This document shows positions 1 through 64,000 of a stretch of DNA of 64,000 nt, one piece after another. Under the pieces are notes generated by a model, which ran no database searches, had not been told where the DNA came from, and saw nothing but the letters and a program-made list of their open reading frames with translations. Source of the DNA: a virus; the IMG/VR virus record IMGVR_UViG_3300031420_000003, positions 96,001-160,000 of that record; one strand, 5' to 3'. The position numbers were made by a program, and so were the translations under genes. Each line of letters opens with the position of its first letter. The stretch's first letter is position 1.

Positions 1-676
1 GCAGAAGTTACTCAGTGGTGGGATTCCAGCGAACTGGGGGACATTGGCTGGAGCCACCGAGTTTATCGGTATTCCAACTGCCGGTAACAACGTCCTGACG
101 TCACGCAGCAAGTTCAGTCCACTGGCGGTGCATGCAACTCGTCCACCGCTGAAGCAACGGGTAGGGGCAGAAATCAGTCGGGCCAAAGTCTGGGCCAATA
201 CCAACAATCCACTGCGGGGTGCCAGCTATACCCGCCGTTTTGCGTTGGTGGTCGAGGCTCCTGCTGACTTCACCTCACTGGACTGGTTGGTGAGCACGAA
301 CTACAACTTCGTCAGTTACGTGAACGCCACGAAAGTGCACGCCAATAACCCGCAGAACGGGGCAACAGCGAGCAGTCGGTTAACGCCGACCGTGACCGGT
401 TACGCAGGGGACGTGTTGTACATCGAGTTTGTTCCACTGGCAATCCCCACGCCATTCTTCCTTGAATCGACACTTATCTTTAAGAGCGGTTCAGACACGG
501 TGGCGACTATCGACTTCAGTGACGATAACGCCGTTGTGGTAATGGAAGACACTGCCCCAACCCTGTTCCTCTGTAAGTACCATCCGTTTAGCCTGACCAC
601 GACCATGTGGGATTGGATAACGGGTATCATGCGTACGGAAGAAGGGGTGAGCACCGACCTTGGTGTTTGGAACTAA
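1..676 (+). CDS. 3' part of a putative tail fibre/virion structural protein (5' truncated by window)
   Basis: Frame of ORF 44..676 is open back to base 2; beta-rich Thr/Asn/Gly sequence directly upstream of tail fibre gene. Confidence 0.55.
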   Translation, partial: QKLLSGGIPANWGTLAGATEFIGIPTAGNNVLTSRSKFSPLAVHATRPPLKQRVGAEISRAKVWANTNNPLRGASYTRRFALVVEAPADFTSLDWLVSTNYNFVSYVNATKVHANNPQNGATASSRLTPTVTGYAGDVLYIEFVPLAIPTPFFLESTLIFKSGSDTVATIDFSDDNAVVVMEDTAPTLFLCKYHPFSLTTTMWDWITGIMRTEEGVSTDLGVWN

Positions 677-763
677 CGGGAAGTCCTTACGGACAACCCG
701 TCCGTAAGCGCCGTCCCTCTCGGGGGACGGCTTCCGTTTTCTTTAAGAAGTGGGAGTTTACAC

Positions 764-3700
764 ATGGCGACGGAAACCCCGGCCCAGTTTGACGGTACGT
801 TGAAAGTCTCGACGTTCCCCAACCGTTTCAACACGGTTATTCCGCCGGAAGGCCCTTTCTACCGCACCGGGCTGGTTATCACCGATTTAAATGATGTCCC
901 GCTTATCGAGGGCATGGACTATTACCTCGGCTACTATTACAAAGAAGCCGCTGAGGCATTCCAAGCCGCTGTGTTCGGCGGGATAATGTTGCTGAACCAC
1001 GACGCCATTAAATACAGCATTTACGCTGTGGGGCGTGACTACCGTGTGCCACAGAGCGAAATCGGTAAGTGGCTGGTCAGCAGCGACATGAAAGACCCCC
1101 GTAACGAAGACTGGTCTGCGTTGATGCGCTTTGCGCCAACCATTCCGGCCATCGACCCCCCGCAAGATTTGGACGAAGCCATTGCGCGTGACGATATCGT
1201 TGCCGCCCTGAATGACATTCGTCTGGGTTTGATTAAGCGGGCAGGGGACATGGACGCCGCTTACGGTGACGTCACTGACCTTATCTACCAAACCGGTAAG
1301 AAAGTGTTTGATGACGGGATGTATCAGCACCACCTGCTGAAATCCCAAGGGCACTCGTACACCGCAGAAGACATTGGGGCCTTAAAGGTCACAGACAAAG
1401 CAGTGGATGCCACCCGGGCCTTTGGTCGCACCATCGACCAGCTTGTCACGTTAATGTCGACCACTGGCTTTCAGCAAAAGCACCTTGATTTGCTGATGCG
1501 TAACGACACGGCGTTTAACAACGTCTTTGGTCGTTTGCGTGTGCTGAACAACAACGTCCTGACCTACACCACGGCGAACAGTGACCACGTTGTCACGTTC
1601 AAAGGCCCGAACGTGTTGGTCTCCACCAAAAAGACCATGCGCTTTACAGCGGATTCCGGTAATGCCAATCCGGGACTGGCGGTTGAGATGTCAGCGGGCC
1701 TGAATACCCTGATGGTGCACTCCGGGCCGAACGCACTGGCACCGGTGTTCAACGGGGTGTATCTGATTACCCCGGACATGGTGGAATTGTACCTGCACGA
1801 GGTGAAACTCAAAGCCGCGAATGCGTACATGTCCTCCACCGAAACCGTTAAGGTCTACGGGTCAGGCAAGTCCTACGCGCCGTTCCGTCTGGAAGCCAAC
1901 CTGCCTGAAGCCGCCGTGGGTGTACGGGGCCTGATCAAGGTGACCTCCAACCGCACCACGCTCAGCGAAGGGTACGCTATCTCTCAGGCCGGGATTACCG
2001 CTATGCGGGATTTGCTGGGCAACTACGTGGATGACGCCTACACCATCAACGGCAAGGGCTTTGATGCTACCCAGACGCTGACATTAACTGCAACGGACGT
2101 GGGTGTTGATAAGATGCAGAACACTGCACCTGTCGACAAGCCCGTGACCAAAGCGTTGACCTCGGCGGTGGCGAACAAGTCCCTCACCAACCACACGCAC
2201 ACCTTGGCAGATGTGACCGATGTACCGTACGCCAGTTCCTCAGCCGCGGGTCTGGTGCTGCTGTGGGACATTATCGATGCGAGTACCGATCGGGTGGTGA
2301 CGGCACGTCAAGGTTACCTGTTTGAAAAGGCCTTGGCGGATTTAGAAAGCAAAGCCAACGGTTTGATTCCGGCGTGGGCAGTGATTGGGGCGTCGTACGG
2401 TAACTTAGGATTCCTGCCTATCCCTGCGTTGGGTAACTACGAAGGGTACGGCAAGAACAACAGCTACTACTACGGGGCGATGCGCTTTGAGGGTGACAAG
2501 CTGTATATCCTGCGCAACGGCACCGATGGGCTAACCGACCAGCACATCTATTACGCCTACGGCACGCTCAACGAAGACAACACCCTGACCAACGTGCAGC
2601 AGACCACCCAACGCTATCAGCCCGCAGGGATGACCGCAAAATACCCGGGTGTGACACTGAAGGCCGTTGTGGTGCCCGGCAATGATTTCATTCTTTGTCT
2701 GGGCAGTGACAATGCGTATTACTTGGTGGACATGGCCGGCACGGCAGACCATAACCGCCACCTCAATGTGGTACGGGTCACGTTCCCGTCTATCACGGAT
2801 GTTGCAGGCGCGAGCACAGCACTGGTGCCGGTCGGTGAGACGGATGACATTGTGGTGTACGGCAGCAAGGTGTATCTGCTGCGTACGCGCTTGGCCAATG
2901 ACAGCTACCGGGTTGCACTGGCGTCGGTGTCATTGAATGCGTTTGGTGGTCAAGACATTGCCTTTGCCATGGAAACCCTGAACGGGATGAAGGGTGTAGC
3001 GGGGTCGTGGTTACTGCTGCGGGCAGAAGGGGCGTATGACCCGGACAATGCCAATACCGATCGGGTGGCCTATATGCCGGCTTCGGCTGCGGCGATTTGG
3101 ACGGTGGGCAAGAATCTGGTGCATGGCCCGGCGTGTAACCGTGCACTGGGGTTGCAGGATGAAGTGCTGCGAGTGGGCATGAACCCCACGCTGTGGCTCG
3201 CCAAAGCCACGGAGTCAGTCGGCTTTAGCAACTGGTACACATCGTACACTTTGGACTTTGACACACTCACCGTGGCACTGGAGCGCCCTGAGATATTCCC
3301 GTTACAGTTCTTGGACACCGGCCCGCAGTACAAAACCGGTACCGATCTTATCACGGCGAAATACCCAGCGAAGTGGACAGGGACACAGGCGAATGCCCGT
3401 GCGTACGTTGCGCACCAAGGCACGACGGTTGCCGTGTTGTCAGCCGAAGGTGACCGAGACACCCCGATCCGTGTGTCAACCATGTCAACGCCGGACGGCG
3501 ATGATTACTACGACTCACTGGCGGCGGATGTCTTGGGTGTACCTGCGGCAGGGTCAGTGGTGCGCCTCGACCAAGGACGTGGTTCGGTCTATGCCTCCGG
3601 GATGGCCTACCCGCTGTTCTTTGGCGGTGACTCGAAAGCCATCTGGTTAACCGGGGTGAAAGATGCCCTGGCAGTTGAGGTGGTGTACTCCACGGATACC

Positions 3701-5851
3701 GATTACGGCGTGCCGGGTTACGGTGGATTTGGCCCAACCAACAACCGTCGGGAAATCACCCCCGAGGCGTATGCGGCAATGTCGCAGTTGGCGATGGTCA
3801 AAGTCAGCAACACCGACAAAGGCACCCTGAACGGCTGCTTCTTCACGAAAGCGGAAACCGTGCAGTACAAGAACGTGGCCGGTAACCCGAACTTCACCGC
3901 AGATAAGCTGACCCTGAACGATACCGAGTGGGCGAAAGTCCGCAGTATCTTACTCGGTAATGCCCCGGCAGGTGCAGCCAACGGGTACGCCTCTGAACGT
4001 CTGATGGCCGCTGACCAAATCGGCAAGCTGTATGTCGGCCTGTGGGGCTTTGCTATCGGTACCCAGCAGCAGCTTTTCTTGGGACAAGCCACGGCACAGC
4101 GCTTAGTGAATGGTGTGAATAAAATCGACCATTACTACTTTGTGATGTACCCGAGTGTCTCCAACGGACAGCTCGCGTTCAGCTCTACCACGGTGCAGCT
4201 TCTGAGCTTCCACAACGACTTGGATTACAACATCGCCAACGTCGGGCTGGACTTCAGTTACAGTGGTAAGCCACGTCGCTTTGGTCAACCGCAGTTGATT
4301 TCCACGGACGGGCAGAAGTTTGCCCTGATGCTCCCAATGGTGCTGCGGATTGCACAGGTGGGTAATGCAGCCGGTCTTAACTACGCCGCGGTGTTAACCC
4401 TCTCGGGCAACCAGTGGGCGAAGACCTCAGCCACGGTGTACACCGACAACCCGACGTACCAACCGAATACGTGGGTGTGGGTGAAGGACCTGAATGCGAT
4501 GGTGCGGTCGTACTTCAAACTCGACCCGGTGTTCGCCTCGGGGGATGCCTACGCCATTGCGGACTTCATGGCCAAGCCGCTTGACACTTCGGTCACCAGT
4601 CAACCGGTGGTGTTGGCCGGTGTGAAAACCGCAGAAGGGTGGGTGCTGTATCTGACAGAGGACGAGCGGTTATTCATTAACTCGCAAGAATACCTGTTAG
4701 ACCAGTACAGCATCGACTTCTCCAGTGCGTTCAGTGACTACCGTAACCAGACCTTCTATTTCCACGCAGAAGTCTACCCAGACGAGGGGACGTTTAAAGC
4801 ACGGTACCGTGTCAGTACGACGCGTTACCCTGACAGCGACAACCTGCTTTATATTGGCTATGTCAAAACCGACAGCAGCCGAATCGTTGAGGAAAACATT
4901 CTCCCGGTGAAACGACTGGGTGATGTACGACAACTGATGGAACACGAAGGGGTGGGCTACAGTCACGGATCGAATGTGGGTCGTGAGCTGGCTGAGTCTC
5001 CACTGGGTCTGCTCGAACCTTTACCGATTGCTACCTCCGGTAATGGGTTTGTGGGGCAGTCTGCGTTGTCAGCAGCAATTGGCACGCTCTTGAGTCGCCC
5101 ACTGATTAACCGGTATGTGCCGGCACAACAGGCGTGGTACTCGGGTGCGGTCTTGCCTGAGCTGTTCTGGGCACCGGCTCGTGCGGTTGCAGTGACGTCT
5201 GCGGAGAACCCGGATGCGAACACGTTGGGGTTAATCTGGATTGACATCTATCAGCGGTCGATTCCGAACTTCGGCACCTTTGGCACCAAGTTCAAAGTGA
5301 CAACCACCGGCGGGACGTTACGCATTCGGTTTGCAGTGGATGACATGTGCCACATTTATATCGACGGTGTACGGGTTGCCTCGGGTATCACGTCAGGCGG
5401 GGCTAACCAGTTGGCTACCCAAGACTTCCCGGTGTCAAACGGACAGCACACGGTAGCGATTGAAGTCATTCAGGCAGGTACCGCAGGTGGCACCATCTGC
5501 CACATTGCGTTTATTGCCTACGACTGGAACGGCACCACTGCCCGTGAACTGACGCGCTCCAGCGGTACGTCGGTTGTGGCCTTCACCTCAGACCAAGGTA
5601 CAGCGTCCGGTAACTTGGGCGTGTTGGAGACCATTTCACACGTGTATGTTCCGGTCACCGACAACACTGCGGTTGTGACGGTGGTTGCGCCAGAAATCAG
5701 TTATGCCCCGCCATTTATTGAACGGGCTAACGGTTCTAACCGCGAAGTCGTTGTTGCCTCGAAGTTCTTTGGGCCAGATGGGAAGCTTGTTACGCTCGGT
5801 GAGGTAACGGTCAATCTTATGTTAATCCCAACGAGTAATTTGTCGTCTTAA
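764..5851 (+). CDS. Large tail fibre/baseplate protein (1695 aa)
   Basis: GGGAG RBS; fibre-type motifs HTHTLADV and ASSSAAGLVLL; C-terminal VDDMCHIYIDG..GQHTVAIEV resembles a PA14/galactose-binding-like domain. Confidence 0.75.
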   Translation: MATETPAQFDGTLKVSTFPNRFNTVIPPEGPFYRTGLVITDLNDVPLIEGMDYYLGYYYKEAAEAFQAAVFGGIMLLNHDAIKYSIYAVGRDYRVPQSEIGKWLVSSDMKDPRNEDWSALMRFAPTIPAIDPPQDLDEAIARDDIVAALNDIRLGLIKRAGDMDAAYGDVTDLIYQTGKKVFDDGMYQHHLLKSQGHSYTAEDIGALKVTDKAVDATRAFGRTIDQLVTLMSTTGFQQKHLDLLMRNDTAFNNVFGRLRVLNNNVLTYTTANSDHVVTFKGPNVLVSTKKTMRFTADSGNANPGLAVEMSAGLNTLMVHSGPNALAPVFNGVYLITPDMVELYLHEVKLKAANAYMSSTETVKVYGSGKSYAPFRLEANLPEAAVGVRGLIKVTSNRTTLSEGYAISQAGITAMRDLLGNYVDDAYTINGKGFDATQTLTLTATDVGVDKMQNTAPVDKPVTKALTSAVANKSLTNHTHTLADVTDVPYASSSAAGLVLLWDIIDASTDRVVTARQGYLFEKALADLESKANGLIPAWAVIGASYGNLGFLPIPALGNYEGYGKNNSYYYGAMRFEGDKLYILRNGTDGLTDQHIYYAYGTLNEDNTLTNVQQTTQRYQPAGMTAKYPGVTLKAVVVPGNDFILCLGSDNAYYLVDMAGTADHNRHLNVVRVTFPSITDVAGASTALVPVGETDDIVVYGSKVYLLRTRLANDSYRVALASVSLNAFGGQDIAFAMETLNGMKGVAGSWLLLRAEGAYDPDNANTDRVAYMPASAAAIWTVGKNLVHGPACNRALGLQDEVLRVGMNPTLWLAKATESVGFSNWYTSYTLDFDTLTVALERPEIFPLQFLDTGPQYKTGTDLITAKYPAKWTGTQANARAYVAHQGTTVAVLSAEGDRDTPIRVSTMSTPDGDDYYDSLAADVLGVPAAGSVVRLDQGRGSVYASGMAYPLFFGGDSKAIWLTGVKDALAVEVVYSTDTDYGVPGYGGFGPTNNRREITPEAYAAMSQLAMVKVSNTDKGTLNGCFFTKAETVQYKNVAGNPNFTADKLTLNDTEWAKVRSILLGNAPAGAANGYASERLMAADQIGKLYVGLWGFAIGTQQQLFLGQATAQRLVNGVNKIDHYYFVMYPSVSNGQLAFSSTTVQLLSFHNDLDYNIANVGLDFSYSGKPRRFGQPQLISTDGQKFALMLPMVLRIAQVGNAAGLNYAAVLTLSGNQWAKTSATVYTDNPTYQPNTWVWVKDLNAMVRSYFKLDPVFASGDAYAIADFMAKPLDTSVTSQPVVLAGVKTAEGWVLYLTEDERLFINSQEYLLDQYSIDFSSAFSDYRNQTFYFHAEVYPDEGTFKARYRVSTTRYPDSDNLLYIGYVKTDSSRIVEENILPVKRLGDVRQLMEHEGVGYSHGSNVGRELAESPLGLLEPLPIATSGNGFVGQSALSAAIGTLLSRPLINRYVPAQQAWYSGAVLPELFWAPARAVAVTSAENPDANTLGLIWIDIYQRSIPNFGTFGTKFKVTTTGGTLRIRFAVDDMCHIYIDGVRVASGITSGGANQLATQDFPVSNGQHTVAIEVIQAGTAGGTICHIAFIAYDWNGTTARELTRSSGTSVVAFTSDQGTASGNLGVLETISHVYVPVTDNTAVVTVVAPEISYAPPFIERANGSNREVVVASKFFGPDGKLVTLGEVTVNLMLIPTSNLSS

Positions 5852-5889
5852 CCACTGGTGAGGGCAGGGATGCCCTCTCGTAAGGGAGC

Positions 5890-7095
5890 TTGGAGATGAG
5901 TGATATTATTTTCCAGTATCCGCTTGACCTTAAAGGAACTCTGACATCGAACGCGGTTTCCATTCCCGTGGTCTTGGGTTCCGGTAAAGTCAACCGGTCT
6001 TTTGCTTTTCCGGCAGGTCCGTTCTACGCAGACAGTTTTCGACTGCGTGCAACGAACTCGCCCACCACGCAGTATAAACGTGGTACCGACTACGAACTGA
6101 TTTTCGCTCATCCGGCCTATGCGAAGCTCTCGGGCAACCAAGAAGTCGTGATGGGGGTTGTGGTCACCAACAGTAACATTCCAACAGACATCGTCGTAAC
6201 CGCACAGGTTGTCGGCGGGCCAATGTCGGCGAACGTGACTGCGATTGAAAACGCGATTGCGATTCTGGGCATCGATAACAAGAAAGTGAACTTCGCTGAC
6301 TTAATCGATTTCCCGGATACGCTCCCGGGTGCTCCGGCGTTTAAAGACGTTGGCGATATCTTTGGTTTTGAATACGTCATTACCCTGCTCTCTGGGATTC
6401 TTGATGCAATCGGTTCAGGCGATGCGGTACAGCTTGAGAAAATCAAAGACATCATCGGCGATATCAAAGATAACTTCTTGGATGCGCTGAATGCCCACAT
6501 CAACGCCACGGGTAACGTGCACAACCTCGATATCCACGATCTCGATGGGTTGACTGCAACCGAAATCCGTGCCCTGATTGCTGGCGTGCAATCGGCTATC
6601 GATGCAACCATCACCCAGATTGGCAACCTGCAGGCGGCTGATACGGCACTCGGTGGACGCATTGATGCTATCGTCTCGTCACTGACGACGTTCAACGACC
6701 AGCTCAACACGGTAGACCAAAACTACCAGAAGATGACGCTGATTGTGGCGAACCTCAATTCACTGGTGCTGCAGTTGCAGAAAACCGTGAACGAGCTCAC
6801 CGCGAAAACCGGCGACTTGCAAAGCCAGATTGATGACCTCAAATCAGGCCAAGGCGATGCACAGCAGCAGATTGACCAGCTGCGTGTTGACCTGTCTGCA
6901 CTGACGCGCCGTGTCACCACTGCGGAAGGTAACATTGCTAACGTTAACCAGACGCTGTCCAACCACTTGTCTGCGGCCGACCCACACACCCAGTATCTGC
7001 ACAAGCAGTACGGTGGCGTGATTCAGGCGAACGTGCATGTCAACGCCAACTTGACGACACGTGACGACGTTCAGGCGGATGCCGGTTCACGTTAA
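5890..7095 (+). CDS. Tail-fibre-associated protein with long coiled coil
   Basis: Heptad-rich C-terminal half; HLSAADPHTQY motif typical of phage tail fibre proteins; start may be ATG 5896. Confidence 0.65.
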   Translation: MEMSDIIFQYPLDLKGTLTSNAVSIPVVLGSGKVNRSFAFPAGPFYADSFRLRATNSPTTQYKRGTDYELIFAHPAYAKLSGNQEVVMGVVVTNSNIPTDIVVTAQVVGGPMSANVTAIENAIAILGIDNKKVNFADLIDFPDTLPGAPAFKDVGDIFGFEYVITLLSGILDAIGSGDAVQLEKIKDIIGDIKDNFLDALNAHINATGNVHNLDIHDLDGLTATEIRALIAGVQSAIDATITQIGNLQAADTALGGRIDAIVSSLTTFNDQLNTVDQNYQKMTLIVANLNSLVLQLQKTVNELTAKTGDLQSQIDDLKSGQGDAQQQIDQLRVDLSALTRRVTTAEGNIANVNQTLSNHLSAADPHTQYLHKQYGGVIQANVHVNANLTTRDDVQADAGSR

Positions 7096-7104
7096 TATAA
7101 TTAC

Positions 7105-7138
7105 ACACGGGCCTCGTCTATATGGCGAGTGCCCGTGT
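7105..7138 (+). terminator. Stem-loop (terminator, attenuator or processing site) before the Cys-rich operon
   Basis: ACACGGGC-CTCGTC..GGCGAG-T-GCCCGTGT followed by CTTTATT. Confidence 0.45.
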
Positions 7139-7158
7139 CTTATTAAAAAGGAAAGGTA

Positions 7159-7548
7159 ATGACGATATCACTTAAAGAGATAAGTGCCCGTCTTGACCGA
7201 GTCCAAGCAGCAACCGGTGGGTCTGTAGATGGGCAGGTGAACGCCAAAGTTCACAATGCTAACCTACTGGCTGGTCAGCCTGATACGTGGGCCCGTTGTA
7301 ACGGGTCGTGCAGTTGGACGTGTTCATCGGGGTGTAGTCATGGTTGCTCTAGCTGCTCAGGTAGCTGTAGCGGCGTGTGTACAGGTAACTGTTCGGGTTC
7401 GTGTTCTGGTGGTTGTGGGGGAGGATGTTCATCCTCGTGTTCTGGTGGGTGCTCTAGCGGGTGTTCGGGGACTTGCGGTGCAAGCTGTTCAAGTGGCTGT
7501 GCCGGTACCTGTAGCAGCAACTGCACATCAGGCTGCAGCAGCCCTTAG
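7159..7548 (+). CDS. Cxxx-repeat Cys-rich protein 1 (putative radical SAM substrate)
   Basis: AAGGAAAGG RBS; 46-aa leader then 21 Cys in Cxxx periodicity (one Cxx), core almost only C/S/G/T/N/A. Confidence 0.85.
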   Translation: MTISLKEISARLDRVQAATGGSVDGQVNAKVHNANLLAGQPDTWARCNGSCSWTCSSGCSHGCSSCSGSCSGVCTGNCSGSCSGGCGGGCSSSCSGGCSSGCSGTCGASCSSGCAGTCSSNCTSGCSSP

Positions 7549-7556
7549 GAGCAGAG

Positions 7557-7985
7557 ATGGCGATTTCATTAAAAACGGTGCAGGCTCGTGTTCAGAACAT
7601 TGAGAACACTGCACTTAAAACTGAAGCAGGCGTGCAAAACTACATTGCAGGCCGCACTACCAATAATGCTGATTTACTCAACGGCTTCACACCGGCGGCA
7701 CTGCACTGTAATGGCTCTTGTAGCTGGACGTGCGGTAACGGATGTTCCGGTGGCTGTACGGGTAACTGTTCGTCAGGATGTTCTTCATCATGTTCGGGCA
7801 ACTGCTCATCAAGCTGTACAGGCGGTTGTACTGGCAGCTGTGGCGGTAACTGCGGGGGCGGCTGCTCCGGTGGATGTTCTGGTACTTGCTCGGGTAACTG
7901 TTCAGGGAAATGTTCTGGCGGGTGCTCAGGAAGTTGTGGTGCGAGCTGTGGCGGAAGTTGTGGAGCAGGCTGTTCTGGACCGTAG
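7557..7985 (+). CDS. Cxxx-repeat Cys-rich protein 2 (putative radical SAM substrate)
   Basis: AGGAG RBS; 50-aa leader then 23 perfect Cxxx units starting CNGSCSWTC. Confidence 0.85.
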   Translation: MAISLKTVQARVQNIENTALKTEAGVQNYIAGRTTNNADLLNGFTPAALHCNGSCSWTCGNGCSGGCTGNCSSGCSSSCSGNCSSSCTGGCTGSCGGNCGGGCSGGCSGTCSGNCSGKCSGGCSGSCGASCGGSCGAGCSGP

Positions 7986-7994
7986 GAGTAGGCT

Positions 7995-8204
7995 ATGGCA
8001 GTAAGCTTGAAAGACATCGGTAACCGCGTCTCGAACGTCGAACGCTATATCACCACGGGCCAAGCGGTTGACTATATTGCCAACCGGGGAACGTGTAACA
8101 ACACCAACAACTTGGGTGGGATTCGTGCTGGCGCGTATAACTGCGGCGGAACCTGTAGCTGGAGTAGCTCAGGCGGGGCGAAATCAGTCACCTTCCCGAG
8201 TTAA
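7995..8204 (+). CDS. Short paralog of the Cxxx-repeat proteins
   Basis: AGGAG RBS; same leader (MAVSLK..R..N..NLGG) and CGGTCSW, but no long repeat. Confidence 0.8.
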   Translation: MAVSLKDIGNRVSNVERYITTGQAVDYIANRGTCNNTNNLGGIRAGAYNCGGTCSWSSSGGAKSVTFPS

Positions 8205-8216
8205 CAGGGGAACCTA

Positions 8217-9143
8217 ATGAAGAGTAACGATCATCTTGCGTACCGCACGAGCCTGAATCACCCGATTCACATCTCGTCACCGGACAGTGTCAATGCGCAC
8301 ATCAACGACGAGCTGCGTCTGATTGCCATGGACCAGTTCGAATGGCCTAAGCTTCGCGGTCGCAACTTTACGAACAAAGAGTACACCGTGATTGATGCCG
8401 CCACGGTGGGCAAGTTGAACGTGAAATCCATTCAGTTCAACCACGGCACAACCGGGCTTACTGGCAAGCTTGTCGATGACAAGTATTTTTTCACAGATTC
8501 GGTACTGAACTATAGCGCACCACTGGAACTGATGTTCGAGTCCTTTAAAGAACTCGGCATGCGTCCGGTCTGCGTACGTAGCTACAGCAGCGATTACTGC
8601 GGGAGCTGGTCACACCTGTTCAAACTGGTGGAAGCTGGCACTGGAAGCGTGGAGAAAGACCGTGAAATGTATCACCCGTTCTCTGGCCTTGAAGCCGCGA
8701 ATATCGACTGCTTGGCAGACTTACTCGCGTTTAGTTATAAGTTTGCATGGGATGCAGAAAAGCAAGAGTGGACCTACATCGCAGACCCGCACGCGCAAAC
8801 GCTCCGCATCCGTAAGCCTTGGATGGCCTATCTCTGTCAGACTGAGTTTGGCGCAGTACCAAACTCCACGGCGGACGATCGCAAACTGATTCGCTTCCTA
8901 CTCCAGTCGCAGCTGTCTGAGTTCACCAAAGAACAGCAGCAGGCACTGGAACCGTTTATTTCGTCCCCGGTTGAACTGGACGACCTTATCCGCATGGGTG
9001 AGCGTCAATCCGTTCTTAACGCACTGTACGATGCGTATCGCTCGCCACGCCTGTTAAAGGCGGGTGAAGATGTACGAGACACTGACCCACTGTTCTCCTT
9101 CCAACGCCGCATGTACGGAATGACGGATGAGAACGGTAAGTAA
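8217..9143 (+). CDS. Hypothetical protein of the radical SAM/Cxxx operon
   Basis: 308-aa ORF, RBS GGGG, overlaps start of next gene; no family recognised. Confidence 0.7.
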   Translation: MKSNDHLAYRTSLNHPIHISSPDSVNAHINDELRLIAMDQFEWPKLRGRNFTNKEYTVIDAATVGKLNVKSIQFNHGTTGLTGKLVDDKYFFTDSVLNYSAPLELMFESFKELGMRPVCVRSYSSDYCGSWSHLFKLVEAGTGSVEKDREMYHPFSGLEAANIDCLADLLAFSYKFAWDAEKQEWTYIADPHAQTLRIRKPWMAYLCQTEFGAVPNSTADDRKLIRFLLQSQLSEFTKEQQQALEPFISSPVELDDLIRMGERQSVLNALYDAYRSPRLLKAGEDVRDTDPLFSFQRRMYGMTDENGK

Positions 9144-10011
9144 AGATGTTTACTCACCTGCAAAGACCCTTAACGTAGCATTGACGTCGAAGTGTAACCT
9201 CAATTGTTCGTTCTGTGCGGGTGAGATTCACATGGTCAAAGGGGATGTGTCTCGTAAAACCCATGAAGAGGCAATGATGGAGTTACTGAAAAAGAATCCC
9301 GGTGTGGATGAGATCATCTGGACGGGTGGTGAGCCGTTATTGGCTTATCGCAAACTCGTCGAGTCGGTCGAGACAATGCGTGCAGAACGTCCTTCTGCTA
9401 TCCATTATCTTTTCACAAACGGACGTAAGTTACGTTTAGAGCAAGTCGAATTTCTAAAGACCTTCCATCGCGTGGTCGTCTCTATCGACGGTTACGAAGA
9501 TGATGCCCGTGGTTTGATGGACTTTGCTCGCACTGGTGATACCGAAGCGTTTGAAGTCATGGCCCAGCTGGACAACGTCATTCTCTGGTCGGTCCTGACC
9601 CGTGAGAAAATCGGTGACATGCGCTGGCACGAAGGCATGATGAAAATGCAAGACGCGATTCATCATCTGGGCTTTATCGGCATGAACTACCTGTTCGATA
9701 ACCAGATGAAGAAAGTGTTGTCACCGGACCACGTACTGAACTTCGTGTACGGCTTTGAGCGTCTGCAAGACAACATGCGTCGTCTGAACCGCATTAACAA
9801 GCGCGACACGATCATCAAACTCGAGAAGTTCTTCGAAATGGATGCGTGTAACGTCTGCAGTGAAATCATCGTCAGTCAGCCGAATGGCGACCTGCAAGTT
9901 CCTGAGAACGTCGAGATGGTTGTCGACCGTGGCTGCAACAAGATTGCACTGGCCATTGGTGAGCACGCCTACCGCTACATCATGAACTGGCTTAATCCAA
10001 TTAAAAAATAA
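9127..10011 (+). CDS. Radical SAM enzyme (short C-terminal Cys region)
   Basis: CNLNCSFC (CxxxCxxC), TGGEPLL, TNG and SIDG motifs; C-terminal CNVC..C. Confidence 0.92.
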   Translation: MRTVSKDVYSPAKTLNVALTSKCNLNCSFCAGEIHMVKGDVSRKTHEEAMMELLKKNPGVDEIIWTGGEPLLAYRKLVESVETMRAERPSAIHYLFTNGRKLRLEQVEFLKTFHRVVVSIDGYEDDARGLMDFARTGDTEAFEVMAQLDNVILWSVLTREKIGDMRWHEGMMKMQDAIHHLGFIGMNYLFDNQMKKVLSPDHVLNFVYGFERLQDNMRRLNRINKRDTIIKLEKFFEMDACNVCSEIIVSQPNGDLQVPENVEMVVDRGCNKIALAIGEHAYRYIMNWLNPIKK

Positions 10012-10023
10012 GGGGAGATAGGG

Positions 10024-11421
10024 ATGGATGCAACCTACCAGATAGTCACCAACCTATCGTGTAACCTCGACTGTGAGTATTGTTACGAGCGTAAATATCC
10101 GCGTAATAACAAAGTCGCTGATGTCGTTGATTTTATTCACGCCTGCTTTAATCGTGACAAACACCGTTTCTATTCTAAAACACAAGGCATCGACGGTATC
10201 ATCATTGATATCATCGGCGGCGAACCGTTCATGCAGCCGAAGCTTTTGAAAGCTGCGTTTGAAACTGCCGAAGAACTGTGTAACCAGTACAATCTGCCCT
10301 ACGTGTTCTCTATCTCCACCAACGGGACGTTGTTTGACAAACCGCTGGCGCTGGAGATTCTGAACCGTTGGAAAGACAAACTGTCTATCGGTGTCTCCAT
10401 CGATGGTCTGCCTGAGACCCACGATAAGTACCGTATCTTTACCACGTCCCGTCAAGGGTCTTACCAAGCAGCGGTCGCCGGTTATAAGCTTCTGCAAGAA
10501 ATCGGCATTCGTGAGATTGGGGTGAAAGCCACCTTCACGAAAGACACGCTGATGCAGTATGGCGCTGGGATGAAGTCGTTGATTGACGTGACCGGGGGCG
10601 GTCGTCTGTACGGTAACGTTGTGTTCGAAGACGTGTTACCGCGCCAGATGGCACTCGAGATTGCCAACCAGTTTATCGAAGTGGCGGAGTATTTCATTGA
10701 GAAGGGTCTGCACTTAGACCAGAACTCTGAAATCGGTCACGTGCTGCCAGACGGCTTGAACGTTGACCAGCTGTGGAACCCGGACTGGCGTGAGAAGCTC
10801 ATCCATGATGACTCTGTGCGCTACGACCCACAACGTCTGCGTCCGCACTGCGGTACCACGGTGTACATGACCTGTCTTGGTTTCGACCGTAACATCTTCG
10901 GTTGTAACCGCTTCATGTCAACCGTGACCACCCGTCAGGCTATCGGTAAGCTTGAAGGGCAAACCATTGTTAACACCGATGGCGGCAAACTGCTGGCAGA
11001 AGTGCAGGAACAGTGGAAGTCGTATCCTGACCAATGTATCGGTTGTCCTGCGAAGCACCTGTGTGCCTCGTGCGTGGCCGCAGCGTACGAAAATGGCGAC
11101 GGTGAAGAAGACGCTCGTAAAGAGTATCACGGCGAACGTCGTCAGTGTGGTTGGACTACCGCGAAGCTCTTAGTGGCTCAGTGGTGGAAACAACGTTTCG
11201 GGTCGTACGAGTCGCAGTACGACAAGTCTGTTTGTAACTGTTATCAGTGCCAGCAGAAGCGCAACTACGCGGTGGAAGAACAACTCTCCCGTGAAGCTGC
11301 TGAACAGCCATTACACGTCACTGCCATCCGTGAGATGACCATGGCTGTGGAACAATCTGACCGCAAGGAACAATTTAAGAATGAAAAGCCTGCTGCTCCA
11401 GAATTTTACGAAGTACGATAG
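10024..11421 (+). CDS. Radical SAM/SPASM peptide maturase (Cxxx-repeat target type)
   Basis: CNLDCEYC, IGGEPF, STNGT, SIDG; SPASM-like HCG..MTC..GCNRF and CIGCPAKHLCASC..C; adjacent to Cxxx substrates. Confidence 0.92.
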   Translation: MDATYQIVTNLSCNLDCEYCYERKYPRNNKVADVVDFIHACFNRDKHRFYSKTQGIDGIIIDIIGGEPFMQPKLLKAAFETAEELCNQYNLPYVFSISTNGTLFDKPLALEILNRWKDKLSIGVSIDGLPETHDKYRIFTTSRQGSYQAAVAGYKLLQEIGIREIGVKATFTKDTLMQYGAGMKSLIDVTGGGRLYGNVVFEDVLPRQMALEIANQFIEVAEYFIEKGLHLDQNSEIGHVLPDGLNVDQLWNPDWREKLIHDDSVRYDPQRLRPHCGTTVYMTCLGFDRNIFGCNRFMSTVTTRQAIGKLEGQTIVNTDGGKLLAEVQEQWKSYPDQCIGCPAKHLCASCVAAAYENGDGEEDARKEYHGERRQCGWTTAKLLVAQWWKQRFGSYESQYDKSVCNCYQCQQKRNYAVEEQLSREAAEQPLHVTAIREMTMAVEQSDRKEQFKNEKPAAPEFYEVR

Positions 11422-11929
11422 TCGCAAAATCGAAGCGTTCTTACAGCACTACAAGCTGTTCAACATTCACGCTATCGTGCCAGCCGATGACTTTAATGAC
11501 CATTGGCTGCGTCTGATGAACCGCTTTGCGCTGAACGTTATCCTGCCGGTTGCGTGTGTGGAGAATGGCCACAACTCGGTTGCGGAAATTGAAAAGCGTA
11601 ATCCGGGCTTTGAAGCACGCATTTTAGCCGCCCCGGCGTCCAAGCTGACACTGCTGCGTGAATCGACGCAAGAGCGTGGCTCGGATTCTCTGGTGGCCCT
11701 GTGCTTGTCCTTCCCGGATGTGCCGGTGTGGATGGTGCGTAACCCTGAAGGCGCGTGTCATTACTTTGATGACATGATGTTCATGCAGGCGTTCCAAGAA
11801 AATGATCAGGTGTTGCCAAACCTCGTCTACCGTCTGGATCTTCGTATTGACTTTGAACTCATGTCCTATGACATGTTGACCAAAGTTGGATTCGTAGGAG
11901 AGAAAGAATGCTTAGTGCTGACGAGATAA
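11381..11929 (+). CDS. Hypothetical protein of the radical SAM/Cxxx operon
   Basis: 182-aa ORF with AAGGA RBS, overlapping both neighbours. Confidence 0.65.
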   Translation: MKSLLLQNFTKYDSRKIEAFLQHYKLFNIHAIVPADDFNDHWLRLMNRFALNVILPVACVENGHNSVAEIEKRNPGFEARILAAPASKLTLLRESTQERGSDSLVALCLSFPDVPVWMVRNPEGACHYFDDMMFMQAFQENDQVLPNLVYRLDLRIDFELMSYDMLTKVGFVGEKECLVLTR

Positions 11930-12549
11930 AAGCTCGGTTTGAAAATGGCGATGGGCAGATTGACCGCACGGGGTTATACTTTGACCCCAATGGCGATGTC
12001 ACGCTGGCCAAGCGTCTACACTACGCACTCTTAGAGGGACTCAGTGAGAAAGATGCACTGCGTCAGTTGCAAGAGCAGGGTCAAACCCAGTTCGAAGCGA
12101 ACTACACCTTACGCCAGACCAAAACGTTTATCAAAGACGTGTTGGGGATTCAGGTGAAGGATTACCTCAAAGAGCTGCAATCGACCAAAGCGTATTGCTA
12201 CACGTTGCTGGCCCAGAAGTTAAAGGCGACCAACGAGGCGTACGCGGCGGCTGTGACCGCAGACATTGCGTATAAAGACCACACCTTCCAGACCGGTGGC
12301 GAGACCCTGACCACACTGGCCGGCTTCGTGCAAACGAACACCGTGCCGGAGTATTGGGTGACGGCCGATAACCTCGCACTGGAAGAGTGGGATGCGAAAG
12401 ACACCGAGCAGCTCTACGCGCTTATCGTTGCTCGCAATGCGCAGCTGCACATTCAGTTGACCGCGTACAAAACCCGTATCCGTGCGTTTGCGGAGCAGGG
12501 AGATTACGCCTCGCTCGATGCGGCGGAGTTTAATCCGTCGGTAGAATAA
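11908..12549 (+). CDS. DUF4376-like tail-fibre-associated protein
   Basis: C-terminal IAYKDHTFQT..YWVTADN..LY..IVARNAQLH..YKTRI pattern resembles DUF4376; AGGAG RBS. Confidence 0.6.
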   Translation: MLSADEIKARFENGDGQIDRTGLYFDPNGDVTLAKRLHYALLEGLSEKDALRQLQEQGQTQFEANYTLRQTKTFIKDVLGIQVKDYLKELQSTKAYCYTLLAQKLKATNEAYAAAVTADIAYKDHTFQTGGETLTTLAGFVQTNTVPEYWVTADNLALEEWDAKDTEQLYALIVARNAQLHIQLTAYKTRIRAFAEQGDYASLDAAEFNPSVE

Positions 12550-12553
12550 CTGT

Positions 12554-12584
12554 GGTGCCCTTCGGGGCACCCTTTCTTCTTTTT
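12554..12584 (+). terminator. Rho-independent terminator ending the tail/radical SAM operon
   Basis: GGTGCCC-TTCG-GGGCACC then T-rich tract. Confidence 0.85.
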
Positions 12585-12645
12585 ATTTGCGGTTTGTTAT
12601 GACCTTTCGCGCAATGCGAATCACAAAGAGAAAGAGGAAAGAGTA

Positions 12646-13230
12646 ATGGCAGACCGTTTCAGTCGGGAAGGCATCATCCGTGCAAAAGTGAATATTGAGG
12701 CGGGTTATGTCAACAACAAAAACGACCTCGGTGGTGAGACCATCTGGGGTATCACGAAAGCAACGGCACTCGAATATGGTTACACGGGCCCAATGGTTTC
12801 TATGCCACAGTCAACGGCGCTGGACATCTATGTTAAGCTTTGGTGGAACAAGCTTTATCTGGATGACATCCTCGCCATCAATCCGCTTCTGGCTGACCGT
12901 CTGTTCGACTATGCTATCAATGCCGGTCGTGCAAACGCTGTGGAATCTCTGCAACGTCTTCTGAACGTGTTGAACAACCAAGAAACCCATTACGCGGATA
13001 TCGTGGTTGACAAAGGTATGGGTCCTAAAACCCTGACCGCCTTGAAAGCATTCTTCGCCAAGCGTGGTGCTGAAGGCATGAACTACTTGATGATGGGTTT
13101 AACCGGCATGCAGACCTACCACTACGTGGATATCTCTGAGAAGCGTAAAGCGAACGAGACGTTCACCTACGGTTGGTTGGGTCGTATCTGGGGTGAAATG
13201 CGTACTTACGCGAAAGCCTTGTTTGGCTAG
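12646..13230 (+). CDS. Glycoside hydrolase family 108 lysozyme (endolysin) with C-terminal peptidoglycan-binding region
   Basis: EAGYVNNKNDLGGETIWGIT catalytic signature; LQRLLN..IVVDKGMGPKT and F.YGW..R C-terminus. Confidence 0.88.
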   Translation: MADRFSREGIIRAKVNIEAGYVNNKNDLGGETIWGITKATALEYGYTGPMVSMPQSTALDIYVKLWWNKLYLDDILAINPLLADRLFDYAINAGRANAVESLQRLLNVLNNQETHYADIVVDKGMGPKTLTALKAFFAKRGAEGMNYLMMGLTGMQTYHYVDISEKRKANETFTYGWLGRIWGEMRTYAKALFG

Positions 13231-13240
13231 GGGAGCAATC

Positions 13241-13354
13241 ATGCAAAAGACCGAAGCTGCTGTACAAGAAAAACCTGCGGTAATTCAACAAGGATTGGGC
13301 GCAGTCGCTTTGGTGTTATTCATCAGCCGTTTGTTCGGTAAGGTGAAACAATGA
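13241..13354 (+). CDS. 37-aa putative membrane peptide (not in ORF track)
   Basis: GGGAG RBS; MQKTEAAVQEKPAVIQQGLGAVALVLFISRLFGKVKQ; ATGA overlap with next gene. Confidence 0.55.
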   Translation: MQKTEAAVQEKPAVIQQGLGAVALVLFISRLFGKVKQ

Positions 13355-14037
13355 GCCCGATGGATTTCACTTATAAAGTCTTGGAGGGGAAATGGTTTAT
13401 CCTGACGCAGGATTTCCACTACCCGTTTACGCTACGCACAATCTACCGTAATGCACCGGGTTTGGACCGGATGGTTTCACTCACCGGTATCTTACCTGAT
13501 GCTCTGTTCTACATCACGGTACCCCGCGGCTTTGTCACCGATTTGGCCAGCATCCCTGAGATGTTGCAGTCGGTACTCAAGCCGAATGGTCCGTGGGCAT
13601 TAGCGGCGTGTTTGCATGACTTACTGTACCAGAAGTGTCCGTCGGATGCGGTCTACCCAGACACTCCGGCCGGACACCTCAGTGGGGCAGTGGACAAAGA
13701 CTTCGCAGACTTGATGTTCCTGCGCACGATGGAAGCCACCGGGGTCAGTGATGCCCTCGCCCGTTCGTTCTACGATGCCGTCCATCTCTTTGGGCAGTCT
13801 GCGTACAACGATGACAACTCCGATTGCCACTACACCGAGTTCAAAGAGTCCACGGTGGAGTATGCGCGTAACTACCTTTTCTTCCGCGAGTTCATTGAAC
13901 CTGCGGTACCGATTGGGGAGCGACACGCACTGGAATCCGGCGAAGTCAGCAACGTGAAGTACCGTAACATCAAACGGGCCTTTTTAACCGACCCAGAAAT
14001 CGCTGTAGAAAACGATAATCTGGAATCGGTCGCGTAG
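13351..14037 (+). CDS. DUF1353 family protein
   Basis: ITVPRGFVTDLASIP, AACLHDLLY and ADLMF motifs. Confidence 0.8.
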   Translation: MSPMDFTYKVLEGKWFILTQDFHYPFTLRTIYRNAPGLDRMVSLTGILPDALFYITVPRGFVTDLASIPEMLQSVLKPNGPWALAACLHDLLYQKCPSDAVYPDTPAGHLSGAVDKDFADLMFLRTMEATGVSDALARSFYDAVHLFGQSAYNDDNSDCHYTEFKESTVEYARNYLFFREFIEPAVPIGERHALESGEVSNVKYRNIKRAFLTDPEIAVENDNLESVA

Positions 14038-14108
14038 TACGGTTTGTGGGCGACGTCGCTTAGGATGGCTTACAGGACGTCTCACGCAGGATGAAATAAA
14101 AAGAAGAG

Positions 14109-14135
14109 GTACCCCACTCCAAAAGAGTGGGGTAC
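14109..14135. terminator. Bidirectional terminator between convergent genes
   Basis: GTACCCCACTC-CAAAA-GAGTGGGGTAC flanked by A-rich and T-rich tracts. Confidence 0.8.
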
Positions 14136-14139
14136 TGTT

Positions 14140-14676
14140 TTATTTACTCGGGGCAGGCGTCACGACATCAGCAGGGGCCGACGCGGGTGCTTGCGCATCA
14201 TCAGATGGAGTAAGAGAAGAAGCAGGGGTTGCAGCAGCAGTAGCAGCGTCACCGGTACCTACCTGACAGCGGAAGAAGGTGGCTCCCGACCCATTACCGC
14301 TCATGTCAACATTTGAATACGAGTAGGTGGGCGGGGTCGTGTTCAGCCGGTAATAACGTACACCGTTAATCAGGTCTACGCTGCCATCGACTTTGCCGAG
14401 CAGGTCTTTATAAAGTTGCGGGGATTCCACCTTGCCATTCGGGAAGGTCGCAACCCAGTTACTGCCGTTATCGATAACCGTGACGGCGATAGGATAAAGT
14501 TTAACTTGGGCCGCATCAGGTCGCCAGTTGACAAACGTCTCCTGAGCACCGGTACAGGTGTAAGTTACAAAGTCAGTTGGGGCGACAGGCACCGTCGAGA
14601 ACTGGCCATTGGTTGTGGTAAGCGCGCAACCCCCTAACAACATTGCAACGCAGAATGCCGCAATAAGACGTAACAT
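14140..14676 (-). CDS. Putative outer-membrane lipoprotein
   Basis: Start MLRLIAAFCVAMLLGG-C (lipobox) with GAGG RBS; Ala/Pro-rich C-terminal tail. Confidence 0.65.
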   Translation of the reverse strand: MLRLIAAFCVAMLLGGCALTTTNGQFSTVPVAPTDFVTYTCTGAQETFVNWRPDAAQVKLYPIAVTVIDNGSNWVATFPNGKVESPQLYKDLLGKVDGSVDLINGVRYYRLNTTPPTYSYSNVDMSGNGSGATFFRCQVGTGDAATAAATPASSLTPSDDAQAPASAPADVVTPAPSK

Positions 14677-14812
14677 GAGTCTATCCTCTGGTGAACTTTT
14701 CAATTATTTTTTGCCCGGGAAATACGGGTCATACTATAGTGGGCCTTGTGTTATTTTGACCCACTGGGCTTTTTTATGACAACCGTTGTCAACTTTATAA
14801 AAGGGAAAAGAG

Positions 14813-15325
14813 ATGGCTACTAAAACCCCACAGGAGCAGTTGGTCGAGCTGTTTAACGCTGCGAACACTGGTCTTGCTACCCCATTGGCTGTTGCGGATG
14901 TGGACTTTGGTGCAGTTGCTGCGGGTGCGGAAGGTGCAGAGAAAAACTCTACGCTGACCATCACTGCAAAAGCCGCTTCCATCAACTTCTCCGGTTCCAA
15001 AGCCCTGACGTACAACCGTCTGGCACTGGCACTGGGTGCGGTGAGCGTTGATGATGACGTGGCAAACTGGGACACCGATGCTGAGGTGCTTGCGCATTTC
15101 AACACGCTGGTTCAGCAGACCCACGCGGACGATGTGTTTGCCGCAGGTGACATCACTGTTGCCTCTGCAGCGAATGCTGACGATAACACTAAAACGGACG
15201 TTACTGTTACCATCAATGCAGGCCACATGAAGTTCCTGCCTGGTGAAGCTGTGAAATGGACTATCGCCAAAGCCAAAACTGATCTCTCCGGTACTAACGG
15301 AGACTTGGACGGCTTTAACAGCTAA
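14813..15325 (+). CDS. Virion structural protein, paralog family (single domain)
   Basis: LVELFNAAN, LTYNRL and C-terminal DLSGTNGDLDGF shared with downstream paralogs. Confidence 0.65.
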   Translation: MATKTPQEQLVELFNAANTGLATPLAVADVDFGAVAAGAEGAEKNSTLTITAKAASINFSGSKALTYNRLALALGAVSVDDDVANWDTDAEVLAHFNTLVQQTHADDVFAAGDITVASAANADDNTKTDVTVTINAGHMKFLPGEAVKWTIAKAKTDLSGTNGDLDGFNS

Positions 15326-15349
15326 CCTGTTAGGCACAAAAAGTAAAAG

Positions 15350-15373
15350 CTACTCTCCCTTCGGGGAGAGTAG
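15350..15373. terminator. Bidirectional terminator
   Basis: CTACTCTCCC-TTCG-GGGAGAGTAG with tracts on both sides; between convergent genes. Confidence 0.85.
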
Positions 15374-15390
15374 TCTTTTTTATTTATTTG

Positions 15391-16275
15391 CTACGGCATC
15401 ACAAGTTCAAACACAAGGTACGTTGCCATGCGTGTCTGGAATGCGGCACTGGCAATCACCGCGGGGTTGTTGGCGTTGTGGTACGCTGCTGCCACCGACG
15501 TGAACAGGTGCGGCCCTAACGTGGACTGGGTGCCTGTGTTGTCGTAAAAGCGCGGCAGGGCATCGGCTTGGGTTTCAACCGTGGCTCTGACCATTCGCGA
15601 CATCGTGCTACGCCACTCAGAGGCCGTGGTGTCGGCAGTCGTGATGTACTGGCTGTACGGTGCATTCGAAAGCTTCGGTGCACGAACAACATAATCCAGT
15701 CCGCCAATATTGACGATGGTGCGTTGAGCCACTGCTGGGCTAGGTGTGCCTGCAGGAATTTGACCGTTACCGGCCTCACCAAACATCAGTCCCGCAAGGT
15801 AGAGGTCATTCCACGATGCCGATACCACGTAGCTGTCTGGAATGAACAATACTTTCCCTTTGTAGGAAAACTTATACCACTTGCTAAAGCTGCCACGACC
15901 ACCGAAGTTATTCAGCACCGGGAGTTTAGCGGCCAAGTCGTTTGGCGTGATAAAGTCTGTGGTGTTCAGGATATCCATCAGCCCCGCATTCCAATCCCCA
16001 CGCAATGGTGTGGTTCGACCCGGACCGGTTTCAGAGAAATACCCTGTGGCGGTATTGGCACCCCATGCCCGCTCGGTGCCCTTACGTGCCACGATACGGT
16101 AATAGTAGATGGACTTATTCAGGACTGTGTTGTCCTCGTAGTCCGTTGCCGTGCCGGGCAGGGTAACGATCGGGTTGCCCGGGTTAGCCGAACTGATTGG
16201 CGTTGTCCCGCGATACACCTCCACAGCGTCCAAGTTCTGGTCAGCCATGGAAGGCCACTTCAATTTAATGCCCAT
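15391..16275 (-). CDS. Virion protein: FN3-like N-domain + GPG..GD..G domain (module copy 2, gene C)
   Basis: LKWP..VEVYR..YED..YYYRI; GPG..GDWNAG; WYKF..KGKVLFIP; W..LY..GL. Confidence 0.65.
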   Translation of the reverse strand: MGIKLKWPSMADQNLDAVEVYRGTTPISSANPGNPIVTLPGTATDYEDNTVLNKSIYYYRIVARKGTERAWGANTATGYFSETGPGRTTPLRGDWNAGLMDILNTTDFITPNDLAAKLPVLNNFGGRGSFSKWYKFSYKGKVLFIPDSYVVSASWNDLYLAGLMFGEAGNGQIPAGTPSPAVAQRTIVNIGGLDYVVRAPKLSNAPYSQYITTADTTASEWRSTMSRMVRATVETQADALPRFYDNTGTQSTLGPHLFTSVAAAYHNANNPAVIASAAFQTRMATYLVFELVMP

Positions 16276-16284
16276 GGTTTTTCC

Positions 16285-17322
16285 TTAGACGATGATGGTA
16301 GGCTCAATGAGCTCAATAACCGGCAACCAAACGATGCTGGAGTTTATGGCTTGACACCACTGTGCAGACAAGTTGTCTTTGGTGTGCGGTGAGGTCGTAC
16401 CACTGGAATAGATGTGGCTTTTGACCGCCCGGTTAACCACTTGAAGACCATCGGTACGTTCCTGCACCGCGATGCGGGTACGGTTACGTGTCGCTTCAGC
16501 AGCTTGTGAGTTACTGTACTCGTACGACGGTGTCCCAAGCAGGGTATCGATGTTGGTTTCGGCAAAGTTGAAACTGCGTTGCTTTTCCGGCACCACGTTG
16601 TAGAGCGCATAGACCAAGTCGTTCCACTCGTTGTTCTGCCCATTCGCGTAGGTGTCATTTGAGATCTGGGGGGAGAAGTCAGCATTGGGGATACCGGCAA
16701 ACGAGCCATCCGACACCCCACGCAGCAACCGCACCTTGTAATTGTCCCCGTTCAACGACAACTGCACCAGTTGGTTTGTGGCGACCAGACCGGATGTTGG
16801 TGCACCTGTTGGGAAGTTCGCATCGACACCAAACACAAGTCCTGCCTGATAGAGGTACTGCCACGTGGCATTACCAAACGAGGTTTCGGGCACGTAGATG
16901 ATTTTGCCATTTCGCGTCATCTTGTGCCATGTTGGCGTGATGAGACCAGTGGGGAGACCTGAGGTCGATTTAGCAGCAGCTAAAATGGCAGCACTGCTAA
17001 AGAAATCAGCCGAGAGAAGTGGGCCGTAATAACCGAGGTTATCATCACCGTACTTCAGAACCGACGTACCTGCTCCGCGGTTATCCGTGATGAGAAACTT
17101 CTGGTTAGGTGTTAGCACCAAATCATTCGCGGTTTTGGTACCCAGAATGTAGTAGTACGTCTGCCCACTCACGGCGGTGGTATCCACGAAGAACTTGTCT
17201 CCGTTGGTGACCGTCCCAATAGGCGCAGGAAGGTTTGCAGGGTCTAACGGTGCATCGCCACGGTAAATGTTCACCGTGTTAGCGATAACGTTACGGTTAG
17301 TCCACGTTAGGCGGAAGGCCAT
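16285..17322 (-). CDS. Virion protein: FN3-like N-domain + GPG-type domain (module copy 2, gene B)
   Basis: N-terminus closely parallels 19739..20740; ends WLPVIEL. Confidence 0.65.
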   Translation of the reverse strand: MAFRLTWTNRNVIANTVNIYRGDAPLDPANLPAPIGTVTNGDKFFVDTTAVSGQTYYYILGTKTANDLVLTPNQKFLITDNRGAGTSVLKYGDDNLGYYGPLLSADFFSSAAILAAAKSTSGLPTGLITPTWHKMTRNGKIIYVPETSFGNATWQYLYQAGLVFGVDANFPTGAPTSGLVATNQLVQLSLNGDNYKVRLLRGVSDGSFAGIPNADFSPQISNDTYANGQNNEWNDLVYALYNVVPEKQRSFNFAETNIDTLLGTPSYEYSNSQAAEATRNRTRIAVQERTDGLQVVNRAVKSHIYSSGTTSPHTKDNLSAQWCQAINSSIVWLPVIELIEPTIIV

Positions 17323-17333
17323 GGTGTTGTTCC

Positions 17334-18773
17334 TTATTTGAATCCGTCTAATTTACCGTTTGTGTTTTTCAATTGCACAGGCGGTACGACTGTTATCTGC
17401 AAGGCAGGCGGGGTCAGAACCCCTGCCGGTGCGCGACCCCGTACGCTGTTCGGTGAGTAGACTGGCGCACTGTCAGTGGCGATCAGATACGGTTTACTAA
17501 TCGAACGGTCAATTGTCCCTCTCACGCCCTCCATGCGAAGCGGGATATTGGGGTCACGGTTTTGGTCAATAAAGAGCGTAGGTTTACGCAGGCTTTGTGT
17601 TACGGTGCCACGGATTTCCGTCAGCGCTAACGTTACGGTACTCAGGTCAAACAACCGCAAGAAAGGTCGCCAGCCATAATTGCCGGTTTTCTGTAAATTC
17701 GATGACGACTGGGCATTCATCGAGGTGAACCATACCGTGGAGCCGTCAGCGGCAGAGGTGGTTTGAAACAGAAACCCAGTGCTGTAGTCAAGCGGGGGTG
17801 TCGCGGTGTGCAGACCGTCCCAATCGCCTTTGGTGTACGTTCCCGGGAAGACACGTCCCAACAGCTGATACAACTCCCCGTCTTGTGCCCGCTGGCCGAT
17901 AATCGGGTCGCTTGCTGCGAACGTCGGTAGGCGTGGGACAAAGCCCACGGCACCTTCTGGCGAGTCCAACGCGATGTAGCGATTCTGCTTCGTGAGCGGA
18001 CTGCCCACAGGTGGCCATTTACCTGTACCGTCGCTGTCGTAAACCGAGCCACGTTCATACAGCGCTTTCCACGAGGTCGTACCTAAGTGGTAGCTTGGGA
18101 AGAACAAGAACTGGCCTTTATAGGCGAACTTCATCCAGAACAGGTTCGGGTTCACCACCGGTGTACTGCCCGCGTCATCCGAGAGCACCGCATTGAAGAT
18201 GTCCAGAGCAGCGACCATCTCATCGGCTCTGACCACCCCAAAGTAGCCCGCATCCATATCCCCAATCAGCATCGCCTTGCGACCCGGTCCGGAGTTCGGG
18301 TAGTTACCCGCCGGTAGCCGCGACCACTGTACGCTCAGGCTGCCTGTAAAGGCCGGAGAGGTGCTGGCGATTGTCAGGGTCACCGGTGTAGGGGTGTACC
18401 CGTTTGACAACGCTGTGGAGCCGTTGGCGAGGTCTGTGGCCTGTAAGCCTAACCCGTACTGCTCGTTCAGTGCCGGTAACAGGTCGGCATAGGTCTTCGA
18501 GCTGCCGGCGGCATCAAACACCACGGTAATACCATTGAAATATTTACCAATGTCCAGTCTGTCGTAGAAGAATTCGCGACGCCCTACAAACCCAGCCCCA
18601 CTCTTTCCGTTTAACACCACCCGGGAATTACGCCCGGAGGTGCCAAGGGAGGTCGTGAAAGGCCCGCCCAGCACCAATACATTATCGGGGCTGAGAGGGT
18701 AAGGTAGATTGGGGTTGTCGCGGGTTACTTGTCGGCAGAGTAGCATCAGCGACGAGTAGCTGTAAGGCCCCAT
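17334..18773 (-). CDS. Virion protein: paralog anchor domain + GPG domain (module copy 2, gene A)
   Basis: RDNPNLP..GRN..YDRLD..LNEQYGL; GPG..GD..GYFG; C-terminal TNGKLDGF. Confidence 0.65.
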   Translation of the reverse strand: MGPYSYSSLMLLCRQVTRDNPNLPYPLSPDNVLVLGGPFTTSLGTSGRNSRVVLNGKSGAGFVGRREFFYDRLDIGKYFNGITVVFDAAGSSKTYADLLPALNEQYGLGLQATDLANGSTALSNGYTPTPVTLTIASTSPAFTGSLSVQWSRLPAGNYPNSGPGRKAMLIGDMDAGYFGVVRADEMVAALDIFNAVLSDDAGSTPVVNPNLFWMKFAYKGQFLFFPSYHLGTTSWKALYERGSVYDSDGTGKWPPVGSPLTKQNRYIALDSPEGAVGFVPRLPTFAASDPIIGQRAQDGELYQLLGRVFPGTYTKGDWDGLHTATPPLDYSTGFLFQTTSAADGSTVWFTSMNAQSSSNLQKTGNYGWRPFLRLFDLSTVTLALTEIRGTVTQSLRKPTLFIDQNRDPNIPLRMEGVRGTIDRSISKPYLIATDSAPVYSPNSVRGRAPAGVLTPPALQITVVPPVQLKNTNGKLDGFK

Positions 18774-18784
18774 GTTTTACTCCG

Positions 18785-19729
18785 TTAAGGTAGGACTAAC
18801 TCAAAGACAAACACTGCGTTCCACGTGTACGCCGTGTTGTTGTCCGTGACCAAGCCCGGCGGGTTATAGGCGTAGTTGTGGTAGGTCACGGTCGGTGCGT
18901 AAAACGGCACCAGTGCGGTACTGCCGTTAACGTTCGGGCTGGCGGACGTTCCCAGAACCGTCAAGCTTGCAAACTTCCCTTGGTCCCTGTCCGACAAATT
19001 CGTGCTCACGGCGAACAGACGGGCATAGGTGTTTTTCCACTCACCGGCCTCTTGGTCGTTGCCGCCCGCATAATCGTAAATGTACGGCAAACGGACACGG
19101 TACTTGTACCCGTTTTTGCTGAACATGGCATTTTGGGCAACGCCTGCTGCCGGCGACGCGCCGCTTGGAATAACAGAACCCACGCCGTCGATGCCGTACG
19201 CCATGCCGGCGTTATAGATGTTTGGGATGCTATTGGCTGCATGTGAGCTGTTCGGGAAGAACAGAATGCGACCTTTGAACACAAACTTATACCAACCGGT
19301 GAAAGCGCTGCCCGCGGGGATTGTGGTGAAGACAGCGTTCTGCGCGGCAGTTAATCCACCTTGCGTACCTACCAAGTCATCACGACTCGCAAAATCCGCA
19401 GTCGACACAAACCCAAAGTAACCGGCGTACCAGTCACCCATTAGCAGCTTTTGAGGACCGGGACCCGTGTCCAAATAGAACCCTTGCACGATCGGGGCAC
19501 TGAACAGACGCTCGGTGCCTTTTACCGCAGCAATCCAATACGTGTAGACGGTCTTCTCGGTGAGATTCGCCACGTCTTCAATGTATTGCGTTGCATCGCC
19601 AGCGACGGTTGCCGTTGGGGTACCCGGGTTGTTAACATCAATCGTTGCGCTGTGTCCCACCTTGCGGTAGATTTCAATAGACGTCAACGCTTTGTCAGCC
19701 TGCGATGGCCAACTTAAACGAATGGTCAT
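18785..19729 (-). CDS. Virion protein: FN3-like + GPG domain (module copy 1, gene C)
   Basis: MTIRLSWPSQAD parallels MGIKLKWPSMAD of 15391..16275; ends VFELVLP. Confidence 0.65.
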   Translation of the reverse strand: MTIRLSWPSQADKALTSIEIYRKVGHSATIDVNNPGTPTATVAGDATQYIEDVANLTEKTVYTYWIAAVKGTERLFSAPIVQGFYLDTGPGPQKLLMGDWYAGYFGFVSTADFASRDDLVGTQGGLTAAQNAVFTTIPAGSAFTGWYKFVFKGRILFFPNSSHAANSIPNIYNAGMAYGIDGVGSVIPSGASPAAGVAQNAMFSKNGYKYRVRLPYIYDYAGGNDQEAGEWKNTYARLFAVSTNLSDRDQGKFASLTVLGTSASPNVNGSTALVPFYAPTVTYHNYAYNPPGLVTDNNTAYTWNAVFVFELVLP

Positions 19730-19738
19730 ACCTGCTCC

Positions 19739-20740
19739 TTACTCTACCAGTTCAAAGATGGGAATGTAGCGACCCTGTTGCGATGGGGCTACGTACGTGA
19801 TGCGCTGTATCGCCTGTAACTGCGTTACCACAGTTCCTGCCGCACTGGTGTAGATACCACGGTGCATTACACGATCCTGTGCGGTATCGTGTTCCATACA
19901 GATGGTGCCGCCATTGAGGTAGAAGGTACCTGCGCCCAAACCCGCCATGCCGAGTTGAGTGCTCGCGGTTTGAAAGACGTTCGGCACACGTTGCTTCACC
20001 GGCACATCGACAACGATGGGGTATAACAGGTCGTTGAACTCATTAAAGCTCACGAGGTCGGTGTCGTCATGCGCCTTGTCTTTATACGCGTCATTAAAGG
20101 CAAAGGCAGGTGAGGCAGAGACCGAAGACAGCCCACGCGGCACACGCATGCGATAGGTGTCGTTTTGTGAGAGAATCTTTGCGGTCTGCGGTGTTGGGGG
20201 AAGTGTCCCAAATCCGTTTGCTGGGCCATTGTCATCTGTGCCGTAGACAAGACCGTTCTGATACAACGTTGCCCACGTGGTAAATCCGGGACTGAACGCC
20301 GTCAGCAGATAGAAGATTTTGCCGTTACGGCAGAACTTCTGTAAAGGAACACGATCGGTTGCTGCAAAGGCGGTTGGGAACGCCGCCAAGAACCCTGCCG
20401 GGAGCTGACTGCCGTACCACTGTTCCTCAGTCGGAACTGGACCGTAATAGCCCAACCGGTCATCACCGGAAATCAGTGTATTCGGACCGATCCCACGACG
20501 TACCGCTACTGTGTATTTCTGGCTACTGGTTGCCACCGTTTTACCGTTGGCGGTCACCGTCATCAGGTAGTAGTACGTTTGTCCACCCACCACGGTGGTG
20601 TCACGGTAAGACGTTTCCCCGTTACTCAGCGTGGCTAAAGGAGCCGGCAGTGCCGTGACAGAAATGTCCTTGGTGTCGCGATAGATGTTAACCACCGTCG
20701 CGATGGTATTGGGGTTGTTCCAGCGCAATGTAAATGACAT
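19739..20740 (-). CDS. Virion protein: FN3-like + GPG domain (module copy 1, gene B)
   Basis: MSFTLRWNNPNTIATVVNIYR; GPNTLISGDDRLGYYG. Confidence 0.65.
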   Translation of the reverse strand: MSFTLRWNNPNTIATVVNIYRDTKDISVTALPAPLATLSNGETSYRDTTVVGGQTYYYLMTVTANGKTVATSSQKYTVAVRRGIGPNTLISGDDRLGYYGPVPTEEQWYGSQLPAGFLAAFPTAFAATDRVPLQKFCRNGKIFYLLTAFSPGFTTWATLYQNGLVYGTDDNGPANGFGTLPPTPQTAKILSQNDTYRMRVPRGLSSVSASPAFAFNDAYKDKAHDDTDLVSFNEFNDLLYPIVVDVPVKQRVPNVFQTASTQLGMAGLGAGTFYLNGGTICMEHDTAQDRVMHRGIYTSAAGTVVTQLQAIQRITYVAPSQQGRYIPIFELVE

Positions 20741-20755
20741 GCGGTTACGCCTCTA

Positions 20756-22174
20756 TTAGAAATCGTCAAGGTCGCCATTGGTTGCTGATAAATCAACCTT
20801 GGACGGCGTGTACATCTCGACTTTGAACGGAATGGGTCGGAAGTCGATGGTTTTAGGGGCACCCGGTATCACCGGTTTCACGTACAGCGATTGCGTGATA
20901 TCAAAGGTTACCGGCAAGAAGTCGATAGTCTTCGGATTACCCGGTTGGACTGGGGCGACCCGCAGCGACTGGTCGACGCTAAACGGAATGGTCTTAAGAC
21001 TCATGTCCATCTGACCAAACATGCTGTCTAGTCCCAACAACGTGGTCGAGGTGTCAACCAGTTCGAGCACCGGGAACCAGTAATAGTTGGCACCGGTTTG
21101 GTTTTTCAGTATGTTTGTCCAACTCTGAAGCGCAAGCGTTGCCATCTTACTTATCGTGGTGTTGGTCACCACGCTGTTTTGGAACATGCACCAAAGCGTC
21201 CACTGGGAGTTGGTCAGGCTCGCCCACTTACCGTTGTTCAGGTAGTTGAACATCTGCACTTCACTACCCTGGTATTCGCTCGCCGCTATTATTCCAGTGG
21301 CAGCGGAGAACGGGTCTGCACCGGCACTTGGTAGACGAATTCGGTAATAAAACTTACCTTCACTGGCGGTACCGTGCGACAGAATACGCAGCTGGTTAAC
21401 CGTTGGGGCAGTTGGGAACTTACCGTTGTCGTCCGTGCCGTAGACCAACCCTTCGTTGTACAAGGTGTTCCATGTGACGTTGTACCCCACCGGGGTAATC
21501 GGCAGGTAAAGCACTTGGCTGTTGTAGAAGAACTTGTACCACCCTTCGGTGCCGGTATACAGCGTCGGCTTTGTACCTTTAAGGAAGGCTGCTGCGATGA
21601 GTTCATCGTGAGTAAACAAATCAGAGGCAGCCACGGTACCGAAGTAACCGGCCAAGTTATCCCCGACCAACAGCGTTTTGGGACCGGGCCCCGACTGCGG
21701 GTAATAACCGGCTGATTTGATTTGGTACTTAAACACCAGATTCCCGATAAACGCCGGCGATGCGGATGCGATAGCAAGCGTCAGCGTTTGTGCGGTAGCA
21801 TTGGGTGCCGTGACGGGTGCTGTGGGGGTTGACAAGTCCCCAGCGCCGAGGTTAAAGCCCAGCGCATCATTAAGGTACGTTAACATAGCCTGCTGTGTCG
21901 CCACACTCGACTTCATGTAGACGGTCGGGGTGAAGTTAATCAGCTGACTTAAGTCAATGCGGTCGTAATAGAGGGTGACTCTACCTTGTAAGCCAGACCC
22001 CGGGTACGCGGTAAACTCCACACGCGTGTTGCGCCCGTTGAGGCTGGTTGAGATGGCCACTGGTGTTTTGGTTAACGCGGCGTTACTCGCGGACAGCGGC
22101 ACAGGAAGTCCCGGGTTGTCCCGATTCACCTGATCGTAAATCAGCTGCAGCGCCGCCTTTGAATAGAATTGCAT
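20756..22174 (-). CDS. Virion protein: paralog anchor domain + GPG domain (module copy 1, gene A)
   Basis: NRDNPGLP..GRNTRV..YYDRID; GPGPKTLLVGD..GYFG; C-terminal DLSATNGDLDDF. Confidence 0.65.
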   Translation of the reverse strand: MQFYSKAALQLIYDQVNRDNPGLPVPLSASNAALTKTPVAISTSLNGRNTRVEFTAYPGSGLQGRVTLYYDRIDLSQLINFTPTVYMKSSVATQQAMLTYLNDALGFNLGAGDLSTPTAPVTAPNATAQTLTLAIASASPAFIGNLVFKYQIKSAGYYPQSGPGPKTLLVGDNLAGYFGTVAASDLFTHDELIAAAFLKGTKPTLYTGTEGWYKFFYNSQVLYLPITPVGYNVTWNTLYNEGLVYGTDDNGKFPTAPTVNQLRILSHGTASEGKFYYRIRLPSAGADPFSAATGIIAASEYQGSEVQMFNYLNNGKWASLTNSQWTLWCMFQNSVVTNTTISKMATLALQSWTNILKNQTGANYYWFPVLELVDTSTTLLGLDSMFGQMDMSLKTIPFSVDQSLRVAPVQPGNPKTIDFLPVTFDITQSLYVKPVIPGAPKTIDFRPIPFKVEMYTPSKVDLSATNGDLDDF

Positions 22175-22206
22175 AACTCAACTCCTGACCGCTATCAAAA
22201 AAGAAA

Positions 22207-22222
22207 AGGCCCCGAGGGGCCT
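22207..22222 (-). terminator. Rho-independent terminator
   Basis: AGGCCC-CGAG-GGGCCT preceded on + by AAAAAAGAAA. Confidence 0.65.
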
Positions 22223-22226
22223 AGAG

Positions 22227-23054
22227 TTAGCTGTTATAGTGGTAATAGGCATTGCCTTTTACGCCAGCTTCATCAATACCGGTCTGAATAACAACGCGGT
22301 CGTAATCTTTGTTCGCGTACTGCGCGGTCGTGGTCGCAACGTCCTGCACGGTGTTGGAGTTCAGCGGTGCCCGATACGACGGTACCCCTAAGTCATCCAA
22401 GACCTTACGCAGACCCGCCCACTGTGGTAACCCCGAAGAGTCGACCGTAAGCAGGTTCTTGTACGCCGTGAAGTCGATGCCAAATGTCAGCATGTCCACA
22501 CACATTTTATTTAACGTCGGGTCAATCGGTGGCTTGATAGCATCCAGCACGTCAGTGGTAATCGACGTGTCCAATACGGGCAAACCGCGACTGAAATGCA
22601 TCAGCTGTGTACCGACGTAGGCCGGTGAACTTGGCAACGCTTGGAAGTACACGTTCGCGGCGTAGTTAGCCTGACTGACACCGCCCATGGCATTGTTAGT
22701 CAAATCCATGGTACCGAAGTTCACGCCGTATGTATCAAAAATCACCGCCAGCGCACCGTGGATATTGGGTGCGGTGAAAGACACGAACTGTGCCGCAGCA
22801 GCATTCGCCCACGGTAGCAGCGTCACGATGTTCACACGGTCGTAGTAAATCCAAATCTGGTCACGGAACCCACTACCCTGCTGCCCGCGTAAACGGGCTT
22901 TGGTGTTGCGCATGTTGTTTGCCGCATTCGGCGTCACCGCCGTGATGCTTTCGAGCATACAGTTCTGCGCATTTGCCACAATCGGCAAATTGGGGTTATC
23001 CCGGTTAATCAGATCGAAGGCCAGCTCGAGCGAGGTCTTTGCATAGTTCAACAT
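22227..23054 (-). CDS. Virion structural protein, paralog family
   Basis: LINRDNP..RNT..GSGF..YYDRV; C-terminal YYHYN. Confidence 0.65.
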   Translation of the reverse strand: MLNYAKTSLELAFDLINRDNPNLPIVANAQNCMLESITAVTPNAANNMRNTKARLRGQQGSGFRDQIWIYYDRVNIVTLLPWANAAAAQFVSFTAPNIHGALAVIFDTYGVNFGTMDLTNNAMGGVSQANYAANVYFQALPSSPAYVGTQLMHFSRGLPVLDTSITTDVLDAIKPPIDPTLNKMCVDMLTFGIDFTAYKNLLTVDSSGLPQWAGLRKVLDDLGVPSYRAPLNSNTVQDVATTTAQYANKDYDRVVIQTGIDEAGVKGNAYYHYNS

Positions 23055-23057
23055 GGA

Positions 23058-23946
23058 TTACACCTCGTTTGGATCGTCAACATCATTGAACTGCAGATAC
23101 AGGGTACCTTTGATGTTGGTGGTAGTGGCCGGCAGTGTTAACACAAGCACGTACTTGTATTTGCTGTTGGTCGGCATGTTGACCGGATCGTTCAAGCCTA
23201 CGCTTACGACGTTGGCACCCGCCAGTCCCCACGAAGACGCGGAGGTTGCCACCCATGCTGCGCCGGTGATGGCTTTCAGCAGGTTGGTCATGGTGGTCAG
23301 TGGTGTGCCAGTCAACAGACCCGGTGCGAAGCCCAGTAAGGTGTCGCGGTAGGTGGAGAAGTTGAACGGGTACGAGTAGACCTGCGCCATAATCGCACTG
23401 ACGGTTTCGGAACCCATCTGGTCGTTCGGGTACTTCAGACCGGACAGCACAGTGGTGTTCACGGTGGAGACCAGCGTTTCATCGCCGCGTTTCACTTTGA
23501 AGTTATACTGACCTTGCCAACCCAGAGACGTCGGCGAGGCTTTGACCAGTACCGTACCGGTCAGCTTGTCCGTGTCCCAGAGGATTTGCGCATCCTGTAA
23601 GTCAGCCTGTTCAAAGGCAAAACCGTAGCGTTGGTTCAAACCGACAATCGCATTAAACAGCGTGGCGTTTGAGGGACCAATGCGCAGGGTATCGCCCAGC
23701 AGGATAACAAGGTCTTGGATGTTCATGCGGTTGTAGTAAACGTTTTTCTTGCCCGCCCACATTGAGCCCGCCACGCCGTCAGCCGTGATTTTCACCACGG
23801 TGTTGCGGTTTACTGCGTTACCTTTCTCGGTCCCGCTGATGTCCTTTGGTGCGCTGTAGACGATATCCGTTGCCTTGATGGTCAACGAGTTCGCTGCGTC
23901 AATGGCCGCCAGCAGGACGTCCTTAGAAGGTTGATAGAGTGCCATT
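23058..23946 (-). CDS. Virion structural protein, paralog family
   Basis: Likely start MALYQPS; YYNRM, LNQRYGF, LSGLKYP, LYLQFN. Confidence 0.65.
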
Positions 23947-23956
23947 CGCTTTATTC

Positions 23957-24793
23957 CTAAGTGTTGTAATGCAGCAGCCAATCGCCTGCAACCTGCGGGT
24001 CATTCATGCCGGTGATAATCAGTAGCATGTCCGACATTCCGTTGGAGCGGAGTTCGGTTGAGGCCTTAACGCGTTTGATAGAGGTACGGGTAACGTCAAA
24101 CTGCGGCAACCCTCGCCCAGCAAACACCTGCAATAAACTGGTAGTGTAGCCGTTGTCCCAATTGGGACCGACATCCAAACGCCCATCCACAAAGCTCATC
24201 ATTAGCTGGATTTCATCAGAGAAGTCCCGGCCATAACTGAGCATCTCAGCAGACTTACGCGTAAGGGCGGGGTCGACCGGATGGGTTAATTCATCCAAGA
24301 CATCGTTGACCACCAATTCTTCTAAATTGTTCTTACCCCGAACCGACATAAAGGTAATCGACCCTGTGTACTGAATACAGGCGTTGGTTACACTCACGGT
24401 ATTCTTGGTATTCAGGTAGACATACACATCCGGGATATCTTCTGCCACAAGGTTAAGGCCGTAGCGCCCATTGAGGTTTTGTGCAAACGCCGCCTTCTTA
24501 GGGGTGGTGTACAAAGAACCATACGCATCCGGGGCCGTCACCTGTGGGGTGAAGTTTTTGAACAAGTCGTTCAGCGACAATCGTTTGTAGCGGAAAGTCT
24601 GTGCGCCTGTGTAACCCCGCCCTTGACGACCACGAATGATAATCTCAGTGTTGGCTCCACTCGGCTGAACAGGAATGGCTTTAGGAGTACCAAACACCGC
24701 GTTGTCGAATGACATCGGTGTAATCGCACCGGGGTTTTCCGCATTAATCGCATCGAAAAGAAACTGTCGCTGAGACAGACTATATAACGCCAT
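23957..24793 (-). CDS. Virion structural protein, paralog family
   Basis: GGAGG RBS; AINAENP, YKRL, LNGRYGL, LLHYN. Confidence 0.65.
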   Translation of the reverse strand: MALYSLSQRQFLFDAINAENPGAITPMSFDNAVFGTPKAIPVQPSGANTEIIIRGRQGRGYTGAQTFRYKRLSLNDLFKNFTPQVTAPDAYGSLYTTPKKAAFAQNLNGRYGLNLVAEDIPDVYVYLNTKNTVSVTNACIQYTGSITFMSVRGKNNLEELVVNDVLDELTHPVDPALTRKSAEMLSYGRDFSDEIQLMMSFVDGRLDVGPNWDNGYTTSLLQVFAGRGLPQFDVTRTSIKRVKASTELRSNGMSDMLLIITGMNDPQVAGDWLLHYNT

Positions 24794-24830
24794 AATAGCC
24801 TCCTCGGCATATCTTAAAAAAGAAGGGAAG

Positions 24831-24858
24831 GCTAAGGAGAGGTTGCCCTCCCCCTAGC
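24831..24858 (-). terminator. Rho-independent terminator
   Basis: Minus strand GCTAGGGGGAGG-GCAA-CCTCTCCTTAGC then pyrimidine/T tract. Confidence 0.6.
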
Positions 24859-24865
24859 GCGACCA

Positions 24866-25792
24866 TTAGGCGTTGTAGTGCAGGAACAGCTCGCCTTGGA
24901 AGTTAGAGCACAGGCTATCAGACAGCTTCAGTTTCAGAATGCTGTTGTAGTCGGTGTTCGCGCCTTCGACTGGCTGGTCAATCGTACCACCGCTGGTGCT
25001 GTTTGGATCTGGCACCTGATTCACAGTTGCACCGTTGTAGGTGACTTCTGCGCCGTGGATGTTGTAATCCGCCGCATCCGTTTTATCAACCCACAGCTCA
25101 GGGACGACTTTGTTCAGCTCGGTGGAGAACGCGGAGTCATCAGCCAGTGTACCGGTTGCCTGTGCTTTCAGGAACGCGGCAATCGGGCTGCAATCCACAC
25201 CGTAGGAGTAGATGTACGCCTGACCTTTGGTCGCCGACTCGTTGTCCGGGTACTGCAAGCCATCCAACTGGGTGTTGGTCACCACCAGAGACAGACGCTC
25301 ACCGACCTGCGGTTTCGCACCAATCTTCACGGCGATTTTACCGAGGAAGGCAAAGCAGTTGTCTTTGAACACGATGTCGTGGTCAACCGGTGCCGGGTCT
25401 GGGTCATCCGGGTTGGTTGGTGGGACGTTGGTGCCAGCGGGAATCGCAGATGGGGTGATATCTTCCACCGCGATGCCCAAACCGTACTGACTGTTCAGGG
25501 CGGCCAGCAGGTCAGTGGTTGACGTCGGCTCTTTCACGTCCAGATACGCAGTCACGTTGCGGAACAGGGCCAGACCATCCAGACGGTCATACGTCACGTC
25601 CTGCGTACCCACGAAGCCGGAGTTCTTACGGGCTTTCAGGGTAATCTTGCTGTTGCGGTCAGCACTGTCATCACCGTCATTCGCAACCGGCTCACCCAGT
25701 GTGACTTTGGAAAGCTCCAGATGTGCGTCTGTGTTCTTCTCGTTGATGAGATCCAGAACCAGCAGATCGGAAGATTTGTTTAAAGGTTTCAT
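24866..25792 (-). CDS. Virion structural protein, paralog family
   Basis: LINEKN, YDRLD, LNSQYGL, LDGLQYP..GQAYIYS, LFLHYN. Confidence 0.65.
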   Translation of the reverse strand: MKPLNKSSDLLVLDLINEKNTDAHLELSKVTLGEPVANDGDDSADRNSKITLKARKNSGFVGTQDVTYDRLDGLALFRNVTAYLDVKEPTSTTDLLAALNSQYGLGIAVEDITPSAIPAGTNVPPTNPDDPDPAPVDHDIVFKDNCFAFLGKIAVKIGAKPQVGERLSLVVTNTQLDGLQYPDNESATKGQAYIYSYGVDCSPIAAFLKAQATGTLADDSAFSTELNKVVPELWVDKTDAADYNIHGAEVTYNGATVNQVPDPNSTSGGTIDQPVEGANTDYNSILKLKLSDSLCSNFQGELFLHYNA

Positions 25793-25812
25793 TCTAACTT
25801 CCTTTATCGGGA

Positions 25813-26658
25813 TTAGTCAGGGTCGTTGTAGTGGAGATACAACTTACCGCCAAGGTTAAGACAATACAGTGAAAGGTCAATGATAAGCACGTTGTCCACC
25901 GACGGGTTGGTCGGGAAGGCTGCACTGTTCTTACCGTTATACGACACAATCGCTTCTTTGAGGTTGAAGTCGATAGGACTGCGATACGTAGTCCAAGCGT
26001 CCCCTGTAACCGTTTTCAGAATCGCGGCTAAGCGAGCAGTTGTGATAGTCGTCCCCGCTGCTTTGAACTCTGCAGCAAAGTTATCAAACCGCCAAGGAAA
26101 CGAGTACACCGCAGCTTGTCCCACTTTCGTGTTGAAGTACGGATACGCGTAAGGGCTTACGGTGGTGGGTTCAAAGTTCGACGCCAGCAACGCATCCCCG
26201 GGCAGCAACTGCACCACAATTTCCCCAATCCAACCGAGTGAGGTGTCGGTGGCTTTCAGAGGAACCGTCCATTCCGTGCGGTCGATATTAGCTGCCACGA
26301 TATCTGAGGTTCTCAGGCTCAAGCCGTAATACTGGTTGATGAGCGGCACAATATCGTGCACCACAAACACACTGTCAAGGCGTGCTGGGATGCGCAGTGG
26401 CTGAATCCCATCGAGGCCAGTAAAGACATCGTTGAAATCCACCCGGTCGTAGAACACCGTGGTGTAGCCAATCGCCGATGCCGTAGGCAGGGCTTGGACA
26501 CGCACCATGGCGTTGTGGCCGTTGGCTTTTGCCACGTCTTCAGCAGACGTAGGAATCGCAGGCACACCGAAAACCACATCCGGGGCTTTAAGCGCCAGTG
26601 AGTTCTCAAGGTTAATCTCCGCCAAGATAATCTCTTCAGCGGTGGCGAGTAATGGCAT
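25813..26658 (-). CDS. Virion structural protein, paralog family
   Basis: EINLEN, YDRVD, INQYYGL, GQAAVYS, LYLHYN. Confidence 0.65.
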   Translation of the reverse strand: MPLLATAEEIILAEINLENSLALKAPDVVFGVPAIPTSAEDVAKANGHNAMVRVQALPTASAIGYTTVFYDRVDFNDVFTGLDGIQPLRIPARLDSVFVVHDIVPLINQYYGLSLRTSDIVAANIDRTEWTVPLKATDTSLGWIGEIVVQLLPGDALLASNFEPTTVSPYAYPYFNTKVGQAAVYSFPWRFDNFAAEFKAAGTTITTARLAAILKTVTGDAWTTYRSPIDFNLKEAIVSYNGKNSAAFPTNPSVDNVLIIDLSLYCLNLGGKLYLHYNDPD

Positions 26659-26666
26659 ACGGGTCC

Positions 26667-27500
26667 CTATTTCGGCGCATAGTGAAGAATCAGGGTACCG
26701 GTGTAGTTACTGTTAGTGCCCAGATTAATCAGGAAAGCCCGAGTGTAATTCTGGTCATAACGGTCACCCGGCGTTACCGCCACCGACCCACCCATACGTG
26801 CATTCTGCAAACCAATCTGCCCCGGCTGTACCGTACCCAGTTCCCCGAAGAAGAACCTCAGCGGTACCACCTCATTCAGTGCTTGGACATCATCAGCGGT
26901 CAGCAGGCGGTTCGTCGTCCACTGTTTGGTAAACGTATCCGTTAACTCAGACCAGTCGTAGCCGTAAGCCACGTATTCTGCTCGGGGTTTAACGTCCACG
27001 GTAAACGGGGCGACAATGGCGGACAAATCGACATCGGTGACTACGTCGCGCAGGTTCGGTAAGAACTTAGCAAAACGCAATGCGAAGTCAGTTTGCCATG
27101 CCAGACAACCCGGCTTAACCACCACGGTGATAACGTAGGCATTGCCCAGTTCGGCCACCGATTGTTCTTCGATGTCGTCCTTGGTCAGACTCAGCCCGTA
27201 CTTCTTGTTCAAGAAGGGCAGCAGCTCAGAGAGTTTACTTACCGGCTCCGTTGAAATAAACGGGACGATGTTACGGAACAGAACCGCGGTATCAATGCGG
27301 TTGTACTCAATGGTCACATTGCCTTTGTACCCTTGCCCGTTCAGTCCGTATAACAGTACACGGGTATCGCGCGGTGCAAGGGGTGTGGTAATCTTTTCAG
27401 GAAACCCGGCGGCAATCTGATTCCATGTGAGTGAGGTGTTGTTTTCCCGGTTAATGGCCTCTAACAACATCGTAGCTGAGGGCTTATCGTAGATAGACAC
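26667..27500 (-). CDS. Virion structural protein, paralog family
   Basis: AINREN, YNRID, LNKKYGL, LILHY; GTG start after GGGGG RBS. Confidence 0.65.
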   Translation of the reverse strand: MSIYDKPSATMLLEAINRENNTSLTWNQIAAGFPEKITTPLAPRDTRVLLYGLNGQGYKGNVTIEYNRIDTAVLFRNIVPFISTEPVSKLSELLPFLNKKYGLSLTKDDIEEQSVAELGNAYVITVVVKPGCLAWQTDFALRFAKFLPNLRDVVTDVDLSAIVAPFTVDVKPRAEYVAYGYDWSELTDTFTKQWTTNRLLTADDVQALNEVVPLRFFFGELGTVQPGQIGLQNARMGGSVAVTPGDRYDQNYTRAFLINLGTNSNYTGTLILHYAPK

Positions 27501-27511
27501 TTATACCCCCC

Positions 27512-28309
27512 TTAGTTGTTAAAGTGTAAGTTCAATGCACCTTGGAAATTGGTACACAGCGTGGTTAACTGAATGGAGACCACACGCTCAAAGGCGGTGT
27601 TCGCACCCGGAAGGTCTGCTGGTGCACCATCAAAGACAACAATGGCATCATGCACGTTATACGGCACCGCTGTCTCACTGGACACCCACGTTTCAGGCAC
27701 AACCTTATTCAGCTCCTCTGCCAGTGCTGTGTCATCCACATCGATCCCCACCGCAAGCAGTGACAGGAACTTTTTGATGTGCGAACAGTCAATGTCGCGA
27801 GAGTAAATGTAGGCTTGTCCGATGGTGGTGTCTTGGTGGTCAGGGTAACGCAAACCGTCTAATTGGGTACTGGTTACTACCGTGTTCAGTTGAACCGCCG
27901 GTTTAAGTTGAATGACAACATCACCCCTCCACTCGTGCGAGAGAGGTTCTGCTGTCAACGTCATTGCATTGCCGGAGCGCGGCGTATCTTCCACATCTTG
28001 AGGAAGAATGTTCAGGCCGAAACGATCGTTGACGGCGCTAAGGATGTCATGAGCCGAAGCTATGTCCTCATCGCCAAAGGTGTTGTCGCCTTTGATGTAG
28101 TCCGGTAAGGGACGACGATGATAAAAGACCTCAACTTCAGATCCCTCGTCATCCTTTAACTTGGACGTTAACACCACACTTGAATCGCGACCGTCGACGG
28201 ACACCACTTCCGGCAGAGAAATATCAACGTCGTCAAAGGTTAGCGCAGGGCTAATCTTACACTCGTCGTTGATGAGTTTTAGCAGATTCTCTTTGGAGGT
28301 AATAGACAT
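27512..28309 (-). CDS. Virion structural protein, paralog family
   Basis: Start reassigned to MSITSK (longer ORF crosses a terminator); LDGLRYP..GQAYIYS, LNLHFN; closest to 24866..25792. Confidence 0.65.
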   Translation of the reverse strand: MSITSKENLLKLINDECKISPALTFDDVDISLPEVVSVDGRDSSVVLTSKLKDDEGSEVEVFYHRRPLPDYIKGDNTFGDEDIASAHDILSAVNDRFGLNILPQDVEDTPRSGNAMTLTAEPLSHEWRGDVVIQLKPAVQLNTVVTSTQLDGLRYPDHQDTTIGQAYIYSRDIDCSHIKKFLSLLAVGIDVDDTALAEELNKVVPETWVSSETAVPYNVHDAIVVFDGAPADLPGANTAFERVVSIQLTTLCTNFQGALNLHFNN

Positions 28310-28443
28310 CGCGTTAACTCGGTTAAGGTTTCCAAAGGCTACAGCGTCTGCCGTAACCCTCCTGCCAGCATAATAAATCGGTAAGGCTTTATTGATACTT
28401 CGACATATAACAGAAAGATAACGTAGAGACAAAAAAGAAAAGA

Positions 28444-28463
28444 GAGACCCCCGAAGGGGTCTC
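28444..28463 (-). terminator. Rho-independent terminator
   Basis: GAGACCCC-CGAA-GGGGTCTC (UUCG loop on minus strand) with T tract. Confidence 0.85.
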
Positions 28464-28469
28464 AATGTG

Positions 28470-30341
28470 TTACTTAGGCAGAGAGGTCTCAACCTTAATC
28501 CAACCCTGCGTCACTTTACCGGTCGATGGAGACTGAATCCTCACCGGCAGGTAGCCGTTCTGCAGTTCGAACTTCATCAGCAGTTCCCCATTCGGGTTCC
28601 AGCCAATACCGTTCTTCACACCGATACTGTAAGCGGTCGAAACCAGCTTCGTGGTGTCGTTGGACGGCTCATCAATCTTGCTGCCATCACGAATGATACG
28701 GAAGCACACACCACCTTCGTAACGGGTCTTCGAGTTCGTGAAACACTCACAGGTCACAAAGCGTGACCATGCCGCAATCTTCACGTACACGTTGGTGCCG
28801 CCCTTGGCGTCGGCATCGATACGGATATCGAGAACCGGACAAGAACCCACACCGTCCCACTGTGCGTCGATGGTGCTACCGTTCAGCACTTTCAGGTACA
28901 GGTCAGCGTAACCCCCGCTCTGACCGCCAGAGGCAATCGTTGCGTTATCCGCTTTGCTGCTGTTGTAGGCGTTGCTACCAAAGAAGCGCAACTGGATAGT
29001 CTCACCGATGGAGGTAGACGCCACGTAGACCGCTTTAAACCACTGTGCGCTCTGTGTGTTGTTATCCATCTTCAACAGAGAACCGTAGTAGCCTGCCTGC
29101 ATGGAACCCAAGTCCATCTTGATACCGGTGTTGTGGATATCGACCACACCGTACTCGTACGCAGAGATGCTTGACCAGCCGGTGGTGCCCGAGTTCGGGT
29201 CCCAACCGCTGCCTGACTGGAGGTTGGTTTGCTTGCGCACCATACGGGAGTTCTGAATCTGCATCGGGTTCTTACAGTCTTCCATCGACAGACCGTCGAT
29301 AATCCAACCCCCGTCTGACAGGTTACCCGGGAACTCACAGTGCTCAATCCAACCGTTGTACATGAACGCCTGCGTACAGCGTGGCATGTCGAATACCGGG
29401 TTCTGGGTACACTGCTGCATGTTGAAGTTAGACAGCTCAACAGCGGTGGTGTGATCCCAAACGCCTTTGGCCTGACCTGACCAACGGGCATAGATGAAGG
29501 AGCCGGTACACTTGCTGGCGTAGAACTGGTCGAACTTGGTGTCGAGCGTGTCTTGTAAATCAAACACACGACCGCCGGCCCAGTTCGCTTTGAAGTTGCT
29601 GACGCGGACATACTGACCACCCGGGTCGTTGTTGCGCAAGAATGCTTTACGTGAACAACGTGAGTTGTCTTTGTCAATCGCAATCTCACCAGACCACGTA
29701 ATACCGCTGACTTCCACCCAACGTGACTTAATGTCAAACAGGACGTTGTCGTCATCGTTAGAGACGATAGTCGTGGTTGAGCAGTAGCCCGATGCGTTAG
29801 ATGAGTTAAAGCCCGCGATACGGAAAATCGGGGTTTCCCACGTGTTGTTCAGGAACTGCGAGATAGAGTACGTACCCGCACCGAACTGTACGCCCAACTG
29901 ACGCAGGTTGGTTTTTGACCAGTTGAACATGCGGTTGAACGCAGTCAGGTTATCGGTCTTGCCATCAGGAATACCGCCGAAGCAGTCGATGGTCAACATG
30001 CCGATGTGGGGCAGGTCACGCTTCCAACGTGCTCCTTTATTAGTCACGATGACCATACCGCGGTCTTCAGGTGAGGACTTGTCGGTTTCATCGTAAACGA
30101 AATAGCCACCGCCGTAACGGGTGCCCGCCGCGTACGCTTTCACGTCGATACGCTGACCCGGACGGGTAGGTTCGATTTTACGCAGGTTGTCGATTGATTC
30201 ACAACGGCCAATCATGCCTAATGCATCTTCTGTCGCGAGTTCCAGTTTTTGCATGAGCATATTGATGTCAATCTCAACCACATTACCCTCTTGGTTCACA
30301 AGGACCTTGCCTGCTTTAATCGCAAGAGATTGGTCTGCCAT
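28470..30341 (-). CDS. Tailspike-like beta-helix glycanase/EPS depolymerase (AmsF/WceF-like)
   Basis: Tailspike-type N-domain LRKIEP..GGGYF..GARWKR; FGGIPDGKTDN beta-helix start; WDHTTAVELSNFN resembles AmsF/WceF as recalled. Confidence 0.7.
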   Translation of the reverse strand: MADQSLAIKAGKVLVNQEGNVVEIDINMLMQKLELATEDALGMIGRCESIDNLRKIEPTRPGQRIDVKAYAAGTRYGGGYFVYDETDKSSPEDRGMVIVTNKGARWKRDLPHIGMLTIDCFGGIPDGKTDNLTAFNRMFNWSKTNLRQLGVQFGAGTYSISQFLNNTWETPIFRIAGFNSSNASGYCSTTTIVSNDDDNVLFDIKSRWVEVSGITWSGEIAIDKDNSRCSRKAFLRNNDPGGQYVRVSNFKANWAGGRVFDLQDTLDTKFDQFYASKCTGSFIYARWSGQAKGVWDHTTAVELSNFNMQQCTQNPVFDMPRCTQAFMYNGWIEHCEFPGNLSDGGWIIDGLSMEDCKNPMQIQNSRMVRKQTNLQSGSGWDPNSGTTGWSSISAYEYGVVDIHNTGIKMDLGSMQAGYYGSLLKMDNNTQSAQWFKAVYVASTSIGETIQLRFFGSNAYNSSKADNATIASGGQSGGYADLYLKVLNGSTIDAQWDGVGSCPVLDIRIDADAKGGTNVYVKIAAWSRFVTCECFTNSKTRYEGGVCFRIIRDGSKIDEPSNDTTKLVSTAYSIGVKNGIGWNPNGELLMKFELQNGYLPVRIQSPSTGKVTQGWIKVETSLPK

Positions 30342-30515
30342 GCTGAACTCCTATTGTTTTAGCTGGTGTGTAGTGTGTCGGCCTTTAGCCATAAGCTCCC
30401 TTGAAGAGCGCGTCAGCAGAAAAACAATCGGGCGTTATACGGGGCGGGAGAGACAAAAAAAGAAAGCAGAAGGGTTGGTAAGCGTAACCGCACTTAGGGC
30501 CAAAAAATAAAAGAG

Positions 30516-30533
30516 GGTAGCCCGAAGGCTACC
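30516..30533 (-). terminator. Rho-independent terminator
   Basis: GGTAGCC-CGAA-GGCTACC with tracts on both sides. Confidence 0.8.
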
Positions 30534-30542
30534 ACTTCTTTT

Positions 30543-31706
30543 TTATTCGTCTTCGAGATTCGTACCGAGAGGTAGGTTTAGATGGTCAGGGTCATACTTC
30601 GGGGTAAACGGTGTCATGCCGCGACCCGGGAAAGCAAACACTTCATCCGACGGTATCGTGTCGAAGTAGTGCTTCGTTGTGGTGTCCGGGACGTGACGCT
30701 TCTGGTCGTATTCGTGACGCAGCAGAATCTCTTGCTTTTCAGCGTCCGTGAAGGGCGTGCTTCTGCTCCCGTCCGGTGCTGGTTTCCATAGGATACTCAT
30801 GAAGTAGACCGGGTTGTTTTTGGCTTCTTCAATGATGGCCGCTTTCTGCTCGGCCGTTAAATCAGAAGCATGCGGGTCAACATTACGCAGCTCTTCGTTA
30901 ATGAGGTAAAAATGCGGTTGTCGGAGCTGCACACCGATGGGAGCATTGCCACCGAGCGTGAGTGAGAAGCCGCCCTGCTCGCGAGCGGGGTTAGTGAAGG
31001 CGAACTCTTTCTTCATCTGCAGTCTACCTTCAGGTAAATCGCGCATGGTGAGTCGCGTCTTTGGATTTGGGAGTGCCTCGATGTCTGGCATATTAGCAAG
31101 ACGCGCTTCCAGTAACTGCTTCACAGCTTCCGGGCCGACTTTCATTGCTTGGTGCAACTGCCAGTCTGATTTACCGGACGAGGCGAACGTGCGAGCGAGA
31201 GAGTGAGAGAACAAACCCGGAATACGACCTTTGAGCACAGTGGCACTGGCATCACCTTCTGGTCTGCCCGGGTCAGTGCCTATCACAAGATCCATTAAAC
31301 CCATTTTGCGGGACAGGTGGGATATACCAGCGAAAAACTCTGGCTGCCACGGTTCGTTCAATGGGTCAAGCATTCCACTCTGTTGCACCTGCGCCGACTG
31401 GCTGGCCTTCAGTGTGTGCATCATGTCTTTCCACTGCCAGTGAAAGTCCCAGTCTTTCTTTGACATTGGGTGCAGACCGACCACACCGATTGTCCCTTTG
31501 GAGAAACGACGCTGGGCAATAAGACGAATCTGACGCGACAGGTGCGGCTTGCTGTGCGGTCGCCCGATCACCCAACCTATCATCATCCGCTCACGAACTT
31601 CATCGTTTGACACAACACGCGCTTTTACGTGTGGGGCATACACCACAAACTCGTGTCCACGCATCGCGACTTGTGTGCGGGCTTTGCGTTTCTTAGGCTT
31701 CAGCAT
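30543..31706 (-). CDS. Hypothetical protein with terminase-N-terminal-like segment
   Basis: Start MLKPKKRK after AAGGAGG; VDP..SDLTAEQKAAIIEEAKNNPVYF segment. Confidence 0.6.
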   Translation of the reverse strand: MLKPKKRKARTQVAMRGHEFVVYAPHVKARVVSNDEVRERMMIGWVIGRPHSKPHLSRQIRLIAQRRFSKGTIGVVGLHPMSKKDWDFHWQWKDMMHTLKASQSAQVQQSGMLDPLNEPWQPEFFAGISHLSRKMGLMDLVIGTDPGRPEGDASATVLKGRIPGLFSHSLARTFASSGKSDWQLHQAMKVGPEAVKQLLEARLANMPDIEALPNPKTRLTMRDLPEGRLQMKKEFAFTNPAREQGGFSLTLGGNAPIGVQLRQPHFYLINEELRNVDPHASDLTAEQKAAIIEEAKNNPVYFMSILWKPAPDGSRSTPFTDAEKQEILLRHEYDQKRHVPDTTTKHYFDTIPSDEVFAFPGRGMTPFTPKYDPDHLNLPLGTNLEDE

Positions 31707-31917
31707 TTTGTGCCTCCTTGCGCTCAATGTGTGCTTGCATCGCGCGCATACCGTACCAGATATTTGCAGGATTACGAAACTTGATTTGTGCAACCGTTGC
31801 GAAGTTTTCTTCGCTCAACGTCAGTGGTTTACGGTTTGGGGAATAGTACGCTGCCGTACCGTCGTTACGGAACGTCATCTGCGCGCGGTTCTTACGGGTC
31901 TTACGTGGCTTTAACAT
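31693..31917 (-). CDS. Hypothetical protein
   Basis: AAGGAGTAAT RBS; overlaps neighbours. Confidence 0.6.
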   Translation of the reverse strand: MLKPRKTRKNRAQMTFRNDGTAAYYSPNRKPLTLSEENFATVAQIKFRNPANIWYGMRAMQAHIERKEAQNAEA

Positions 31918-32249
31918 TTATTACTCCTTCCGGTGACGATTAGTTTTGCTACCCGGGCACAGGTCTCGGGTGACATAGATTTAAAGATGCCTCCGATAGC
32001 TTCCAGCGGGTCACGCTTGTAATACACTGCCAGTGCGAGATGGGTCAGTACCAAGTCCATTGTATCTTCCGACAGTTTGAGATTGAGTCGGTGTTGGTCA
32101 AGGCTCTTGCGTTGTTCAGCAACAAGCACCTCGTACGTGGCGACGTTTTCTTCCAGAGCAGCGACTATTTCCTGCTCCATATCGAGCTCTTGTTTTAGCT
32201 CGGCGTTCTCCTGCTTTAACCGTGAATAACGGCGGAACCAACCGAGCAT
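31911..32249 (-). CDS. Hypothetical coiled-coil protein
   Basis: GGAGG RBS; heptad pattern. Confidence 0.6.
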   Translation of the reverse strand: MLGWFRRYSRLKQENAELKQELDMEQEIVAALEENVATYEVLVAEQRKSLDQHRLNLKLSEDTMDLVLTHLALAVYYKRDPLEAIGGIFKSMSPETCARVAKLIVTGRSNKC

Positions 32250-32252
32250 AAC

Positions 32253-32480
32253 CTACCTCCCAAGTTCTTTCTTTAACACATCAACCTCGATGCGCAACCT
32301 GTCGCGTTCCACTTCCGCATTAACACAGCGCTCAATCAGCTGGTCACGAATCGCGTTGTAACCTTTCTTGCGATCGACCGGGTAACGAATCATCATCCAA
32401 ATCAACTGCAATAACCCAATGACAATCCCCACGATTAACATGATGGGGTTGTTCGTGGGTTTGAGTGGGTCATAAGTCAT
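32253..32480 (-). CDS. Hypothetical membrane protein
   Basis: One hydrophobic segment IMLIVGIVIGLLQLIWMMI. Confidence 0.6.
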   Translation of the reverse strand: MTYDPLKPTNNPIMLIVGIVIGLLQLIWMMIRYPVDRKKGYNAIRDQLIERCVNAEVERDRLRIEVDVLKKELGR

Positions 32481-32779
32481 CAGAACCCCTTGTGGCCACC
32501 GGTGGCGTAATAGTTCAATGCCGCCTCGATGAAGGTTAATTGGTTAGAAGCCAACAGCAGTACCCCACCGACTGTAGCGGGGACGCGTTGGATTTCGTAT
32601 TCACGGTCTCGGGTGCGAAAACAATATTCGTTACCTAAGACCGCAATTTCGTAGTGGTGACTGCGGGCAGGAATCAAAGACAACAGGAGTGCATCAGCCC
32701 ACTCCCGCGTGTCTTCTATATTCCCACCGCCGAGCAGATGGTCGAGAATCTCCTTCTGCGTTTTCTCAAGCGGTTTCAT
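32480..32779 (-). CDS. Hypothetical protein
   Basis: Translationally coupled ORF in operon. Confidence 0.55.
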   Translation of the reverse strand: MKPLEKTQKEILDHLLGGGNIEDTREWADALLLSLIPARSHHYEIAVLGNEYCFRTRDREYEIQRVPATVGGVLLLASNQLTFIEAALNYYATGGHKGF

Positions 32780-33303
32780 TTGTGACGGTTCCGATCCAGA
32801 TAAAGGATGTTCTCATTATCAAACGGCCCTGCAATCCAAGACAGGCGTGTGAAGTGCCCGTTCTTGTCTGCCGTGTCCGACCCGATACACTTAATGTTCG
32901 GATGGCCAATCTCTTTAATGATGTCACAGTAGGCATCGATTGAAGCGAGTGGCGTCTTGGCAATGAGCTCGACGAACTGATCCATGTAACGCGGATGCGC
33001 AATCGGTTTGACGTTAACCATCTCACCCGACAGACGCTCACAGATAGACGACGGGGTGTGGCGAATATGCCACGTCCACGCCGGTACCTTAGCACTGTTG
33101 TAATTCCCCATCTGCGTCAGCGCATTGGTAAACGCCTGCAGCCGGAAGAACTCAATGTCCCACTCCACTTCCGGGAAGTGTTTGGCAATAGCAAGCTTCT
33201 TGGGGTCGATGTTGAAGCTGTCGTTGACCTGCTGACCGCGGGTGATGCGAATCAGTTCGGTACGTTCACGTTTGGTAAAACAGTTTAACTGCGCGGTGTT
33301 CAT
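32776..33303 (-). CDS. Hypothetical protein
   Basis: ATGA overlaps at both ends; GAGG RBS. Confidence 0.6.
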   Translation of the reverse strand: MNTAQLNCFTKRERTELIRITRGQQVNDSFNIDPKKLAIAKHFPEVEWDIEFFRLQAFTNALTQMGNYNSAKVPAWTWHIRHTPSSICERLSGEMVNVKPIAHPRYMDQFVELIAKTPLASIDAYCDIIKEIGHPNIKCIGSDTADKNGHFTRLSWIAGPFDNENILYLDRNRHK

Positions 33304-33614
33304 TTCGCACCTCGTTTAACACGGGGAACTGACTTCGAACGACGAATCACGTTCTCCGACACTTCGATAGGGTTAGGGGTCGCACCAGCGATTTCCCACG
33401 TAAAGCCTTCAAGCTCCAACGCTTCAGCAACACGACTGGCTTCGTCGTGGGTCAGCGGTTGCTCAGAACGCACAATGATTTTCGGCGGGATGCGGGTTTC
33501 CAGATTCCCACCCATGCGTTGAAAGACAACACCGGCCGCTGAGGCGGGACGGTTAGCAGTTTCTAACGCAGTGTCGATAACTTCTTCAATTTTGCTAATC
33601 TGTTCAGTTTTCAT
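33300..33614 (-). CDS. Hypothetical protein
   Basis: AAGGA RBS; operon context. Confidence 0.6.
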   Translation of the reverse strand: MKTEQISKIEEVIDTALETANRPASAAGVVFQRMGGNLETRIPPKIIVRSEQPLTHDEASRVAEALELEGFTWEIAGATPNPIEVSENVIRRSKSVPRVKRGAK

Positions 33615-33627
33615 GATTAATCCTTAC

Positions 33628-34668
33628 TTAGTTTTTGAATTTAACAGCAAAGCCAATCTGCTCGAGGTGCAGGGCGATTTCATGACGGATGCCGGTAGGC
33701 TCTTTACCGTCGGGGAGTTCAATGGTTAACACAGGCAGGTTACGCTGAGGACGTCGGGTGTTACGGTCAAAGCCCGAGGGTTCACGGCCCATCCACGCCT
33801 TACCGACGTTGGGGGACAAGATTTCGTTCAGGTAGTCTGGCCCTTCCGGTTCGGGTTCAACGCAAGGTACCTCCCACTCGGTGACGGTAAGGTCAACAGG
33901 TATTTGATTGGAGAGCATCTGCCACACGCTGTCGAGGCGACCGCAGACGGTGATAACTTCGTCACGGTCTTTATCGAGTATCGCCAGCGACTTGGTCAGG
34001 CGCATCGCGTAGTTCACCAGTGGGGCGGTGTCGGCACGAAGGTCAATGTTATACTGCTCAGCGTTGTAACCGTTCACTCTGACCATTTGGTAAAGGTATT
34101 GCCACCGCTCCCGGTACTGCTGCTCACGGCGGGAAGTAAGGTGGTCGTACGGGGGACCTTTACGCCGTGGGTAAGGGATGCGAATCACAGGACGGTTGTC
34201 GCTCGGCGACACCCACGTATTTATAAACCTGCGCACATGTCCGGGGGTGGATAAGACACGTTTATAACCGTCATCCTGCGATTCCAACAGGCGCATTCTC
34301 ACCGACACGGCGTACTTCTTAATAATCGCTGACGGTTCACCCAACCACACCTCGGTGGTGTTTCCTTCTATCTCCGCGTGCGCGTACGTTTGCTCAAGGG
34401 CCCGGTAGAGCACCTTGGCCTCGTCGCTGAAGGGTTCGACACAGTTGAGTGTCAACAGGGCAAGGTGAGCTTGGCCGACGTCAGTACCCATCACCGGGAT
34501 GTAGGGAACTGGATACCACTGAAGCGGGTGGCCTTTTTCCTTTAATTCTTTTGCCATTTCTTGGTTACGCAAAAAGACATCGTTGTAACGCACCCGCGCT
34601 TCTGCGGATAATGCCATGTCGGCAGGTAATTTCACCAGCGGTACACGCACAACTTCAACAATAGCCAT
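33628..34668 (-). CDS. Hypothetical protein
   Basis: 346-aa ORF; TAAGGAGTAAT RBS. Confidence 0.7.
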   Translation of the reverse strand: MAIVEVVRVPLVKLPADMALSAEARVRYNDVFLRNQEMAKELKEKGHPLQWYPVPYIPVMGTDVGQAHLALLTLNCVEPFSDEAKVLYRALEQTYAHAEIEGNTTEVWLGEPSAIIKKYAVSVRMRLLESQDDGYKRVLSTPGHVRRFINTWVSPSDNRPVIRIPYPRRKGPPYDHLTSRREQQYRERWQYLYQMVRVNGYNAEQYNIDLRADTAPLVNYAMRLTKSLAILDKDRDEVITVCGRLDSVWQMLSNQIPVDLTVTEWEVPCVEPEPEGPDYLNEILSPNVGKAWMGREPSGFDRNTRRPQRNLPVLTIELPDGKEPTGIRHEIALHLEQIGFAVKFKN

Positions 34669-34694
34669 TCTGATTACTCCTTACGGTGTTGCAA

Positions 34695-35075
34695 TTAATT
34701 GATTTCGCCCATGTAAGTCACTTCTCTTCCGAGTTGCTTACCGAGCTGTTGTAAGACTTTCACAAACAGATGACGATGACAGAATTTACCTTCCGGGCAA
34801 TAACACGCTAAGGCTATCTCATCATTATCAAATATATCTAAGAACTTTTTCGGGAACTCTTTTAGCTTGCGATTAATCTTCGCGGCATAGGCTCGAGTAT
34901 AGATACGCTCATCCTCGAGGGTTTTGTCGGAATCTTTATACGCCATTAAGAAATCCCAGTCCGGTGCAAAGATAGCTTCACCGGACTTGATTGTAATATT
35001 CAGGAGGGGTATGTCTTTATCAACAGCTTTGCGCCATTGACCCATCTGAATAGTCCATACTCGTAAGGCTGACAT
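34695..35075 (-). CDS. DUF488-like protein
   Basis: FAPDWD and IALACYCPEGKFCHRHL motifs; AGGAG RBS before MSALRV. Confidence 0.65.
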   Translation of the reverse strand: MSALRVWTIQMGQWRKAVDKDIPLLNITIKSGEAIFAPDWDFLMAYKDSDKTLEDERIYTRAYAAKINRKLKEFPKKFLDIFDNDEIALACYCPEGKFCHRHLFVKVLQQLGKQLGREVTYMGEIN

Positions 35076-35101
35076 ACACACTCCTAAGGGTTAAGGTTTC
35101 C

Positions 35102-35425
35102 TCACGCCATGTGACCCGTGAGTTCATTAATAAGACAAAGCGGCGGATGAATAATCTCCGCCAGCTTCTCTTCTTTCGTGACTTCAAAGATGAGTAGCGT
35201 AAATTCATCCGGTACCGGCATCACGACCATCGTTTTTCCACGCATTCCCGGGCGACCTAACAGATACTTGAGCGTCCACTCGTCCGGGGTTACCATGGAG
35301 CCGACGCCGTTGGTGTACGAGACGCAGATGGGAGTGTTGCCTTTCTCGGCATTCACCCGAAGCAACTCAAACCCCTCTTCCAGTAACGCCATTGCATCTT
35401 TGTCGCTAATGTTTTTGTTTTCCAT
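35102..35425 (-). CDS. Hypothetical protein
   Basis: ORF overlapping hslU stop. Confidence 0.55.
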   Translation of the reverse strand: MENKNISDKDAMALLEEGFELLRVNAEKGNTPICVSYTNGVGSMVTPDEWTLKYLLGRPGMRGKTMVVMPVPDEFTLLIFEVTKEEKLAEIIHPPLCLINELTGHMA

Positions 35426-37148
35426 CTTCAGGTTTACTCATTGCACGTAAAGTTTCACCACGGATATCAAACCCGTGCTCACGGTACTTCTCTGGTTCGT
35501 ACATCGCCGGTTGGAACACAGCGTTAATCACAGCACCCAAACGACGGGCACCGAGGTTATCGACCATGTTCTGCGCCAGTGTGCGCTCTGCAATCACCTG
35601 ATAGGTGTCCATGTCGTATTTGACCTTGACATTCTCAGTGCGCATCAACGCGATATGACCTTGGAACTCACTGCCGGTCATCTTACAGATGTGGACAAAT
35701 GCATCTGCATCCAGCGCATTCAGACGACCCCGCAGTGGGAAGCGACCTTGCAGCTCGGGCATCAGTTTACTGATAGGGGCGCTAGCAAACGCACCGGCTG
35801 CCACAAACAGAATGTTCGTGGTGTCGATACCGTGATACGTCCCACCTTCTACCATCTTGAGCAAACTGCGCTGCACACCGGAACGCGAGACATGGTTGCG
35901 ACTTCCATCCACTTCAATGAGTTTGTCAATCTCATCCAAGAACACCACTGCGAAGTTTTCCACAAACGACTTAGGATCGATACGCATCTTTGCAGCAGGT
36001 GCGTTCCCCTTTTCTTTTTCCGCAAGGGCCTCTTTGGTAAAGTCTTCACGGTTCGGCATTTCCCAAAGCGCGTCATCAACGTAGTGCGAGAAATCATCGC
36101 AGTTCGTTAATCGGCTCTCTGCCAGTTCCATATCCGTGTGCAGTAAACCCAATGCGTACAACTCAGGTTCTTCCACACGAACCGCACGGAACGCTGTGGG
36201 CTCTAACCGCTCATCGGTTTCCTCAAACTGGTCAGCAAACTGCGCCCATGTTTCATGTGGGGCCGTTGCCATGGCCGGGTAACTGTTCATGTAACGCCGC
36301 CCCAAGTCGAGGAACTCCCCTTCGAGTATTGTCATCGCCCGGATCAGTCGCGCCATAATGCCGCTGACTTCTGCTTCGAGTTCCAGCTCGCTTTTGTCAT
36401 CAAGGTCGGTGTCTTCGAGCTTGGAGAGTTCAGCAAGCCGCGCCGCGTCCTTAAACGCATCACCCAGCTTCAAACCCTCCACTTCCAATGCCGCCAGCTC
36501 GTCGAGACCGGACACATCAGCGATTTGGTTAGAACGATAAAGGCCCAGTAACAGGCAACGGTAGAAGTAGACACTGAGGTACGTACCGTGCTTTTCAATG
36601 TCCAGCACACCGGTTGCTTGTAACTCTTCAATACGGGCATTAGTCGCTTCATTGAACCGCTTGCGCTGGTCGTCTTCCTCCCCTAAGCGGCTGAGCAGCT
36701 CTTGCTTTTGCAATTCCTCCAACTCCGCCCGAGTGAACTTCTTCTCCGGTTCGTTATTGACAGGTTGACCGTGTGCCTGAAGGTACCAGTTCGGAATCTT
36801 CAAGCCTTTGGTCAGCTCTCTTAACTCCTTGCCGATTTCTTCGATGCTGCGACCCACGTACCCCGATTCGGTAAAGGAGGTCATGTCGAACTCCAGCACC
36901 GGCAATTCGAGGTCTTTTCTCAGTACGCGAATCAGCGCCGTTTTACCGGTACCGGTCGGCCCGTGCAGCAACACGTTTTGCTTGTTCACGCTAAAGCGGT
37001 CTTGCCCGGTTAAGAGCGAAGTCCGATAGCGGTTACGCAGGGCAATCGCCAGCATCTTCTTGGCCTGCTCTTGCCCGTATACGTGTTTGTCAAACAGCTT
37101 CACGAAATCTGACGGTGTCATCTCCGGCAGACTCATCAGTATTTTCAT
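35406..37148 (-). CDS. hslU: HslU/ClpY-like AAA+ ATPase with divergent I domain
   Basis: GQEQAKK..AIALRNRYR, GPTGTGKT, FTESGYVGR, DEIDKL, GVQRSLL, PELQGRFP, NLGARRL. Confidence 0.85.
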   Translation of the reverse strand: MKILMSLPEMTPSDFVKLFDKHVYGQEQAKKMLAIALRNRYRTSLLTGQDRFSVNKQNVLLHGPTGTGKTALIRVLRKDLELPVLEFDMTSFTESGYVGRSIEEIGKELRELTKGLKIPNWYLQAHGQPVNNEPEKKFTRAELEELQKQELLSRLGEEDDQRKRFNEATNARIEELQATGVLDIEKHGTYLSVYFYRCLLLGLYRSNQIADVSGLDELAALEVEGLKLGDAFKDAARLAELSKLEDTDLDDKSELELEAEVSGIMARLIRAMTILEGEFLDLGRRYMNSYPAMATAPHETWAQFADQFEETDERLEPTAFRAVRVEEPELYALGLLHTDMELAESRLTNCDDFSHYVDDALWEMPNREDFTKEALAEKEKGNAPAAKMRIDPKSFVENFAVVFLDEIDKLIEVDGSRNHVSRSGVQRSLLKMVEGGTYHGIDTTNILFVAAGAFASAPISKLMPELQGRFPLRGRLNALDADAFVHICKMTGSEFQGHIALMRTENVKVKYDMDTYQVIAERTLAQNMVDNLGARRLGAVINAVFQPAMYEPEKYREHGFDIRGETLRAMSKPEDGKQKH

Positions 37149-37729
37149 CGCAGCCCCTTAAACCTTTCCATTATCTTCTGGAATTGGATTTTAGACAGGT
37201 CGGACAATACGCCCATTACCTGTTCGCCTTTTACATCCGTCAGCGAGAACAGGGCCGAGTGATGTGTGTTGTCGTACGGGAACATCTCAAGCAGGGTGCC
37301 CGGTTTTGCGATACGGCGCAGATAGTCCACGGCTTCTTCGAGATGATCGAAGCGCAGGGGTGACCGTCCAGCGATGCTGAGCAGCACCGTATTGCGACCA
37401 AAGATAATACAGTCGTTCCGCTCGTTGATAATGGCCTTATCTTCCCGACTCGCGAAGCCTTTGATGTTCCCACGCAGGTGTGGGTCTTTCACGGCAAAGT
37501 ACATTTCGGGAACCGTCAGGTTCATTGACTCGGCCAGCGCAGGAATGTCACGGTCGTACCCGTCGAAGTATTCGCGGATAACCGTATCAAGCTCCGGCCG
37601 AGGCTGTTCCTTCGGCTTTCTGAGCATCTGCCAGATCAACTTCAGTGCCCTGCTGAGTGTTTTCTTTAAACGAGCTGATGATTCTTTCACCTTCTTCACT
37701 CCAACGTGTGTGGGTAAACCAGCGCACAA
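37145..37729 (-). CDS. Hypothetical protein (start uncertain, possibly 37627)
   Basis: ATGA overlap with hslU; HTH-like IPALAESMNLTVPEMY. Confidence 0.5.
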   Translation of the reverse strand: MCAGLPTHVGVKKVKESSARLKKTLSRALKLIWQMLRKPKEQPRPELDTVIREYFDGYDRDIPALAESMNLTVPEMYFAVKDPHLRGNIKGFASREDKAIINERNDCIIFGRNTVLLSIAGRSPLRFDHLEEAVDYLRRIAKPGTLLEMFPYDNTHHSALFSLTDVKGEQVMGVLSDLSKIQFQKIMERFKGLR

Positions 37730-38573
37730 TCGTCAACCGGTTTTCCGGGTCGATGTTTTCGCGGTGTAAATATTTATCTTCATTATCACGCAGGATTGCG
37801 GTAATGGCCTCAAAGCTCATGTCTTTCGCGATGACAGGTGCACGCAGCTCGCGGATAAGGCTTTCATCCACGGCGATAATCCACGCAGCCGTATAGTCGA
37901 TGCCGAGCTTTTTATACTCCCCTCCCTTGGCGCTCGTTCTGCCGGGTTCGGTGTAGATCATTAACTGTTGACGGCTCTTGGAGTAGGCGAACTGGATATG
38001 ATTGCTCCAGTGAATCGTTACCAGTGGTCGGACATTGTCCGGCAGGTTCCACCACATGTCGCGTTTAGACTCATTCCAAGCCGGCGTTTGAAGCGGTAAG
38101 ATTCGCCGCCCGGTGTCACCGAAATGGCACAGGAGTTCAAACATCTTCTTGAGTTTGTCGTAGTCTTCGAGCGACCAGTCGCCGTACTCGCTGCTGTTTT
38201 CCACCGCATCGTCTTTATGCCAACCGACCACGCAGTGGATAGGGTCGCGTATTCTTTGACTTTCAGTTACCAGTCGTGCCAAACCCTGCACAACGCGACC
38301 TTGCTGTAACAGACGCGCCGTAGGCGTATTTTTGTTTGTCAGCACGTAACCGCCCACAGCTTCCATGCCCAACGTACGATGGACAATGTCGCTAACGCGT
38401 TTCGGGTAGAAGCGCCGGGTAATTTCGCGGCTCAGCAAGAACTCGACAATGACGGACGCACCGCCGTTACCCATGGCAAACAGTGCAGGTTCACATTCGT
38501 TTCCCACATCAACCATCCGCTTTAAACACCACGTTGAATCTAACCCGCCAGTCAATGCTAATATCGCTGCCAT
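37587..38573 (-). CDS. QueC-like PP-loop (adenine nucleotide alpha-hydrolase-type) protein
   Basis: N-terminal ILALTGGLDSTW PP-loop; TPAWNESKRDMW resembles the QueC P..K.E/D motif; no C-terminal Zn-Cys cluster. Confidence 0.6.
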   Translation of the reverse strand: MAAILALTGGLDSTWCLKRMVDVGNECEPALFAMGNGGASVIVEFLLSREITRRFYPKRVSDIVHRTLGMEAVGGYVLTNKNTPTARLLQQGRVVQGLARLVTESQRIRDPIHCVVGWHKDDAVENSSEYGDWSLEDYDKLKKMFELLCHFGDTGRRILPLQTPAWNESKRDMWWNLPDNVRPLVTIHWSNHIQFAYSKSRQQLMIYTEPGRTSAKGGEYKKLGIDYTAAWIIAVDESLIRELRAPVIAKDMSFEAITAILRDNEDKYLHRENIDPENRLTIVRWFTHTRWSEEGERIISSFKENTQQGTEVDLADAQKAEGTASAGA

Positions 38574-38776
38574 TAGTCCATCCTTAATCCACTTAACACG
38601 TACCCACCAAATGCATACCCGCCAGCCGTTAATACCGCTACCACGCCAAGGTAGAAGAGAATAATCGGAATAACTCTTCCCGGCTTATAGCGCGGCGCAA
38701 ACGACAACAGGGCGAGTGCCATTACAAAGGAGAAAAGGGCGTAGACCACCACGCCCCAGATTTGAAGTGCATTCAT
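38573..38776 (-). CDS. Small membrane protein with two TM segments
   Basis: Start MNALQIWG via ATGA overlap; two hydrophobic stretches. Confidence 0.6.
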   Translation of the reverse strand: MNALQIWGVVVYALFSFVMALALLSFAPRYKPGRVIPIILFYLGVVAVLTAGGYAFGGYVLSGLRMD

Positions 38777-39210
38777 CCTTGCAAGTCCAGCAGGTCCCAT
38801 GTTTCAACCGACACGATTTTGCCGTTGTAGTCGAGTACGAAGCGGGGAGCCAGTGGCAGCTCATCGAGGATGTCCATGGCAGTCTTGGCCATTTCTTTCA
38901 ATGGGCCAGCCGGGACAAAGGTACCTGTCACCACAACTTTGCCTTCAGCCACAGTGATTGCAGCGTCGATGATATTGCCACAGACGCGATCGGTATCGAC
39001 GGTCTTCACGCGGATCAACGCATCAAAGGCGTTCATGCCTGAGATATCCGGTACCCCTTTTTCGCAGTAGAGCAGACCCCGTACCAGACGACGAAATGCA
39101 GTTTGAACATCATCCGGGGCAGCGAAGTCAGTCAGGGGGCGTTCCAATAACACACCGTTGGCAACGTGTTTCACTTCTTCAGTTTTGATTACTTTAATTT
39201 TTGCGACCAT
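38773..39210 (-). CDS. Hypothetical protein
   Basis: AAGGA RBS. Confidence 0.6.
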   Translation of the reverse strand: MVAKIKVIKTEEVKHVANGVLLERPLTDFAAPDDVQTAFRRLVRGLLYCEKGVPDISGMNAFDALIRVKTVDTDRVCGNIIDAAITVAEGKVVVTGTFVPAGPLKEMAKTAMDILDELPLAPRFVLDYNGKIVSVETWDLLDLQG

Positions 39211-39248
39211 GAGATTAATCCTTGTGGGTAATTGAGTAATAAAGCAAT

Positions 39249-39872
39249 TTATTCTTCGTGGGTCTTGACGTAGCTGTCAGGCATTTCCACACTGTGCTTA
39301 CGGTTGATATCGAACTTGGTCTGGTAGCCGACAATCTTTGCCAGCATCAAGGCCTTGTCCACTTTGTGTTCTTCTGGCGACAAGTGTTGAGACTTATCCA
39401 GAATGCCGGAGTGCATGAAGTTCTCCGTGAGCGCTTCATCCATTGCTTCTAAATCAAACTTATCGGACGGTGCGGCAAAGATAGCGTAACCGTAATAGTT
39501 CTGCTCTTCGTCGCGGGTTTGTGCGATAAGCAAGTCAGCATGTTCCGTGAAGTCTGCCAGTGTGTACTCCGGCAACGTCAAGGTCATGCTCTCTGCTGTG
39601 ATAGCCTCGCCCTCTTGGTAAAGGTGCAGAATCCATGCCCGCCAATCCCGTGCTTCTTCAAACAGGGAGGAGGTCAGAATCTCAGCAACCGCGATACGCA
39701 TGTTGCCGGAGGATGTTAATTGAAAAGACCGCCCGCCATAAGGGGCAAGCGGTCGGATAGAGCTGCCCACGAAAGCAATGCGGTTCAGGGCGTTTTGTGC
39801 GCCACTGAGTGCAATGCCGTCCATGGACTTGGCACGGTTATATTTTTTGTTACGTTTCTTTGGGGTTGCCAT
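39249..39872 (-). CDS. Hypothetical protein
   Basis: Start MATPKKRNKKY after AAGGAG. Confidence 0.65.
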   Translation of the reverse strand: MATPKKRNKKYNRAKSMDGIALSGAQNALNRIAFVGSSIRPLAPYGGRSFQLTSSGNMRIAVAEILTSSLFEEARDWRAWILHLYQEGEAITAESMTLTLPEYTLADFTEHADLLIAQTRDEEQNYYGYAIFAAPSDKFDLEAMDEALTENFMHSGILDKSQHLSPEEHKVDKALMLAKIVGYQTKFDINRKHSVEMPDSYVKTHEE

Positions 39873-39921
39873 TGCGTATATTCTCCTTACATTAGAAACG
39901 TCTAATACGTGAAAAACGGGA

Positions 39922-40689
39922 CTACTTACTGACCGTGCATTTAAAGGTGTAGCCTTCAGGTACAAAACCCAATTCGAACAGCGGCATGACGTACGGGCCG
40001 TTGTTATCAACCAGCCCGACAAGGAAATCCCCTTCTGGAATATGGTTGAGGATTTGGTTAATCATCTCTTTATAGTGCGCTGTCGGGACTTTCCCTGCGT
40101 GGCTGAGAACAATAGAAGAAATCCAGCGGTTCGGGGAGTGTTGAGTCGGAGGCAACACCGCCATGAAGTACGTTACCCCGGCGACATCAAAACGTGCCAC
40201 GTGGGGATTCAGCCGCATGACGATGGCAAACGGGGATTGTGGATCGAGGCCCGACAAATCTAACGGGCCTTCAGGTGGCGACATGTCGAAGCTGTCGAAT
40301 TCAATGAACGCAGGGCGTGGTTTTGCCTTTGCCACGTAACTCGCTTCCGCGTGGGTAAATCCCGCCTCGTAGAGATTCGGGTCTTCTGTCTTCACCCACT
40401 TCTGCATATCTTCGCGACCCAAGAACTTCACCAGTTCAGGGATGCCGTTCTTAAAGCGCGTGATATCGACTGCCGCATCTAACAGCTCAACCACACCCAC
40501 ATCGTCGCCAATAAGACCCCAGCCCACTTGCTCGTCATCGTTATAGAACTCGACAAAACGAATCACCGTGCCAGCAGATTGGCGCTCCCCAATGGTCTGA
40601 ATCGCTTGTGTGCGTTGGGCAACTAAGCCTTTCTCTTGCGCCCAGTTCAAATCCAGCAACTCTTGGGTTTTCTCTTTAAAGGTATACAT
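39922..40689 (-). CDS. Hypothetical protein, possible degenerate tandem GNAT fold
   Basis: LYEAGF and NNGPYVMPLFELGFVP resemble GNAT motif B. Confidence 0.55.
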   Translation of the reverse strand: MYTFKEKTQELLDLNWAQEKGLVAQRTQAIQTIGERQSAGTVIRFVEFYNDDEQVGWGLIGDDVGVVELLDAAVDITRFKNGIPELVKFLGREDMQKWVKTEDPNLYEAGFTHAEASYVAKAKPRPAFIEFDSFDMSPPEGPLDLSGLDPQSPFAIVMRLNPHVARFDVAGVTYFMAVLPPTQHSPNRWISSIVLSHAGKVPTAHYKEMINQILNHIPEGDFLVGLVDNNGPYVMPLFELGFVPEGYTFKCTVSK

Positions 40690-40718
40690 GATTACTCCTT
40701 GCGAATAAAAATAAGAAA

Positions 40719-40736
40719 GCTAGCCCAGAGGCTAGC
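40719..40736 (-). terminator. Rho-independent terminator
   Basis: GCTAGCC-CAGA-GGCTAGC with T-rich tract on minus strand. Confidence 0.6.
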
Positions 40737-41139
40737 GTTTGGGATAAGGGAACACACCACGGCCGTAATAGTTAATCGAGCTTGGCTGGATAACGATTTC
40801 GATACCGTCTTTGACGTGGCGAAGACTTTTGACGGCGTCGGGACGCACACCCAACACTTCGTAGGTCTCGCGCAGGAACTCGTCGTCTAAGGTGACATTG
40901 CGCACTGCCGTGTAACCATCGCGATGTTTGTCATCAATCGCGGTTTGGATGTGGAGACGACCCACTTCCAGTTTGAAACCTGCCCGGCGTCCGAAAACCA
41001 TTTTGCCGGTCTTCTGGCAGTTGAATAGCAAGCGCGCGTGTTGCATGAACTTCTGACCGTTCTCCCCTTTGATTACCTCGGGGATGATTGACCATGACGT
41101 GAGGCAACGTAGCAGTTCTTGACGTTCAGTTCGAATCAT
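40732..41139 (-). CDS. Hypothetical protein
   Basis: GAGG RBS; operon context. Confidence 0.6.
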   Translation of the reverse strand: MIRTERQELLRCLTSWSIIPEVIKGENGQKFMQHARLLFNCQKTGKMVFGRRAGFKLEVGRLHIQTAIDDKHRDGYTAVRNVTLDDEFLRETYEVLGVRPDAVKSLRHVKDGIEIVIQPSSINYYGRGVFPYPKR

Positions 41140-41566
41140 TCTTTGCCCTCACTGCATTAGTTATCGTCACGTAGGTACGCTTCATAGCCACTGCCCCAAT
41201 AAATACTAAGTTATCTGGCCTTGCGCGTAATTTAACGTGAGTAGGGGTTATTTCTACCACGTCGATTTTGTCGGTGGGAAGATTCGTCAAACTGAGCAAA
41301 TCTAACACCATACCCGGAGTAAGCGCCAACCCAGCCCAATGTCCCGGGAAGGCATCACGAAGATGTTTACGGGTGTAGAAGAATTGGAAACCGCCTGGAA
41401 AGCCGTAGAGGGTGTTGTGATAACCATCCAACGATCTGTTTTTCTTTGCGGTGTAAAGGATGCGCCCGTGCTTCACCAATGGAACAATGAGAGGTTCGAA
41501 ACTGGGGAACTTGCCGAACTTATCACGGAGAAGCGACTCAAAACATTCTACTGTGGTGATTTTCAT
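41126..41566 (-). CDS. Hypothetical protein
   Basis: AAGGAGTAAT RBS. Confidence 0.6.
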   Translation of the reverse strand: MKITTVECFESLLRDKFGKFPSFEPLIVPLVKHGRILYTAKKNRSLDGYHNTLYGFPGGFQFFYTRKHLRDAFPGHWAGLALTPGMVLDLLSLTNLPTDKIDVVEITPTHVKLRARPDNLVFIGAVAMKRTYVTITNAVRAKNDSN

Positions 41567-41568
41567 GA

Positions 41569-42021
41569 TTACTCCTTACAGGCATTAGCGATACGCACCC
41601 ACGCCGCACAGACCCCTTCCACAATCTCAGGTTCCGGGCGCAGGTTAAGTTGAAACTTCCACACTGGGTAATAGCCTTTAAAGCCACTTTCCCGCATGTG
41701 CAATAACCGGGACACGCACAGATGGATACTGTCGGCGTATTCGGTTTCCTGCCACAAACGGTAAATGCGCTCTAAGGTCTTATAACCCACTGCATCCACC
41801 ACAAGCATAACGTGGTGGGGCGTACGGGTCCGCCGTTTGCCATTCTCCACACGGATATGCCCGCCACAGCAGAGCACAGTCGCAACATGTGGTAACTGGT
41901 TAAGGCTTTCAATCACAGGCACCATGGGGGTGTCAATAACCCCACCGGTCGTTAACTGCGCTTGGGTACGGGAGGAGAAGAAAGTCAGCATCTCTTCGCT
42001 GACGGTGGTATTGGCAAACAT
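41569..42021 (-). CDS. Hypothetical protein with ID..LN..T..C.GH motif (TYW3-N-like)
   Basis: IDTPMVPVIESLNQLPHVATVLCCGGH. Confidence 0.6.
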   Translation of the reverse strand: MFANTTVSEEMLTFFSSRTQAQLTTGGVIDTPMVPVIESLNQLPHVATVLCCGGHIRVENGKRRTRTPHHVMLVVDAVGYKTLERIYRLWQETEYADSIHLCVSRLLHMRESGFKGYYPVWKFQLNLRPEPEIVEGVCAAWVRIANACKE

Positions 42022-42030
42022 TATCGGTCC

Positions 42031-42516
42031 TTATGAAAATTGTTCGATGGTTTTCTTGATGGCGGCGAGCCACTCATCGCGTAGGGATTGGTAGAAATTC
42101 AAATCGTCGGTTCGAACGATAGAATGAATACCCCATGCGTAATAGTAATCTTCGGGCAGTTCTGATGTAACCAGTTGGAAGTCACCACTGTTACCCACCC
42201 ACGGGAGCTCCAACATCTTCAGCGTTATCTGGGTGTAACATTCGATAGGGTCACCGATGAGGTTCTTCACCAGTGCATTGAGGAACGGACGACCCACCTG
42301 AGAACAAGCCAGTACGAGGTACGGCTTATTAGGCTTGGCCGGACTAGAAGCTTTGTGCCCCTCGCAAGACCAGAGTGTGGCAATGCCGGGCACGCCGTTT
42401 AAGAGCTTACAGTGTTCCGCGATGCCGGGGTCAATGATGCGCTCGGTGGCCAGCACAATGGAGGCGGCTTTCTTCATGCGCACCAGTGTTTTAGTGTCAA
42501 CGACAGCGAAGTCCAT
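42031..42516 (-). CDS. Paralog with ID..LN..T..SCEGH motif
   Basis: Start MDFAVV via TAATG overlap; IDPGIAEHCKLLNGVPGIATLWSCEGH. Confidence 0.6.
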   Translation of the reverse strand: MDFAVVDTKTLVRMKKAASIVLATERIIDPGIAEHCKLLNGVPGIATLWSCEGHKASSPAKPNKPYLVLACSQVGRPFLNALVKNLIGDPIECYTQITLKMLELPWVGNSGDFQLVTSELPEDYYYAWGIHSIVRTDDLNFYQSLRDEWLAAIKKTIEQFS

Positions 42517-42779
42517 TACACACCCCGCCGCAGTAACGGGAACTGACGGGTCATGGCGTTGGGGCTGTGCTGAATATCCGCAGTGCTCCACGCCTCAGAA
42601 CCGGTGTCAAGTTCGGTTGGCAGGGCCAGAACATCACCGAGGGCCACTTTGCTGTAAGCGTGATTCGGGATGTTGATGTCCCGCGTCTTTAATTCGCGTG
42701 GTTTCTCCATGACGCCTAAGCGTTCTTGGAGTTTAAGCTGTGAGCCTTTCTTGCCCACGACATTGTAACGAGTAAACAT
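42516..42779 (-). CDS. Hypothetical protein
   Basis: AGGAG RBS; first gene after putative promoter motif. Confidence 0.6.
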   Translation of the reverse strand: MFTRYNVVGKKGSQLKLQERLGVMEKPRELKTRDINIPNHAYSKVALGDVLALPTELDTGSEAWSTADIQHSPNAMTRQFPLLRRGV

Positions 42780-42815
42780 GCTGACTCCTGAGAGTGAAAG
42801 GATTGGTTCGTGAAA

Positions 42816-42833
42816 ATAATATCTATCTGAAAT
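42816..42833 (-). promoter_or_regulatory. Putative phage promoter motif, copy 1
   Basis: Minus strand ATTTCAGATAGATATTAT; near-identical copies at 51569 and 53268. Confidence 0.6.
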
Positions 42834-42843
42834 GAAATACAGA

Positions 42844-42867
42844 CTCCCTACCCGTTAAGGTAGGGAG
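42844..42867 (-). terminator. Stem-loop/terminator
   Basis: CTCCCTACC-CGTTAA-GGTAGGGAG; weak T tract. Confidence 0.6.
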
Positions 42868-42872
42868 CACTG

Positions 42873-43175
42873 CTAACGTGGACGACCAGCGATCAAATCG
42901 ATGCGGCCACCGGACTGCGGTTGATTATAGAAAACCGCGTAGTGCACGGGGTCAATATTGACCACTGCGCCGATATGGGGGATCAGCGAAAAGAGCTCTG
43001 TGTCGATATCAAAATGGAAACCGTTGACGCTGTTTTTGAATTCAACAACTTCCTTGTCGAAGTTCACACATTCAGCCTGCAGCCACCGTGTATCGGGGTC
43101 AGCGCCCATCGGCTGATTGAATGCTCGCGAGCACGCCATCATCCATTCGGTTGCATTATCTTCGCACTTGAGCAT
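42873..43175 (-). CDS. Hypothetical protein
   Basis: TGATG coupling to upstream gene. Confidence 0.55.
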   Translation of the reverse strand: MLKCEDNATEWMMACSRAFNQPMGADPDTRWLQAECVNFDKEVVEFKNSVNGFHFDIDTELFSLIPHIGAVVNIDPVHYAVFYNQPQSGGRIDLIAGRPR

Positions 43176-43501
43176 CAGTGTGGTTCCGGCTCAACGTGAT
43201 GCTTGCCGATGATTTTGAACGTTGCCGGGCTAGTGATTTCTGCAACCGCCCACATCCATTCACCGTTTGACGGGTCTTGCCACGACGCCACCGCACACGG
43301 GGGTTTAATCTCTGACACATCCACTTCAGGGTGGAACAGCAGGAATTCATTCTGCTGGTCGTCTTCTACGACATACTGGCCTTCTTCCATGCCGGTAACA
43401 TAACCCAGACCAACTTCGATTTCTTGACCCTGGTCGCCCGTTGAGGACAGGGTGGTATTCTTATATTTCGTGAGGTCACGATTGATAGCGCTTAACCACA
43501 T
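43175..43501 (-). CDS. Hypothetical protein
   Basis: GGAGTAAT RBS. Confidence 0.6.
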   Translation of the reverse strand: MWLSAINRDLTKYKNTTLSSTGDQGQEIEVGLGYVTGMEEGQYVVEDDQQNEFLLFHPEVDVSEIKPPCAVASWQDPSNGEWMWAVAEITSPATFKIIGKHHVEPEPH

Positions 43502-43561
43502 GGGTTATTACTCCGTTTCAGTTGTTGTACATAAAGAGGGCATAGAGTGTAAAAAAAGAAA

Positions 43562-43585
43562 ACCCCCTACCTTGCGGTAAGGGGT
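43562..43585 (-). terminator. Rho-independent terminator
   Basis: Minus strand ACCCCTTACC-GCAA-GGTAGGGGGT then T tract. Confidence 0.8.
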
Positions 43586-43590
43586 CATTC

Positions 43591-44049
43591 TCAGTCGCCG
43601 TTTTCTTCTTCGCGATCGTCAAACAGAATCGATGCGATGACGTAACGGGCCAAGCGCTTGCGAGTGTTGTCGCCATCACCTGTGACATCGAGTTCGGCTA
43701 ACTGAGGCAGATAGTCCTCGATAAGCTCGTCGATGCTGGCCCGCACCGCTGCCGCTTTGTCCAGAATCTCATCCGATGGGACGACACTCTTTTCCAGAAT
43801 CAGCCTTGCATTGTACGGATCGATATCCGCAAAGGCCAGTTCGTGCAGCAGTGCAACAGCACCGGCACGCTCGTTCAGCGCCCCCACCAGAGTCTTCTCA
43901 AAACGCGACATGTGCTCGTCGTCCAGAGGTTCCCCGGTGATGACTTCGTTGTAGGTCGAGCAGAACTGCTCACCCGTGACATCCGTTTGGTCACGGAGGC
44001 CTTGGTCGAAGTCATGCTGTGGCAGCTGCTCAAGTTCGATTACTTTCAT
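43591..44049 (-). CDS. Hypothetical acidic protein
   Basis: GAGG RBS; Asp/Glu-rich. Confidence 0.6.
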   Translation of the reverse strand: MKVIELEQLPQHDFDQGLRDQTDVTGEQFCSTYNEVITGEPLDDEHMSRFEKTLVGALNERAGAVALLHELAFADIDPYNARLILEKSVVPSDEILDKAAAVRASIDELIEDYLPQLAELDVTGDGDNTRKRLARYVIASILFDDREEENGD

Positions 44050-44082
44050 GGTCTAACCTCGAACAGTTGTAGGGTCATACAA

Positions 44083-44361
44083 TTAAGCAGCGATGTTCTG
44101 CCTAATCAGCGTTTCGCCTTCTTCTTCAGCAAACTCAGAAAACTCATGAACGGCATAATCACTGAGAATTCCATCCCGATGCTTGGCCTTCGCAACAAGC
44201 TTTACCACCACACGTTCAATAGGACGCGTCATGGCTTCGGGTACCACGATATAGAGACGACGGGTTAGGGCATCAACCACACCGTGGAACACGACATCAT
44301 CACCATCTTTGACTTCGTAAATGATGTCCTTGTTTTTTGCCAAACGACGATTGATCTGCAT
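44083..44361 (-). CDS. Hypothetical protein
   Basis: AAGGAGTAAT RBS. Confidence 0.6.
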   Translation of the reverse strand: MQINRRLAKNKDIIYEVKDGDDVVFHGVVDALTRRLYIVVPEAMTRPIERVVVKLVAKAKHRDGILSDYAVHEFSEFAEEEGETLIRQNIAA

Positions 44362-44363
44362 TA

Positions 44364-45101
44364 TTACTCCTTCTCTGCTAAATGGTCTGTCAGGATGACA
44401 GTGGTGAGTGTGGGCACATACCCAATTTCTGCAGCGACACCCAGTAAGGGGTTGCCATAAGTACCTGCGACGGTGCCGTAGCCCCGCTGACCCGCAATAA
44501 AATCAAAAGCCCGGATAAGCGCATCAAACGCTGGGAATCCTTCGCCAACCATTGCCAAGAGACCTAGGGGCCCCTCAACATTTGTAACAATGAACCCACG
44601 CTCTGACCCATCACGGTAGATGTGGATGCATGCCGTACCTTCGCCGAGCATTCTTAGCACTTCGGTCTGACCTTGTTCTCGCATCAGCACTAAGAAATCC
44701 CATAACTCGTTTTCACTGAGTACAGCGTTCGTCTCAACAGAAACAGGAAACGAGGTAGAGAACCCGGTTTCTTTCGTCATGATAACCCGGCTCAATCGCC
44801 ATCCGTCTGGTTCATAGAGAGACGGTTCTCGGGTATAAAGGTGAATCTCACGTAATCCTAAATACGCCGGTAACATCGTCAAATCGGCCGGGTCATCATT
44901 AAGGGCAATGTACTGCTGTACGGTACCCACTAAAAACTCGCGGTCGATAATCATAAACATCAAACGGTTTTTGGCGATAATGAAGACACGCTTTTCAGTC
45001 TTCTGCTCAGCTGGTAGCGCAAGCCACTCGCTGACCATATCCGCATACGGGGCATCAAGGCCCTCGCCACGCAGAACCTGCTCGGTGATATCATTAATCA
45101 T
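44364..45101 (-). CDS. Hypothetical protein, possible degenerate tandem GNAT fold
   Basis: LIRAFDFIAGQRGY..V..GNPLL..AAEIGY pattern. Confidence 0.55.
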   Translation of the reverse strand: MINDITEQVLRGEGLDAPYADMVSEWLALPAEQKTEKRVFIIAKNRLMFMIIDREFLVGTVQQYIALNDDPADLTMLPAYLGLREIHLYTREPSLYEPDGWRLSRVIMTKETGFSTSFPVSVETNAVLSENELWDFLVLMREQGQTEVLRMLGEGTACIHIYRDGSERGFIVTNVEGPLGLLAMVGEGFPAFDALIRAFDFIAGQRGYGTVAGTYGNPLLGVAAEIGYVPTLTTVILTDHLAEKE

Positions 45102-45110
45102 CAGTCTCTC

Positions 45111-45941
45111 CTAAAAGACTGCGCCTGTCTCCCGCCCCGCTAAACCAAAGTGGAGGGTGACAACTGTAGTCTCAACATGCGGTATGGGTATTTCCACCTT
45201 GATTGCCGGAGCAAAAGAGGCAATGGCCGGTTTTCGTAACCGCTTAGCTTCACGTATAAACGCATTCATCAACAACATAAACCACTGCACGTACACGGGT
45301 GTACCTGCCGCTGCATTGATGATAACGCCTTCTGATTGAATTTCCTTTTCGCCGTTCTTAAAGAGTAGGGCACCCACGATGTCGCCAGAATCGTTGGGCA
45401 CCACAACGCCGGTAGTGTTGCCAAGGGCGAGGCCCTCAAGCAGGGACTTACCAAACTTGCCCGTCCGATTGAGCGCAATGCGTCCAAGCTCGACCGACTG
45501 CGTCAGTGTGATGTCATCCAGTTGCCAGTAGACCATGTCCACGAGAGGTGCTTGACGCCCCACCACGAACTTGACCCGTTGGCTCAGGTTAACGAGTCCC
45601 ATCTTCCTGCAATCATCGTGCCGTTCATAATCGTGCGGATTACAGGTCACATCCACAACCTCACAATCGAGGTGCTTCAGTAACATCTTCCAATTAGTAA
45701 AGGGTGTGTCGCACAAAGGTGTCACGCTGTGGATATACAAACTGGTATTATCACGGTCACAGGTGAAAATCATCTGTGCGATATTACCGCGGGTGACCAC
45801 AAGGAACACTTCGCTACTTACCAGTTTCCCAGCCAGTAAGTGTTGGACAGCCCGGTACACATTGCCTATCTGGGTAATGGCCCCGTTAAAGGTGACCTTC
45901 TCACGGTGTGTGGTTTGGTCGCGTAGATCGTAAACTCGCAT
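45111..45941 (-). CDS. Hypothetical protein, possible degenerate tandem GNAT fold
   Basis: LYIHSV, GDIVGALL and LMNAFIREAKRL patterns. Confidence 0.55.
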   Translation of the reverse strand: MRVYDLRDQTTHREKVTFNGAITQIGNVYRAVQHLLAGKLVSSEVFLVVTRGNIAQMIFTCDRDNTSLYIHSVTPLCDTPFTNWKMLLKHLDCEVVDVTCNPHDYERHDDCRKMGLVNLSQRVKFVVGRQAPLVDMVYWQLDDITLTQSVELGRIALNRTGKFGKSLLEGLALGNTTGVVVPNDSGDIVGALLFKNGEKEIQSEGVIINAAAGTPVYVQWFMLLMNAFIREAKRLRKPAIASFAPAIKVEIPIPHVETTVVTLHFGLAGRETGAVF

Positions 45942-45950
45942 AGGCCCCTC

Positions 45951-46772
45951 TCAGAATAGTGTTGCAATCACTTCAATCACTTTACCCCGTTTCTCTTTCT
46001 TTGCCGCCATGTGTCTCCCGACTTGTACCGTGTGAAAGGTAAAGCCGTGATAGATGTCGCGGGTCAGAACCGTATCGGAGTTCGACAGTACCACTTTAGC
46101 GCCGGCACGACTGGCGTCCATCAGCGCAGTCGCCAATGTTCGATGGTCAGCTTGGCCAAATTCGTTCTTGTGGTATTGTGCAAAGGACGAGGTCTTGCTA
46201 CTGGGTACGTAAGGCGGGTCACAATAGATGACCACCTTGCGCTTATTCTGCTGCTGTGCGAGTGCAACGGTCTGCTGAAAATCAGCACACAAGAAAGTCA
46301 CTTTGCTTTTCTTCACCTTCTCTGCAAACTCGAGAATCTCCTTCTCAGGCAGATAAGGCGGACTGGAGTGGCTACCGTACGGGACGTTATACCCCCCAGA
46401 CTTATTGTAACGGCACAGGCCGTTATATCCATGGCGATTCAAAAACAGGAACATGGCAGCCCGAACATGCGGCTCCCCATCCCGGGTGTTAAACGCAGTA
46501 CGTTGTGACATGTAATCGTCACGTCCGCCGCTGCTAAACAACAGTTTGGCCTGTTCAATTAATAAAGCCGGTTGGTTAGCGGCCACTTCCATTAACTGAA
46601 TCAGGTCGGGATTTGAATCGGCTAAAATGTATTCAGGATAGTCGGTGTTCAGAAATACCGACCCCCCTCCGACAAACGGTTCAATGAACACGTCACCTTT
46701 GGGAAGATGGTGCTTCAGCGCATCCATTACACGGGATTTACCCCCCATCCATTTTATAAACGATCGCTTCAT
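45951..46772 (-). CDS. dam: DNA adenine methyltransferase (Dam, D12 class)
   Basis: KWMGGKSR, EPFVGGGSVF, LNRHGYNGLCRYN, YCDPPY, LSNSD motifs. Confidence 0.92.
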   Translation of the reverse strand: MKRSFIKWMGGKSRVMDALKHHLPKGDVFIEPFVGGGSVFLNTDYPEYILADSNPDLIQLMEVAANQPALLIEQAKLLFSSGGRDDYMSQRTAFNTRDGEPHVRAAMFLFLNRHGYNGLCRYNKSGGYNVPYGSHSSPPYLPEKEILEFAEKVKKSKVTFLCADFQQTVALAQQQNKRKVVIYCDPPYVPSSKTSSFAQYHKNEFGQADHRTLATALMDASRAGAKVVLSNSDTVLTRDIYHGFTFHTVQVGRHMAAKKEKRGKVIEVIATLF

Positions 46773-46851
46773 CCGAAATACCTCGTCAGACGCCCTGTAA
46801 GCTCTCCAGAGCGTCGCTCACCCTTTTATAATAGTTAGACGTACCGTTGGA

Positions 46852-47805
46852 CTACAACAGCCCCAGTATCTGTTTGGTGCGCTTCGCAGCAGCAACCTTG
46901 GTTACGTGTGGTACAGGCTTCTCAACTTCATCGCGTGTGATACCGTAAACGGACATCACCGGCTTGAACTTCAAGACGTTTGCAAAGAGATGACGAGACT
47001 CTGCGTTCTCCGCCAGCACTGTTGCGTACACCTTATCCGCCATACCCGATGCGTGTTCCAATACCGCCGCCGCCAGTTTACGACCGTGACGTTTACCGCG
47101 CAGGTCACGACGCACGCCAAGACCCCCAACCGCAATGTAACCCGGTTCGAGTTTGTGACAGTAAGCAAAGCCGATGATTTTATTCTTCAGCTCAGGCTCG
47201 CGCAGCACAAACACTTCGTAATGGTAATCACCCGTACGGTTTAGCACTTCATCCATGCCGTGGGGAATCATCTGCGAGAGACGACGCCCTAACACATCGG
47301 CGTTGATTTCATCAAGGGTGCACGCCCAGATGAGTTCGTGCAAATCCTTGACGTCTTCTTCGCTGAGCTTATAGAACGCATCGCCTGAGACGCTGTGGAT
47401 GTTTTGCGAGACCGGGAAGTCACGGTAAGGGGTAACATTGCCGACCCACATCTCTTCAACCAGCTTGAACTCGTAACCCTTAACGATTTCACCTACTGCT
47501 TCTGTCGGGGCCACAATACGCAGCACGTCAAAGCCGGTGTAGTCGAGTAGCGCTAACCAGAACGGACGGTTAATGCTGTTCGGTACGAGGTCTTCGAAAT
47601 AGCTGCACAAAAGCGAGGTCGAGCCATCGGTGTAGCTACACACCGCGTACGCCTGAGGGATACCCCCGGCGGTGACCAACGCGTAGACCCGTTGGCTTTC
47701 ATCTTTAATAAGCGCTTTAAGGCGCGTCCACAATTTGGGGTTATCAGCAAGATGTGCAAACTCTTGGGTCTTTAGCACACCAACTGACAGTCTGATAATG
47801 GGCAT
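46852..47805 (-). CDS. GNAT acetyltransferase (two-domain)
   Basis: Start MPIIRL after AGGAG; LGVRRDLRGKRHGRKL (motif A) and VLAENAESRHLF (motif B). Confidence 0.75.
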   Translation of the reverse strand: MPIIRLSVGVLKTQEFAHLADNPKLWTRLKALIKDESQRVYALVTAGGIPQAYAVCSYTDGSTSLLCSYFEDLVPNSINRPFWLALLDYTGFDVLRIVAPTEAVGEIVKGYEFKLVEEMWVGNVTPYRDFPVSQNIHSVSGDAFYKLSEEDVKDLHELIWACTLDEINADVLGRRLSQMIPHGMDEVLNRTGDYHYEVFVLREPELKNKIIGFAYCHKLEPGYIAVGGLGVRRDLRGKRHGRKLAAAVLEHASGMADKVYATVLAENAESRHLFANVLKFKPVMSVYGITRDEVEKPVPHVTKVAAAKRTKQILGLL

Positions 47806-47872
47806 GAAATACTCCTGAGTCGTGAATTGTCGTGATACATACATTCGGGAGCTAGTGTAAAAATAAAAGAAA

Positions 47873-47894
47873 AAGACCACCCGAAGGTGGCCTT
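47873..47894 (-). terminator. Rho-independent terminator
   Basis: Minus strand AAGGCCACC-TTCG-GGTGGTCTT then T tract. Confidence 0.8.
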
Positions 47895-47899
47895 GATAC

Positions 47900-48646
47900 T
47901 CATTTACCGTGCTGCACCTTTTCTTTTAAGAACGCCTCGACATACGGCACGTTACGCTCTTCTGCAAGAAAGGCTTTAAGCGTTGGCCATTTACCGTGCT
48001 CGTAATAGCGCGTCAGGGTGAGTTGCACACCATCTTCTGGAGCGTGTCTGAAGGGCAGCAAATCGAACCGAGCTTCATGGGTAATCGTCGGGGCAGCGTT
48101 AATCGTTTCAAGCTTCCCCCTGCCCGGTACTTTAAACATCATCTTGCGGTTCACACGAACATCCCCCTCAGGGAAGACATGACGTACATGTCCCTGCCAG
48201 TAGTTCTGCCCCACTGGGAAGGTAGACAAGTAAGCTGCCGGGGTCTGTGCTTGCGCAGCACGACGCAGACAACATAACCCATGGAGTACCCGGTCAAGAC
48301 GCTTCAATGTTTCTTCGTCACAGCCAACGATTGCACGGTAAATGTCAAGATCCGTTGAGCAGTGGCGCAGGAAATACTCATTCGTTTCCATTGCCATGGT
48401 GAAGCCGAAACTCGCGGGGGTAAACCCACGAACGGTGTGGTCGATATTCGCCCCGCTCGTAGCCTTCTTGAGGATGATCCCCGTATGTGTATCGTAGATA
48501 AACACACGCGTCACCACCTTCTTCTCCACTGGACGCATCGCCACTGCAGCGAACGTGGTATTCGGTGCCCGCAGGGTTATCACCTTCACGAAGTAAGGAT
48601 TTTCCAGCAGGTCTTTGATATTACCGCCCGTAACGACATCATTCAT
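47900..48646 (-). CDS. Hypothetical protein (paralog group with 48732 and 49435)
   Basis: Start MNDVVT after GAGG; C-terminal WPTLKAFL..VEAFL. Confidence 0.6.
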   Translation of the reverse strand: MNDVVTGGNIKDLLENPYFVKVITLRAPNTTFAAVAMRPVEKKVVTRVFIYDTHTGIILKKATSGANIDHTVRGFTPASFGFTMAMETNEYFLRHCSTDLDIYRAIVGCDEETLKRLDRVLHGLCCLRRAAQAQTPAAYLSTFPVGQNYWQGHVRHVFPEGDVRVNRKMMFKVPGRGKLETINAAPTITHEARFDLLPFRHAPEDGVQLTLTRYYEHGKWPTLKAFLAEERNVPYVEAFLKEKVQHGK

Positions 48647-48705
48647 TTTTACATCCTCAGATAAAAGAGTCGCGCTTTGCCCGGCACGCATCGGGTTAAA
48701 TAAAA

Positions 48706-48727
48706 CAGGCCACCCGAAGGCGGCCTG
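48706..48727 (-). terminator. Rho-independent terminator
   Basis: Minus strand CAGGCCGCC-TTCG-GGTGGCCTG-TTTTATTT. Confidence 0.85.
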
Positions 48728-48731
48728 CGAC

Positions 48732-49403
48732 TTACAGCTTGTAGAACGAGGCGAGAATTGCCGTGATGTCCTCTTTAGAGAGGAACTCACTGGCCTTCGA
48801 CCAGCTTACGCCAGTCGTCTTATTCTCTAACGTCAACACGTCCCCATCGTCACGGGTGAACTCGTAGACCACGCGGGTCGTGTCGAGCGCCGGTGAGTAG
48901 ACAACCTTACGCGAGAAGTTAATGGCTGTGCCTTTAACATCCCCACGCAATACGCCGACCCACTGTGGCACTGCCCACACTTCGCGGGTGTCCTTACCGG
49001 TGATGGATTGGGCACCCGATTCGACATAGGCGCGAGACAACCCGTAGAACAGCGGCGAGGCCGCAATCATCTTCTGGCTGTCCCGTGCTTTGAATGCTTC
49101 TAAGGCCGCGGGCTTATTAGCCAGCACCTTAAAGAAGTACATCCCGCGTTCGTCGCGAATGATTTGGCGAAAGGGCAACAACGTTACTTTGTCCCGAATG
49201 TTCTTCACGCGGTTGAAGACACGACTCACTGCACCGTCCGCAGACGCCACAATAAAGTGAATGTTGTCAACCGTGTCGCTGAGCAAGTGAAGCCTCTGAC
49301 CGGCCATGAAAATCTCCGGGAGTTCAGGGTGCTGCACAATACGCGACATCTTCATGAGATCATCAATCGCCATACCTTTCTTGACTAAACTAAGTGTTGC
49401 CAT
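48732..49403 (-). CDS. Hypothetical protein
   Basis: GGAG RBS. Confidence 0.6.
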   Translation of the reverse strand: MATLSLVKKGMAIDDLMKMSRIVQHPELPEIFMAGQRLHLLSDTVDNIHFIVASADGAVSRVFNRVKNIRDKVTLLPFRQIIRDERGMYFFKVLANKPAALEAFKARDSQKMIAASPLFYGLSRAYVESGAQSITGKDTREVWAVPQWVGVLRGDVKGTAINFSRKVVYSPALDTTRVVYEFTRDDGDVLTLENKTTGVSWSKASEFLSKEDITAILASFYKL

Positions 49404-49434
49404 GTTCGTTCTCCATACAGGGTTAGGTCACGCT

Positions 49435-50178
49435 TTAACCGGCGCGCATCGGCTTTTGAACCAAGAGTTCAACCAGTGGTTCAATCTGCGGGTCTTTCAT
49501 TAACGCATCTACTGTCGGCCATTCTGCAACCGGGTAGGTCAGTGCGAAACTCAGGTACTGAAGCTTACCGTTGTCCTGCACGCCTATGGCATGTTTACCA
49601 ATCCGGATTTCGGCTAACGCACTCGTTGCAAATCCACGGGTGTCACTGACCCACTGCAGCGTACGGCTCACTAAGAGCTTGCGCACACTGTGGTTATAAC
49701 GATGGGTTGCACTCCACATGAACTTGGTTGGCCAACCGTCTTTACTTTCCATGTCTTCTACCGCAATATTCGTAAAGCAACCACGCTTCAGGAACTTGTT
49801 GAATTCCAACAAGTACCCCAGTTCGGGTAAGTCCCGTTCCAGCGAATCGAGGTCACGATCGTTTGCCAGTACCATCAAGGCCGGCTTACGAGCGATACGC
49901 GTAAAGAAGAAACGAGAAAGTGCTTGGCGGAACCCCTTCCACTTCGCCATTGGGGTCAATGGGTCGTTGGTAGGTCCATCCATCTTAAACGGGGTCTGAA
50001 GTGCAGTCACCTCATCCGTTACCAGATTAATTATCGCGGTACGAATTGTGCGAACAGACCGGTTGGTGGCACGCTCACGGTAGAAGACCAGACGACGCTT
50101 GTGGTCGGTGGAAATCATTGTGGACATGATATCAACGGTTTGCTGCATTTCTTCGTAGGTTGCAAATAATTTAGCCAT
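49435..50178 (-). CDS. Hypothetical protein
   Basis: 247-aa ORF; C-terminal WPTVDALM..LVELL. Confidence 0.6.
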   Translation of the reverse strand: MAKLFATYEEMQQTVDIMSTMISTDHKRRLVFYRERATNRSVRTIRTAIINLVTDEVTALQTPFKMDGPTNDPLTPMAKWKGFRQALSRFFFTRIARKPALMVLANDRDLDSLERDLPELGYLLEFNKFLKRGCFTNIAVEDMESKDGWPTKFMWSATHRYNHSVRKLLVSRTLQWVSDTRGFATSALAEIRIGKHAIGVQDNGKLQYLSFALTYPVAEWPTVDALMKDPQIEPLVELLVQKPMRAG

Positions 50179-50255
50179 TTCTATTTTCTCTCAATTAAGG
50201 TTTGGCTGTCTTTGACCGGACAGCGGCGGCTATAACATCGGCACGTACTGTAATT

Positions 50256-50903
50256 TTAGAGGTGGGCGAAGTCCGCTTTCAGAATCCAGCGGTTCGCAGA
50301 AAAGCCCATGTCGAACATCGGCTTTATCCATGAGTTGTCCAATGCCTGAACCAGCAGGCGACAGCCTTGTCCGTTAGCGAAGGCTTGCACCAGTTTGATA
50401 TCTTCAACCATCTTCGGTTCGTAGTCACCCATGACCAGTACCGAGTAGGAGTTAAGGTCTTCGAGGTACGTGCCCATTATCTTCTTCTCACCGCAGACAA
50501 TGGACACATAGACATCATCACGCTCCACTTCGAACGGTGGCAGTGATTCATCAAACGGTGGGTTGTCCATCAGGAACGTCAGGCCTTCTACAGACCAGTC
50601 ATCCCCTTTTGGAAAGTCATCGAAGTCGCTGTAGTAAACGCGCACGGATTTGGCTTGGGTATAGTGGAGGGCGAGTGATTTGATAGACGCTTTATTTAAG
50701 CCGCCTTGAATCACCACACTGACTACATCGTCGTCGACGTAGCAGATGGCAAGCTTCTCGACTTCCATGTGGGCGTTCAGGTAAGCGAACTGGTCAAAGG
50801 TCACTGACTCAATCGAGGTTAAGAAGAGCTCCACGCTTTCACGCAACGCTTGAACGGATGGGGCGAATTGAACATCCAACAGAGACTGGACTGGTGTTAA
50901 CAT
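50256..50903 (-). CDS. Hypothetical protein, possible degenerate GNAT fold
   Basis: AFANGQGCRLLVQALDNSWIKPMFDMGF parallels 39922..40689. Confidence 0.55.
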   Translation of the reverse strand: MLTPVQSLLDVQFAPSVQALRESVELFLTSIESVTFDQFAYLNAHMEVEKLAICYVDDDVVSVVIQGGLNKASIKSLALHYTQAKSVRVYYSDFDDFPKGDDWSVEGLTFLMDNPPFDESLPPFEVERDDVYVSIVCGEKKIMGTYLEDLNSYSVLVMGDYEPKMVEDIKLVQAFANGQGCRLLVQALDNSWIKPMFDMGFSANRWILKADFAHL

Positions 50904-50939
50904 AATGGATTACTCCTTTCAATTTAAATAAAAAATAAG

Positions 50940-50955
50940 GGCACCCGAAGGTGCC
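50940..50955 (-). terminator. Rho-independent terminator
   Basis: GGCACC-CGAA-GGTGCC with tracts. Confidence 0.8.
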
Positions 50956-50959
50956 TCTT

Positions 50960-51169
50960 TTATTTGCCGAGAAGGACATCAATCTGCTTGCGCAGAGTTT
51001 CGACATCCTTCCAGCGATTTTCGACCATTGCTTGATGCAGGTCTGTGCACAATACAGCCAGACGCACGCCATAGTTCTCAGGCTTGCGGCGCTCCACGAC
51101 GGGAGCAGCGACTGGTGCTACTTCTTTGGTGGTGAAACGGCTGACGATGGACAGAACTGCATTAAACAT
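50960..51169 (-). CDS. Small hypothetical protein
   Basis: AAGGAG RBS. Confidence 0.6.
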   Translation of the reverse strand: MFNAVLSIVSRFTTKEVAPVAAPVVERRKPENYGVRLAVLCTDLHQAMVENRWKDVETLRKQIDVLLGK

Positions 51170-51204
51170 GGTGTACTCCTTGTTTGAGGGGGAGGGTGTT
51201 TATA

Positions 51205-51510
51205 TTAGACATCTAAGAACGGGAACTCACCGCGTGCTTTACGGGCACGGTAGGTGCTCAGGTTTTTAGGCATTGCTAACTGGAAGCCAGTGTCTTCGTT
51301 CATTTCACGCAGCAGACGCAGAGCGGCTAAGCAACGTGCCATTTTACGGCTGTCGTTACGAGAGTGTGCATGAGACAGTGCAACACCAACGCGTGCAACT
51401 TCTTCGCCAAAGAAGCCCAGTTCTTTATCAGCAACGATAGTATTGTCCAGTGGATTCTTAACAGTAGTTGCAGTAGTGTCTTCGCCGAACAGTTTAGATA
51501 ATAAGCCCAT
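51205..51510 (-). CDS. Small hypothetical protein
   Basis: AAGGA RBS; first gene after promoter motif copy 2. Confidence 0.6.
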   Translation of the reverse strand: MGLLSKLFGEDTTATTVKNPLDNTIVADKELGFFGEEVARVGVALSHAHSRNDSRKMARCLAALRLLREMNEDTGFQLAMPKNLSTYRARKARGEFPFLDV

Positions 51511-51568
51511 GATAAATTTCCTTTTGTTTAAGTGGATTAGAAGAGAGTATTAATATTCTCTCACCTTA

Positions 51569-51586
51569 ATTATATCTATCTGAAAT
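51569..51586 (-). promoter_or_regulatory. Putative phage promoter motif, copy 2
   Basis: Minus strand ATTTCAGATAGATATAAT. Confidence 0.6.
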
Positions 51587-51619
51587 AAAATCCAATCGCA
51601 CTTAGACAAAAAAAGAAGC

Positions 51620-51638
51620 GGGGGCAATTTAAGCCCCC
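51620..51638 (-). terminator. Rho-independent terminator
   Basis: GGGGGC-AATTTAA-GCCCCC with T tract on minus strand. Confidence 0.7.
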
Positions 51639-51646
51639 ATTTTCTA

Positions 51647-51937
51647 CTACTTGTACAACACTGATTTCACTATCTGCGAGATACGCGGTTCAGTGACCTG
51701 ATACATCACGGCCTGCGTCTTGTTGGTAATCCCGGCCAGATACGCGAGGGTGATGTTGAGGTTACGCATTCGGGTCATCAGTCGTGCCACTTCATTGAAA
51801 TGACAGATGTACGTAAAAGGTATCACGCCCTCTTCGGGAAGTAACGCCACCGTCTCATCCAACTTCTTTCGAGTACGCGCCAAGGCACGGCGAATACCTG
51901 CTCGCTTTAATGCCTTTGTTTCAACTGACATTCCCAT
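51647..51937 (-). CDS. Small protein with C-terminal HTH-like motif
   Basis: GITNKTQAVMYQVTEPRISQIVK. Confidence 0.55.
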   Translation of the reverse strand: MGMSVETKALKRAGIRRALARTRKKLDETVALLPEEGVIPFTYICHFNEVARLMTRMRNLNITLAYLAGITNKTQAVMYQVTEPRISQIVKSVLYK

Positions 51938-51946
51938 GACAATTCC

Positions 51947-52297
51947 TTAGTGCAAACGCAATTCGTGGTGGACTTTGAATCCTGCCCCTTTGATACGGGT
52001 CTGGTATTCTAAGGCCGACTCCACATGCACACGCACTTGGGTTTGGTTGTCTTTGTTACGCAGGGCAACTTCGAAGTCTAACCCGAGTTTCTTCGCCACC
52101 GTCATTAATGCATCCAGCGACACCATGTCTTTCTTGTCGTTCTTGATGTTGCTGATGATAGATGAAGATACGCCACACACCGCTGCGATTTCACGCTGAG
52201 TGTGTTTGTAGTTCAGGCGAGCGATAACCAGAGAAAGCTGGTTTAAGAATTGATTCTTGGCACGATTAAGATCGACACACTTGGTACGTTTAGCCAT
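51947..52297 (-). CDS. XRE-family HTH DNA-binding protein
   Basis: TQREIAAVCGVSSSIISNIKN..VSLDALMTVAKKLGL. Confidence 0.8.
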   Translation of the reverse strand: MAKRTKCVDLNRAKNQFLNQLSLVIARLNYKHTQREIAAVCGVSSSIISNIKNDKKDMVSLDALMTVAKKLGLDFEVALRNKDNQTQVRVHVESALEYQTRIKGAGFKVHHELRLH

Positions 52298-52317
52298 GAT
52301 ATTACTCCTTACAGGTT

Positions 52318-52737
52318 TCAGTTCGGACGACGATAGAAAGGGATATAAATAGCGGTGCCACAGACACGGCCTAAGCGACGGGTGGATTCAGTCAGACGTC
52401 CTGCATCAATGACGATACACGGGGTGACTTGGCCACACGGCTCTTCTAATGGACTGTAGTCTTGGGGCTTCAGCTCCCATGTGGTGATGATAATCTTCTC
52501 GTCGAGAAGCTTCTGGAGTTTGTACACGGTATCCATATCCATGCGGGCATGGAAAGCCCCGCCACGGTGGGTCAGGCTTGGCCTCTGATCGTGTGGGAGG
52601 TTTGACCACATGCCTTGTGAACAATCGTTGCGAAACGGTTGGGCGTGTTTCACGATAAGGCGGTTAATCGCATAGCTTCTTAATGCATCGCTAAGTCCAT
52701 CAGCGAAGACTTCTTTTACAAATTCAGTTCCAGTCAT
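52318..52737 (-). CDS. Hypothetical protein (paralog of 52797..53183)
   Basis: Shared KL.K.L..K....TWE..TPC..I.A..GR...IYIP.Y. Confidence 0.6.
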   Translation of the reverse strand: MTGTEFVKEVFADGLSDALRSYAINRLIVKHAQPFRNDCSQGMWSNLPHDQRPSLTHRGGAFHARMDMDTVYKLQKLLDEKIIITTWELKPQDYSPLEEPCGQVTPCIVIDAGRLTESTRRLGRVCGTAIYIPFYRRPN

Positions 52738-52766
52738 TTATTACTCCTTACAATTAATGAGAAAAA

Positions 52767-52790
52767 GGGAACACCCTTTCGGATGTTCCC
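52767..52790 (-). terminator. Rho-independent terminator
   Basis: Minus strand GGGAACATCC-GAAA-GGGTGTTCCC-TTTTT. Confidence 0.8.
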
Positions 52791-52796
52791 CACAGC

Positions 52797-53183
52797 TTAG
52801 ATAACGTCGATGTAGATTGGAATGTAAATCTGGCCGTGATGTTTGCGACCGAAGTCACGCACTTCACCAGTGACCAGCCATGCGGGTATGGCTACACACG
52901 GGGTTGTGACCGGATGGATTTTGGTTTTAGTTTCACTGTCCGGTATATCAATTTCCCATGTGTCTACAGTAACCTTGCGGTGTAATATCTTACACAGCTT
53001 TTGGTACGCTTCATCATCGAACTTCACACGACCCTGATGGAACTGTGGAATCGTGGGACGCACGTAACCGGGCTTGTGGTAACTCACCACATTGCGGAAA
53101 CTGCATCCGTGTTTTCTTACCCAATGCGCAACGCGCAGTTTAACAAAAAACTCTACTACACTTTCTTTCATTAAATAGAACAT
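52797..53183 (-). CDS. Hypothetical protein (paralog of 52318..52737)
   Basis: GAGGAG RBS; shared motifs with downstream gene. Confidence 0.6.
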   Translation of the reverse strand: MFYLMKESVVEFFVKLRVAHWVRKHGCSFRNVVSYHKPGYVRPTIPQFHQGRVKFDDEAYQKLCKILHRKVTVDTWEIDIPDSETKTKIHPVTTPCVAIPAWLVTGEVRDFGRKHHGQIYIPIYIDVI

Positions 53184-53267
53184 GGTATTTCTCCTCTGTT
53201 ATGTTCCCATCTTTTTTATTTCCTTTTTGGTCGGCATTAATCAAGTGATTGCTTAATACTCACAATG

Positions 53268-53285
53268 ATAATATCTACCTGTAAA
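53268..53285 (-). promoter_or_regulatory. Putative phage promoter motif, copy 3
   Basis: Minus strand TTTACAGGTAGATATTAT. Confidence 0.5.
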
Positions 53286-53306
53286 AATTTAGGATAAAAG
53301 AAAAGA

Positions 53307-53329
53307 CCCCTACTCTTTTGGAGTAGGGG
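53307..53329 (-). terminator. Rho-independent terminator
   Basis: CCCCTACTC-TTTTG-GAGTAGGGG with T tract on minus strand. Confidence 0.75.
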
Positions 53330-53340
53330 GTACTGCTTTT

Positions 53341-53964
53341 TTATCGGGTCAGCTCATGGACTAACTTTGCAATAGCGCTCGGGCCGATTTCTCCAGTGGG
53401 CATCGCGATGTGGTTACACCGGGTACCACCTTCGGTCAGGACGTGCAGTGCGAAACGAAACTTCTCGCGCAGCCCATTCCACGACTCTTCGTTCTGAGTG
53501 TATTTGTAGGTCAGGACATCGTCCTCCCACGGCTTGCCTTCTTGTTCGCGTCTCTGACGAGCGCGTTTCATTGCTGTGTTGTAGTCTACATCTAACGAGA
53601 TGAAGACGTGGGGCGGTGCCATCTGTTCGATAATGCCTGAACGGAAAGCAGCCACCTTACCGGCTTCACCTTGATGGACTGTGGTACTCGCGAGGAAGTG
53701 GTCCATAAACAAGAAGTCCACGTCCTGATTCTCAGGCGCGTTTAGGGTTGCGTGGAAATCAGCAACCATGGCTTCTGCGACGCGTTCACTCGAGGCTGAC
53801 TGGAGCAGGAGACGACGTGCCTCTTGTCCGGTCGGGGAATCAATACGGGGGTTGCCGTAGGACTTAACCGTGTAGCCTAACACCTCTAACATGGCTTGCA
53901 CTTTAGCGCGCAGATAGGTCTTACCGGCGTAGTCAGGGCCGTCCCAAGAAACTATTTTTCTCAC
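53341..53964 (-). CDS. tmk: Thymidylate (dNMP) kinase
   Basis: Likely GTG start VRKIVSWDGPDYAGKT (P-loop); MDHFLASTTVHQG and P..FISLDVD..TAMKR resemble dTMP kinase. Confidence 0.7.
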   Translation of the reverse strand: MRKIVSWDGPDYAGKTYLRAKVQAMLEVLGYTVKSYGNPRIDSPTGQEARRLLLQSASSERVAEAMVADFHATLNAPENQDVDFLFMDHFLASTTVHQGEAGKVAAFRSGIIEQMAPPHVFISLDVDYNTAMKRARQRREQEGKPWEDDVLTYKYTQNEESWNGLREKFRFALHVLTEGGTRCNHIAMPTGEIGPSAIAKLVHELTR

Positions 53965-54076
53965 GTTGTTTATTTCCGTATTCACTGCTGCGGATTGGTC
54001 AAATAATGGGCAGCATCTGTAATTAGTGTTGGGACTAAAGAAAATAACAATTCCACCTCCGAAGAGGTGGAGACTG

Positions 54077-54667
54077 TTACTGATGATCAACGACCGGCTC
54101 TGACCAATCCCCGTCGGTCGCTGGCATATCAAGGCCAACAGCTTGGGCACTGGTGATAACGAGTGGCAGCAGTCCACGCTCGGCAAGGTAGTGTTGCAGA
54201 CGATACGACTGGATATCGCTCTCTACAATCACAAGCTCAGCCGTCTTCATCAGTTCGATGGCGGCGGTGGCTTCTTGCAAACTTGCGGGACTTTTGGTTT
54301 CGTTGATAATCGACGTCAGACGCTGACGGGCTAAGCCTGCAACGTTACACGTCTTCTCACGTAAGTCCACAATACCCTCACGGGTCATGGGAACCTCCTG
54401 TGGGGTGCGCAGCAAACCACGGTACGGTGACTTGTGACGCTTTTGGTGAATCACACAAATCGCTTTGTGCAGAATACCTTTAACACGGTTGAAATCCCGG
54501 GACGACGGAGGACGTTTCATTTTGGCCACTTTACAGGCAATCTCCACCACGGTTGCAATGTGATAGAGTCGCTTGTAACGTCCGCGATGAACGGCAACAG
54601 TCGGAGGGATTTCTTTTTTGGTCGTTACAGATTTATTGGCGATTAAAATAATCGAGTCGAGTATCAT
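54077..54667 (-). CDS. Hypothetical protein
   Basis: GGAGG RBS. Confidence 0.6.
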   Translation of the reverse strand: MILDSIILIANKSVTTKKEIPPTVAVHRGRYKRLYHIATVVEIACKVAKMKRPPSSRDFNRVKGILHKAICVIHQKRHKSPYRGLLRTPQEVPMTREGIVDLREKTCNVAGLARQRLTSIINETKSPASLQEATAAIELMKTAELVIVESDIQSYRLQHYLAERGLLPLVITSAQAVGLDMPATDGDWSEPVVDHQ

Positions 54668-54675
54668 CTTCCCTC

Positions 54676-55053
54676 CTAAAAGCCGTTAACAACAGCACGG
54701 ACGAACTCATATACCGTGCGTTTGTGGGCCTCTAGCGGAAAGCCAAACCCTTGGTAGTCGTCGCACCACCGCACGATAAGGCTATTATCGTGGTCAGGTT
54801 GACGGATGTAAGAACGCAGCACCAACAGATACTCGTGGTCGGCACGGAAGTTCAGGACAATCTCACCGTGGGCAGAACGAACACTCAGGCACACCCGATT
54901 CACGCCTGCCCCAATCGGTTCGCAGGTCACTGCCACACGGGGCGCATCATCGGTGTGCTCAAGGACGTAAACCACATCGTGCAGTTTGCCGTCCTTGTTT
55001 AACTCTTGCCGGTTTAATGCGTCGGCGAAGCGCTCAAGGTCTCGATAGAACAT
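54676..55053 (-). CDS. Hypothetical protein
   Basis: GGAG RBS. Confidence 0.55.
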   Translation of the reverse strand: MFYRDLERFADALNRQELNKDGKLHDVVYVLEHTDDAPRVAVTCEPIGAGVNRVCLSVRSAHGEIVLNFRADHEYLLVLRSYIRQPDHDNSLIVRWCDDYQGFGFPLEAHKRTVYEFVRAVVNGF

Positions 55054-55604
55054 TTCTCCAGCCTCTTGTCACGACAGTACGGCAGTTTGCTAAACATGCA
55101 CCATGGGTCGGTTGTGGTTAAAGAGCGCATTGAAATGTAACGCCAGTAGAACATCAGGTATTTGTAGAACGTGGCCATGGAAACATCCTTATCGGTTGCC
55201 AACAAGTAATCGTACTCGCCGGTGGTGATACGAATGCCGGTAAAGACCACGCCATCAATTGCCTGACTCCAAGGGACCACTTTTACCGGGTCATGTTCCA
55301 TTCCGACTTGGAAGGCTTTCTGACCCGTCCAGTAAATGCCCTGCGTTGTTGCGTTACAGGTTTTGCGAAGTTCTGAAGCGTGGCACACATGCTCAAAGCT
55401 CGCACGTTGCTGGGCATCACAGGTCGTCATTAACCGTTGTACATCTTCATCCGTCAGGTACTGCGAAAGACCGGGTGGTAAACGCCAGAACTGTCCCATC
55501 GCCCGAACGGTACGCCAGCCGGGACGGTGGATAGGAGCAAAGCGTTTAATGCCGAAGGTAAAACGTTGACCGCTGTGATGCGGTACCGTGCGAAAGTGAG
55601 TCAT
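55014..55604 (-). CDS. Hypothetical protein
   Basis: GGAG RBS; operon context. Confidence 0.55.
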   Translation of the reverse strand: MTHFRTVPHHSGQRFTFGIKRFAPIHRPGWRTVRAMGQFWRLPPGLSQYLTDEDVQRLMTTCDAQQRASFEHVCHASELRKTCNATTQGIYWTGQKAFQVGMEHDPVKVVPWSQAIDGVVFTGIRITTGEYDYLLATDKDVSMATFYKYLMFYWRYISMRSLTTTDPWCMFSKLPYCRDKRLEKCSIETLSASPTH

Positions 55605-55605
55605 G

Positions 55606-56073
55606 TTAGAGCTCCAGAGTCATACCCCGGTTCTCGGTTTGAAAGCCCATGGATTCGTACAGGCGTTGTGCAGACGTGTTGTTGTCCAGCACGTAGAGTT
55701 GTGCCCACTGACAGCCTTTACTCCGGCCGTAGTTCTGTGTCCACTCCATTAATGCTTTGCCTGTGCCCCGTCCGCGTTCCGTTTCCGAAACAAAGAAGTT
55801 GTGAATCCAGAGGAACCGATCACCCGAGGTGCTGTATGAGAAATGTAGAAAACCGAGCAACGTATCCGTTGACTCATCAATGGCCAATGCCATGCTTTCA
55901 CCGGGACCCCATTTAGAATCGAGACTCCCGAACTGGCGGTATGCGTGACGCCCGTTGATTTCTTTGACCAACGGTTGCATCGTCGCAAACAGACTCCGAT
56001 ACTGCAGGAGTATCTGGTTGTGAAACTTCTTCCCCAGTGGTGAGGTGGGCGAAAGGGCAACTTTAATAATCAT
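55606..56073 (-). CDS. GNAT family N-acetyltransferase
   Basis: FVSETERGRGTGKALM (motif A); LYVLDNNTSAQRLYESMGF (motif B). Confidence 0.88.
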   Translation of the reverse strand: MIIKVALSPTSPLGKKFHNQILLQYRSLFATMQPLVKEINGRHAYRQFGSLDSKWGPGESMALAIDESTDTLLGFLHFSYSTSGDRFLWIHNFFVSETERGRGTGKALMEWTQNYGRSKGCQWAQLYVLDNNTSAQRLYESMGFQTENRGMTLEL

Positions 56074-57212
56074 TACCCCTCCTTGATAGACAGGCGGACG
56101 TATTCCAGCAGGCCTTCTGTTGAACGCACCATAGCCGTAACAAACCCGTCGTTCAGTGCCATAGACGACTTGTAGTAGCCCGTGACACGACGCAGGTCTT
56201 TTAAGGCCACTGTCTTCAGTTCTTTCTTCAGCGTTTCAGCTTCTTCATCCACGGCTGTGTAGCCAGTGAGTTTACGCTTGACGCCGAGGGCCCGCAGAGT
56301 CTCAATGGCTTTCTCTGCACCGTCGAGCGCCCGTTCACAGTCAGCTTTCGACAACGCTGGGATAGTGTGGCCGTAATCGCCGTCTTTGGCAACCGCGTAG
56401 GTAATGTTACCCTTGATGCGCTCAACGATAATCACATTGCCGCCAAAGCAGGTGGCCGTGATTTCTTTCGCTGGACTCACGATGCCAATCAGTCGACAGG
56501 CGCGTTTGATTGCCCAACCGGTTGACCGCCCCAGTTTTGCCACCGTACCGTCGTCCATCTCTTTCTTGCCTTTCATCACGCTGCGGACATGCACCGTGAA
56601 TTCATCCACGCGGGCTTCAATGACTTTGGTGTGTCCGGCAAACTCAATGGTCTTATCGAGGTCGACTTTATCTTCAAAGCATACCTTCGAGGTCCACGTC
56701 CCGGTATCCACGGTACCCTTGCCAAGCTCACCGGCTTCACTCAATGCTTTACGCAGTTTGTGCAGCTGGTTCTCCAGCACGGTTGCCTTGTTGACCACAT
56801 GCTTAATTTTCTTTGTGGTGTCTTTGGCAAGTTCATCCGCAAAGTCCACAAAGCGCATGGCCAACTGGTGAGAGGTACGCCCGGCTGCAACGCCTGCGGC
56901 CTTTACCCCTTTCCCAGCAACCCGACCAGCAACGTTCGCCACCTTAGCAACACCCTTGCCGGCTTTGCCAATGGCCTTACGGCTATAGACGTCGGCAACA
57001 CTGCCAAACCGGGCAGCATCGTGAACGGCTTGGGCCCGTTCCATGGGTGTGGACTCACCCGCAACAAAGTGGCCTGTGTCATCAGACAAACACCACCGCT
57101 GACGGATTGCCGCAATTGCAGGATAGTCGGGACCCGCACCCAATGCTTCTAACGCCACTAAACGATCCCAATCATCGTTTAAGACTTCCAAATCTTTCTC
57201 GAGTGCGAACAT
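56073..57212 (-). CDS. Putative internal head protein (paralog pair)
   Basis: N-terminal ALE/ALE/AGE sites resembling prohead-protease cleavage motifs; WTSKVCFED shared with neighbour. Confidence 0.6.
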   Translation of the reverse strand: MFALEKDLEVLNDDWDRLVALEALGAGPDYPAIAAIRQRWCLSDDTGHFVAGESTPMERAQAVHDAARFGSVADVYSRKAIGKAGKGVAKVANVAGRVAGKGVKAAGVAAGRTSHQLAMRFVDFADELAKDTTKKIKHVVNKATVLENQLHKLRKALSEAGELGKGTVDTGTWTSKVCFEDKVDLDKTIEFAGHTKVIEARVDEFTVHVRSVMKGKKEMDDGTVAKLGRSTGWAIKRACRLIGIVSPAKEITATCFGGNVIIVERIKGNITYAVAKDGDYGHTIPALSKADCERALDGAEKAIETLRALGVKRKLTGYTAVDEEAETLKKELKTVALKDLRRVTGYYKSSMALNDGFVTAMVRSTEGLLEYVRLSIKEG

Positions 57213-57224
57213 CGCTGTCTCCTA

Positions 57225-58223
57225 CTAGCCCGCCTTGATGCTGGCGGCAACCCAGTTGATTAGTCCATCACCGACGCGATCGAGTGCGGTGGTAAATGCA
57301 TTCTCAAGCTCCAGTGCGTTTTTGTAACGCAGGGTAGCCAGACGAAGCTCCGCCCCTTTGTGGTTCTTAAGGCCGGCTTTCATCTTCTCAATTTCTTCGT
57401 AGATGCCGCTGTAACCAAAGAGGCCATTTTTAGCACCCCGATTACGCAACGTCTTGGCAATAGTGGTGACCGCCTGCAACGCTTTCTTGCACTCAGCCAC
57501 CTCCAGAGAAGGGATTTCTTTTTTGTAGCTACCACCGTGGGCAACCGCAAATTGTACTTTGCCTTTCTCACCCTCACCGTGGGTAACCACAATCACGTTA
57601 CCCGCCAGTGGCCGGGCTTGGACATCCGCCTCACCAAAGCGACCCAGATACCCGGACGCACGGTGAATCGCCGCATTGGAGCTGTAACCAATCTTGCTCA
57701 GTTCACCGTCTTCCAACTTACGACGGTCGATGACCGGAGAGAACACAATCTGACGGGTTATCACCGTGTACTGCTTAACCACGGCTTCTAACCCATCGGC
57801 AGAGTTCGCAAGCTTGATGCACTCTTTAAAGTTGGGTAGGTCTTCAAAACAGACTTTGGACGTCCAGCTACCGCTTGGCACCGTGTGACTGTGCAGTGCG
57901 CTGATGCTGTTCAGACGAGACTGCATGTCTGTGACGTGCTTGTCCAACAAATCCGCTTGGTCGTTCATCTTCTTCAACAGCGCGAGGTAGCGCGTCCCAA
58001 AGAAGCCAGCGAAATCATTGAACACTTGCGCCAACAGCGAGGAGGTTTTCTCCGGGGTTTTGTTACGGGCTGATTCGCCCGCAACCAATACCACGTCGTG
58101 TAATCCCCAGCGCTTAGCGATAGACTGGATTGCAGGGTTATCGATACCCACGCCGATAGATTCCAGCGCGACCACGGTATCGTAGTTCTCCCACAACGTT
58201 TCAAAATCTTGTTCTAATGACAT
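57225..58223 (-). CDS. Putative internal head protein (paralog pair)
   Basis: SLE, ALES and AGES sites; WTSKVCFED and GNVI motifs. Confidence 0.6.
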   Translation of the reverse strand: MSLEQDFETLWENYDTVVALESIGVGIDNPAIQSIAKRWGLHDVVLVAGESARNKTPEKTSSLLAQVFNDFAGFFGTRYLALLKKMNDQADLLDKHVTDMQSRLNSISALHSHTVPSGSWTSKVCFEDLPNFKECIKLANSADGLEAVVKQYTVITRQIVFSPVIDRRKLEDGELSKIGYSSNAAIHRASGYLGRFGEADVQARPLAGNVIVVTHGEGEKGKVQFAVAHGGSYKKEIPSLEVAECKKALQAVTTIAKTLRNRGAKNGLFGYSGIYEEIEKMKAGLKNHKGAELRLATLRYKNALELENAFTTALDRVGDGLINWVAASIKAG

Positions 58224-58245
58224 GGGATGTCCCTCGAACCTATTG

Positions 58246-58509
58246 TCAGGTTTCGATTAAATAGTAGTAATAACGATTAGGCCAGCGGACAGCAATGGCA
58301 AAGAGCTCATTGGTCTTTCCGTCGACGTAGTTAATCAACCGTGGACGATCTTTGTTATCCGGCACAGACACGAACTCGCGTGTGTTCAGATAGTCAAAGA
58401 ACTCCTGTTCCGTCCCTTGCCACTCGACCGGTTGTTGAATCGGCAGAGGTTTTGGTGGTGGAGGACTAAACGCCTCCATCAGTCGTTTCAGCAAAGAAGT
58501 CTTTTGCAT
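58246..58509 (-). CDS. Hypothetical protein
   Basis: GAGG RBS. Confidence 0.55.
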   Translation of the reverse strand: MQKTSLLKRLMEAFSPPPPKPLPIQQPVEWQGTEQEFFDYLNTREFVSVPDNKDRPRLINYVDGKTNELFAIAVRWPNRYYYYLIET

Positions 58510-58525
58510 GTGTGCCTCAGAGGAA

Positions 58526-59092
58526 TCATAATAAACGCAAGGACGTCAGCCAGTCTTGGCCTTGGTTTGCGTGATGGTAAGTTGGTACGTTAACGGACTT
58601 CGCGTACATGACGCCCATAAACGTCCCGCCAGTTGGGTTGCCTTGCTTATTTATCGGCGCTGAGTAGTACACAGCATCCGACGGCGAGTGCAAATCATCA
58701 CCCATAATGATATTCAAGTTACGTCCGTGCAGTTTCAACGAGAAGTCTTTAAGGTAATCCGGCGCAGGATGCAGGGAGCGAACAATCTCCACATACAGCG
58801 GGGTTTGCTCAATCACCCGGAAATCCACAAACGGGTTCTTCTCTTTTAACCAGAGCTTCTTGTCATCCGGCAGATAACAGACAAACGTGATACGGATATC
58901 GCCTTTGAAGTACCGGGCCAGCATAAACTGCAACTGGTCAGGCCCTTTCCAGCAACCCCCACTGACAATTTCTAATTCAAACCCTTTCTCCAACAGGATG
59001 TTAATACCGGCCAGTAATTGGGCATACATTTCTTGCATGGTTTCTTGATCGGTCTCGCGTGAGCCAATAATAGCCAGTCTATATTTTTTCAT
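58526..59092 (-). CDS. SLOG/DprA-like Rossmann-fold protein
   Basis: Start MKKYRLAIIGSRET after GGAGG; IVSGG..GPD, GRN..IMG.DL, GGT..GV motifs. Confidence 0.7.
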   Translation of the reverse strand: MKKYRLAIIGSRETDQETMQEMYAQLLAGINILLEKGFELEIVSGGCWKGPDQLQFMLARYFKGDIRITFVCYLPDDKKLWLKEKNPFVDFRVIEQTPLYVEIVRSLHPAPDYLKDFSLKLHGRNLNIIMGDDLHSPSDAVYYSAPINKQGNPTGGTFMGVMYAKSVNVPTYHHANQGQDWLTSLRLL

Positions 59093-59142
59093 GGTTGTGC
59101 ACCTCCTATATCCAACACCTGTGACGCAAAAAATAAGAGGTT

Positions 59143-59166
59143 TTACCCTCTCCAAAGAGAGGGTAA
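59143..59166 (-). terminator. Rho-independent terminator
   Basis: TTACCCTCTC-CAAA-GAGAGGGTAA. Confidence 0.7.
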
Positions 59167-59173
59167 GGTAACG

Positions 59174-60259
59174 CTAGTAAAACTTGTCTTTCTTAAAGCC
59201 GTCGAGTTTCGTGACCGTCACCAGTTCAGCAAGCCCAACCGGGATTGCAATGGTGAACTGTACACTTCCCGTATAGGCAACGTTGGTTGCCAGTGCGGTA
59301 ATCGTCACTCGGCGTTTTAGGTAATCAAAGACGAAACCATAATCGGTTTGGTCGAGGTAGAAACGGTCAGCAAGTGTCGCGATTAACGTTGGGATGTCGA
59401 TGGTACGGTCGTTACGGTTCAACCCTACCTCACCCGGCGTTAACACTGGCGTCTTTGGCCAGACCGCAGACAGGGCCATACGTTTGTACGTAAAGGTCAC
59501 CCAGTCATCTATTACCTCAGAAGGCTCAGCCAGCAAATCTAAATCGATGCCGGTATTCCCGCCTTTCACTGATGGCGTGCTCAGGACACTTAAGTCCTTC
59601 CATGCAAACTGGGTCTTATCAAACGTAAAGCCGTTCTCAAAGTTGACCAGCCCAATCAATAAATCCCATGGGGCTTTGGTAAACACCACAGGATACGCGT
59701 CTGTAATGGGTGGCTCCGTGCTGCCCACTGGATTAAACTGAAAGCCCAATAAATCCTTGCTCTTGACAAACTCGCCGAAGTAATGCGGCAGGCGATAGAG
59801 AAAGACTTCTTCAAACACGAACGAGTCACAACGGAACGTGATGAACCAACCACTTTCATCCGTGTTGTACGTCACAAAACAAGCATTAGGCGGGTTGAAG
59901 ATTTTGTTGATGTTAAAGCCCATCTTCGCAATGGCGTTTTCCACCATTGCCTGAGCGGCGTTATCCCACACGCGGTTGCTCGACGGAACGTTAAGCGGGT
60001 TAAACCAACTTAAGTCTGCCTTGCTAAAGAGCAGGACGTCGCCCAGTTGTATCTTGGTGTGTTGCACATCGACCGTGTCGTCATCCTTCGACAGGTTAGT
60101 GAGTCGCAGCCCGTAAACACCCGGGTAGAGTTCCCCACGCTTTGTGATACCGGTGTTCGCTACCGTCAAAGGCGTATCGATCGTATCGTCATTGGCAAAG
60201 TTCACCAAATCCAATAGCGACTGTTGGTGTGTTCGGGTGCGGTTAATGATAAAGGTCAT
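59174..60259 (-). CDS. Virion structural protein, paralog family (two anchor domains)
   Basis: LLDLVNFAN and LLIGLVNFEN; FTYKRM; LLGF and KLDGF motifs as in the 14.8-28.3 kb family. Confidence 0.6.
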   Translation of the reverse strand: MTFIINRTRTHQQSLLDLVNFANDDTIDTPLTVANTGITKRGELYPGVYGLRLTNLSKDDDTVDVQHTKIQLGDVLLFSKADLSWFNPLNVPSSNRVWDNAAQAMVENAIAKMGFNINKIFNPPNACFVTYNTDESGWFITFRCDSFVFEEVFLYRLPHYFGEFVKSKDLLGFQFNPVGSTEPPITDAYPVVFTKAPWDLLIGLVNFENGFTFDKTQFAWKDLSVLSTPSVKGGNTGIDLDLLAEPSEVIDDWVTFTYKRMALSAVWPKTPVLTPGEVGLNRNDRTIDIPTLIATLADRFYLDQTDYGFVFDYLKRRVTITALATNVAYTGSVQFTIAIPVGLAELVTVTKLDGFKKDKFY

Positions 60260-60283
60260 AGTCCGGCTCCGAAAAGAAAAGCC

Positions 60284-60307
60284 CCCTGCCTACCGAAGTA
60301 AGCAGGG
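60284..60307 (-). terminator. Rho-independent terminator
   Basis: Minus strand CCCTGCTTAC-TTCG-GTAGGCAGGG then T tract. Confidence 0.75.
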
Positions 60308-60313
60308 AGACGG

Positions 60314-60709
60314 TCAGTACCCGTAGAGCGGGTAGCGGGCTATAATGGTTTTGCCAATATAGAACGTAAGGACCTGTGTGGCGACCGTCTTCATGGAAGT
60401 CGGTGGCGTCGACAAGTCAGCACGTATGTTCTCATAACAACTCCCCGCATCGATGAACTGGTAGATTTTACGTTTGGTGTTCACCAAGTAAAACCCCCCG
60501 CCCGGACAGGTGTCTGTCTTTCCGAAGTTGACGACCGCGAAATCCCCACCTTCTGACACGGTACGTGCACGGTCAGTCGATTCGAATTTCACTTTAGGCT
60601 CATCAGGACTGTTAGGCTGGTACCCCAGCATTTCACTTGGATTGAACTCCGCATGTGCAGTCTGAGAAAGTACCAATAATAGCAAAACAGCCAATACAGA
60701 ACGCATCAA
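60314..60709 (-). CDS. Exported protein with signal peptide
   Basis: MRSVLAVLLLLVLSQTAHA signal (AHA site); two Cys. Confidence 0.65.
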   Translation of the reverse strand: MMRSVLAVLLLLVLSQTAHAEFNPSEMLGYQPNSPDEPKVKFESTDRARTVSEGGDFAVVNFGKTDTCPGGGFYLVNTKRKIYQFIDAGSCYENIRADLSTPPTSMKTVATQVLTFYIGKTIIARYPLYGY

Positions 60710-61200
60710 TTTTTATCCTCTTTCAGGTAGGCTTGAAGCCAAGGCTGCTCCTCTAGTCGGGGGAGCATGTTACGTGTGCTCCACGTTTGACGGCAGTTTG
60801 GCATCGTGGCGAGGTACTGTTTTTTGAAACGTTCCCAGTGATAAGCCGCGGGTTTGGTTTTAAAGCCAGACTGGCCTAAGACCACCTCCCACTCCAAGTC
60901 CTTGACAAACTCCTCCACTAACATCATCACCACATCCTTCCAGAGTGAACGACGGTAGTGTTTGGCAAAGTGAGCTTTCAGTTCTTGGTAGTTGACTTTA
61001 CATCTGGGCCGTATTGCTGGTGTAGATTTAGGTATAGCAATTTTGATGGCGGAGCTTTGGATTATCTTGACAGGTTGACCGCGGACCGTTGAGCGAACAA
61101 GGTCTAAATCGCAATCAGCTATCTTTTCGGTAACACAGATAACTTCCACACCGCTATCACACTGTTGACGTGTTTCATAGACGACACGCTGCATTTTCAT
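60706..61200 (-). CDS. Hypothetical protein
   Basis: ORF in operon. Confidence 0.55.
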   Translation of the reverse strand: MKMQRVVYETRQQCDSGVEVICVTEKIADCDLDLVRSTVRGQPVKIIQSSAIKIAIPKSTPAIRPRCKVNYQELKAHFAKHYRRSLWKDVVMMLVEEFVKDLEWEVVLGQSGFKTKPAAYHWERFKKQYLATMPNCRQTWSTRNMLPRLEEQPWLQAYLKEDKN

Positions 61201-61214
61201 ACTTCCCGTGAGTT

Positions 61215-61694
61215 TTATATTATTTTGTTACCCACCGAAATAAAGATTGGTACCGTTTTGGCAAAGCGGGCCAACCCTACTTCAACCGGCGGGGACTGAG
61301 CCGGTTGTGTCGTCATAGTCGTCATACGGAAATACTTCTTATTGTCGAGGCCGATGTACCAATTCTCTATTCGCCAACCCTGCTGGAGAAAGAAACACTG
61401 GGCATCCACCGCGTTGGGTTCGACTATCGCTGTGAGTTTTTTCTCAGGCGATTGTGCTGCGACGTGTTTCACAAGGAACTTCGCCACACCACTGCGACGG
61501 GACTCTGGCACCACGTAGAGGTAAACGATATTACCCGGTTCGTAAATCACCATCCCGTGCACGATGTCATCTTCCACGGCCATCAGAACCTTGAGCGGCT
61601 CTTTACGAATACTGTTGGCATCCGCAAGGAACGCTGTGAGTTCGGGATAAACCTCGGCTGAGATTTTATCAATCTCAATTGACATCACTATCAT
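61215..61694 (-). CDS. GNAT family N-acetyltransferase
   Basis: Start via ATGA overlap; YVVPESRRSGVAKFLV and NAVDAQCFFLQQGW. Confidence 0.8.
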   Translation of the reverse strand: MIVMSIEIDKISAEVYPELTAFLADANSIRKEPLKVLMAVEDDIVHGMVIYEPGNIVYLYVVPESRRSGVAKFLVKHVAAQSPEKKLTAIVEPNAVDAQCFFLQQGWRIENWYIGLDNKKYFRMTTMTTQPAQSPPVEVGLARFAKTVPIFISVGNKII

Positions 61695-62389
61695 TTTAAA
61701 CCCCCTTTCAGTCGTGAAGTCACGAGCTGTAATAGTCCTTCCCACGTTTGATGGGGGTGCTCGCGAATGTCTTCCGCTAAACCACCAACCGGGTAAGCAC
61801 TGAGTAGTTCACTAAGCGGCATTGCATTAAGAGTCCGCTCTGCCTGCTCACGTGAGTATTTCCGTTTAACGAGTTCCGCAATGATTGCTTCTACGAAGGC
61901 AGACACCGGGATTGACTGGTAGTCAAGACGCGGACGTATCCACTCGACAATAACGTGACTGTATGCGAGTTTTTGCTGTTTGCCTTTTCCAAGAAACCAC
62001 CTCACTGTGAAACCGGCATCGAGAGTATTCTTCACAATGCCGTGCTCTGAAGCGACACACGCCTCATAGAGATTATACGCAGTCAAAAGCTTGGTCACCC
62101 GTTTGAGTAACAGCTCCTGATTAAAGAGACACAGGTCTCTGGGTGCACCCCGCATGGTATCCCGGTCAGCCAGCATGTTACGGAACTGGAACCCGATTTT
62201 CCCGGCAGGTTCACCGTACGTCCGATAACGGTTACGCGTACCTTGACGCTCTAAGACGTCGTTGATGACACACATCACCATGGCATGTTTAACTGGGTTA
62301 CTGAAGCGGTGATTGTCACCGTTGGTAATGGCACTGATTAGGCCAGCAGCGGGGAGTAATACCACGCGCTTGTCGAACTTTAAATCCAT
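61691..62389 (-). CDS. Hypothetical protein
   Basis: Likely start MDLKFD after GGGA. Confidence 0.6.
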   Translation of the reverse strand: MDLKFDKRVVLLPAAGLISAITNGDNHRFSNPVKHAMVMCVINDVLERQGTRNRYRTYGEPAGKIGFQFRNMLADRDTMRGAPRDLCLFNQELLLKRVTKLLTAYNLYEACVASEHGIVKNTLDAGFTVRWFLGKGKQQKLAYSHVIVEWIRPRLDYQSIPVSAFVEAIIAELVKRKYSREQAERTLNAMPLSELLSAYPVGGLAEDIREHPHQTWEGLLQLVTSRLKGGLK

Positions 62390-62451
62390 GAGACTTCCCC
62401 GACTGTGAAAATACACATAATTGCGGCCAACTGTAAAAAGAAATAAAAGAA

Positions 62452-62473
62452 GTCGAGTCCCGAAGGACTCGAC
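62452..62473 (-). terminator. Rho-independent terminator
   Basis: GTCGAGTCC-CGAA-GGACTCGAC with T tract on minus strand. Confidence 0.85.
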
Positions 62474-62477
62474 AGTC

Positions 62478-63026
62478 TTACTTGGTGGCGGCTTTATTCA
62501 TCTTGTGCTCAACCACCTTCGCGGTAATCGCCAGTGAGCTGTAAGCCAATGTTTTAATTGGCACGGCTGCAAAGGCAATCAGTCCGCCTAAAGGTACGAG
62601 CACCGTCAGGAGCACATCCGTTCGGTCAACCTGTGGCTGCTGTAGCAAATCCCAAAGCGCTACGCCTGTGAAGGCGAGTAATGCCATTGCCAAAAACCAA
62701 ATCAGCAGTTTTTGACCCGACATCAGCGTTGGGTATAAGGTCATCACGGTTTCCTTGCTGTACTTTGCATCCATCCCCTCTAAGGAGTCCACCGCTAACT
62801 TCTCAAACGCCTCTGCCATCACGCCGACCTTGTCCACTAACAGCGGACGCAGTGACGCTAAGATAGAGTTCGCAGGAAGCGCGGTGTTAACAGCGGCAGC
62901 ACCGATGGTCAGTGCAGCATCCTGAACACGCGAGGCTTCATCCGGAGTCAAGACACGGTCACCGGCTTGAATCAAGGTATCCAGTAATGCAGGTGCAGCT
63001 GTTTGCAAGGATTGGGTCATGGTCAC
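62478..63026 (-). CDS. Membrane protein with two TM segments
   Basis: LLIWFLAMALLAFTGVALW and VLLTVLVPLGGLIAFAAV. Confidence 0.65.
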   Translation of the reverse strand: MTMTQSLQTAAPALLDTLIQAGDRVLTPDEASRVQDAALTIGAAAVNTALPANSILASLRPLLVDKVGVMAEAFEKLAVDSLEGMDAKYSKETVMTLYPTLMSGQKLLIWFLAMALLAFTGVALWDLLQQPQVDRTDVLLTVLVPLGGLIAFAAVPIKTLAYSSLAITAKVVEHKMNKAATK

Positions 63027-63676
63027 TTCCTCCGGCGTCGACTCCTTCGCCGTGAGCCTTTCGGCGCTTTAGGCTTCTTCTCACGAGGAGGGAGCAGACT
63101 GTTTAGTGATAATAGTGAAATACGAACGAAGATGTTGCCAACAGCCACGGCATCAATTGAGTGCTCATCCAGTGCGGTAAGGTCAATCAATGTGTGGTTC
63201 TCGTATAGGCGGGTCACGGCCGCAAACATGTGTGTTTTGTCCGTGCCTTTCGCCTCAACGCCCACGTAGGACTTCACAATAATGGGATTGAACCCATGCA
63301 AGCACTTTTCCGGGAAGATCTCAAACAGCGTATTACGCAGCATTTGCTGTAACTCGACCCCTGACTCGTAGGCCGAGAGTTTCAGTCGCTGCATAAACGG
63401 TGTTTCAGTACAGCAGAAGGTTGGCCGTGCAATCCGCAGGAAATCTGCGTAGCCTTCTCGCAACTTGGCCATTCGGGCATCACGTTTACCGCATACCTCA
63501 GAATGGCTGTTTTGATGCGTGGGGTCGACCGCGTGTAAAGTACCTGCCCAGACCACTTCGGCCTGAGGTTCACCGTACACCCAGTCGAGCACCGCAAGAC
63601 CCAAGTACGAGGTACCGGGGTCAACAGCACAGATTCGAACCGAGTTATCAGGAAACCGCGGTTCGGGTATCAGCAT
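63023..63676 (-). CDS. ruvC: RuvC-like Holliday junction resolvase
   Basis: ICAVDPGTSYLG, TETPF, IVKSYVG..DK..M and EHSIDAVAVG acidic motifs. Confidence 0.8.
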   Translation of the reverse strand: MLIPEPRFPDNSVRICAVDPGTSYLGLAVLDWVYGEPQAEVVWAGTLHAVDPTHQNSHSEVCGKRDARMAKLREGYADFLRIARPTFCCTETPFMQRLKLSAYESGVELQQMLRNTLFEIFPEKCLHGFNPIIVKSYVGVEAKGTDKTHMFAAVTRLYENHTLIDLTALDEHSIDAVAVGNIFVRISLLSLNSLLPPREKKPKAPKGSRRRSRRRRK

Positions 63677-64000
63677 CAGTTCGGGCCTAACCAGAACGGC
63701 ACGGTCTGACCGATGTTGATAGTCAGCTCGAGGTTGTCGTTCGTGACCGCGAGGTTAGCGTAAAGGTCGATGTAATACATCACCTGTACACCGATCGCTT
63801 CGTCGTAGCTGAACTTCGACCCGGTTGCTGACTCGCCCGACTCAACGGCATCCAGACCAGAACACACCGCGATTTCAGACACGATGGACGACTGTGAACT
63901 GCCGCGCATAATCGCACAGACGTTCATGTATTCCTGCACGTCGAAATCATTCCAGCCGATACGCAGTTCAACGTTGGATTTCGCATAACGCCCGTCAGGT
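63676..64000 (-). CDS. 3' part of a hypothetical (possibly virion) protein, 5' truncated by window
   Basis: Frame open from 63999 (PDGRYAK..) to stop; TGATG coupling to ruvC. Confidence 0.55.
   Translation of the reverse strand, partial: PDGRYAKSNVELRIGWNDFDVQEYMNVCAIMRGSSQSSIVSEIAVCSGLDAVESGESATGSKFSYDEAIGVQVMYYIDLYANLAVTNDNLELTINIGQTVPFWLGPN

Follow-up and report, generated by a model that had tools for sequence, protein, structure and literature searches.

This locus raises the question of what two radical SAM enzymes and a group of Cys-rich proteins, encoded together within the tail module of a giant Erwinia phage, could be doing there. The thioether chemistry of radical SAM/SPASM enzymes has been described for small antibiotic-like peptides and a few cellular proteins, and no description of radical SAM cross-linking in a virus particle was found in the literature searched. 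The locus lies in a 64,000-nucleotide stretch of viral DNA (positions 96,001 to 160,000 of IMG/VR record IMGVR_UViG_3300031420_000003), hereafter called the window. A first-pass annotation, made from the sequence alone, had proposed that the phage uses radical SAM enzymes to cross-link or metallate Cys-rich proteins that it encodes itself, and that the result may be an appendage of the virion, not a secreted compound.

An eight-gene cassette within the tail module

The cassette is made up of eight ORFs, all on the + strand. In order, they encode the Cys-rich proteins A, B and C, a putative helper of unknown fold (U308), the radical SAM enzymes rSAM2 and rSAM1, a predicted (beta/alpha)6 protein (U182) and a DUF4376 protein. 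The distances between consecutive genes, from A through DUF4376, are 8, 9, 12, -17, 12, -41 and -22 nt, and most starts have a purine-rich stretch 5' of them. The product of the operon's last gene (11908..12549) matches PF14301 above its cut-off (28.7 bits over residues 102-200, cut-off 25) and phrog_8169 (E 1e-81). An intrinsic-terminator-like hairpin follows on the + strand (12554..12571), with a 7-bp GC stem, a TTCG loop and a T-run. Pfam, NCBIfam and PHROG searches revealed no protease or exporter gene in the operon.

Two + strand genes for tail components are located upstream. The first (764..5851) encodes a 1695-aa relative of SPN3US gp168, identified by blastp (34% identity over 928 aa with an ORF of the SPN3US contig, E 1e-137); gp168 is reported to be a baseplate/fibre protein, and proteomics placed it in the tail (PMC5105663). 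The second (5890..7095) encodes a 401-aa relative of SPN3US gp167 with a coiled-coil C-terminal half. It matches phrog_2163, "virion structural protein" (E 1.3e-99), and shares 64% identity with an SPN3US ORF labelled "putative virion structural protein 20" in GenBank. A GH108 lysin gene is found downstream from the cassette, and a phrog_1158 "tail assembly chaperone" gene is located nearby. The first-pass claims of eight tightly coupled genes with a terminator, placed after tail genes and before a lysin gene, were therefore borne out.

Of the SPN3US-group viral contigs, 12 out of 12 carry all eight genes, including that of the DUF4376 protein, with their order unchanged. Loss of synteny between radical SAM and Cxxx genes in relatives would have refuted the first-pass proposal, and the synteny held in every one of these contigs. 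The A/B/C triad was also found in the seven named phages examined (7/7), whose records bear five genus names. None of the seven public records examined annotates the A-type gene correctly: it is either absent or assigned to a wrong frame or strand, which reveals a systematic annotation gap. No experimental data on the cassette were found in the literature searched for any phage of the SPN3US group, nor was virion proteomics of the SPN3US gp161-gp167 products, supplements not being covered. Since the A-type gene is missing or miscalled in the records, proteomic searches could not have found its product; more generally, the Cys proteins would not have been searched for, their genes being missing or mis-annotated.

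Cysteine tracts and the enzymes encoded beside them

Protein A (7159..7548, + strand, 129 aa, 21 Cys) combines a 46-aa N-terminal region with an 83-aa tract that has Cys at every fourth position; the composition of this tract includes S28 and G20, with no Asp or Glu. Protein B (7557..7985, + strand, 142 aa) has a 50-aa N-terminal region and a 92-aa tract of the same kind with 23 Cys. The Cys spacing in both cores is 4 everywhere except for one spacing of 3 in A, and neither core contains Asp, Glu or Gln. Protein C (7995..8204, + strand, 69 aa, 3 Cys) shares the N-terminal region and a CxGxCSW motif with A and B and has no repeat tract, so that the three leader-plus-Cys-repeat proteins of the first-pass annotation are in fact two. 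A and B pass the cut-off of TIGR04114 (Cys-rich repeat, radical SAM target; 24.9 and 25.2 bits, cut-off 20), while the NCBIfam search gave no TIGR04114 match for C. All three match phrog_6085 (E 8e-28 for A, 1e-34 for B, and 1.3e-24 for C over profile positions 1-66).

Across both strands of the whole 248-kb genome, A and B are the sole ORFs with a run of at least six closely spaced Cys, which places these runs beyond chance. Their reading frame was established by codon-position comparison. Between the A core of the window and that of L009, 4, 2 and 32 differences fall at codon positions 1, 2 and 3. Read in the Cys frame, these amount to 27 synonymous against 5 non-synonymous codon changes; the corresponding counts for the two alternative frames are 0/32 and 2/31. 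B followed the same pattern, and the Cys frame of both proteins is the coding frame. Every contig examined encodes an A-type protein with 21 Cys, and the B-type protein of relatives has 20 or 23; these counts are held even at about 50% identity, the number remaining constant as the spacing shifts between CxxxC and CxxC. The Trp of CxGxCSW is nearly invariant, and orthologues of C, with 68-81 aa and 2-4 Cys, are present in all 12 related contigs. The Cys proteins of this phage are separate polypeptides, not fused to a fibre. An HMM of the A/B/C N-terminal regions matched no other protein of the genome, and attachment to the virion in this phage therefore rests on analogy.

rSAM1 (10024..11421, + strand, 465 aa) is the most conserved gene product of the cassette (mean column identity 77%) and meets the cut-off for the radical SAM superfamily (PF04055, 45.2 bits, cut-off 29.5). 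Its CX3CX2C cluster motif (C13/C17/C20) is invariant, as are C276/C284/C294, C338/C341/C347/C350, C375 and C404/C406/C409, a SPASM-like C-terminal pattern that includes the spacing C338-x2-C341-x5-C347-x2-C350. Its best family is TIGR04115, with profile positions 7-341 of 359 aligned, followed by PapB (NF047865), also near full length. It thus aligns nearly full length to two SPASM families, though its scores stay below their cut-offs: 113.7 versus 350 bits for TIGR04115, far below, and 102.3 versus 340 bits for PapB. TIGR04463 (CrpC family) is failed as well (51.5 versus 525 bits). Among the profiles suggested by the first-pass annotation, TIGR04114 was met by A and B, TIGR04115 was not reached, PF13186 (SPASM) gave no Pfam match to rSAM1 at E<=0.1, and TIGR04119 (CXXX_matur helper domain) was matched by no cassette protein at E<=0.1. 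The closest solved structure by sequence is the thioether-forming enzyme CteB (E 7.5e-8).

Ten rSAM1 relatives score 123-195 bits on TIGR04115, and true members 433-634 bits. In a FastTree phylogeny of 163 sequences rooted at midpoint, rSAM1 falls in a 47-member clade (support 0.94) that is sister to a 78-member clade holding the TIGR04115 members. None of the 80 fetched bacterial and archaeal genome loci belongs to the 47-member clade, and the PapB locus L037 falls outside the 125-member clade. Assignment of rSAM1 to TIGR04115 itself is supported neither by its score nor by its tree position, which is outside the members' clade.

rSAM2 (9127..10011, + strand, 294 aa) also meets the superfamily cut-off (PF04055, 55 bits, cut-off 29.5). 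Its invariant Cys are C23, C27 and C30 in the cluster motif and C241, C244 and C270 in the C-terminal part, from which we infer a twitch-like domain with one auxiliary site. An hhalign comparison makes it a paralogue of rSAM1 (probability 95% across the core), and its best solved relative is SkfB (E 1.7e-5), another thioether-forming enzyme.

U308 (8217..9143, + strand) and U182 (11381..11929, + strand) have no Pfam or NCBIfam match. U308 matches phrog_8030 (E 4e-134), and its AF2 model (pLDDT 85, pTM 0.80) shows an alpha/beta N-domain and a helical C-domain, for which no Foldseek PDB match was found at E<=1e-3 (best VIA Z 4.1). U182 matches phrog_7988 and was found in SPN3US-group loci only. 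Its AF2 model (pLDDT 84, pTM 0.81) gave as top VIA-wide rows a PFL-activase fragment (Z 9.6), SuiB (8.8), viperin (8.2), QueE (8.2), NifB (8.1) and Cfr (8.0), and the predicted fold resembles a radical SAM barrel without the cluster loop; the sequence has no CX3CX2C motif and no profile similarity to rSAM1 or rSAM2. Both enzymes start directly at the cluster motif (residue 13 in rSAM1, residue 23 in rSAM2), without an N-terminal recognition domain. No RRE-type (PqqD-like winged-helix) domain was matched in any cassette protein, including by the fold searches with U308 and U182, which does not prove its absence.

Related loci in other phages and in bacteria

Of 223 matching viral stretches, 80 loci with relatives of the enzyme were kept, and 75 of these 80 pair it with a same-strand ORF carrying a run of at least 10 Cys, which points to a widespread system. 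In the 48 loci whose flanks are complete, a median of 541 nt separates the Cys-tract ORF from the enzyme match. In a more distant group, the enzyme/Cys pair lies beside tail, baseplate or fibre PHROGs in 4/4 sampled loci. The enzyme complement varies: the two radical SAM enzymes are fused into one protein in P0041, P0042, P0045 and L109, and an additional copy of rSAM2 separates A from B in L015 and L020.

In five phage contigs (L106, L107, L109, L110 and L112), the Cys tract forms the C-terminal end of the protein at the fibre position, so that fusion of the tract to fibre-position proteins is observed directly. Three of the five match tail-fibre families, namely PF12571 for L106 (138.8 bits) and tail-fibre PHROGs for L109 and L110 (E 3e-32 and 2e-40); the C-termini of the L107 and L112 proteins match phrog_6085. 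One or more radical SAM genes are located directly downstream from the tract-fusion gene in 5/5 loci, and a U308-like gene (phrog_8030) in four (L107, L109, L110 and L112). The L106 locus is flanked by Baseplate J, DUF1353 and sheath genes. True TIGR04115 members (433-634 bits) were likewise found beside giant Cys-tract proteins in phage tail modules (L121, L130, L132 and L174). Three loci from bacteria (L031, L032 and L034) combine small Cys peptides with true TIGR04115 enzymes to which TIGR04119 is fused (216-258 bits).

Proposed role, rival explanations and known systems

We lean, without great confidence, towards a reading in which A and B are substrates cross-linked by the two radical SAM enzymes into a hardened part of the tail fibre or baseplate. 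What was observed directly is the gene content, the reading frame, the conservation, the family relations and, in other phages, the tract fusions; substrate identity, thioether chemistry, division of labour and virion incorporation in this phage are all inferred. The tracts, about 85-90 residues with Cys at every fourth position, would be substrates of both enzymes. rSAM1, the conserved core enzyme from a clade next to TIGR04115 and PapB, would most likely link Cys sulfurs through thioether (sulfur-to-carbon) bridges to carbons of nearby Ser, Gly, Thr or Asn residues, which would make the tract a rigid ladder. rSAM2 may perform a second modification or act at a second site, possibly the invariant CxGxCSW junction also found in C. 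U308 is probably a substrate-handling helper, because it accompanies rSAM1 across unrelated phages, and U182 would be an apparent cluster-less remnant of the radical SAM fold. The finished proteins would be built into the virion, presumably on the gp167/gp168-type fibre/baseplate proteins encoded just upstream. Weighing against this reading are the lack of experimental data, the rSAM1 scores far under the TIGR04115 and PapB cut-offs, the missing PF13186 match, the absence of Asp and Glu from the cores, the free-standing Cys proteins and the lack of a matched RRE-type domain. Family searches support the pairing of enzymes and substrates behind the first-pass idea that the phage modifies its own Cys-rich proteins, the chemistry itself being inferred; the tract fusions support a virion appendage over a secreted product, incorporation in this phage again being inferred.

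A bolder reading is possible, in which phages of many lineages build a fibre-tip "cysteine ladder", stapled covalently by dedicated radical SAM enzymes and perhaps carrying metal. The SPN3US-group tip would then consist of separate A, B and tract-less C proteins assembling on large fibres, with two enzymes for two reactions (repeat tract and CxGxCSW junction), and the ladder could be a protease-proof receptor-binding or envelope-piercing tip affecting host range and particle stability. If thioether chemistry does occur on a virus structural protein, it would represent a new role for this chemistry and a new way to harden or tune host-binding phage fibres. The proposal is directly testable, since the cassette occurs in SPN3US, for which amber-mutant genetics and virion proteomics exist (PMC5105663).

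The best-surviving rival, which remains possible, keeps the tracts in the fibre and has them bind metal or iron-sulfur clusters in a metallothionein-like manner, or has the enzymes catalyze other chemistry (epimerisation, cyclophane or Cys-Trp links, Cys oxidation). The metallation alternative of the first-pass annotation thus stands as a rival. In its favour are the constant Cys number (21 in A, 20 or 23 in B) despite the drifting spacing, the lack of Asp/Glu acceptors in the cores, the near-invariant Trp of CxGxCSW, weak matches of rSAM2 to epimerase and cyclophane-forming families (YydG 31.4 bits, YhhB 35.8 bits), and the metal binding suggested for CrpA by the authors of PMC13692751. Against it, both enzymes find their best matches, by family and by structure, among thioether-forming maturases, and metal binding alone requires no dedicated radical SAM enzymes, yet the two are paired in nearly all viral loci kept.

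It is unlikely that the Cys proteins and enzymes act in assembly only, as a transient scaffold or chaperone for large fibres that is absent from the finished particle. The cassette does sit where fibre-assembly genes usually are, with the DUF4376 and phrog_1158 genes nearby, but a tract fused to a fibre could stay out of the particle only by being cleaved off. Least credible is a free, leader-cleaved natural product (classical RiPP) released at lysis, such as an antimicrobial or signalling peptide: the leader-plus-core layout, three paralogous small precursors, the TIGR04114 match and the small Cys peptides of the three bacterial loci favour it, but the operon has no protease or exporter, five phage contigs carry the tract as part of a fibre-position protein, the cassette keeps a constant place within the late tail module and the cores are long (83-92 residues).

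Under the cross-linking reading, the cassette can be compared with several known systems. It resembles the NCBIfam CXXX-repeat system (TIGR04114/TIGR04115/TIGR04119) in that A and B pass TIGR04114 and TIGR04115 is the best family of rSAM1. It differs in the low rSAM1 score and sister-clade position, in lacking TIGR04119, and in adding a second radical SAM enzyme, U308 and U182. No paper characterising TIGR04115 was found in the literature searched, where the family is named once, in one unrelated paper. The PapB/PapA (freyrasin) ranthipeptide system also has a repeated Cys motif in one substrate. The PapA repeat is CX3D (Cys-X3-Asp); this motif is not met here, since without Asp or Glu the A and B cores offer no acceptor residues for PapB-type (Cys-Asp) links, and PapA yields a small peptide instead of a virion protein. 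CteB (SCIFF maturase, PDB 5WGG/5WHY) and SkfB (PDB 6EFN), the closest solved sequences, form Cys thioethers in peptides, but only the radical SAM core aligns and the phage enzymes lack an N-terminal recognition domain.

The archaeal cellular system CrpC/CrpA of Methanococcus voltae was described in a paper whose text does not contain the word "phage" (Dieter et al. 2026, PMC13692751). It differs in the 17-residue repeats and C-X-X-Q/D motif of CrpA, which the A and B cores, without Asp or Gln, do not fit, and in that CrpC (TIGR04463) is described with an RRE. As here, its target is a Cys-rich repeat protein and not a short peptide, and CrpA and its paralogue CrpB hardly differ over their first 47 residues, comparable to the shared N-terminal region of A, B and C. 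Because thioether (ranthionine) links are introduced into a Cys-rich protein by CrpC, itself a SPASM radical SAM enzyme, this system provides a biochemical precedent for our main reading.

Organization and conservation of the cassette

The virus record that carries the cassette is 248,416 bp long and has direct terminal repeats, and the stretch at window positions 7100-12600 shares about 91% DNA identity with the Erwinia phages Wellington and Kwan (genus Wellingtonvirus). Eight open reading frames are found on the plus strand within 7159-12549, with neighbors separated by 8-12 nt or overlapping by 17-41 nt, and a terminator-like hairpin made of a GC stem and a TTCG loop, together with a T-run (12554-12571), is located at their 3’ end. 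Relatives of SPN3US gp168 and gp167 are encoded upstream, gp168 being reported as a baseplate/fibre protein detected in the tail by proteomics (PMC5105663), and a GH108 lysin is encoded downstream. The first-pass annotation had described an eight-gene operon, and this description held with one correction. It had counted three proteins made of a leader and a Cys repeat, which failed for protein C: this protein shares the N-terminal region and CxGxCSW with A and B, but has 3 Cys and no repeat tract.

A tblastn search with the radical SAM enzyme rSAM1 gave hits in 75 phage records, and in 62 of them 80% or more of the query is covered; Erwinia, Salmonella, Cronobacter, Escherichia and Proteus are among the named hosts. 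Of 16 viral contigs retrieved with rSAM1, 12 form the SPN3US group, and all 12 carry the genes A, B, C, U308, rSAM2, rSAM1, U182 and DUF4376 in identical order. The gene set and its conservation are shown by these data. The four remaining contigs contain distant radical SAM genes only.

The stretch was found whole or nearly whole in many phyllosphere metagenome runs from 2019 (runs X1-X15), some of which are possibly the source of the record. A relative of the cassette, about 91% identical, was also present in contigs from RNA libraries of two studies (runs X16 and X20 from one, X19 from the other). The longest of these contigs (X16, 4585 nt) covers 7952-12536 with 394 differing letters and ends just before the terminator. 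Such a relative, about 91% identical, occurs in seed metatranscriptome libraries. RNA libraries may contain DNA and contigs are not transcripts; expression of the cassette is therefore not shown.

Several other features were observed in the surroundings. An inverted repeat with GC-rich arms of roughly 8-9 bp (7103-7139) lies within the 63 nt that separate gene A from the gp167-like gene; attenuation or RNA processing at this site is possible. Just past the lysin, a gene at 13351-14037 encodes a 228-aa protein assigned to phrog_1158 “tail assembly chaperone”. In the viral contig L106, a 121-aa ORF passing Pfam DUF1353 directly follows the radical SAM genes. Together, these two genes raise the possibility that a small gene of this kind accompanies the cassette, the two proteins being uncompared. 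A hairpin of 12 bp (14108-14136), which has T-runs on each strand and resembles a bidirectional terminator, separates the plus-strand block from a convergent minus-strand ORF of 187 aa with a lipoprotein-like N-terminus (14140-14703).

Reading frame and composition of the Cys-tract proteins

Since every frame of the Cys tracts is open, the coding frame was tested by the substitution pattern. When the A core of the window was compared with that of locus L009, differences were distributed as 4, 2 and 32 at codon positions 1, 2 and 3, respectively. Read in the Cys frame, 27 of the codon changes are synonymous and 5 non-synonymous; the corresponding counts are 0/32 and 2/31 when the two alternative frames are read. 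The pattern was alike for B and in two further comparisons. The Cys frame is the true coding frame.

We then compared predicted ORFs with the deposited annotation of seven named phages (L001, L002, L003, L005, L006, L007 and L008). The A-type gene was absent, or called in another frame or strand, in all seven records, and B was annotated in the correct frame in two of them (Wellington and ChrisDB). Gene C was called in six and is missing from SPN3US, where the sole coding sequence called in this region, SPN3US_0166, is an alternative frame of B. The Cys genes are thus systematically mis-annotated in the seven public phage records examined.

On TIGR04114 (cut-off 20 bits), protein A scores 24.9 and protein B 25.2 bits, so that both pass, while C fails. 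In the named phages and SPN3US-group contigs, the number of Cys is always 21 in A and either 20 or 23 in B, despite only about 50% protein identity and a drift in spacing between CxxxC and CxxC. All A, B and C proteins have in common an invariant M1, R11, one Gly and C-x-G-x-C-S, followed by a near-invariant Trp. The cores of A and B are composed of S, C, G, T and N, with Lys and Arg nearly absent and without Asp or Glu; PapB-type Cys-Asp links are therefore impossible, and the acceptor carbon remains open. On both strands of the whole 248-kb genome, A and B are the only ORFs with a run of at least 6 closely spaced Cys.

Radical SAM enzymes and accessory proteins

Both rSAM1 and rSAM2 pass PF04055, and they are paralogues (hhalign probability 95%). 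The closest solved relatives are CteB for rSAM1 and SkfB for rSAM2. The families best matched by rSAM1 are TIGR04115, with 113.7 bits against a cut-off of 350, and PapB, with 102.3 bits against a cut-off of 340; the alignments are near full-length in both cases. Eleven rSAM1 orthologues keep C13/C17/C20, a SPASM-like set (C276, C284, C294, C338-x2-C341-x5-C347-x2-C350 and C375) and a further CxCxxC; no PF13186 match was present in the Pfam listing for rSAM1. The rSAM2 enzyme keeps C23/C27/C30 and three C-terminal Cys. In two SPN3US-group contigs (L015:3542-4453 and L020:3543-4454), genes A and B are separated by a third radical SAM gene, paralogous to rSAM2. Two CX3CX2C motifs occur within one protein of 634-686 aa in P0041, P0042 and P0045, three of the wider relatives described below, and in L109:5131-7191; these proteins are therefore natural fusions in which an rSAM2-like enzyme is joined to an rSAM1-like one.

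All relatives of U308 in the large protein collection are close ones (14 clusters). The protein was modelled with confidence (pLDDT 85), but a Foldseek search of the PDB returned no match at E ≤ 1e-3. The top VIA-wide match (Z 4.1) was confined to the helical part, the N-domain not being queried separately; BFVD returned solely the Asesino orthologue (TM 0.90), and Atlas gave no usable match. Complex prediction of U308 with residues 1-62 of B scored 0.00, which is evidence neither way. The last gene of the cassette passes DUF4376.

U182, which was restricted to SPN3US-group loci among the loci examined, has relatives in 18 clusters of the large protein collection, and its model is a (beta/alpha)6 half-barrel. 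Radical SAM proteins account for nine of the top 12 VIA-wide rows (Z 7.6-9.6), namely a PFL-activase fragment, SuiB, viperin, QueE, a methyltransferase, NifB, Cfr, GDGT-MAS and Mmp10. The alignment with CteB begins at chain residue 146, behind the cluster motif (around residue 106), and the CX3CX2C motif is absent from the U182 sequence. The resemblance to the radical SAM barrel is by predicted fold only (Z 7-9.6) and may merely reflect a common arrangement. The idea that U182 is a diverged copy of rSAM1 or rSAM2 was rejected (hhalign probability <1%).

Cys tracts in tail modules and comparison with known systems

A full HMMER search of 1.84 billion representatives identified 43 proteins at E ≤ 1e-30. 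Ten of these relatives were tested on NCBIfam; their best families were TIGR04115 or PapB (123-195 bits), none above the cut-off. Contig searches, which were not exhaustive for either viral or genome contigs, used an alignment of 32 relatives. The scan of bacterial and archaeal genome contigs was done with one peptide pattern, and 80 loci were kept. Best-segment identity reached only 21-34% in bacterial and archaeal genome contigs, and up to 44% in viral contigs.

In five of these viral contigs (L106, L107, L109, L110 and L112), a protein in fibre position has the Cys tract as its C-terminal end. The L106 fusion matches PF12571, a tail-collar fibre N-terminal domain (138.8 bits), and has Baseplate J, DUF1353 and sheath genes on its flanks. 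Matches to tail-fibre PHROGs were found in L109 (E 3e-32) and L110 (E 2e-40), and the C-termini of L107 and L112 match phrog_6085. Directly downstream from the fusions, a phrog_8030 (U308-like) gene is found in four of the five contigs and an rSAM1-type gene in all five; L106, L107 and L112 also have an rSAM2-type gene, and in L109 the rSAM2-type and rSAM1-type genes are fused. These data show that the tract is fused to fibre-position proteins in other phages.

We also considered that the leaders of A, B and C are fibre building blocks. This was rejected in its strong form, as the 248-kb genome contains no match to an HMM of 46 N-terminal regions other than A, B and C (E 7.1 for the gp167-like protein, not significant). 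A weaker form remains possible: phrog_6085 alignments to the fibre-fused forms start at profile positions 23-36, upstream of the tract, and the junction NAD/AE-x-L-x-G ... YYRC-x-GC-x-W of L107 and L112 is common with A, B and C.

In 75 of 80 viral loci versus 9 of 80 genome loci, the enzyme is accompanied by an ORF of any length on the same strand that has at least 10 Cys in a run. A first count, with runs of at least 6 Cys and proteins >400 aa excluded, had given 55/80 and 12/80, respectively. The median distance from Cys ORF to enzyme match was 541 nt (48 viral loci with full flanks). The viral enzymes of the more distant loci truly belong to TIGR04115 (L121, L130, L132 and L174; 433-634 bits), and in the four TIGR04115 viral loci sampled, enzymes and Cys proteins all adjoin tail, baseplate or fibre PHROGs. 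The Cys-tract proteins of such tail modules (within L113-L185) contain up to 95 Cys in 464-480 aa; examples of these giant proteins are found at L129:3759-5201, L180:3037-4431 and L174:4751-5539. Many of them share a conserved N-terminal domain of about 110 aa without PHROG match. Homology of this domain with the N-terminal region of A, B and C was not shown (hhalign 2% over 12 columns). In the bacterial loci L031, L032 and L034, TIGR04115+TIGR04119 fusions are located beside small Cys peptides.

Family relations are shown by a midpoint-rooted tree of 163 sequences (FastTree, LG model). In this tree, monophyly of the SPN3US group has a support of 0.997, and the group nests in a clade of 47 members (support 0.94), together with the 32 relatives and L107, L109, L110 and L112. 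None of the 80 genome loci kept from the non-exhaustive scan falls in this clade. Its sister clade has 78 members, 62 of them viral loci and 16 genome loci, and contains the TIGR04115 members, and the PapB locus L037 is outside both.

In the mechanism that we propose, A and B would be produced late, alongside the fibres. The rSAM1 enzyme, aided by U308, would build sulfur-to-carbon bridges along the tract, and rSAM2 would introduce a second modification, possibly at the CxGxCSW junction retained by C. The modified products would then be mounted on the tail. The chemistry, enzyme roles, late expression and tail mounting are all inferred, with no experiment on chemistry or virion incorporation. 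Metal binding, or a different radical SAM reaction, instead of thioether bridges is a serious rival.

No description of Cys-repeat fibre or tail proteins with radical SAM enzymes in phages was found in the open-access literature searched (about 1.7 million PMC articles were outside its scope); one paper merely lists a radical SAM ORF (PMC6591296). The main text of PMC5105663 makes no statement on SPN3US gp161-gp167, and its supplementary virion protein lists may bear on virion status. The nearest characterised system is CrpC/CrpA, described without mention of phages (PMC13692751). The rSAM1 enzyme differs in not belonging to TIGR04463, the CrpC family (51.5 bits, cut-off 525). In that system, the SPASM radical SAM enzyme CrpC installs thioether links on the Cys-rich repeat protein CrpA, and a CrpA paralogue has the first 47 residues of CrpA in common (PMC13692751).

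Follow-up and report, generated by a model that had tools for sequence, protein, structure and literature searches.

Three adjacent small genes of an SPN3US-like jumbo Erwinia phage encode proteins, here called A, B and C, that are probably paralogous substrates, or substrate-like partners, of a radical SAM maturation system encoded by the phage itself. This system is best read as a phage version of the radical SAM systems that crosslink Cys-rich proteins. Several observations point to substrates. Proteins A and B exceed the 20-bit cut-off of the CXXX-repeat target model TIGR04114, to which C has no match; the adjoining 465-aa radical SAM enzyme matches the TIGR04115 family best and PapB next, and its radical SAM and SPASM-type Cys are invariant. 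The trio is constantly linked to the enzyme and strongly selected, with a fixed number of Cys in A, and the Crp and HXS systems provide precedents. The lack of a C39 peptidase and the single terminator behind the DUF4376 gene agree with this reading. The window analysed is a stretch of 64 000 nucleotides from IMG/VR record IMGVR_UViG_3300031420_000003, with about 91 per cent identity to the phages Wellington and Kwan.

Genomic setting of the A, B and C genes

The trio belongs to a unit that also contains the genes for a 308-aa protein, two radical SAM proteins, a 182-aa protein and a DUF4376 protein (table 1). The unit is syntenic in all 22 related loci of the SPN3US-like group (10/10 from GenBank and 12/12 from IMG/VR), and the trio and the radical SAM enzymes co-occur in every SPN3US-like locus examined. 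In the window and in each of the 22 related loci, the target and maturase genes lie within 2.1 kb of each other on the same strand. Matches to the B leader occur in 62 phage records, and matches to the enzyme in 65. Two loci (L017 and L022) carry a second copy of the gene for radical SAM protein 2, located between A and B.

Table 1. Features of the A/B/C unit and its surroundings, in coordinates of the window.
Feature	Coordinates	Strand	Evidence
Virion protein, 1695 aa, SPN3US gp168 homologue (baseplate/tail-fibre candidate)	764..5851	+	phrog_7449, E 0; phrog_2163 'virion structural protein'
Virion structural protein, 401 aa, C-terminal half coiled-coil-like	5890..7095	+	phrog_2163, 1.3e-99
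Conserved stem-loop downstream of the 401-aa gene, upstream of gene A	7105..7138	+	RNA fold
Protein A, 129 aa: N-terminal module (residues 1–46) and CXXX core, 21 Cys	7159..7548	+	TIGR04114, 24.9 bits; phrog_6085, 8.2e-28
NANLLAG in A, residues 33–39 (fibre-like motif)	7255..7275	+	sequence; hhalign
Protein B, 142 aa: N-terminal module (residues 1–50) and CXXX core, 23 Cys	7557..7985	+	TIGR04114, 25.2 bits; phrog_6085, 1.2e-34
NADLLNG in B, residues 37–43 (nearest copy of the fibre motif)	7665..7685	+	sequence; hhalign
Protein C, 69 aa: same N-terminal module, CGGTCSW, then 13-aa Cys-free tail	7995..8204	+	phrog_6085, 1.3e-24
NTNNLGG in C, residues 36–42	8100..8120	+	sequence
Conserved protein without assigned function, 308 aa; 17-nt overlap with next gene	8217..9143	+	phrog_8030
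Radical SAM protein 2, 294 aa	9127..10011	+	PF04055, 1.5e-14; CX3CX2C at 23/27/30; three C-terminal Cys only
Radical SAM/SPASM-type protein 1, 465 aa	10024..11421	+	PF04055; best NCBIfam TIGR04115
Conserved protein without assigned function, 182 aa; overlaps both neighbours	11381..11929	+	phrog_7988
DUF4376 protein, 213 aa, last gene of the unit	11908..12549	+	PF14301, 2e-6, 28.7 bits (cut-off 25); phrog_8169
Terminator-like hairpin and T-rich tail	12554..12581	+	7-bp stem, 6 G-C pairs, then CTTTCTTCTT

The unit is flanked by baseplate/tail-fibre candidate genes and an endolysin gene, and is closed by a single terminator. Its upstream neighbour is the gene for the 1695-aa protein, syntenic with SPN3US_0168; gp168 is a tail protein and a baseplate/tail-fibre candidate according to the available parts of PMC5105663 and PMC5694885. 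For the 401-aa protein, whose residues 225–385 give weak matches to coiled-coil families, the annotation in CR5, Kwan, SPN3US and others is 'putative virion structural protein'. This place of the unit in the structural module is kept although the enzymes share only 59–67 per cent identity between phages.

The stem-loop upstream of gene A has a predicted energy of −26.5 kcal/mol (z −5.0), and none of 200 shuffled sequences folds equally well. Between phage groups its stem changes in sequence without losing base pairing, and all seven sequences have the same loop, TATGG.

In GenBank, the A and B genes are mostly unannotated or mis-called. In the SPN3US record (JN641803) their positions correspond to L002 4094–4486 (A), 4497–4901 (B) and 4917–5123 (C). 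None of the three genes is annotated there, and the published virion proteomes of SPN3US therefore could not have reported their products.

Sequence and conservation of proteins A, B and C

Three open reading frames had been proposed here in an earlier note made from the sequence, with starts of the form M[TA][IV]SLK...R[LV]..[VI][QE] followed by NANLLAG, NADLLNG or NTNNLGG and by C[NG]G[ST]CSW. All these elements are present in the three proteins, and each gene is preceded by a purine-rich ribosome-binding site. The proteins have in common an N-terminal module of 46–50 residues, beginning with MTISLK in A, MAISLK in B and MAVSLK in C, continuing with R-[LV]-x-x-[VI]-[QE] and closing with CxGxCSW (CNGSCSW in A and B, CGGTCSW in C).

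The Cys pattern is also as described in that note. The 21 Cys of A are all spaced by four residues, save for one spacing of three (a CXX slip); in B, all 22 spacings between the 23 Cys are of four. Protein C has three Cys, one in the leader (residue 34) and the first two of the core (residues 50 and 54). The count in A is exactly 21 in all 23 sequences, despite the variation of CXXX/CXX spacing between phages. Orthologues of B have 20–23 Cys, and C, present in 22/22 related loci, has 2–4. The cores of A and B contain about 25 per cent Cys on a Ser/Gly background, and neither Asp nor Glu.

Compared with Wellington, the numbers of substitutions at codon positions 1/2/3 are 8/4/41 in A, 4/6/37 in B and 3/1/9 in C. 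The dN/dS values are 0.037 (A) and 0.044 (B) for the cores, and 0.19 (A) and 0.15 (B) for the leaders. The third-position substitutions and the core dN/dS of about 0.04 establish this frame as the coding one: A, B and C are genuine genes on which purifying selection is strong. In the DNA itself the repeats have diverged, with only two weak 12-nt arrays (scores 39 and 42) detected by Tandem Repeats Finder; the CXXX period is thus maintained at the level of the protein.

The AlphaFold2 model of the B monomer (mean pLDDT 46) predicts two helices, at residues 5–19 and 23–35, with a pLDDT of about 70 for the block of the first helix. The description of the leaders as heptad-like is fair for residues 5–15, where hydrophobic residues occupy positions 5 (L), 8 (I/V), 12 (L/V) and 15 (V/I) of this predicted helix. 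No fold is predicted for the core, where pLDDT is below 50 from residue 53, as expected of a substrate that needs modification. The only PHROG match of A, B and C is phrog_6085, a family without assigned function, and none of them has a Pfam match. Inspection of the translations by eye revealed no signal peptide, no peptidoglycan-binding domain and no A-x-E prohead-protease site, the form of the site being that of table 1 in the available part of PMC5694885.

The residues preceding the first core Cys are A-R in A, L-H in B and Y-N in C, and Gly-Gly, Gly-Ala and Gly-Ser are absent from this position in all three; the absence of a double-Gly site from A and B had been pointed out before. There is no C39 peptidase (PF03412) in the 248-kb genome, and no protease or exporter within the unit.

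Radical SAM enzymes and accessory proteins

The 465-aa enzyme scores 113.7 bits against TIGR04115 (1.3e-32; model positions 7–341 of 359; 109.6 bits on the genome). This is far below the equivalog cut-off of 350 bits, but TIGR04115 is still its best-scoring family. The second-best model is PapB (NF047865; 102.3 bits, 3e-29, cut-off of 340 not reached), and there are further matches to QhpD (TIGR03906, 5e-17), HxsB, CcpM and TIGR04463 (51.5 bits, cut-off of 525 not reached). The enzyme has the CX3CX2C motif (Cys 13/17/20) and the C-terminal set of about seven to eight Cys by which the SPASM type is recognized; the Pfam SPASM model is not among its Pfam matches. The Cys of the motif, those at positions 276, 284, 294, 338, 341, 347, 350 and 375, and Cys 404/406/409 are invariant in 13/13 sequences.

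No RiPP recognition element (RRE) was found. In both radical SAM proteins CX3CX2C begins at most 30 residues from the N-terminus, which leaves the phage enzyme without room for an N-terminal RRE.

The 308-aa protein is modelled by AlphaFold2 with a pLDDT of 81.7 and a pTM of 0.76. No fold match was obtained in the PDB with Foldseek (best E 0.019) or with VIA-align (best Z 4.6, residues 100–190 being barely covered by its rows), and BFVD returned only the Asesino orthologue. Having no fold match in three libraries, the protein cannot be called a peptidase, an RRE or a chaperone. A Pfam search with its 12 orthologues gave nothing below E 0.0085. Neither this protein nor the 182-aa one has a PDB match by profile search (best E 0.55 and 0.18, respectively), and the ESM Atlas gave only low-confidence leads for both, scoring no higher than 0.80 for the latter.

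Resemblance of the leaders to tail-fibre proteins

The earlier note had likened the leaders to segments of tail fibres on account of a NAD.LDG motif, which it held to be common in such proteins. The motif is indeed a frequent one: scanning viral contigs turned up 82 occurrences, of which 73 fall in open frames of at least 150 aa, and eight of ten sampled proteins matched PHROG families annotated 'tail fiber protein'. Conserved flanks that were not selected for, S-T-T-x-V-x-N-L on the N-terminal side and x-H-A-S-x-F on the C-terminal side, surround these occurrences. Strict NAD.LDG is absent from A, B and C, whose versions are listed in table 1, and neither motif nor module occurs in any other protein of this phage. 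Three other virion proteins end in the C-terminal tags TNGDLDGF, TNGKLDGF and TNGDLDDF; these are one residue shorter than the motif and were not counted as copies of it.

A profile of 33 leaders aligns over 13 columns (36–48) with the fibre consensus NADlLDG~has~~ (hhalign score 14.5, P 0.0061), a score reached by two of 150 column shuffles; the hhalign probability of this alignment is 6 per cent. The 13 columns in common with the fibre motif N-L-N-A-D-x-L-D-G-x-H-A-S-x-F are best seen in orthologues of B: the version in locus L012 is NADLFGGQNPSYY, to be compared with NADFLDGQHGSYY from a fibre-like protein in L058. The fibre proteins examined are mostly several hundred to about 1800 aa long, with the motif located anywhere, sometimes twice, and with flanks unlike the leaders. 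Proteins A, B and C are 69–142 aa long and have neither a tail-fibre family match nor a long fibrous architecture.

The leader profile built from the three proteins of the window gave 21 matches among 1.84 billion protein representatives. The 13 of these that were examined are trio-type peptides of 50–210 aa, three with C-terminal extensions, together with one 622-aa repeat protein in which only leader positions 1–24 are aligned; none of the 13 is a fibre protein or carries the whole module in a long protein. A C-type protein with a 140-aa extension (P0004) could be a natural fusion. Neither 50 697 phage records nor IMG/VR contain a match to the extension, and P0004 was set aside as a possible chimera; another match (P0015) appears to be chimeric, joined to a solute-binding protein. 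A tblastn search (E ≤ 10) of the 50 697 phage records returned only the same phage group and two chance matches. The homologue search with residues 1–57 of B gave no candidate, and the best PDB sequence match to the leader profile is at chance level (PARP14 macrodomain, E 0.16). We found no homology between leaders and fibre proteins beyond the motif, and no solved structure that covers the fibre motif.

The proposed likeness is thus partly real, and appears to come down to one short, weak motif; the wider resemblance of the leaders to fibre segments was not borne out. As read from the sequences, the common motif may make a destination in the virion worth testing, and does not show it.

Comparison with known systems

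The nearest system is the CXXX-repeat system, defined in silico by its TIGR04114 targets and TIGR04115 enzymes, in which tandem Ser/Gly-rich CXXX units occur as they do in the phage. Compared through the family models, A and B score above the target cut-off, and TIGR04115 is the model nearest to the phage enzyme. The phage unit differs in having a second radical SAM enzyme and three paralogous targets, in an N-terminal module of 50 aa found in this phage group only, and in its location inside a block of virion genes.

PapB, in ranthipeptides, and QhpD, acting on QhpC, are SPASM-type enzymes that form several Cys thioether links in C-x3-acceptor repeats. QhpC is a subunit of an enzyme, and its leader is cleaved off. 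The acceptor in these systems is Asp or Glu, which the phage cores lack, and the phage enzyme scores far below the cut-offs of both families.

In Methanococcus voltae, the SPASM radical SAM enzyme CrpC modifies the Cys-rich protein CrpA with ranthionine (thioether) links; the Cys-poor paralogue CrpB shares 47 N-terminal residues with CrpA and is proposed to be a helper (PMC13692751, available part). Two paralogues with a common N-terminus, one a repeat protein rich in Cys and the other poorer in it, recall A/B and C of the phage. CrpA, however, has 17-residue repeats with a C-x-x-Q/D motif, whereas the phage cores have a four-residue period and no Asp/Glu, and CrpC has an N-terminal RRE, for which the phage enzyme has no room. 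The phage enzyme also falls well short of the cut-off of TIGR04463, the Crp enzyme family.

The HXS defence system (HxsA–D) is bacterial. Two radical SAM enzymes and a small protein there mature an effector that is a short-tandem-repeat protein (PMC13128918, available part). Both phage enzymes have weak matches to HxsB and HxsC.

Proposed maturation and alternative explanations

The shared module, with its two predicted helices followed by an N-x-x-x-L-x-G loop, would serve as the recognition element for the enzymes in all three proteins, perhaps with the assistance of the 308-aa or the 182-aa protein. The SPASM-type enzyme would then work its way down the CXXX cores of A and B, joining many of the 21–23 Cys covalently, most probably as thioethers, to a residue nearby. 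In the reducing cytoplasm this would yield a rod, rich in Ser/Gly, that is stiff and redox-proof. Protein C, which retains the module and the initial CxGxCSW knot and is devoid of the repeat, would perhaps be an adaptor or a chaperone, not a product, in line with the proposal made for CrpB.

Some observations count against A, B and C as substrates. The enzyme is not a member of the curated TIGR04115 family, no RRE was found, the 308-aa protein has no fold match, and conservation is greater in the core than in the leader, the reverse of what is seen in most RiPP natural products. Given the absence of Asp/Glu from the cores, the acceptor rule of PapB, QhpD and Crp (Cys to Asp/Glu/Gln) cannot apply as such. 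A search of the literature covering few subscription journals found no published experiments on these phage genes and no account of the chemistry of CXXX-repeat maturases.

The location of the unit, directly behind two virion proteins of the gp168-paralogue family, is compatible with a structural role, in which A, B and C would keep their modules and associate 1:1:1 through the helices and the fibre-like motif, the crosslinked cores forming a thin fibre or whisker of the baseplate/fibre apparatus with C as a cap. The constant presence, order and close spacing of the three genes, the very strong selection on the cores with the fixed Cys number of A, the alignment of the leaders to NADxLDG-x-H-A-S-x-F, the hydrophobic positions of the predicted helix, the lack of a leader peptidase and the DUF4376 gene at the end of the unit are in keeping with it. 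Nevertheless, we consider such a fibre unlikely: the likeness spans only 13 columns at the low hhalign probability given above, the module was found in no long protein and recurs nowhere else in this phage, an amphipathic helix is just as usual in RiPP leaders, and C, having no core, makes a three-stranded core impossible. It is likewise doubtful that A and B, as thioether-stapled rods of about 85–90 residues each, keep their modules, join with C and are built into the SPN3US-like baseplate/fibre apparatus. Little likelihood can also be given to a classical RiPP, with the leader cut by a host or phage protease and Cys-rich crosslinked peptides that diffuse (antibacterial, signalling or anti-defence), released at lysis or acting in the cell. 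The layout of leader and core, the several precursors with one leader beside SPASM-type radical SAM genes and the nearest enzyme models, which are all peptide maturases, would suit this explanation, and lysis would make an exporter unnecessary. It is difficult to reconcile with the greater conservation of the core, with the lack of a recognizable cleavage site before it, of a protease or exporter in the unit and of a C39 peptidase in the genome, and with a place in the structural module that outlasts the divergence of the enzymes; moreover, C, with its Cys-free tail, is conserved in every phage and is hard to explain as a product.

Two radical SAM genes accompanied by small proteins without assigned function and by repeat-bearing proteins also recall the maturation of HxsA by HxsB and HxsC, for which the available part of PMC13128918 offers the precedent, and the products could be effectors in the cell envelope or inside the cell, for example in superinfection exclusion or counter-defence. 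The two phage enzymes match HxsC (8.4e-12) and HxsB (1.5e-17) among other models, but far below the Hxs cut-offs; in addition, no signal peptide or peptidoglycan-binding domain was seen in the trio, and the unit lies in the late structural region, making such an effector quite improbable. The high Cys content of the cores on their Ser/Gly background would also be compatible with unmodified, metallothionein-like proteins binding metal or iron–sulfur, the radical SAM link then reflecting cofactor supply and not modification. Metal binding is considered for modified CrpA by the Crp authors too (PMC13692751, available part). For A, B and C this is highly improbable, as a strict CXXX period and a match to TIGR04114 are signs of an enzyme substrate and the 50-aa module shared with the Cys-poor C would be left unexplained.

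Significance

The crosslinking of Cys-rich proteins, as opposed to short peptides, by radical SAM enzymes has only just been shown, in an archaeon. An entire group of giant phages, from Salmonella, Erwinia, Cronobacter, Escherichia and Proteus, has a related system as a constant component, placed among virion genes; SPN3US, as a genetic model, lends itself to tests of it. Most public records of these phages lack the three small genes or call them wrongly. If A and B are indeed built into the baseplate or fibre apparatus as crosslinked rods, they would be the first structural element of a virus made by RiPP-type radical SAM crosslinking, and stiffness like that given by disulfides would be obtainable inside a reducing cytoplasm.

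Three cysteine-repeat proteins among the virion genes

The window belongs to a phage genome of 248 kb that has terminal repeats, and the region of the trio is about 91% identical to the Erwinia phages Wellington and Kwan, which are SPN3US-like jumbo phages. The stretch 7159–8204 contains three closely spaced plus-strand ORFs, A, B and C, and their description in the earlier note proved correct in every detail checked (ORFs, motifs, cysteine counts and spacings). The three proteins start with M-[TA]-[IV]-S-L-K and share an N-terminal leader of 46–50 aa, with hydrophobic residues at positions 5, 8, 12 and 15, an internal motif (NANLLAG, NADLLNG and NTNNLGG in A, B and C, respectively) and a closing C-[NG]-G-[ST]-C-S-W. 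The core that follows is composed almost entirely of Cys, Ser and Gly; Thr and Asn are few, and Asp and Glu are absent. There are 21 Cys in the A core, all at spacing 4 except one at 3, and 23 in the B core, every spacing being 4; in C the core Cys are limited to the first two, and a 13-residue tail without Cys follows.

The same stretch also carries several overlapping ORFs in other frames and on the opposite strand. Relative to phage Wellington, the substitutions at the three codon positions of the Cys frame number 8/4/41 in A, 4/6/37 in B and 3/1/9 in C; dN/dS is 0.037 and 0.044 for the cores of A and B, and 0.19 and 0.15 for their leaders. Because substitutions are mainly at third positions and dN/dS is low, the Cys frame is the real coding frame. 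Tandem Repeats Finder detected two weak 12-nt arrays and no more. The repeats have diverged at the DNA level, so their period is maintained by selection on the protein and not by recent slippage. Against Wellington, dS is 0.99 in the A core and 0.32 in the A leader, a roughly threefold difference that may result from exchange between repeats or from a local mutation bias.

All three proteins are assigned to phrog_6085, a family of unknown function. Most records leave A and B unannotated or call antisense or out-of-frame ORFs in their place; the SPN3US annotation lacks A, B and C.

In the window, three gene pairs overlap. The gene order is the same in 10 of 10 GenBank loci (Kwan, SPN3US, CR5, EarlPhillipIV, Caitlin, Asesino, phiEaH2, Huxley, ChrisDB and Phobos) and in 12 of 12 IMG/VR loci of the phage group, several of the loci representing one phage present in both collections. 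By tblastn, 62 phage records contain the B leader and 65 the enzyme; where named, the phages are those of Erwinia, Salmonella, Cronobacter, Escherichia or Proteus. Two papers report SPN3US gp168 as a tail protein and a candidate for the baseplate or tail fibre (PMC5105663; PMC5694885). The predicted fold of the 308-aa protein is confident (pLDDT 81.7) and matched no known fold in the libraries searched. A strong hairpin (−26.5 kcal/mol, z −5.0) lies between the 401-aa gene and A. Its stem varies in sequence between phage groups with pairing kept, and 7 of 7 sequences have the same loop, TATGG. The hairpin may serve in termination, processing or stability.

Features of the trio region and of related loci (GenBank loci and viral contigs in local coordinates)
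Feature	Record	Position	Strand	Description
Order 1	window			1695-aa virion protein, homologue of SPN3US gp168
Order 2	window			401-aa virion structural protein
Hairpin	window	7105–7138
Order 3, A	window	7159–7548	+	129 aa, purine-rich ribosome-binding site upstream
A core	window	7297–7545
Order 3, B	window	7557–7985	+	142 aa, purine-rich ribosome-binding site upstream
Order 3, C	window	7995–8204	+	69 aa, purine-rich ribosome-binding site upstream
Order 4	window			308-aa unknown
Order 5	window	9127–10011		radical SAM protein 2, 294 aa
Order 6	window	10024–11421		radical SAM/SPASM-type protein 1, 465 aa
Order 7	window			182-aa unknown
Order 8	window			DUF4376 protein
Order 9	window	12554–12571		terminator-like hairpin, then endolysin gene
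C-terminal tag proteins	window	14813–15325; 17334–18773; 20756–22174	+; −; −
'Hypothetical proteins' over A/B	Kwan	7457–7786; 7841–8218		out-of-frame/antisense
'Hypothetical protein' over A/B	SPN3US	4570–4905		out-of-frame/antisense
'Hypothetical proteins' over A/B	Huxley	4220–4543; 4664–4957		out-of-frame/antisense
'Hypothetical proteins' over A/B	Phobos	4144–4644; 4702–4965		out-of-frame/antisense
Extra small radical SAM gene	L017; L022	3542–4453; 3543–4454		between A and B
Cys-rich protein pair	L023; L024	4075–4543; 6477–6942
Repeated NADLLDG-x-H-A	L079	216–2024

The leader and tail-fibre proteins

An HMM of 33 leaders recovered only A, B and C from the six-frame translation of the phage's genome (E 5.5e-21 to 3.6e-27), the next best among 4,687 frames having E 1.4. 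Searching 1.84 billion representative proteins with a profile built from the three leaders of the window gave 21 matches at E <=0.001. Thirteen were read: 12 are short A-, B- or C-type proteins (50–210 aa), three with C-terminal extensions, and one is a 622-aa repeat protein (P0019) matching leader positions 1–24 only. With leader residues 20–57 and E up to 10, tblastn returned 63 records from within the same phage group and, at E 7, two records of Mycobacterium phages in which the hit lies antisense to a tape-measure gene. No solved structure matching the leader was found. On the strength of these searches, the whole module is private to this phage group and part of no fibre protein.

The part of P0019 that matches is a segment present in five copies, FKAITSRLDEIETFIAKTN; the protein is probably a coiled coil whose likeness to the leader is generic. 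Four family proteins (P0004, P0012, P0014 and P0015) continue beyond the usual stop, which may reflect assembly chimeras or frameshifts. P0004 (210 aa) is of the C type and carries a 140-aa extension, for which phage and viral collections gave no match, and P0015 runs on into an apparent solute-binding protein.

IMG/VR was scanned for one codon version of NAD.LDG, a motif said in the earlier note to be common in phage tail fibres. Among the 82 matches listed, 73 lie in open frames of at least 150 aa, many of >1,000 aa, and conservation extends to the flanks, which played no part in the selection (S-T-T-x-V-x-N-L before, x-H-A-S-x-F after). The claim is right: of ten of the proteins sampled, eight match PHROG tail-fibre families and two nothing. 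In hhalign comparisons with 38 fibre segments, which match no PDB chains, leader columns 36–48 align exactly on NADlLDG~has~~ (13 columns, score 14.5, P 0.0061, probability 6%). Shuffled leader columns have a mean score of 7.6 (sd 1.9) and reach the observed score in 2 of 150 cases. The match extends to positions not used to select the fibre set (for instance Q after Gly, Ser at +4, aromatic or aliphatic at +6), as exemplified by the B orthologue NADLFGGQNPSYY and the fibre-like protein NADFLDGQHGSYY. This phage's genome lacks the strict motif altogether, and a relaxed one is confined to A, B, C and one 30-aa ORF. The likeness, noticed after the fact, appears real but short and weakly significant, a lead rather than evidence of homology or docking.

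In some fibre-like proteins (contig L079), NADLLDG-x-H-A occurs twice within about 40 residues, so it behaves as a module that can be repeated and not as an anchor at a terminus. Three proteins of the window share a C-terminal tag (TNGDLDGFNS, TNGKLDGFK, TNGDLDDF) that is one residue shorter than NAD.LDG.

It was further proposed that the leaders join A, B and C as a heterotrimeric fibre. AlphaFold2 on B (45 aligned sequences) gave helices at 5–19, 23–35 and 46–49, with block pLDDT of 55–73, and a core without structure; the predicted helices would suit a coiled coil and a RiPP leader equally. Indirect arguments for a structural role come from the constant position of the unit in a block of virion genes, from the presence of a DUF4376 gene, from the very low dN/dS of the cores, from A having 21 Cys in each of the 23 sequences read, and from C, which is always present. 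Two points speak against a three-stranded fibre: C has no core, and the module is in no fibre protein of this phage. The fibre model proposed in the earlier note has a low probability.

A probable radical SAM maturation system

TIGR04114, the NCBIfam model of CXXX-repeat radical SAM targets (cut-off 20 bits), is passed by both A (24.9) and B (25.2). The best model for the 465-aa enzyme is the matching maturase family, TIGR04115, at 113.7 bits, far below the cut-off of 350; PapB is next, then a geopeptide maturase, HxsB, QhpD, CcpM and others. This enzyme has CX3CX2C, eight more Cys at 276–375 and CxCxxC at 404–409, all unchanged in 13 of 13 sequences. In the 294-aa enzyme, the radical SAM motif is accompanied by just three C-terminal Cys. 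The 248-kb genome contains no further radical SAM gene and no C39 peptidase. In two metagenomic phages of the group the small radical SAM gene is present twice; the additional copy, lying between A and B, shares about 41% identity with the enzyme of the window.

The closest worked-out precedent that we read for the trio and enzyme is the Crp system. According to its description (PMC13692751), the SPASM enzyme CrpC puts ranthionine links into CrpA, possibly helped by CrpB; CrpA is Cys-rich with repeats, CrpB has fewer Cys, and 47 N-terminal residues are common to both. Like the phage unit, the HXS defence system combines two radical SAM enzymes with a repeat-bearing protein, which they mature (PMC13128918). 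On the basis of the CXXX-repeat family matches and these precedents, A and B would be substrates and the shared module their recognition element; the chemistry that we infer is multiple crosslinking via the cysteines. C would be a substrate-like partner. The acceptor rule of PapB, QhpD and Crp cannot hold as such for the phage cores, since these have no acidic residues.

On two unrelated viral contigs (L023 and L024), a pair of 68–80-aa proteins with 17–18 Cys, mostly in CxxC spacing, lies directly upstream of a radical SAM gene that shares 24% identity with the SPASM-type enzyme of the window, apparently a further viral system of the Cys-repeat kind.

Radical SAM maturation of Cys-repeat targets is already known. 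In the literature searched we found no report of such a system in a phage, nor of three paralogues that share a private N-terminal module, of two enzymes or of a position in a virion gene block; relative to that literature, these features of the phage system are new.
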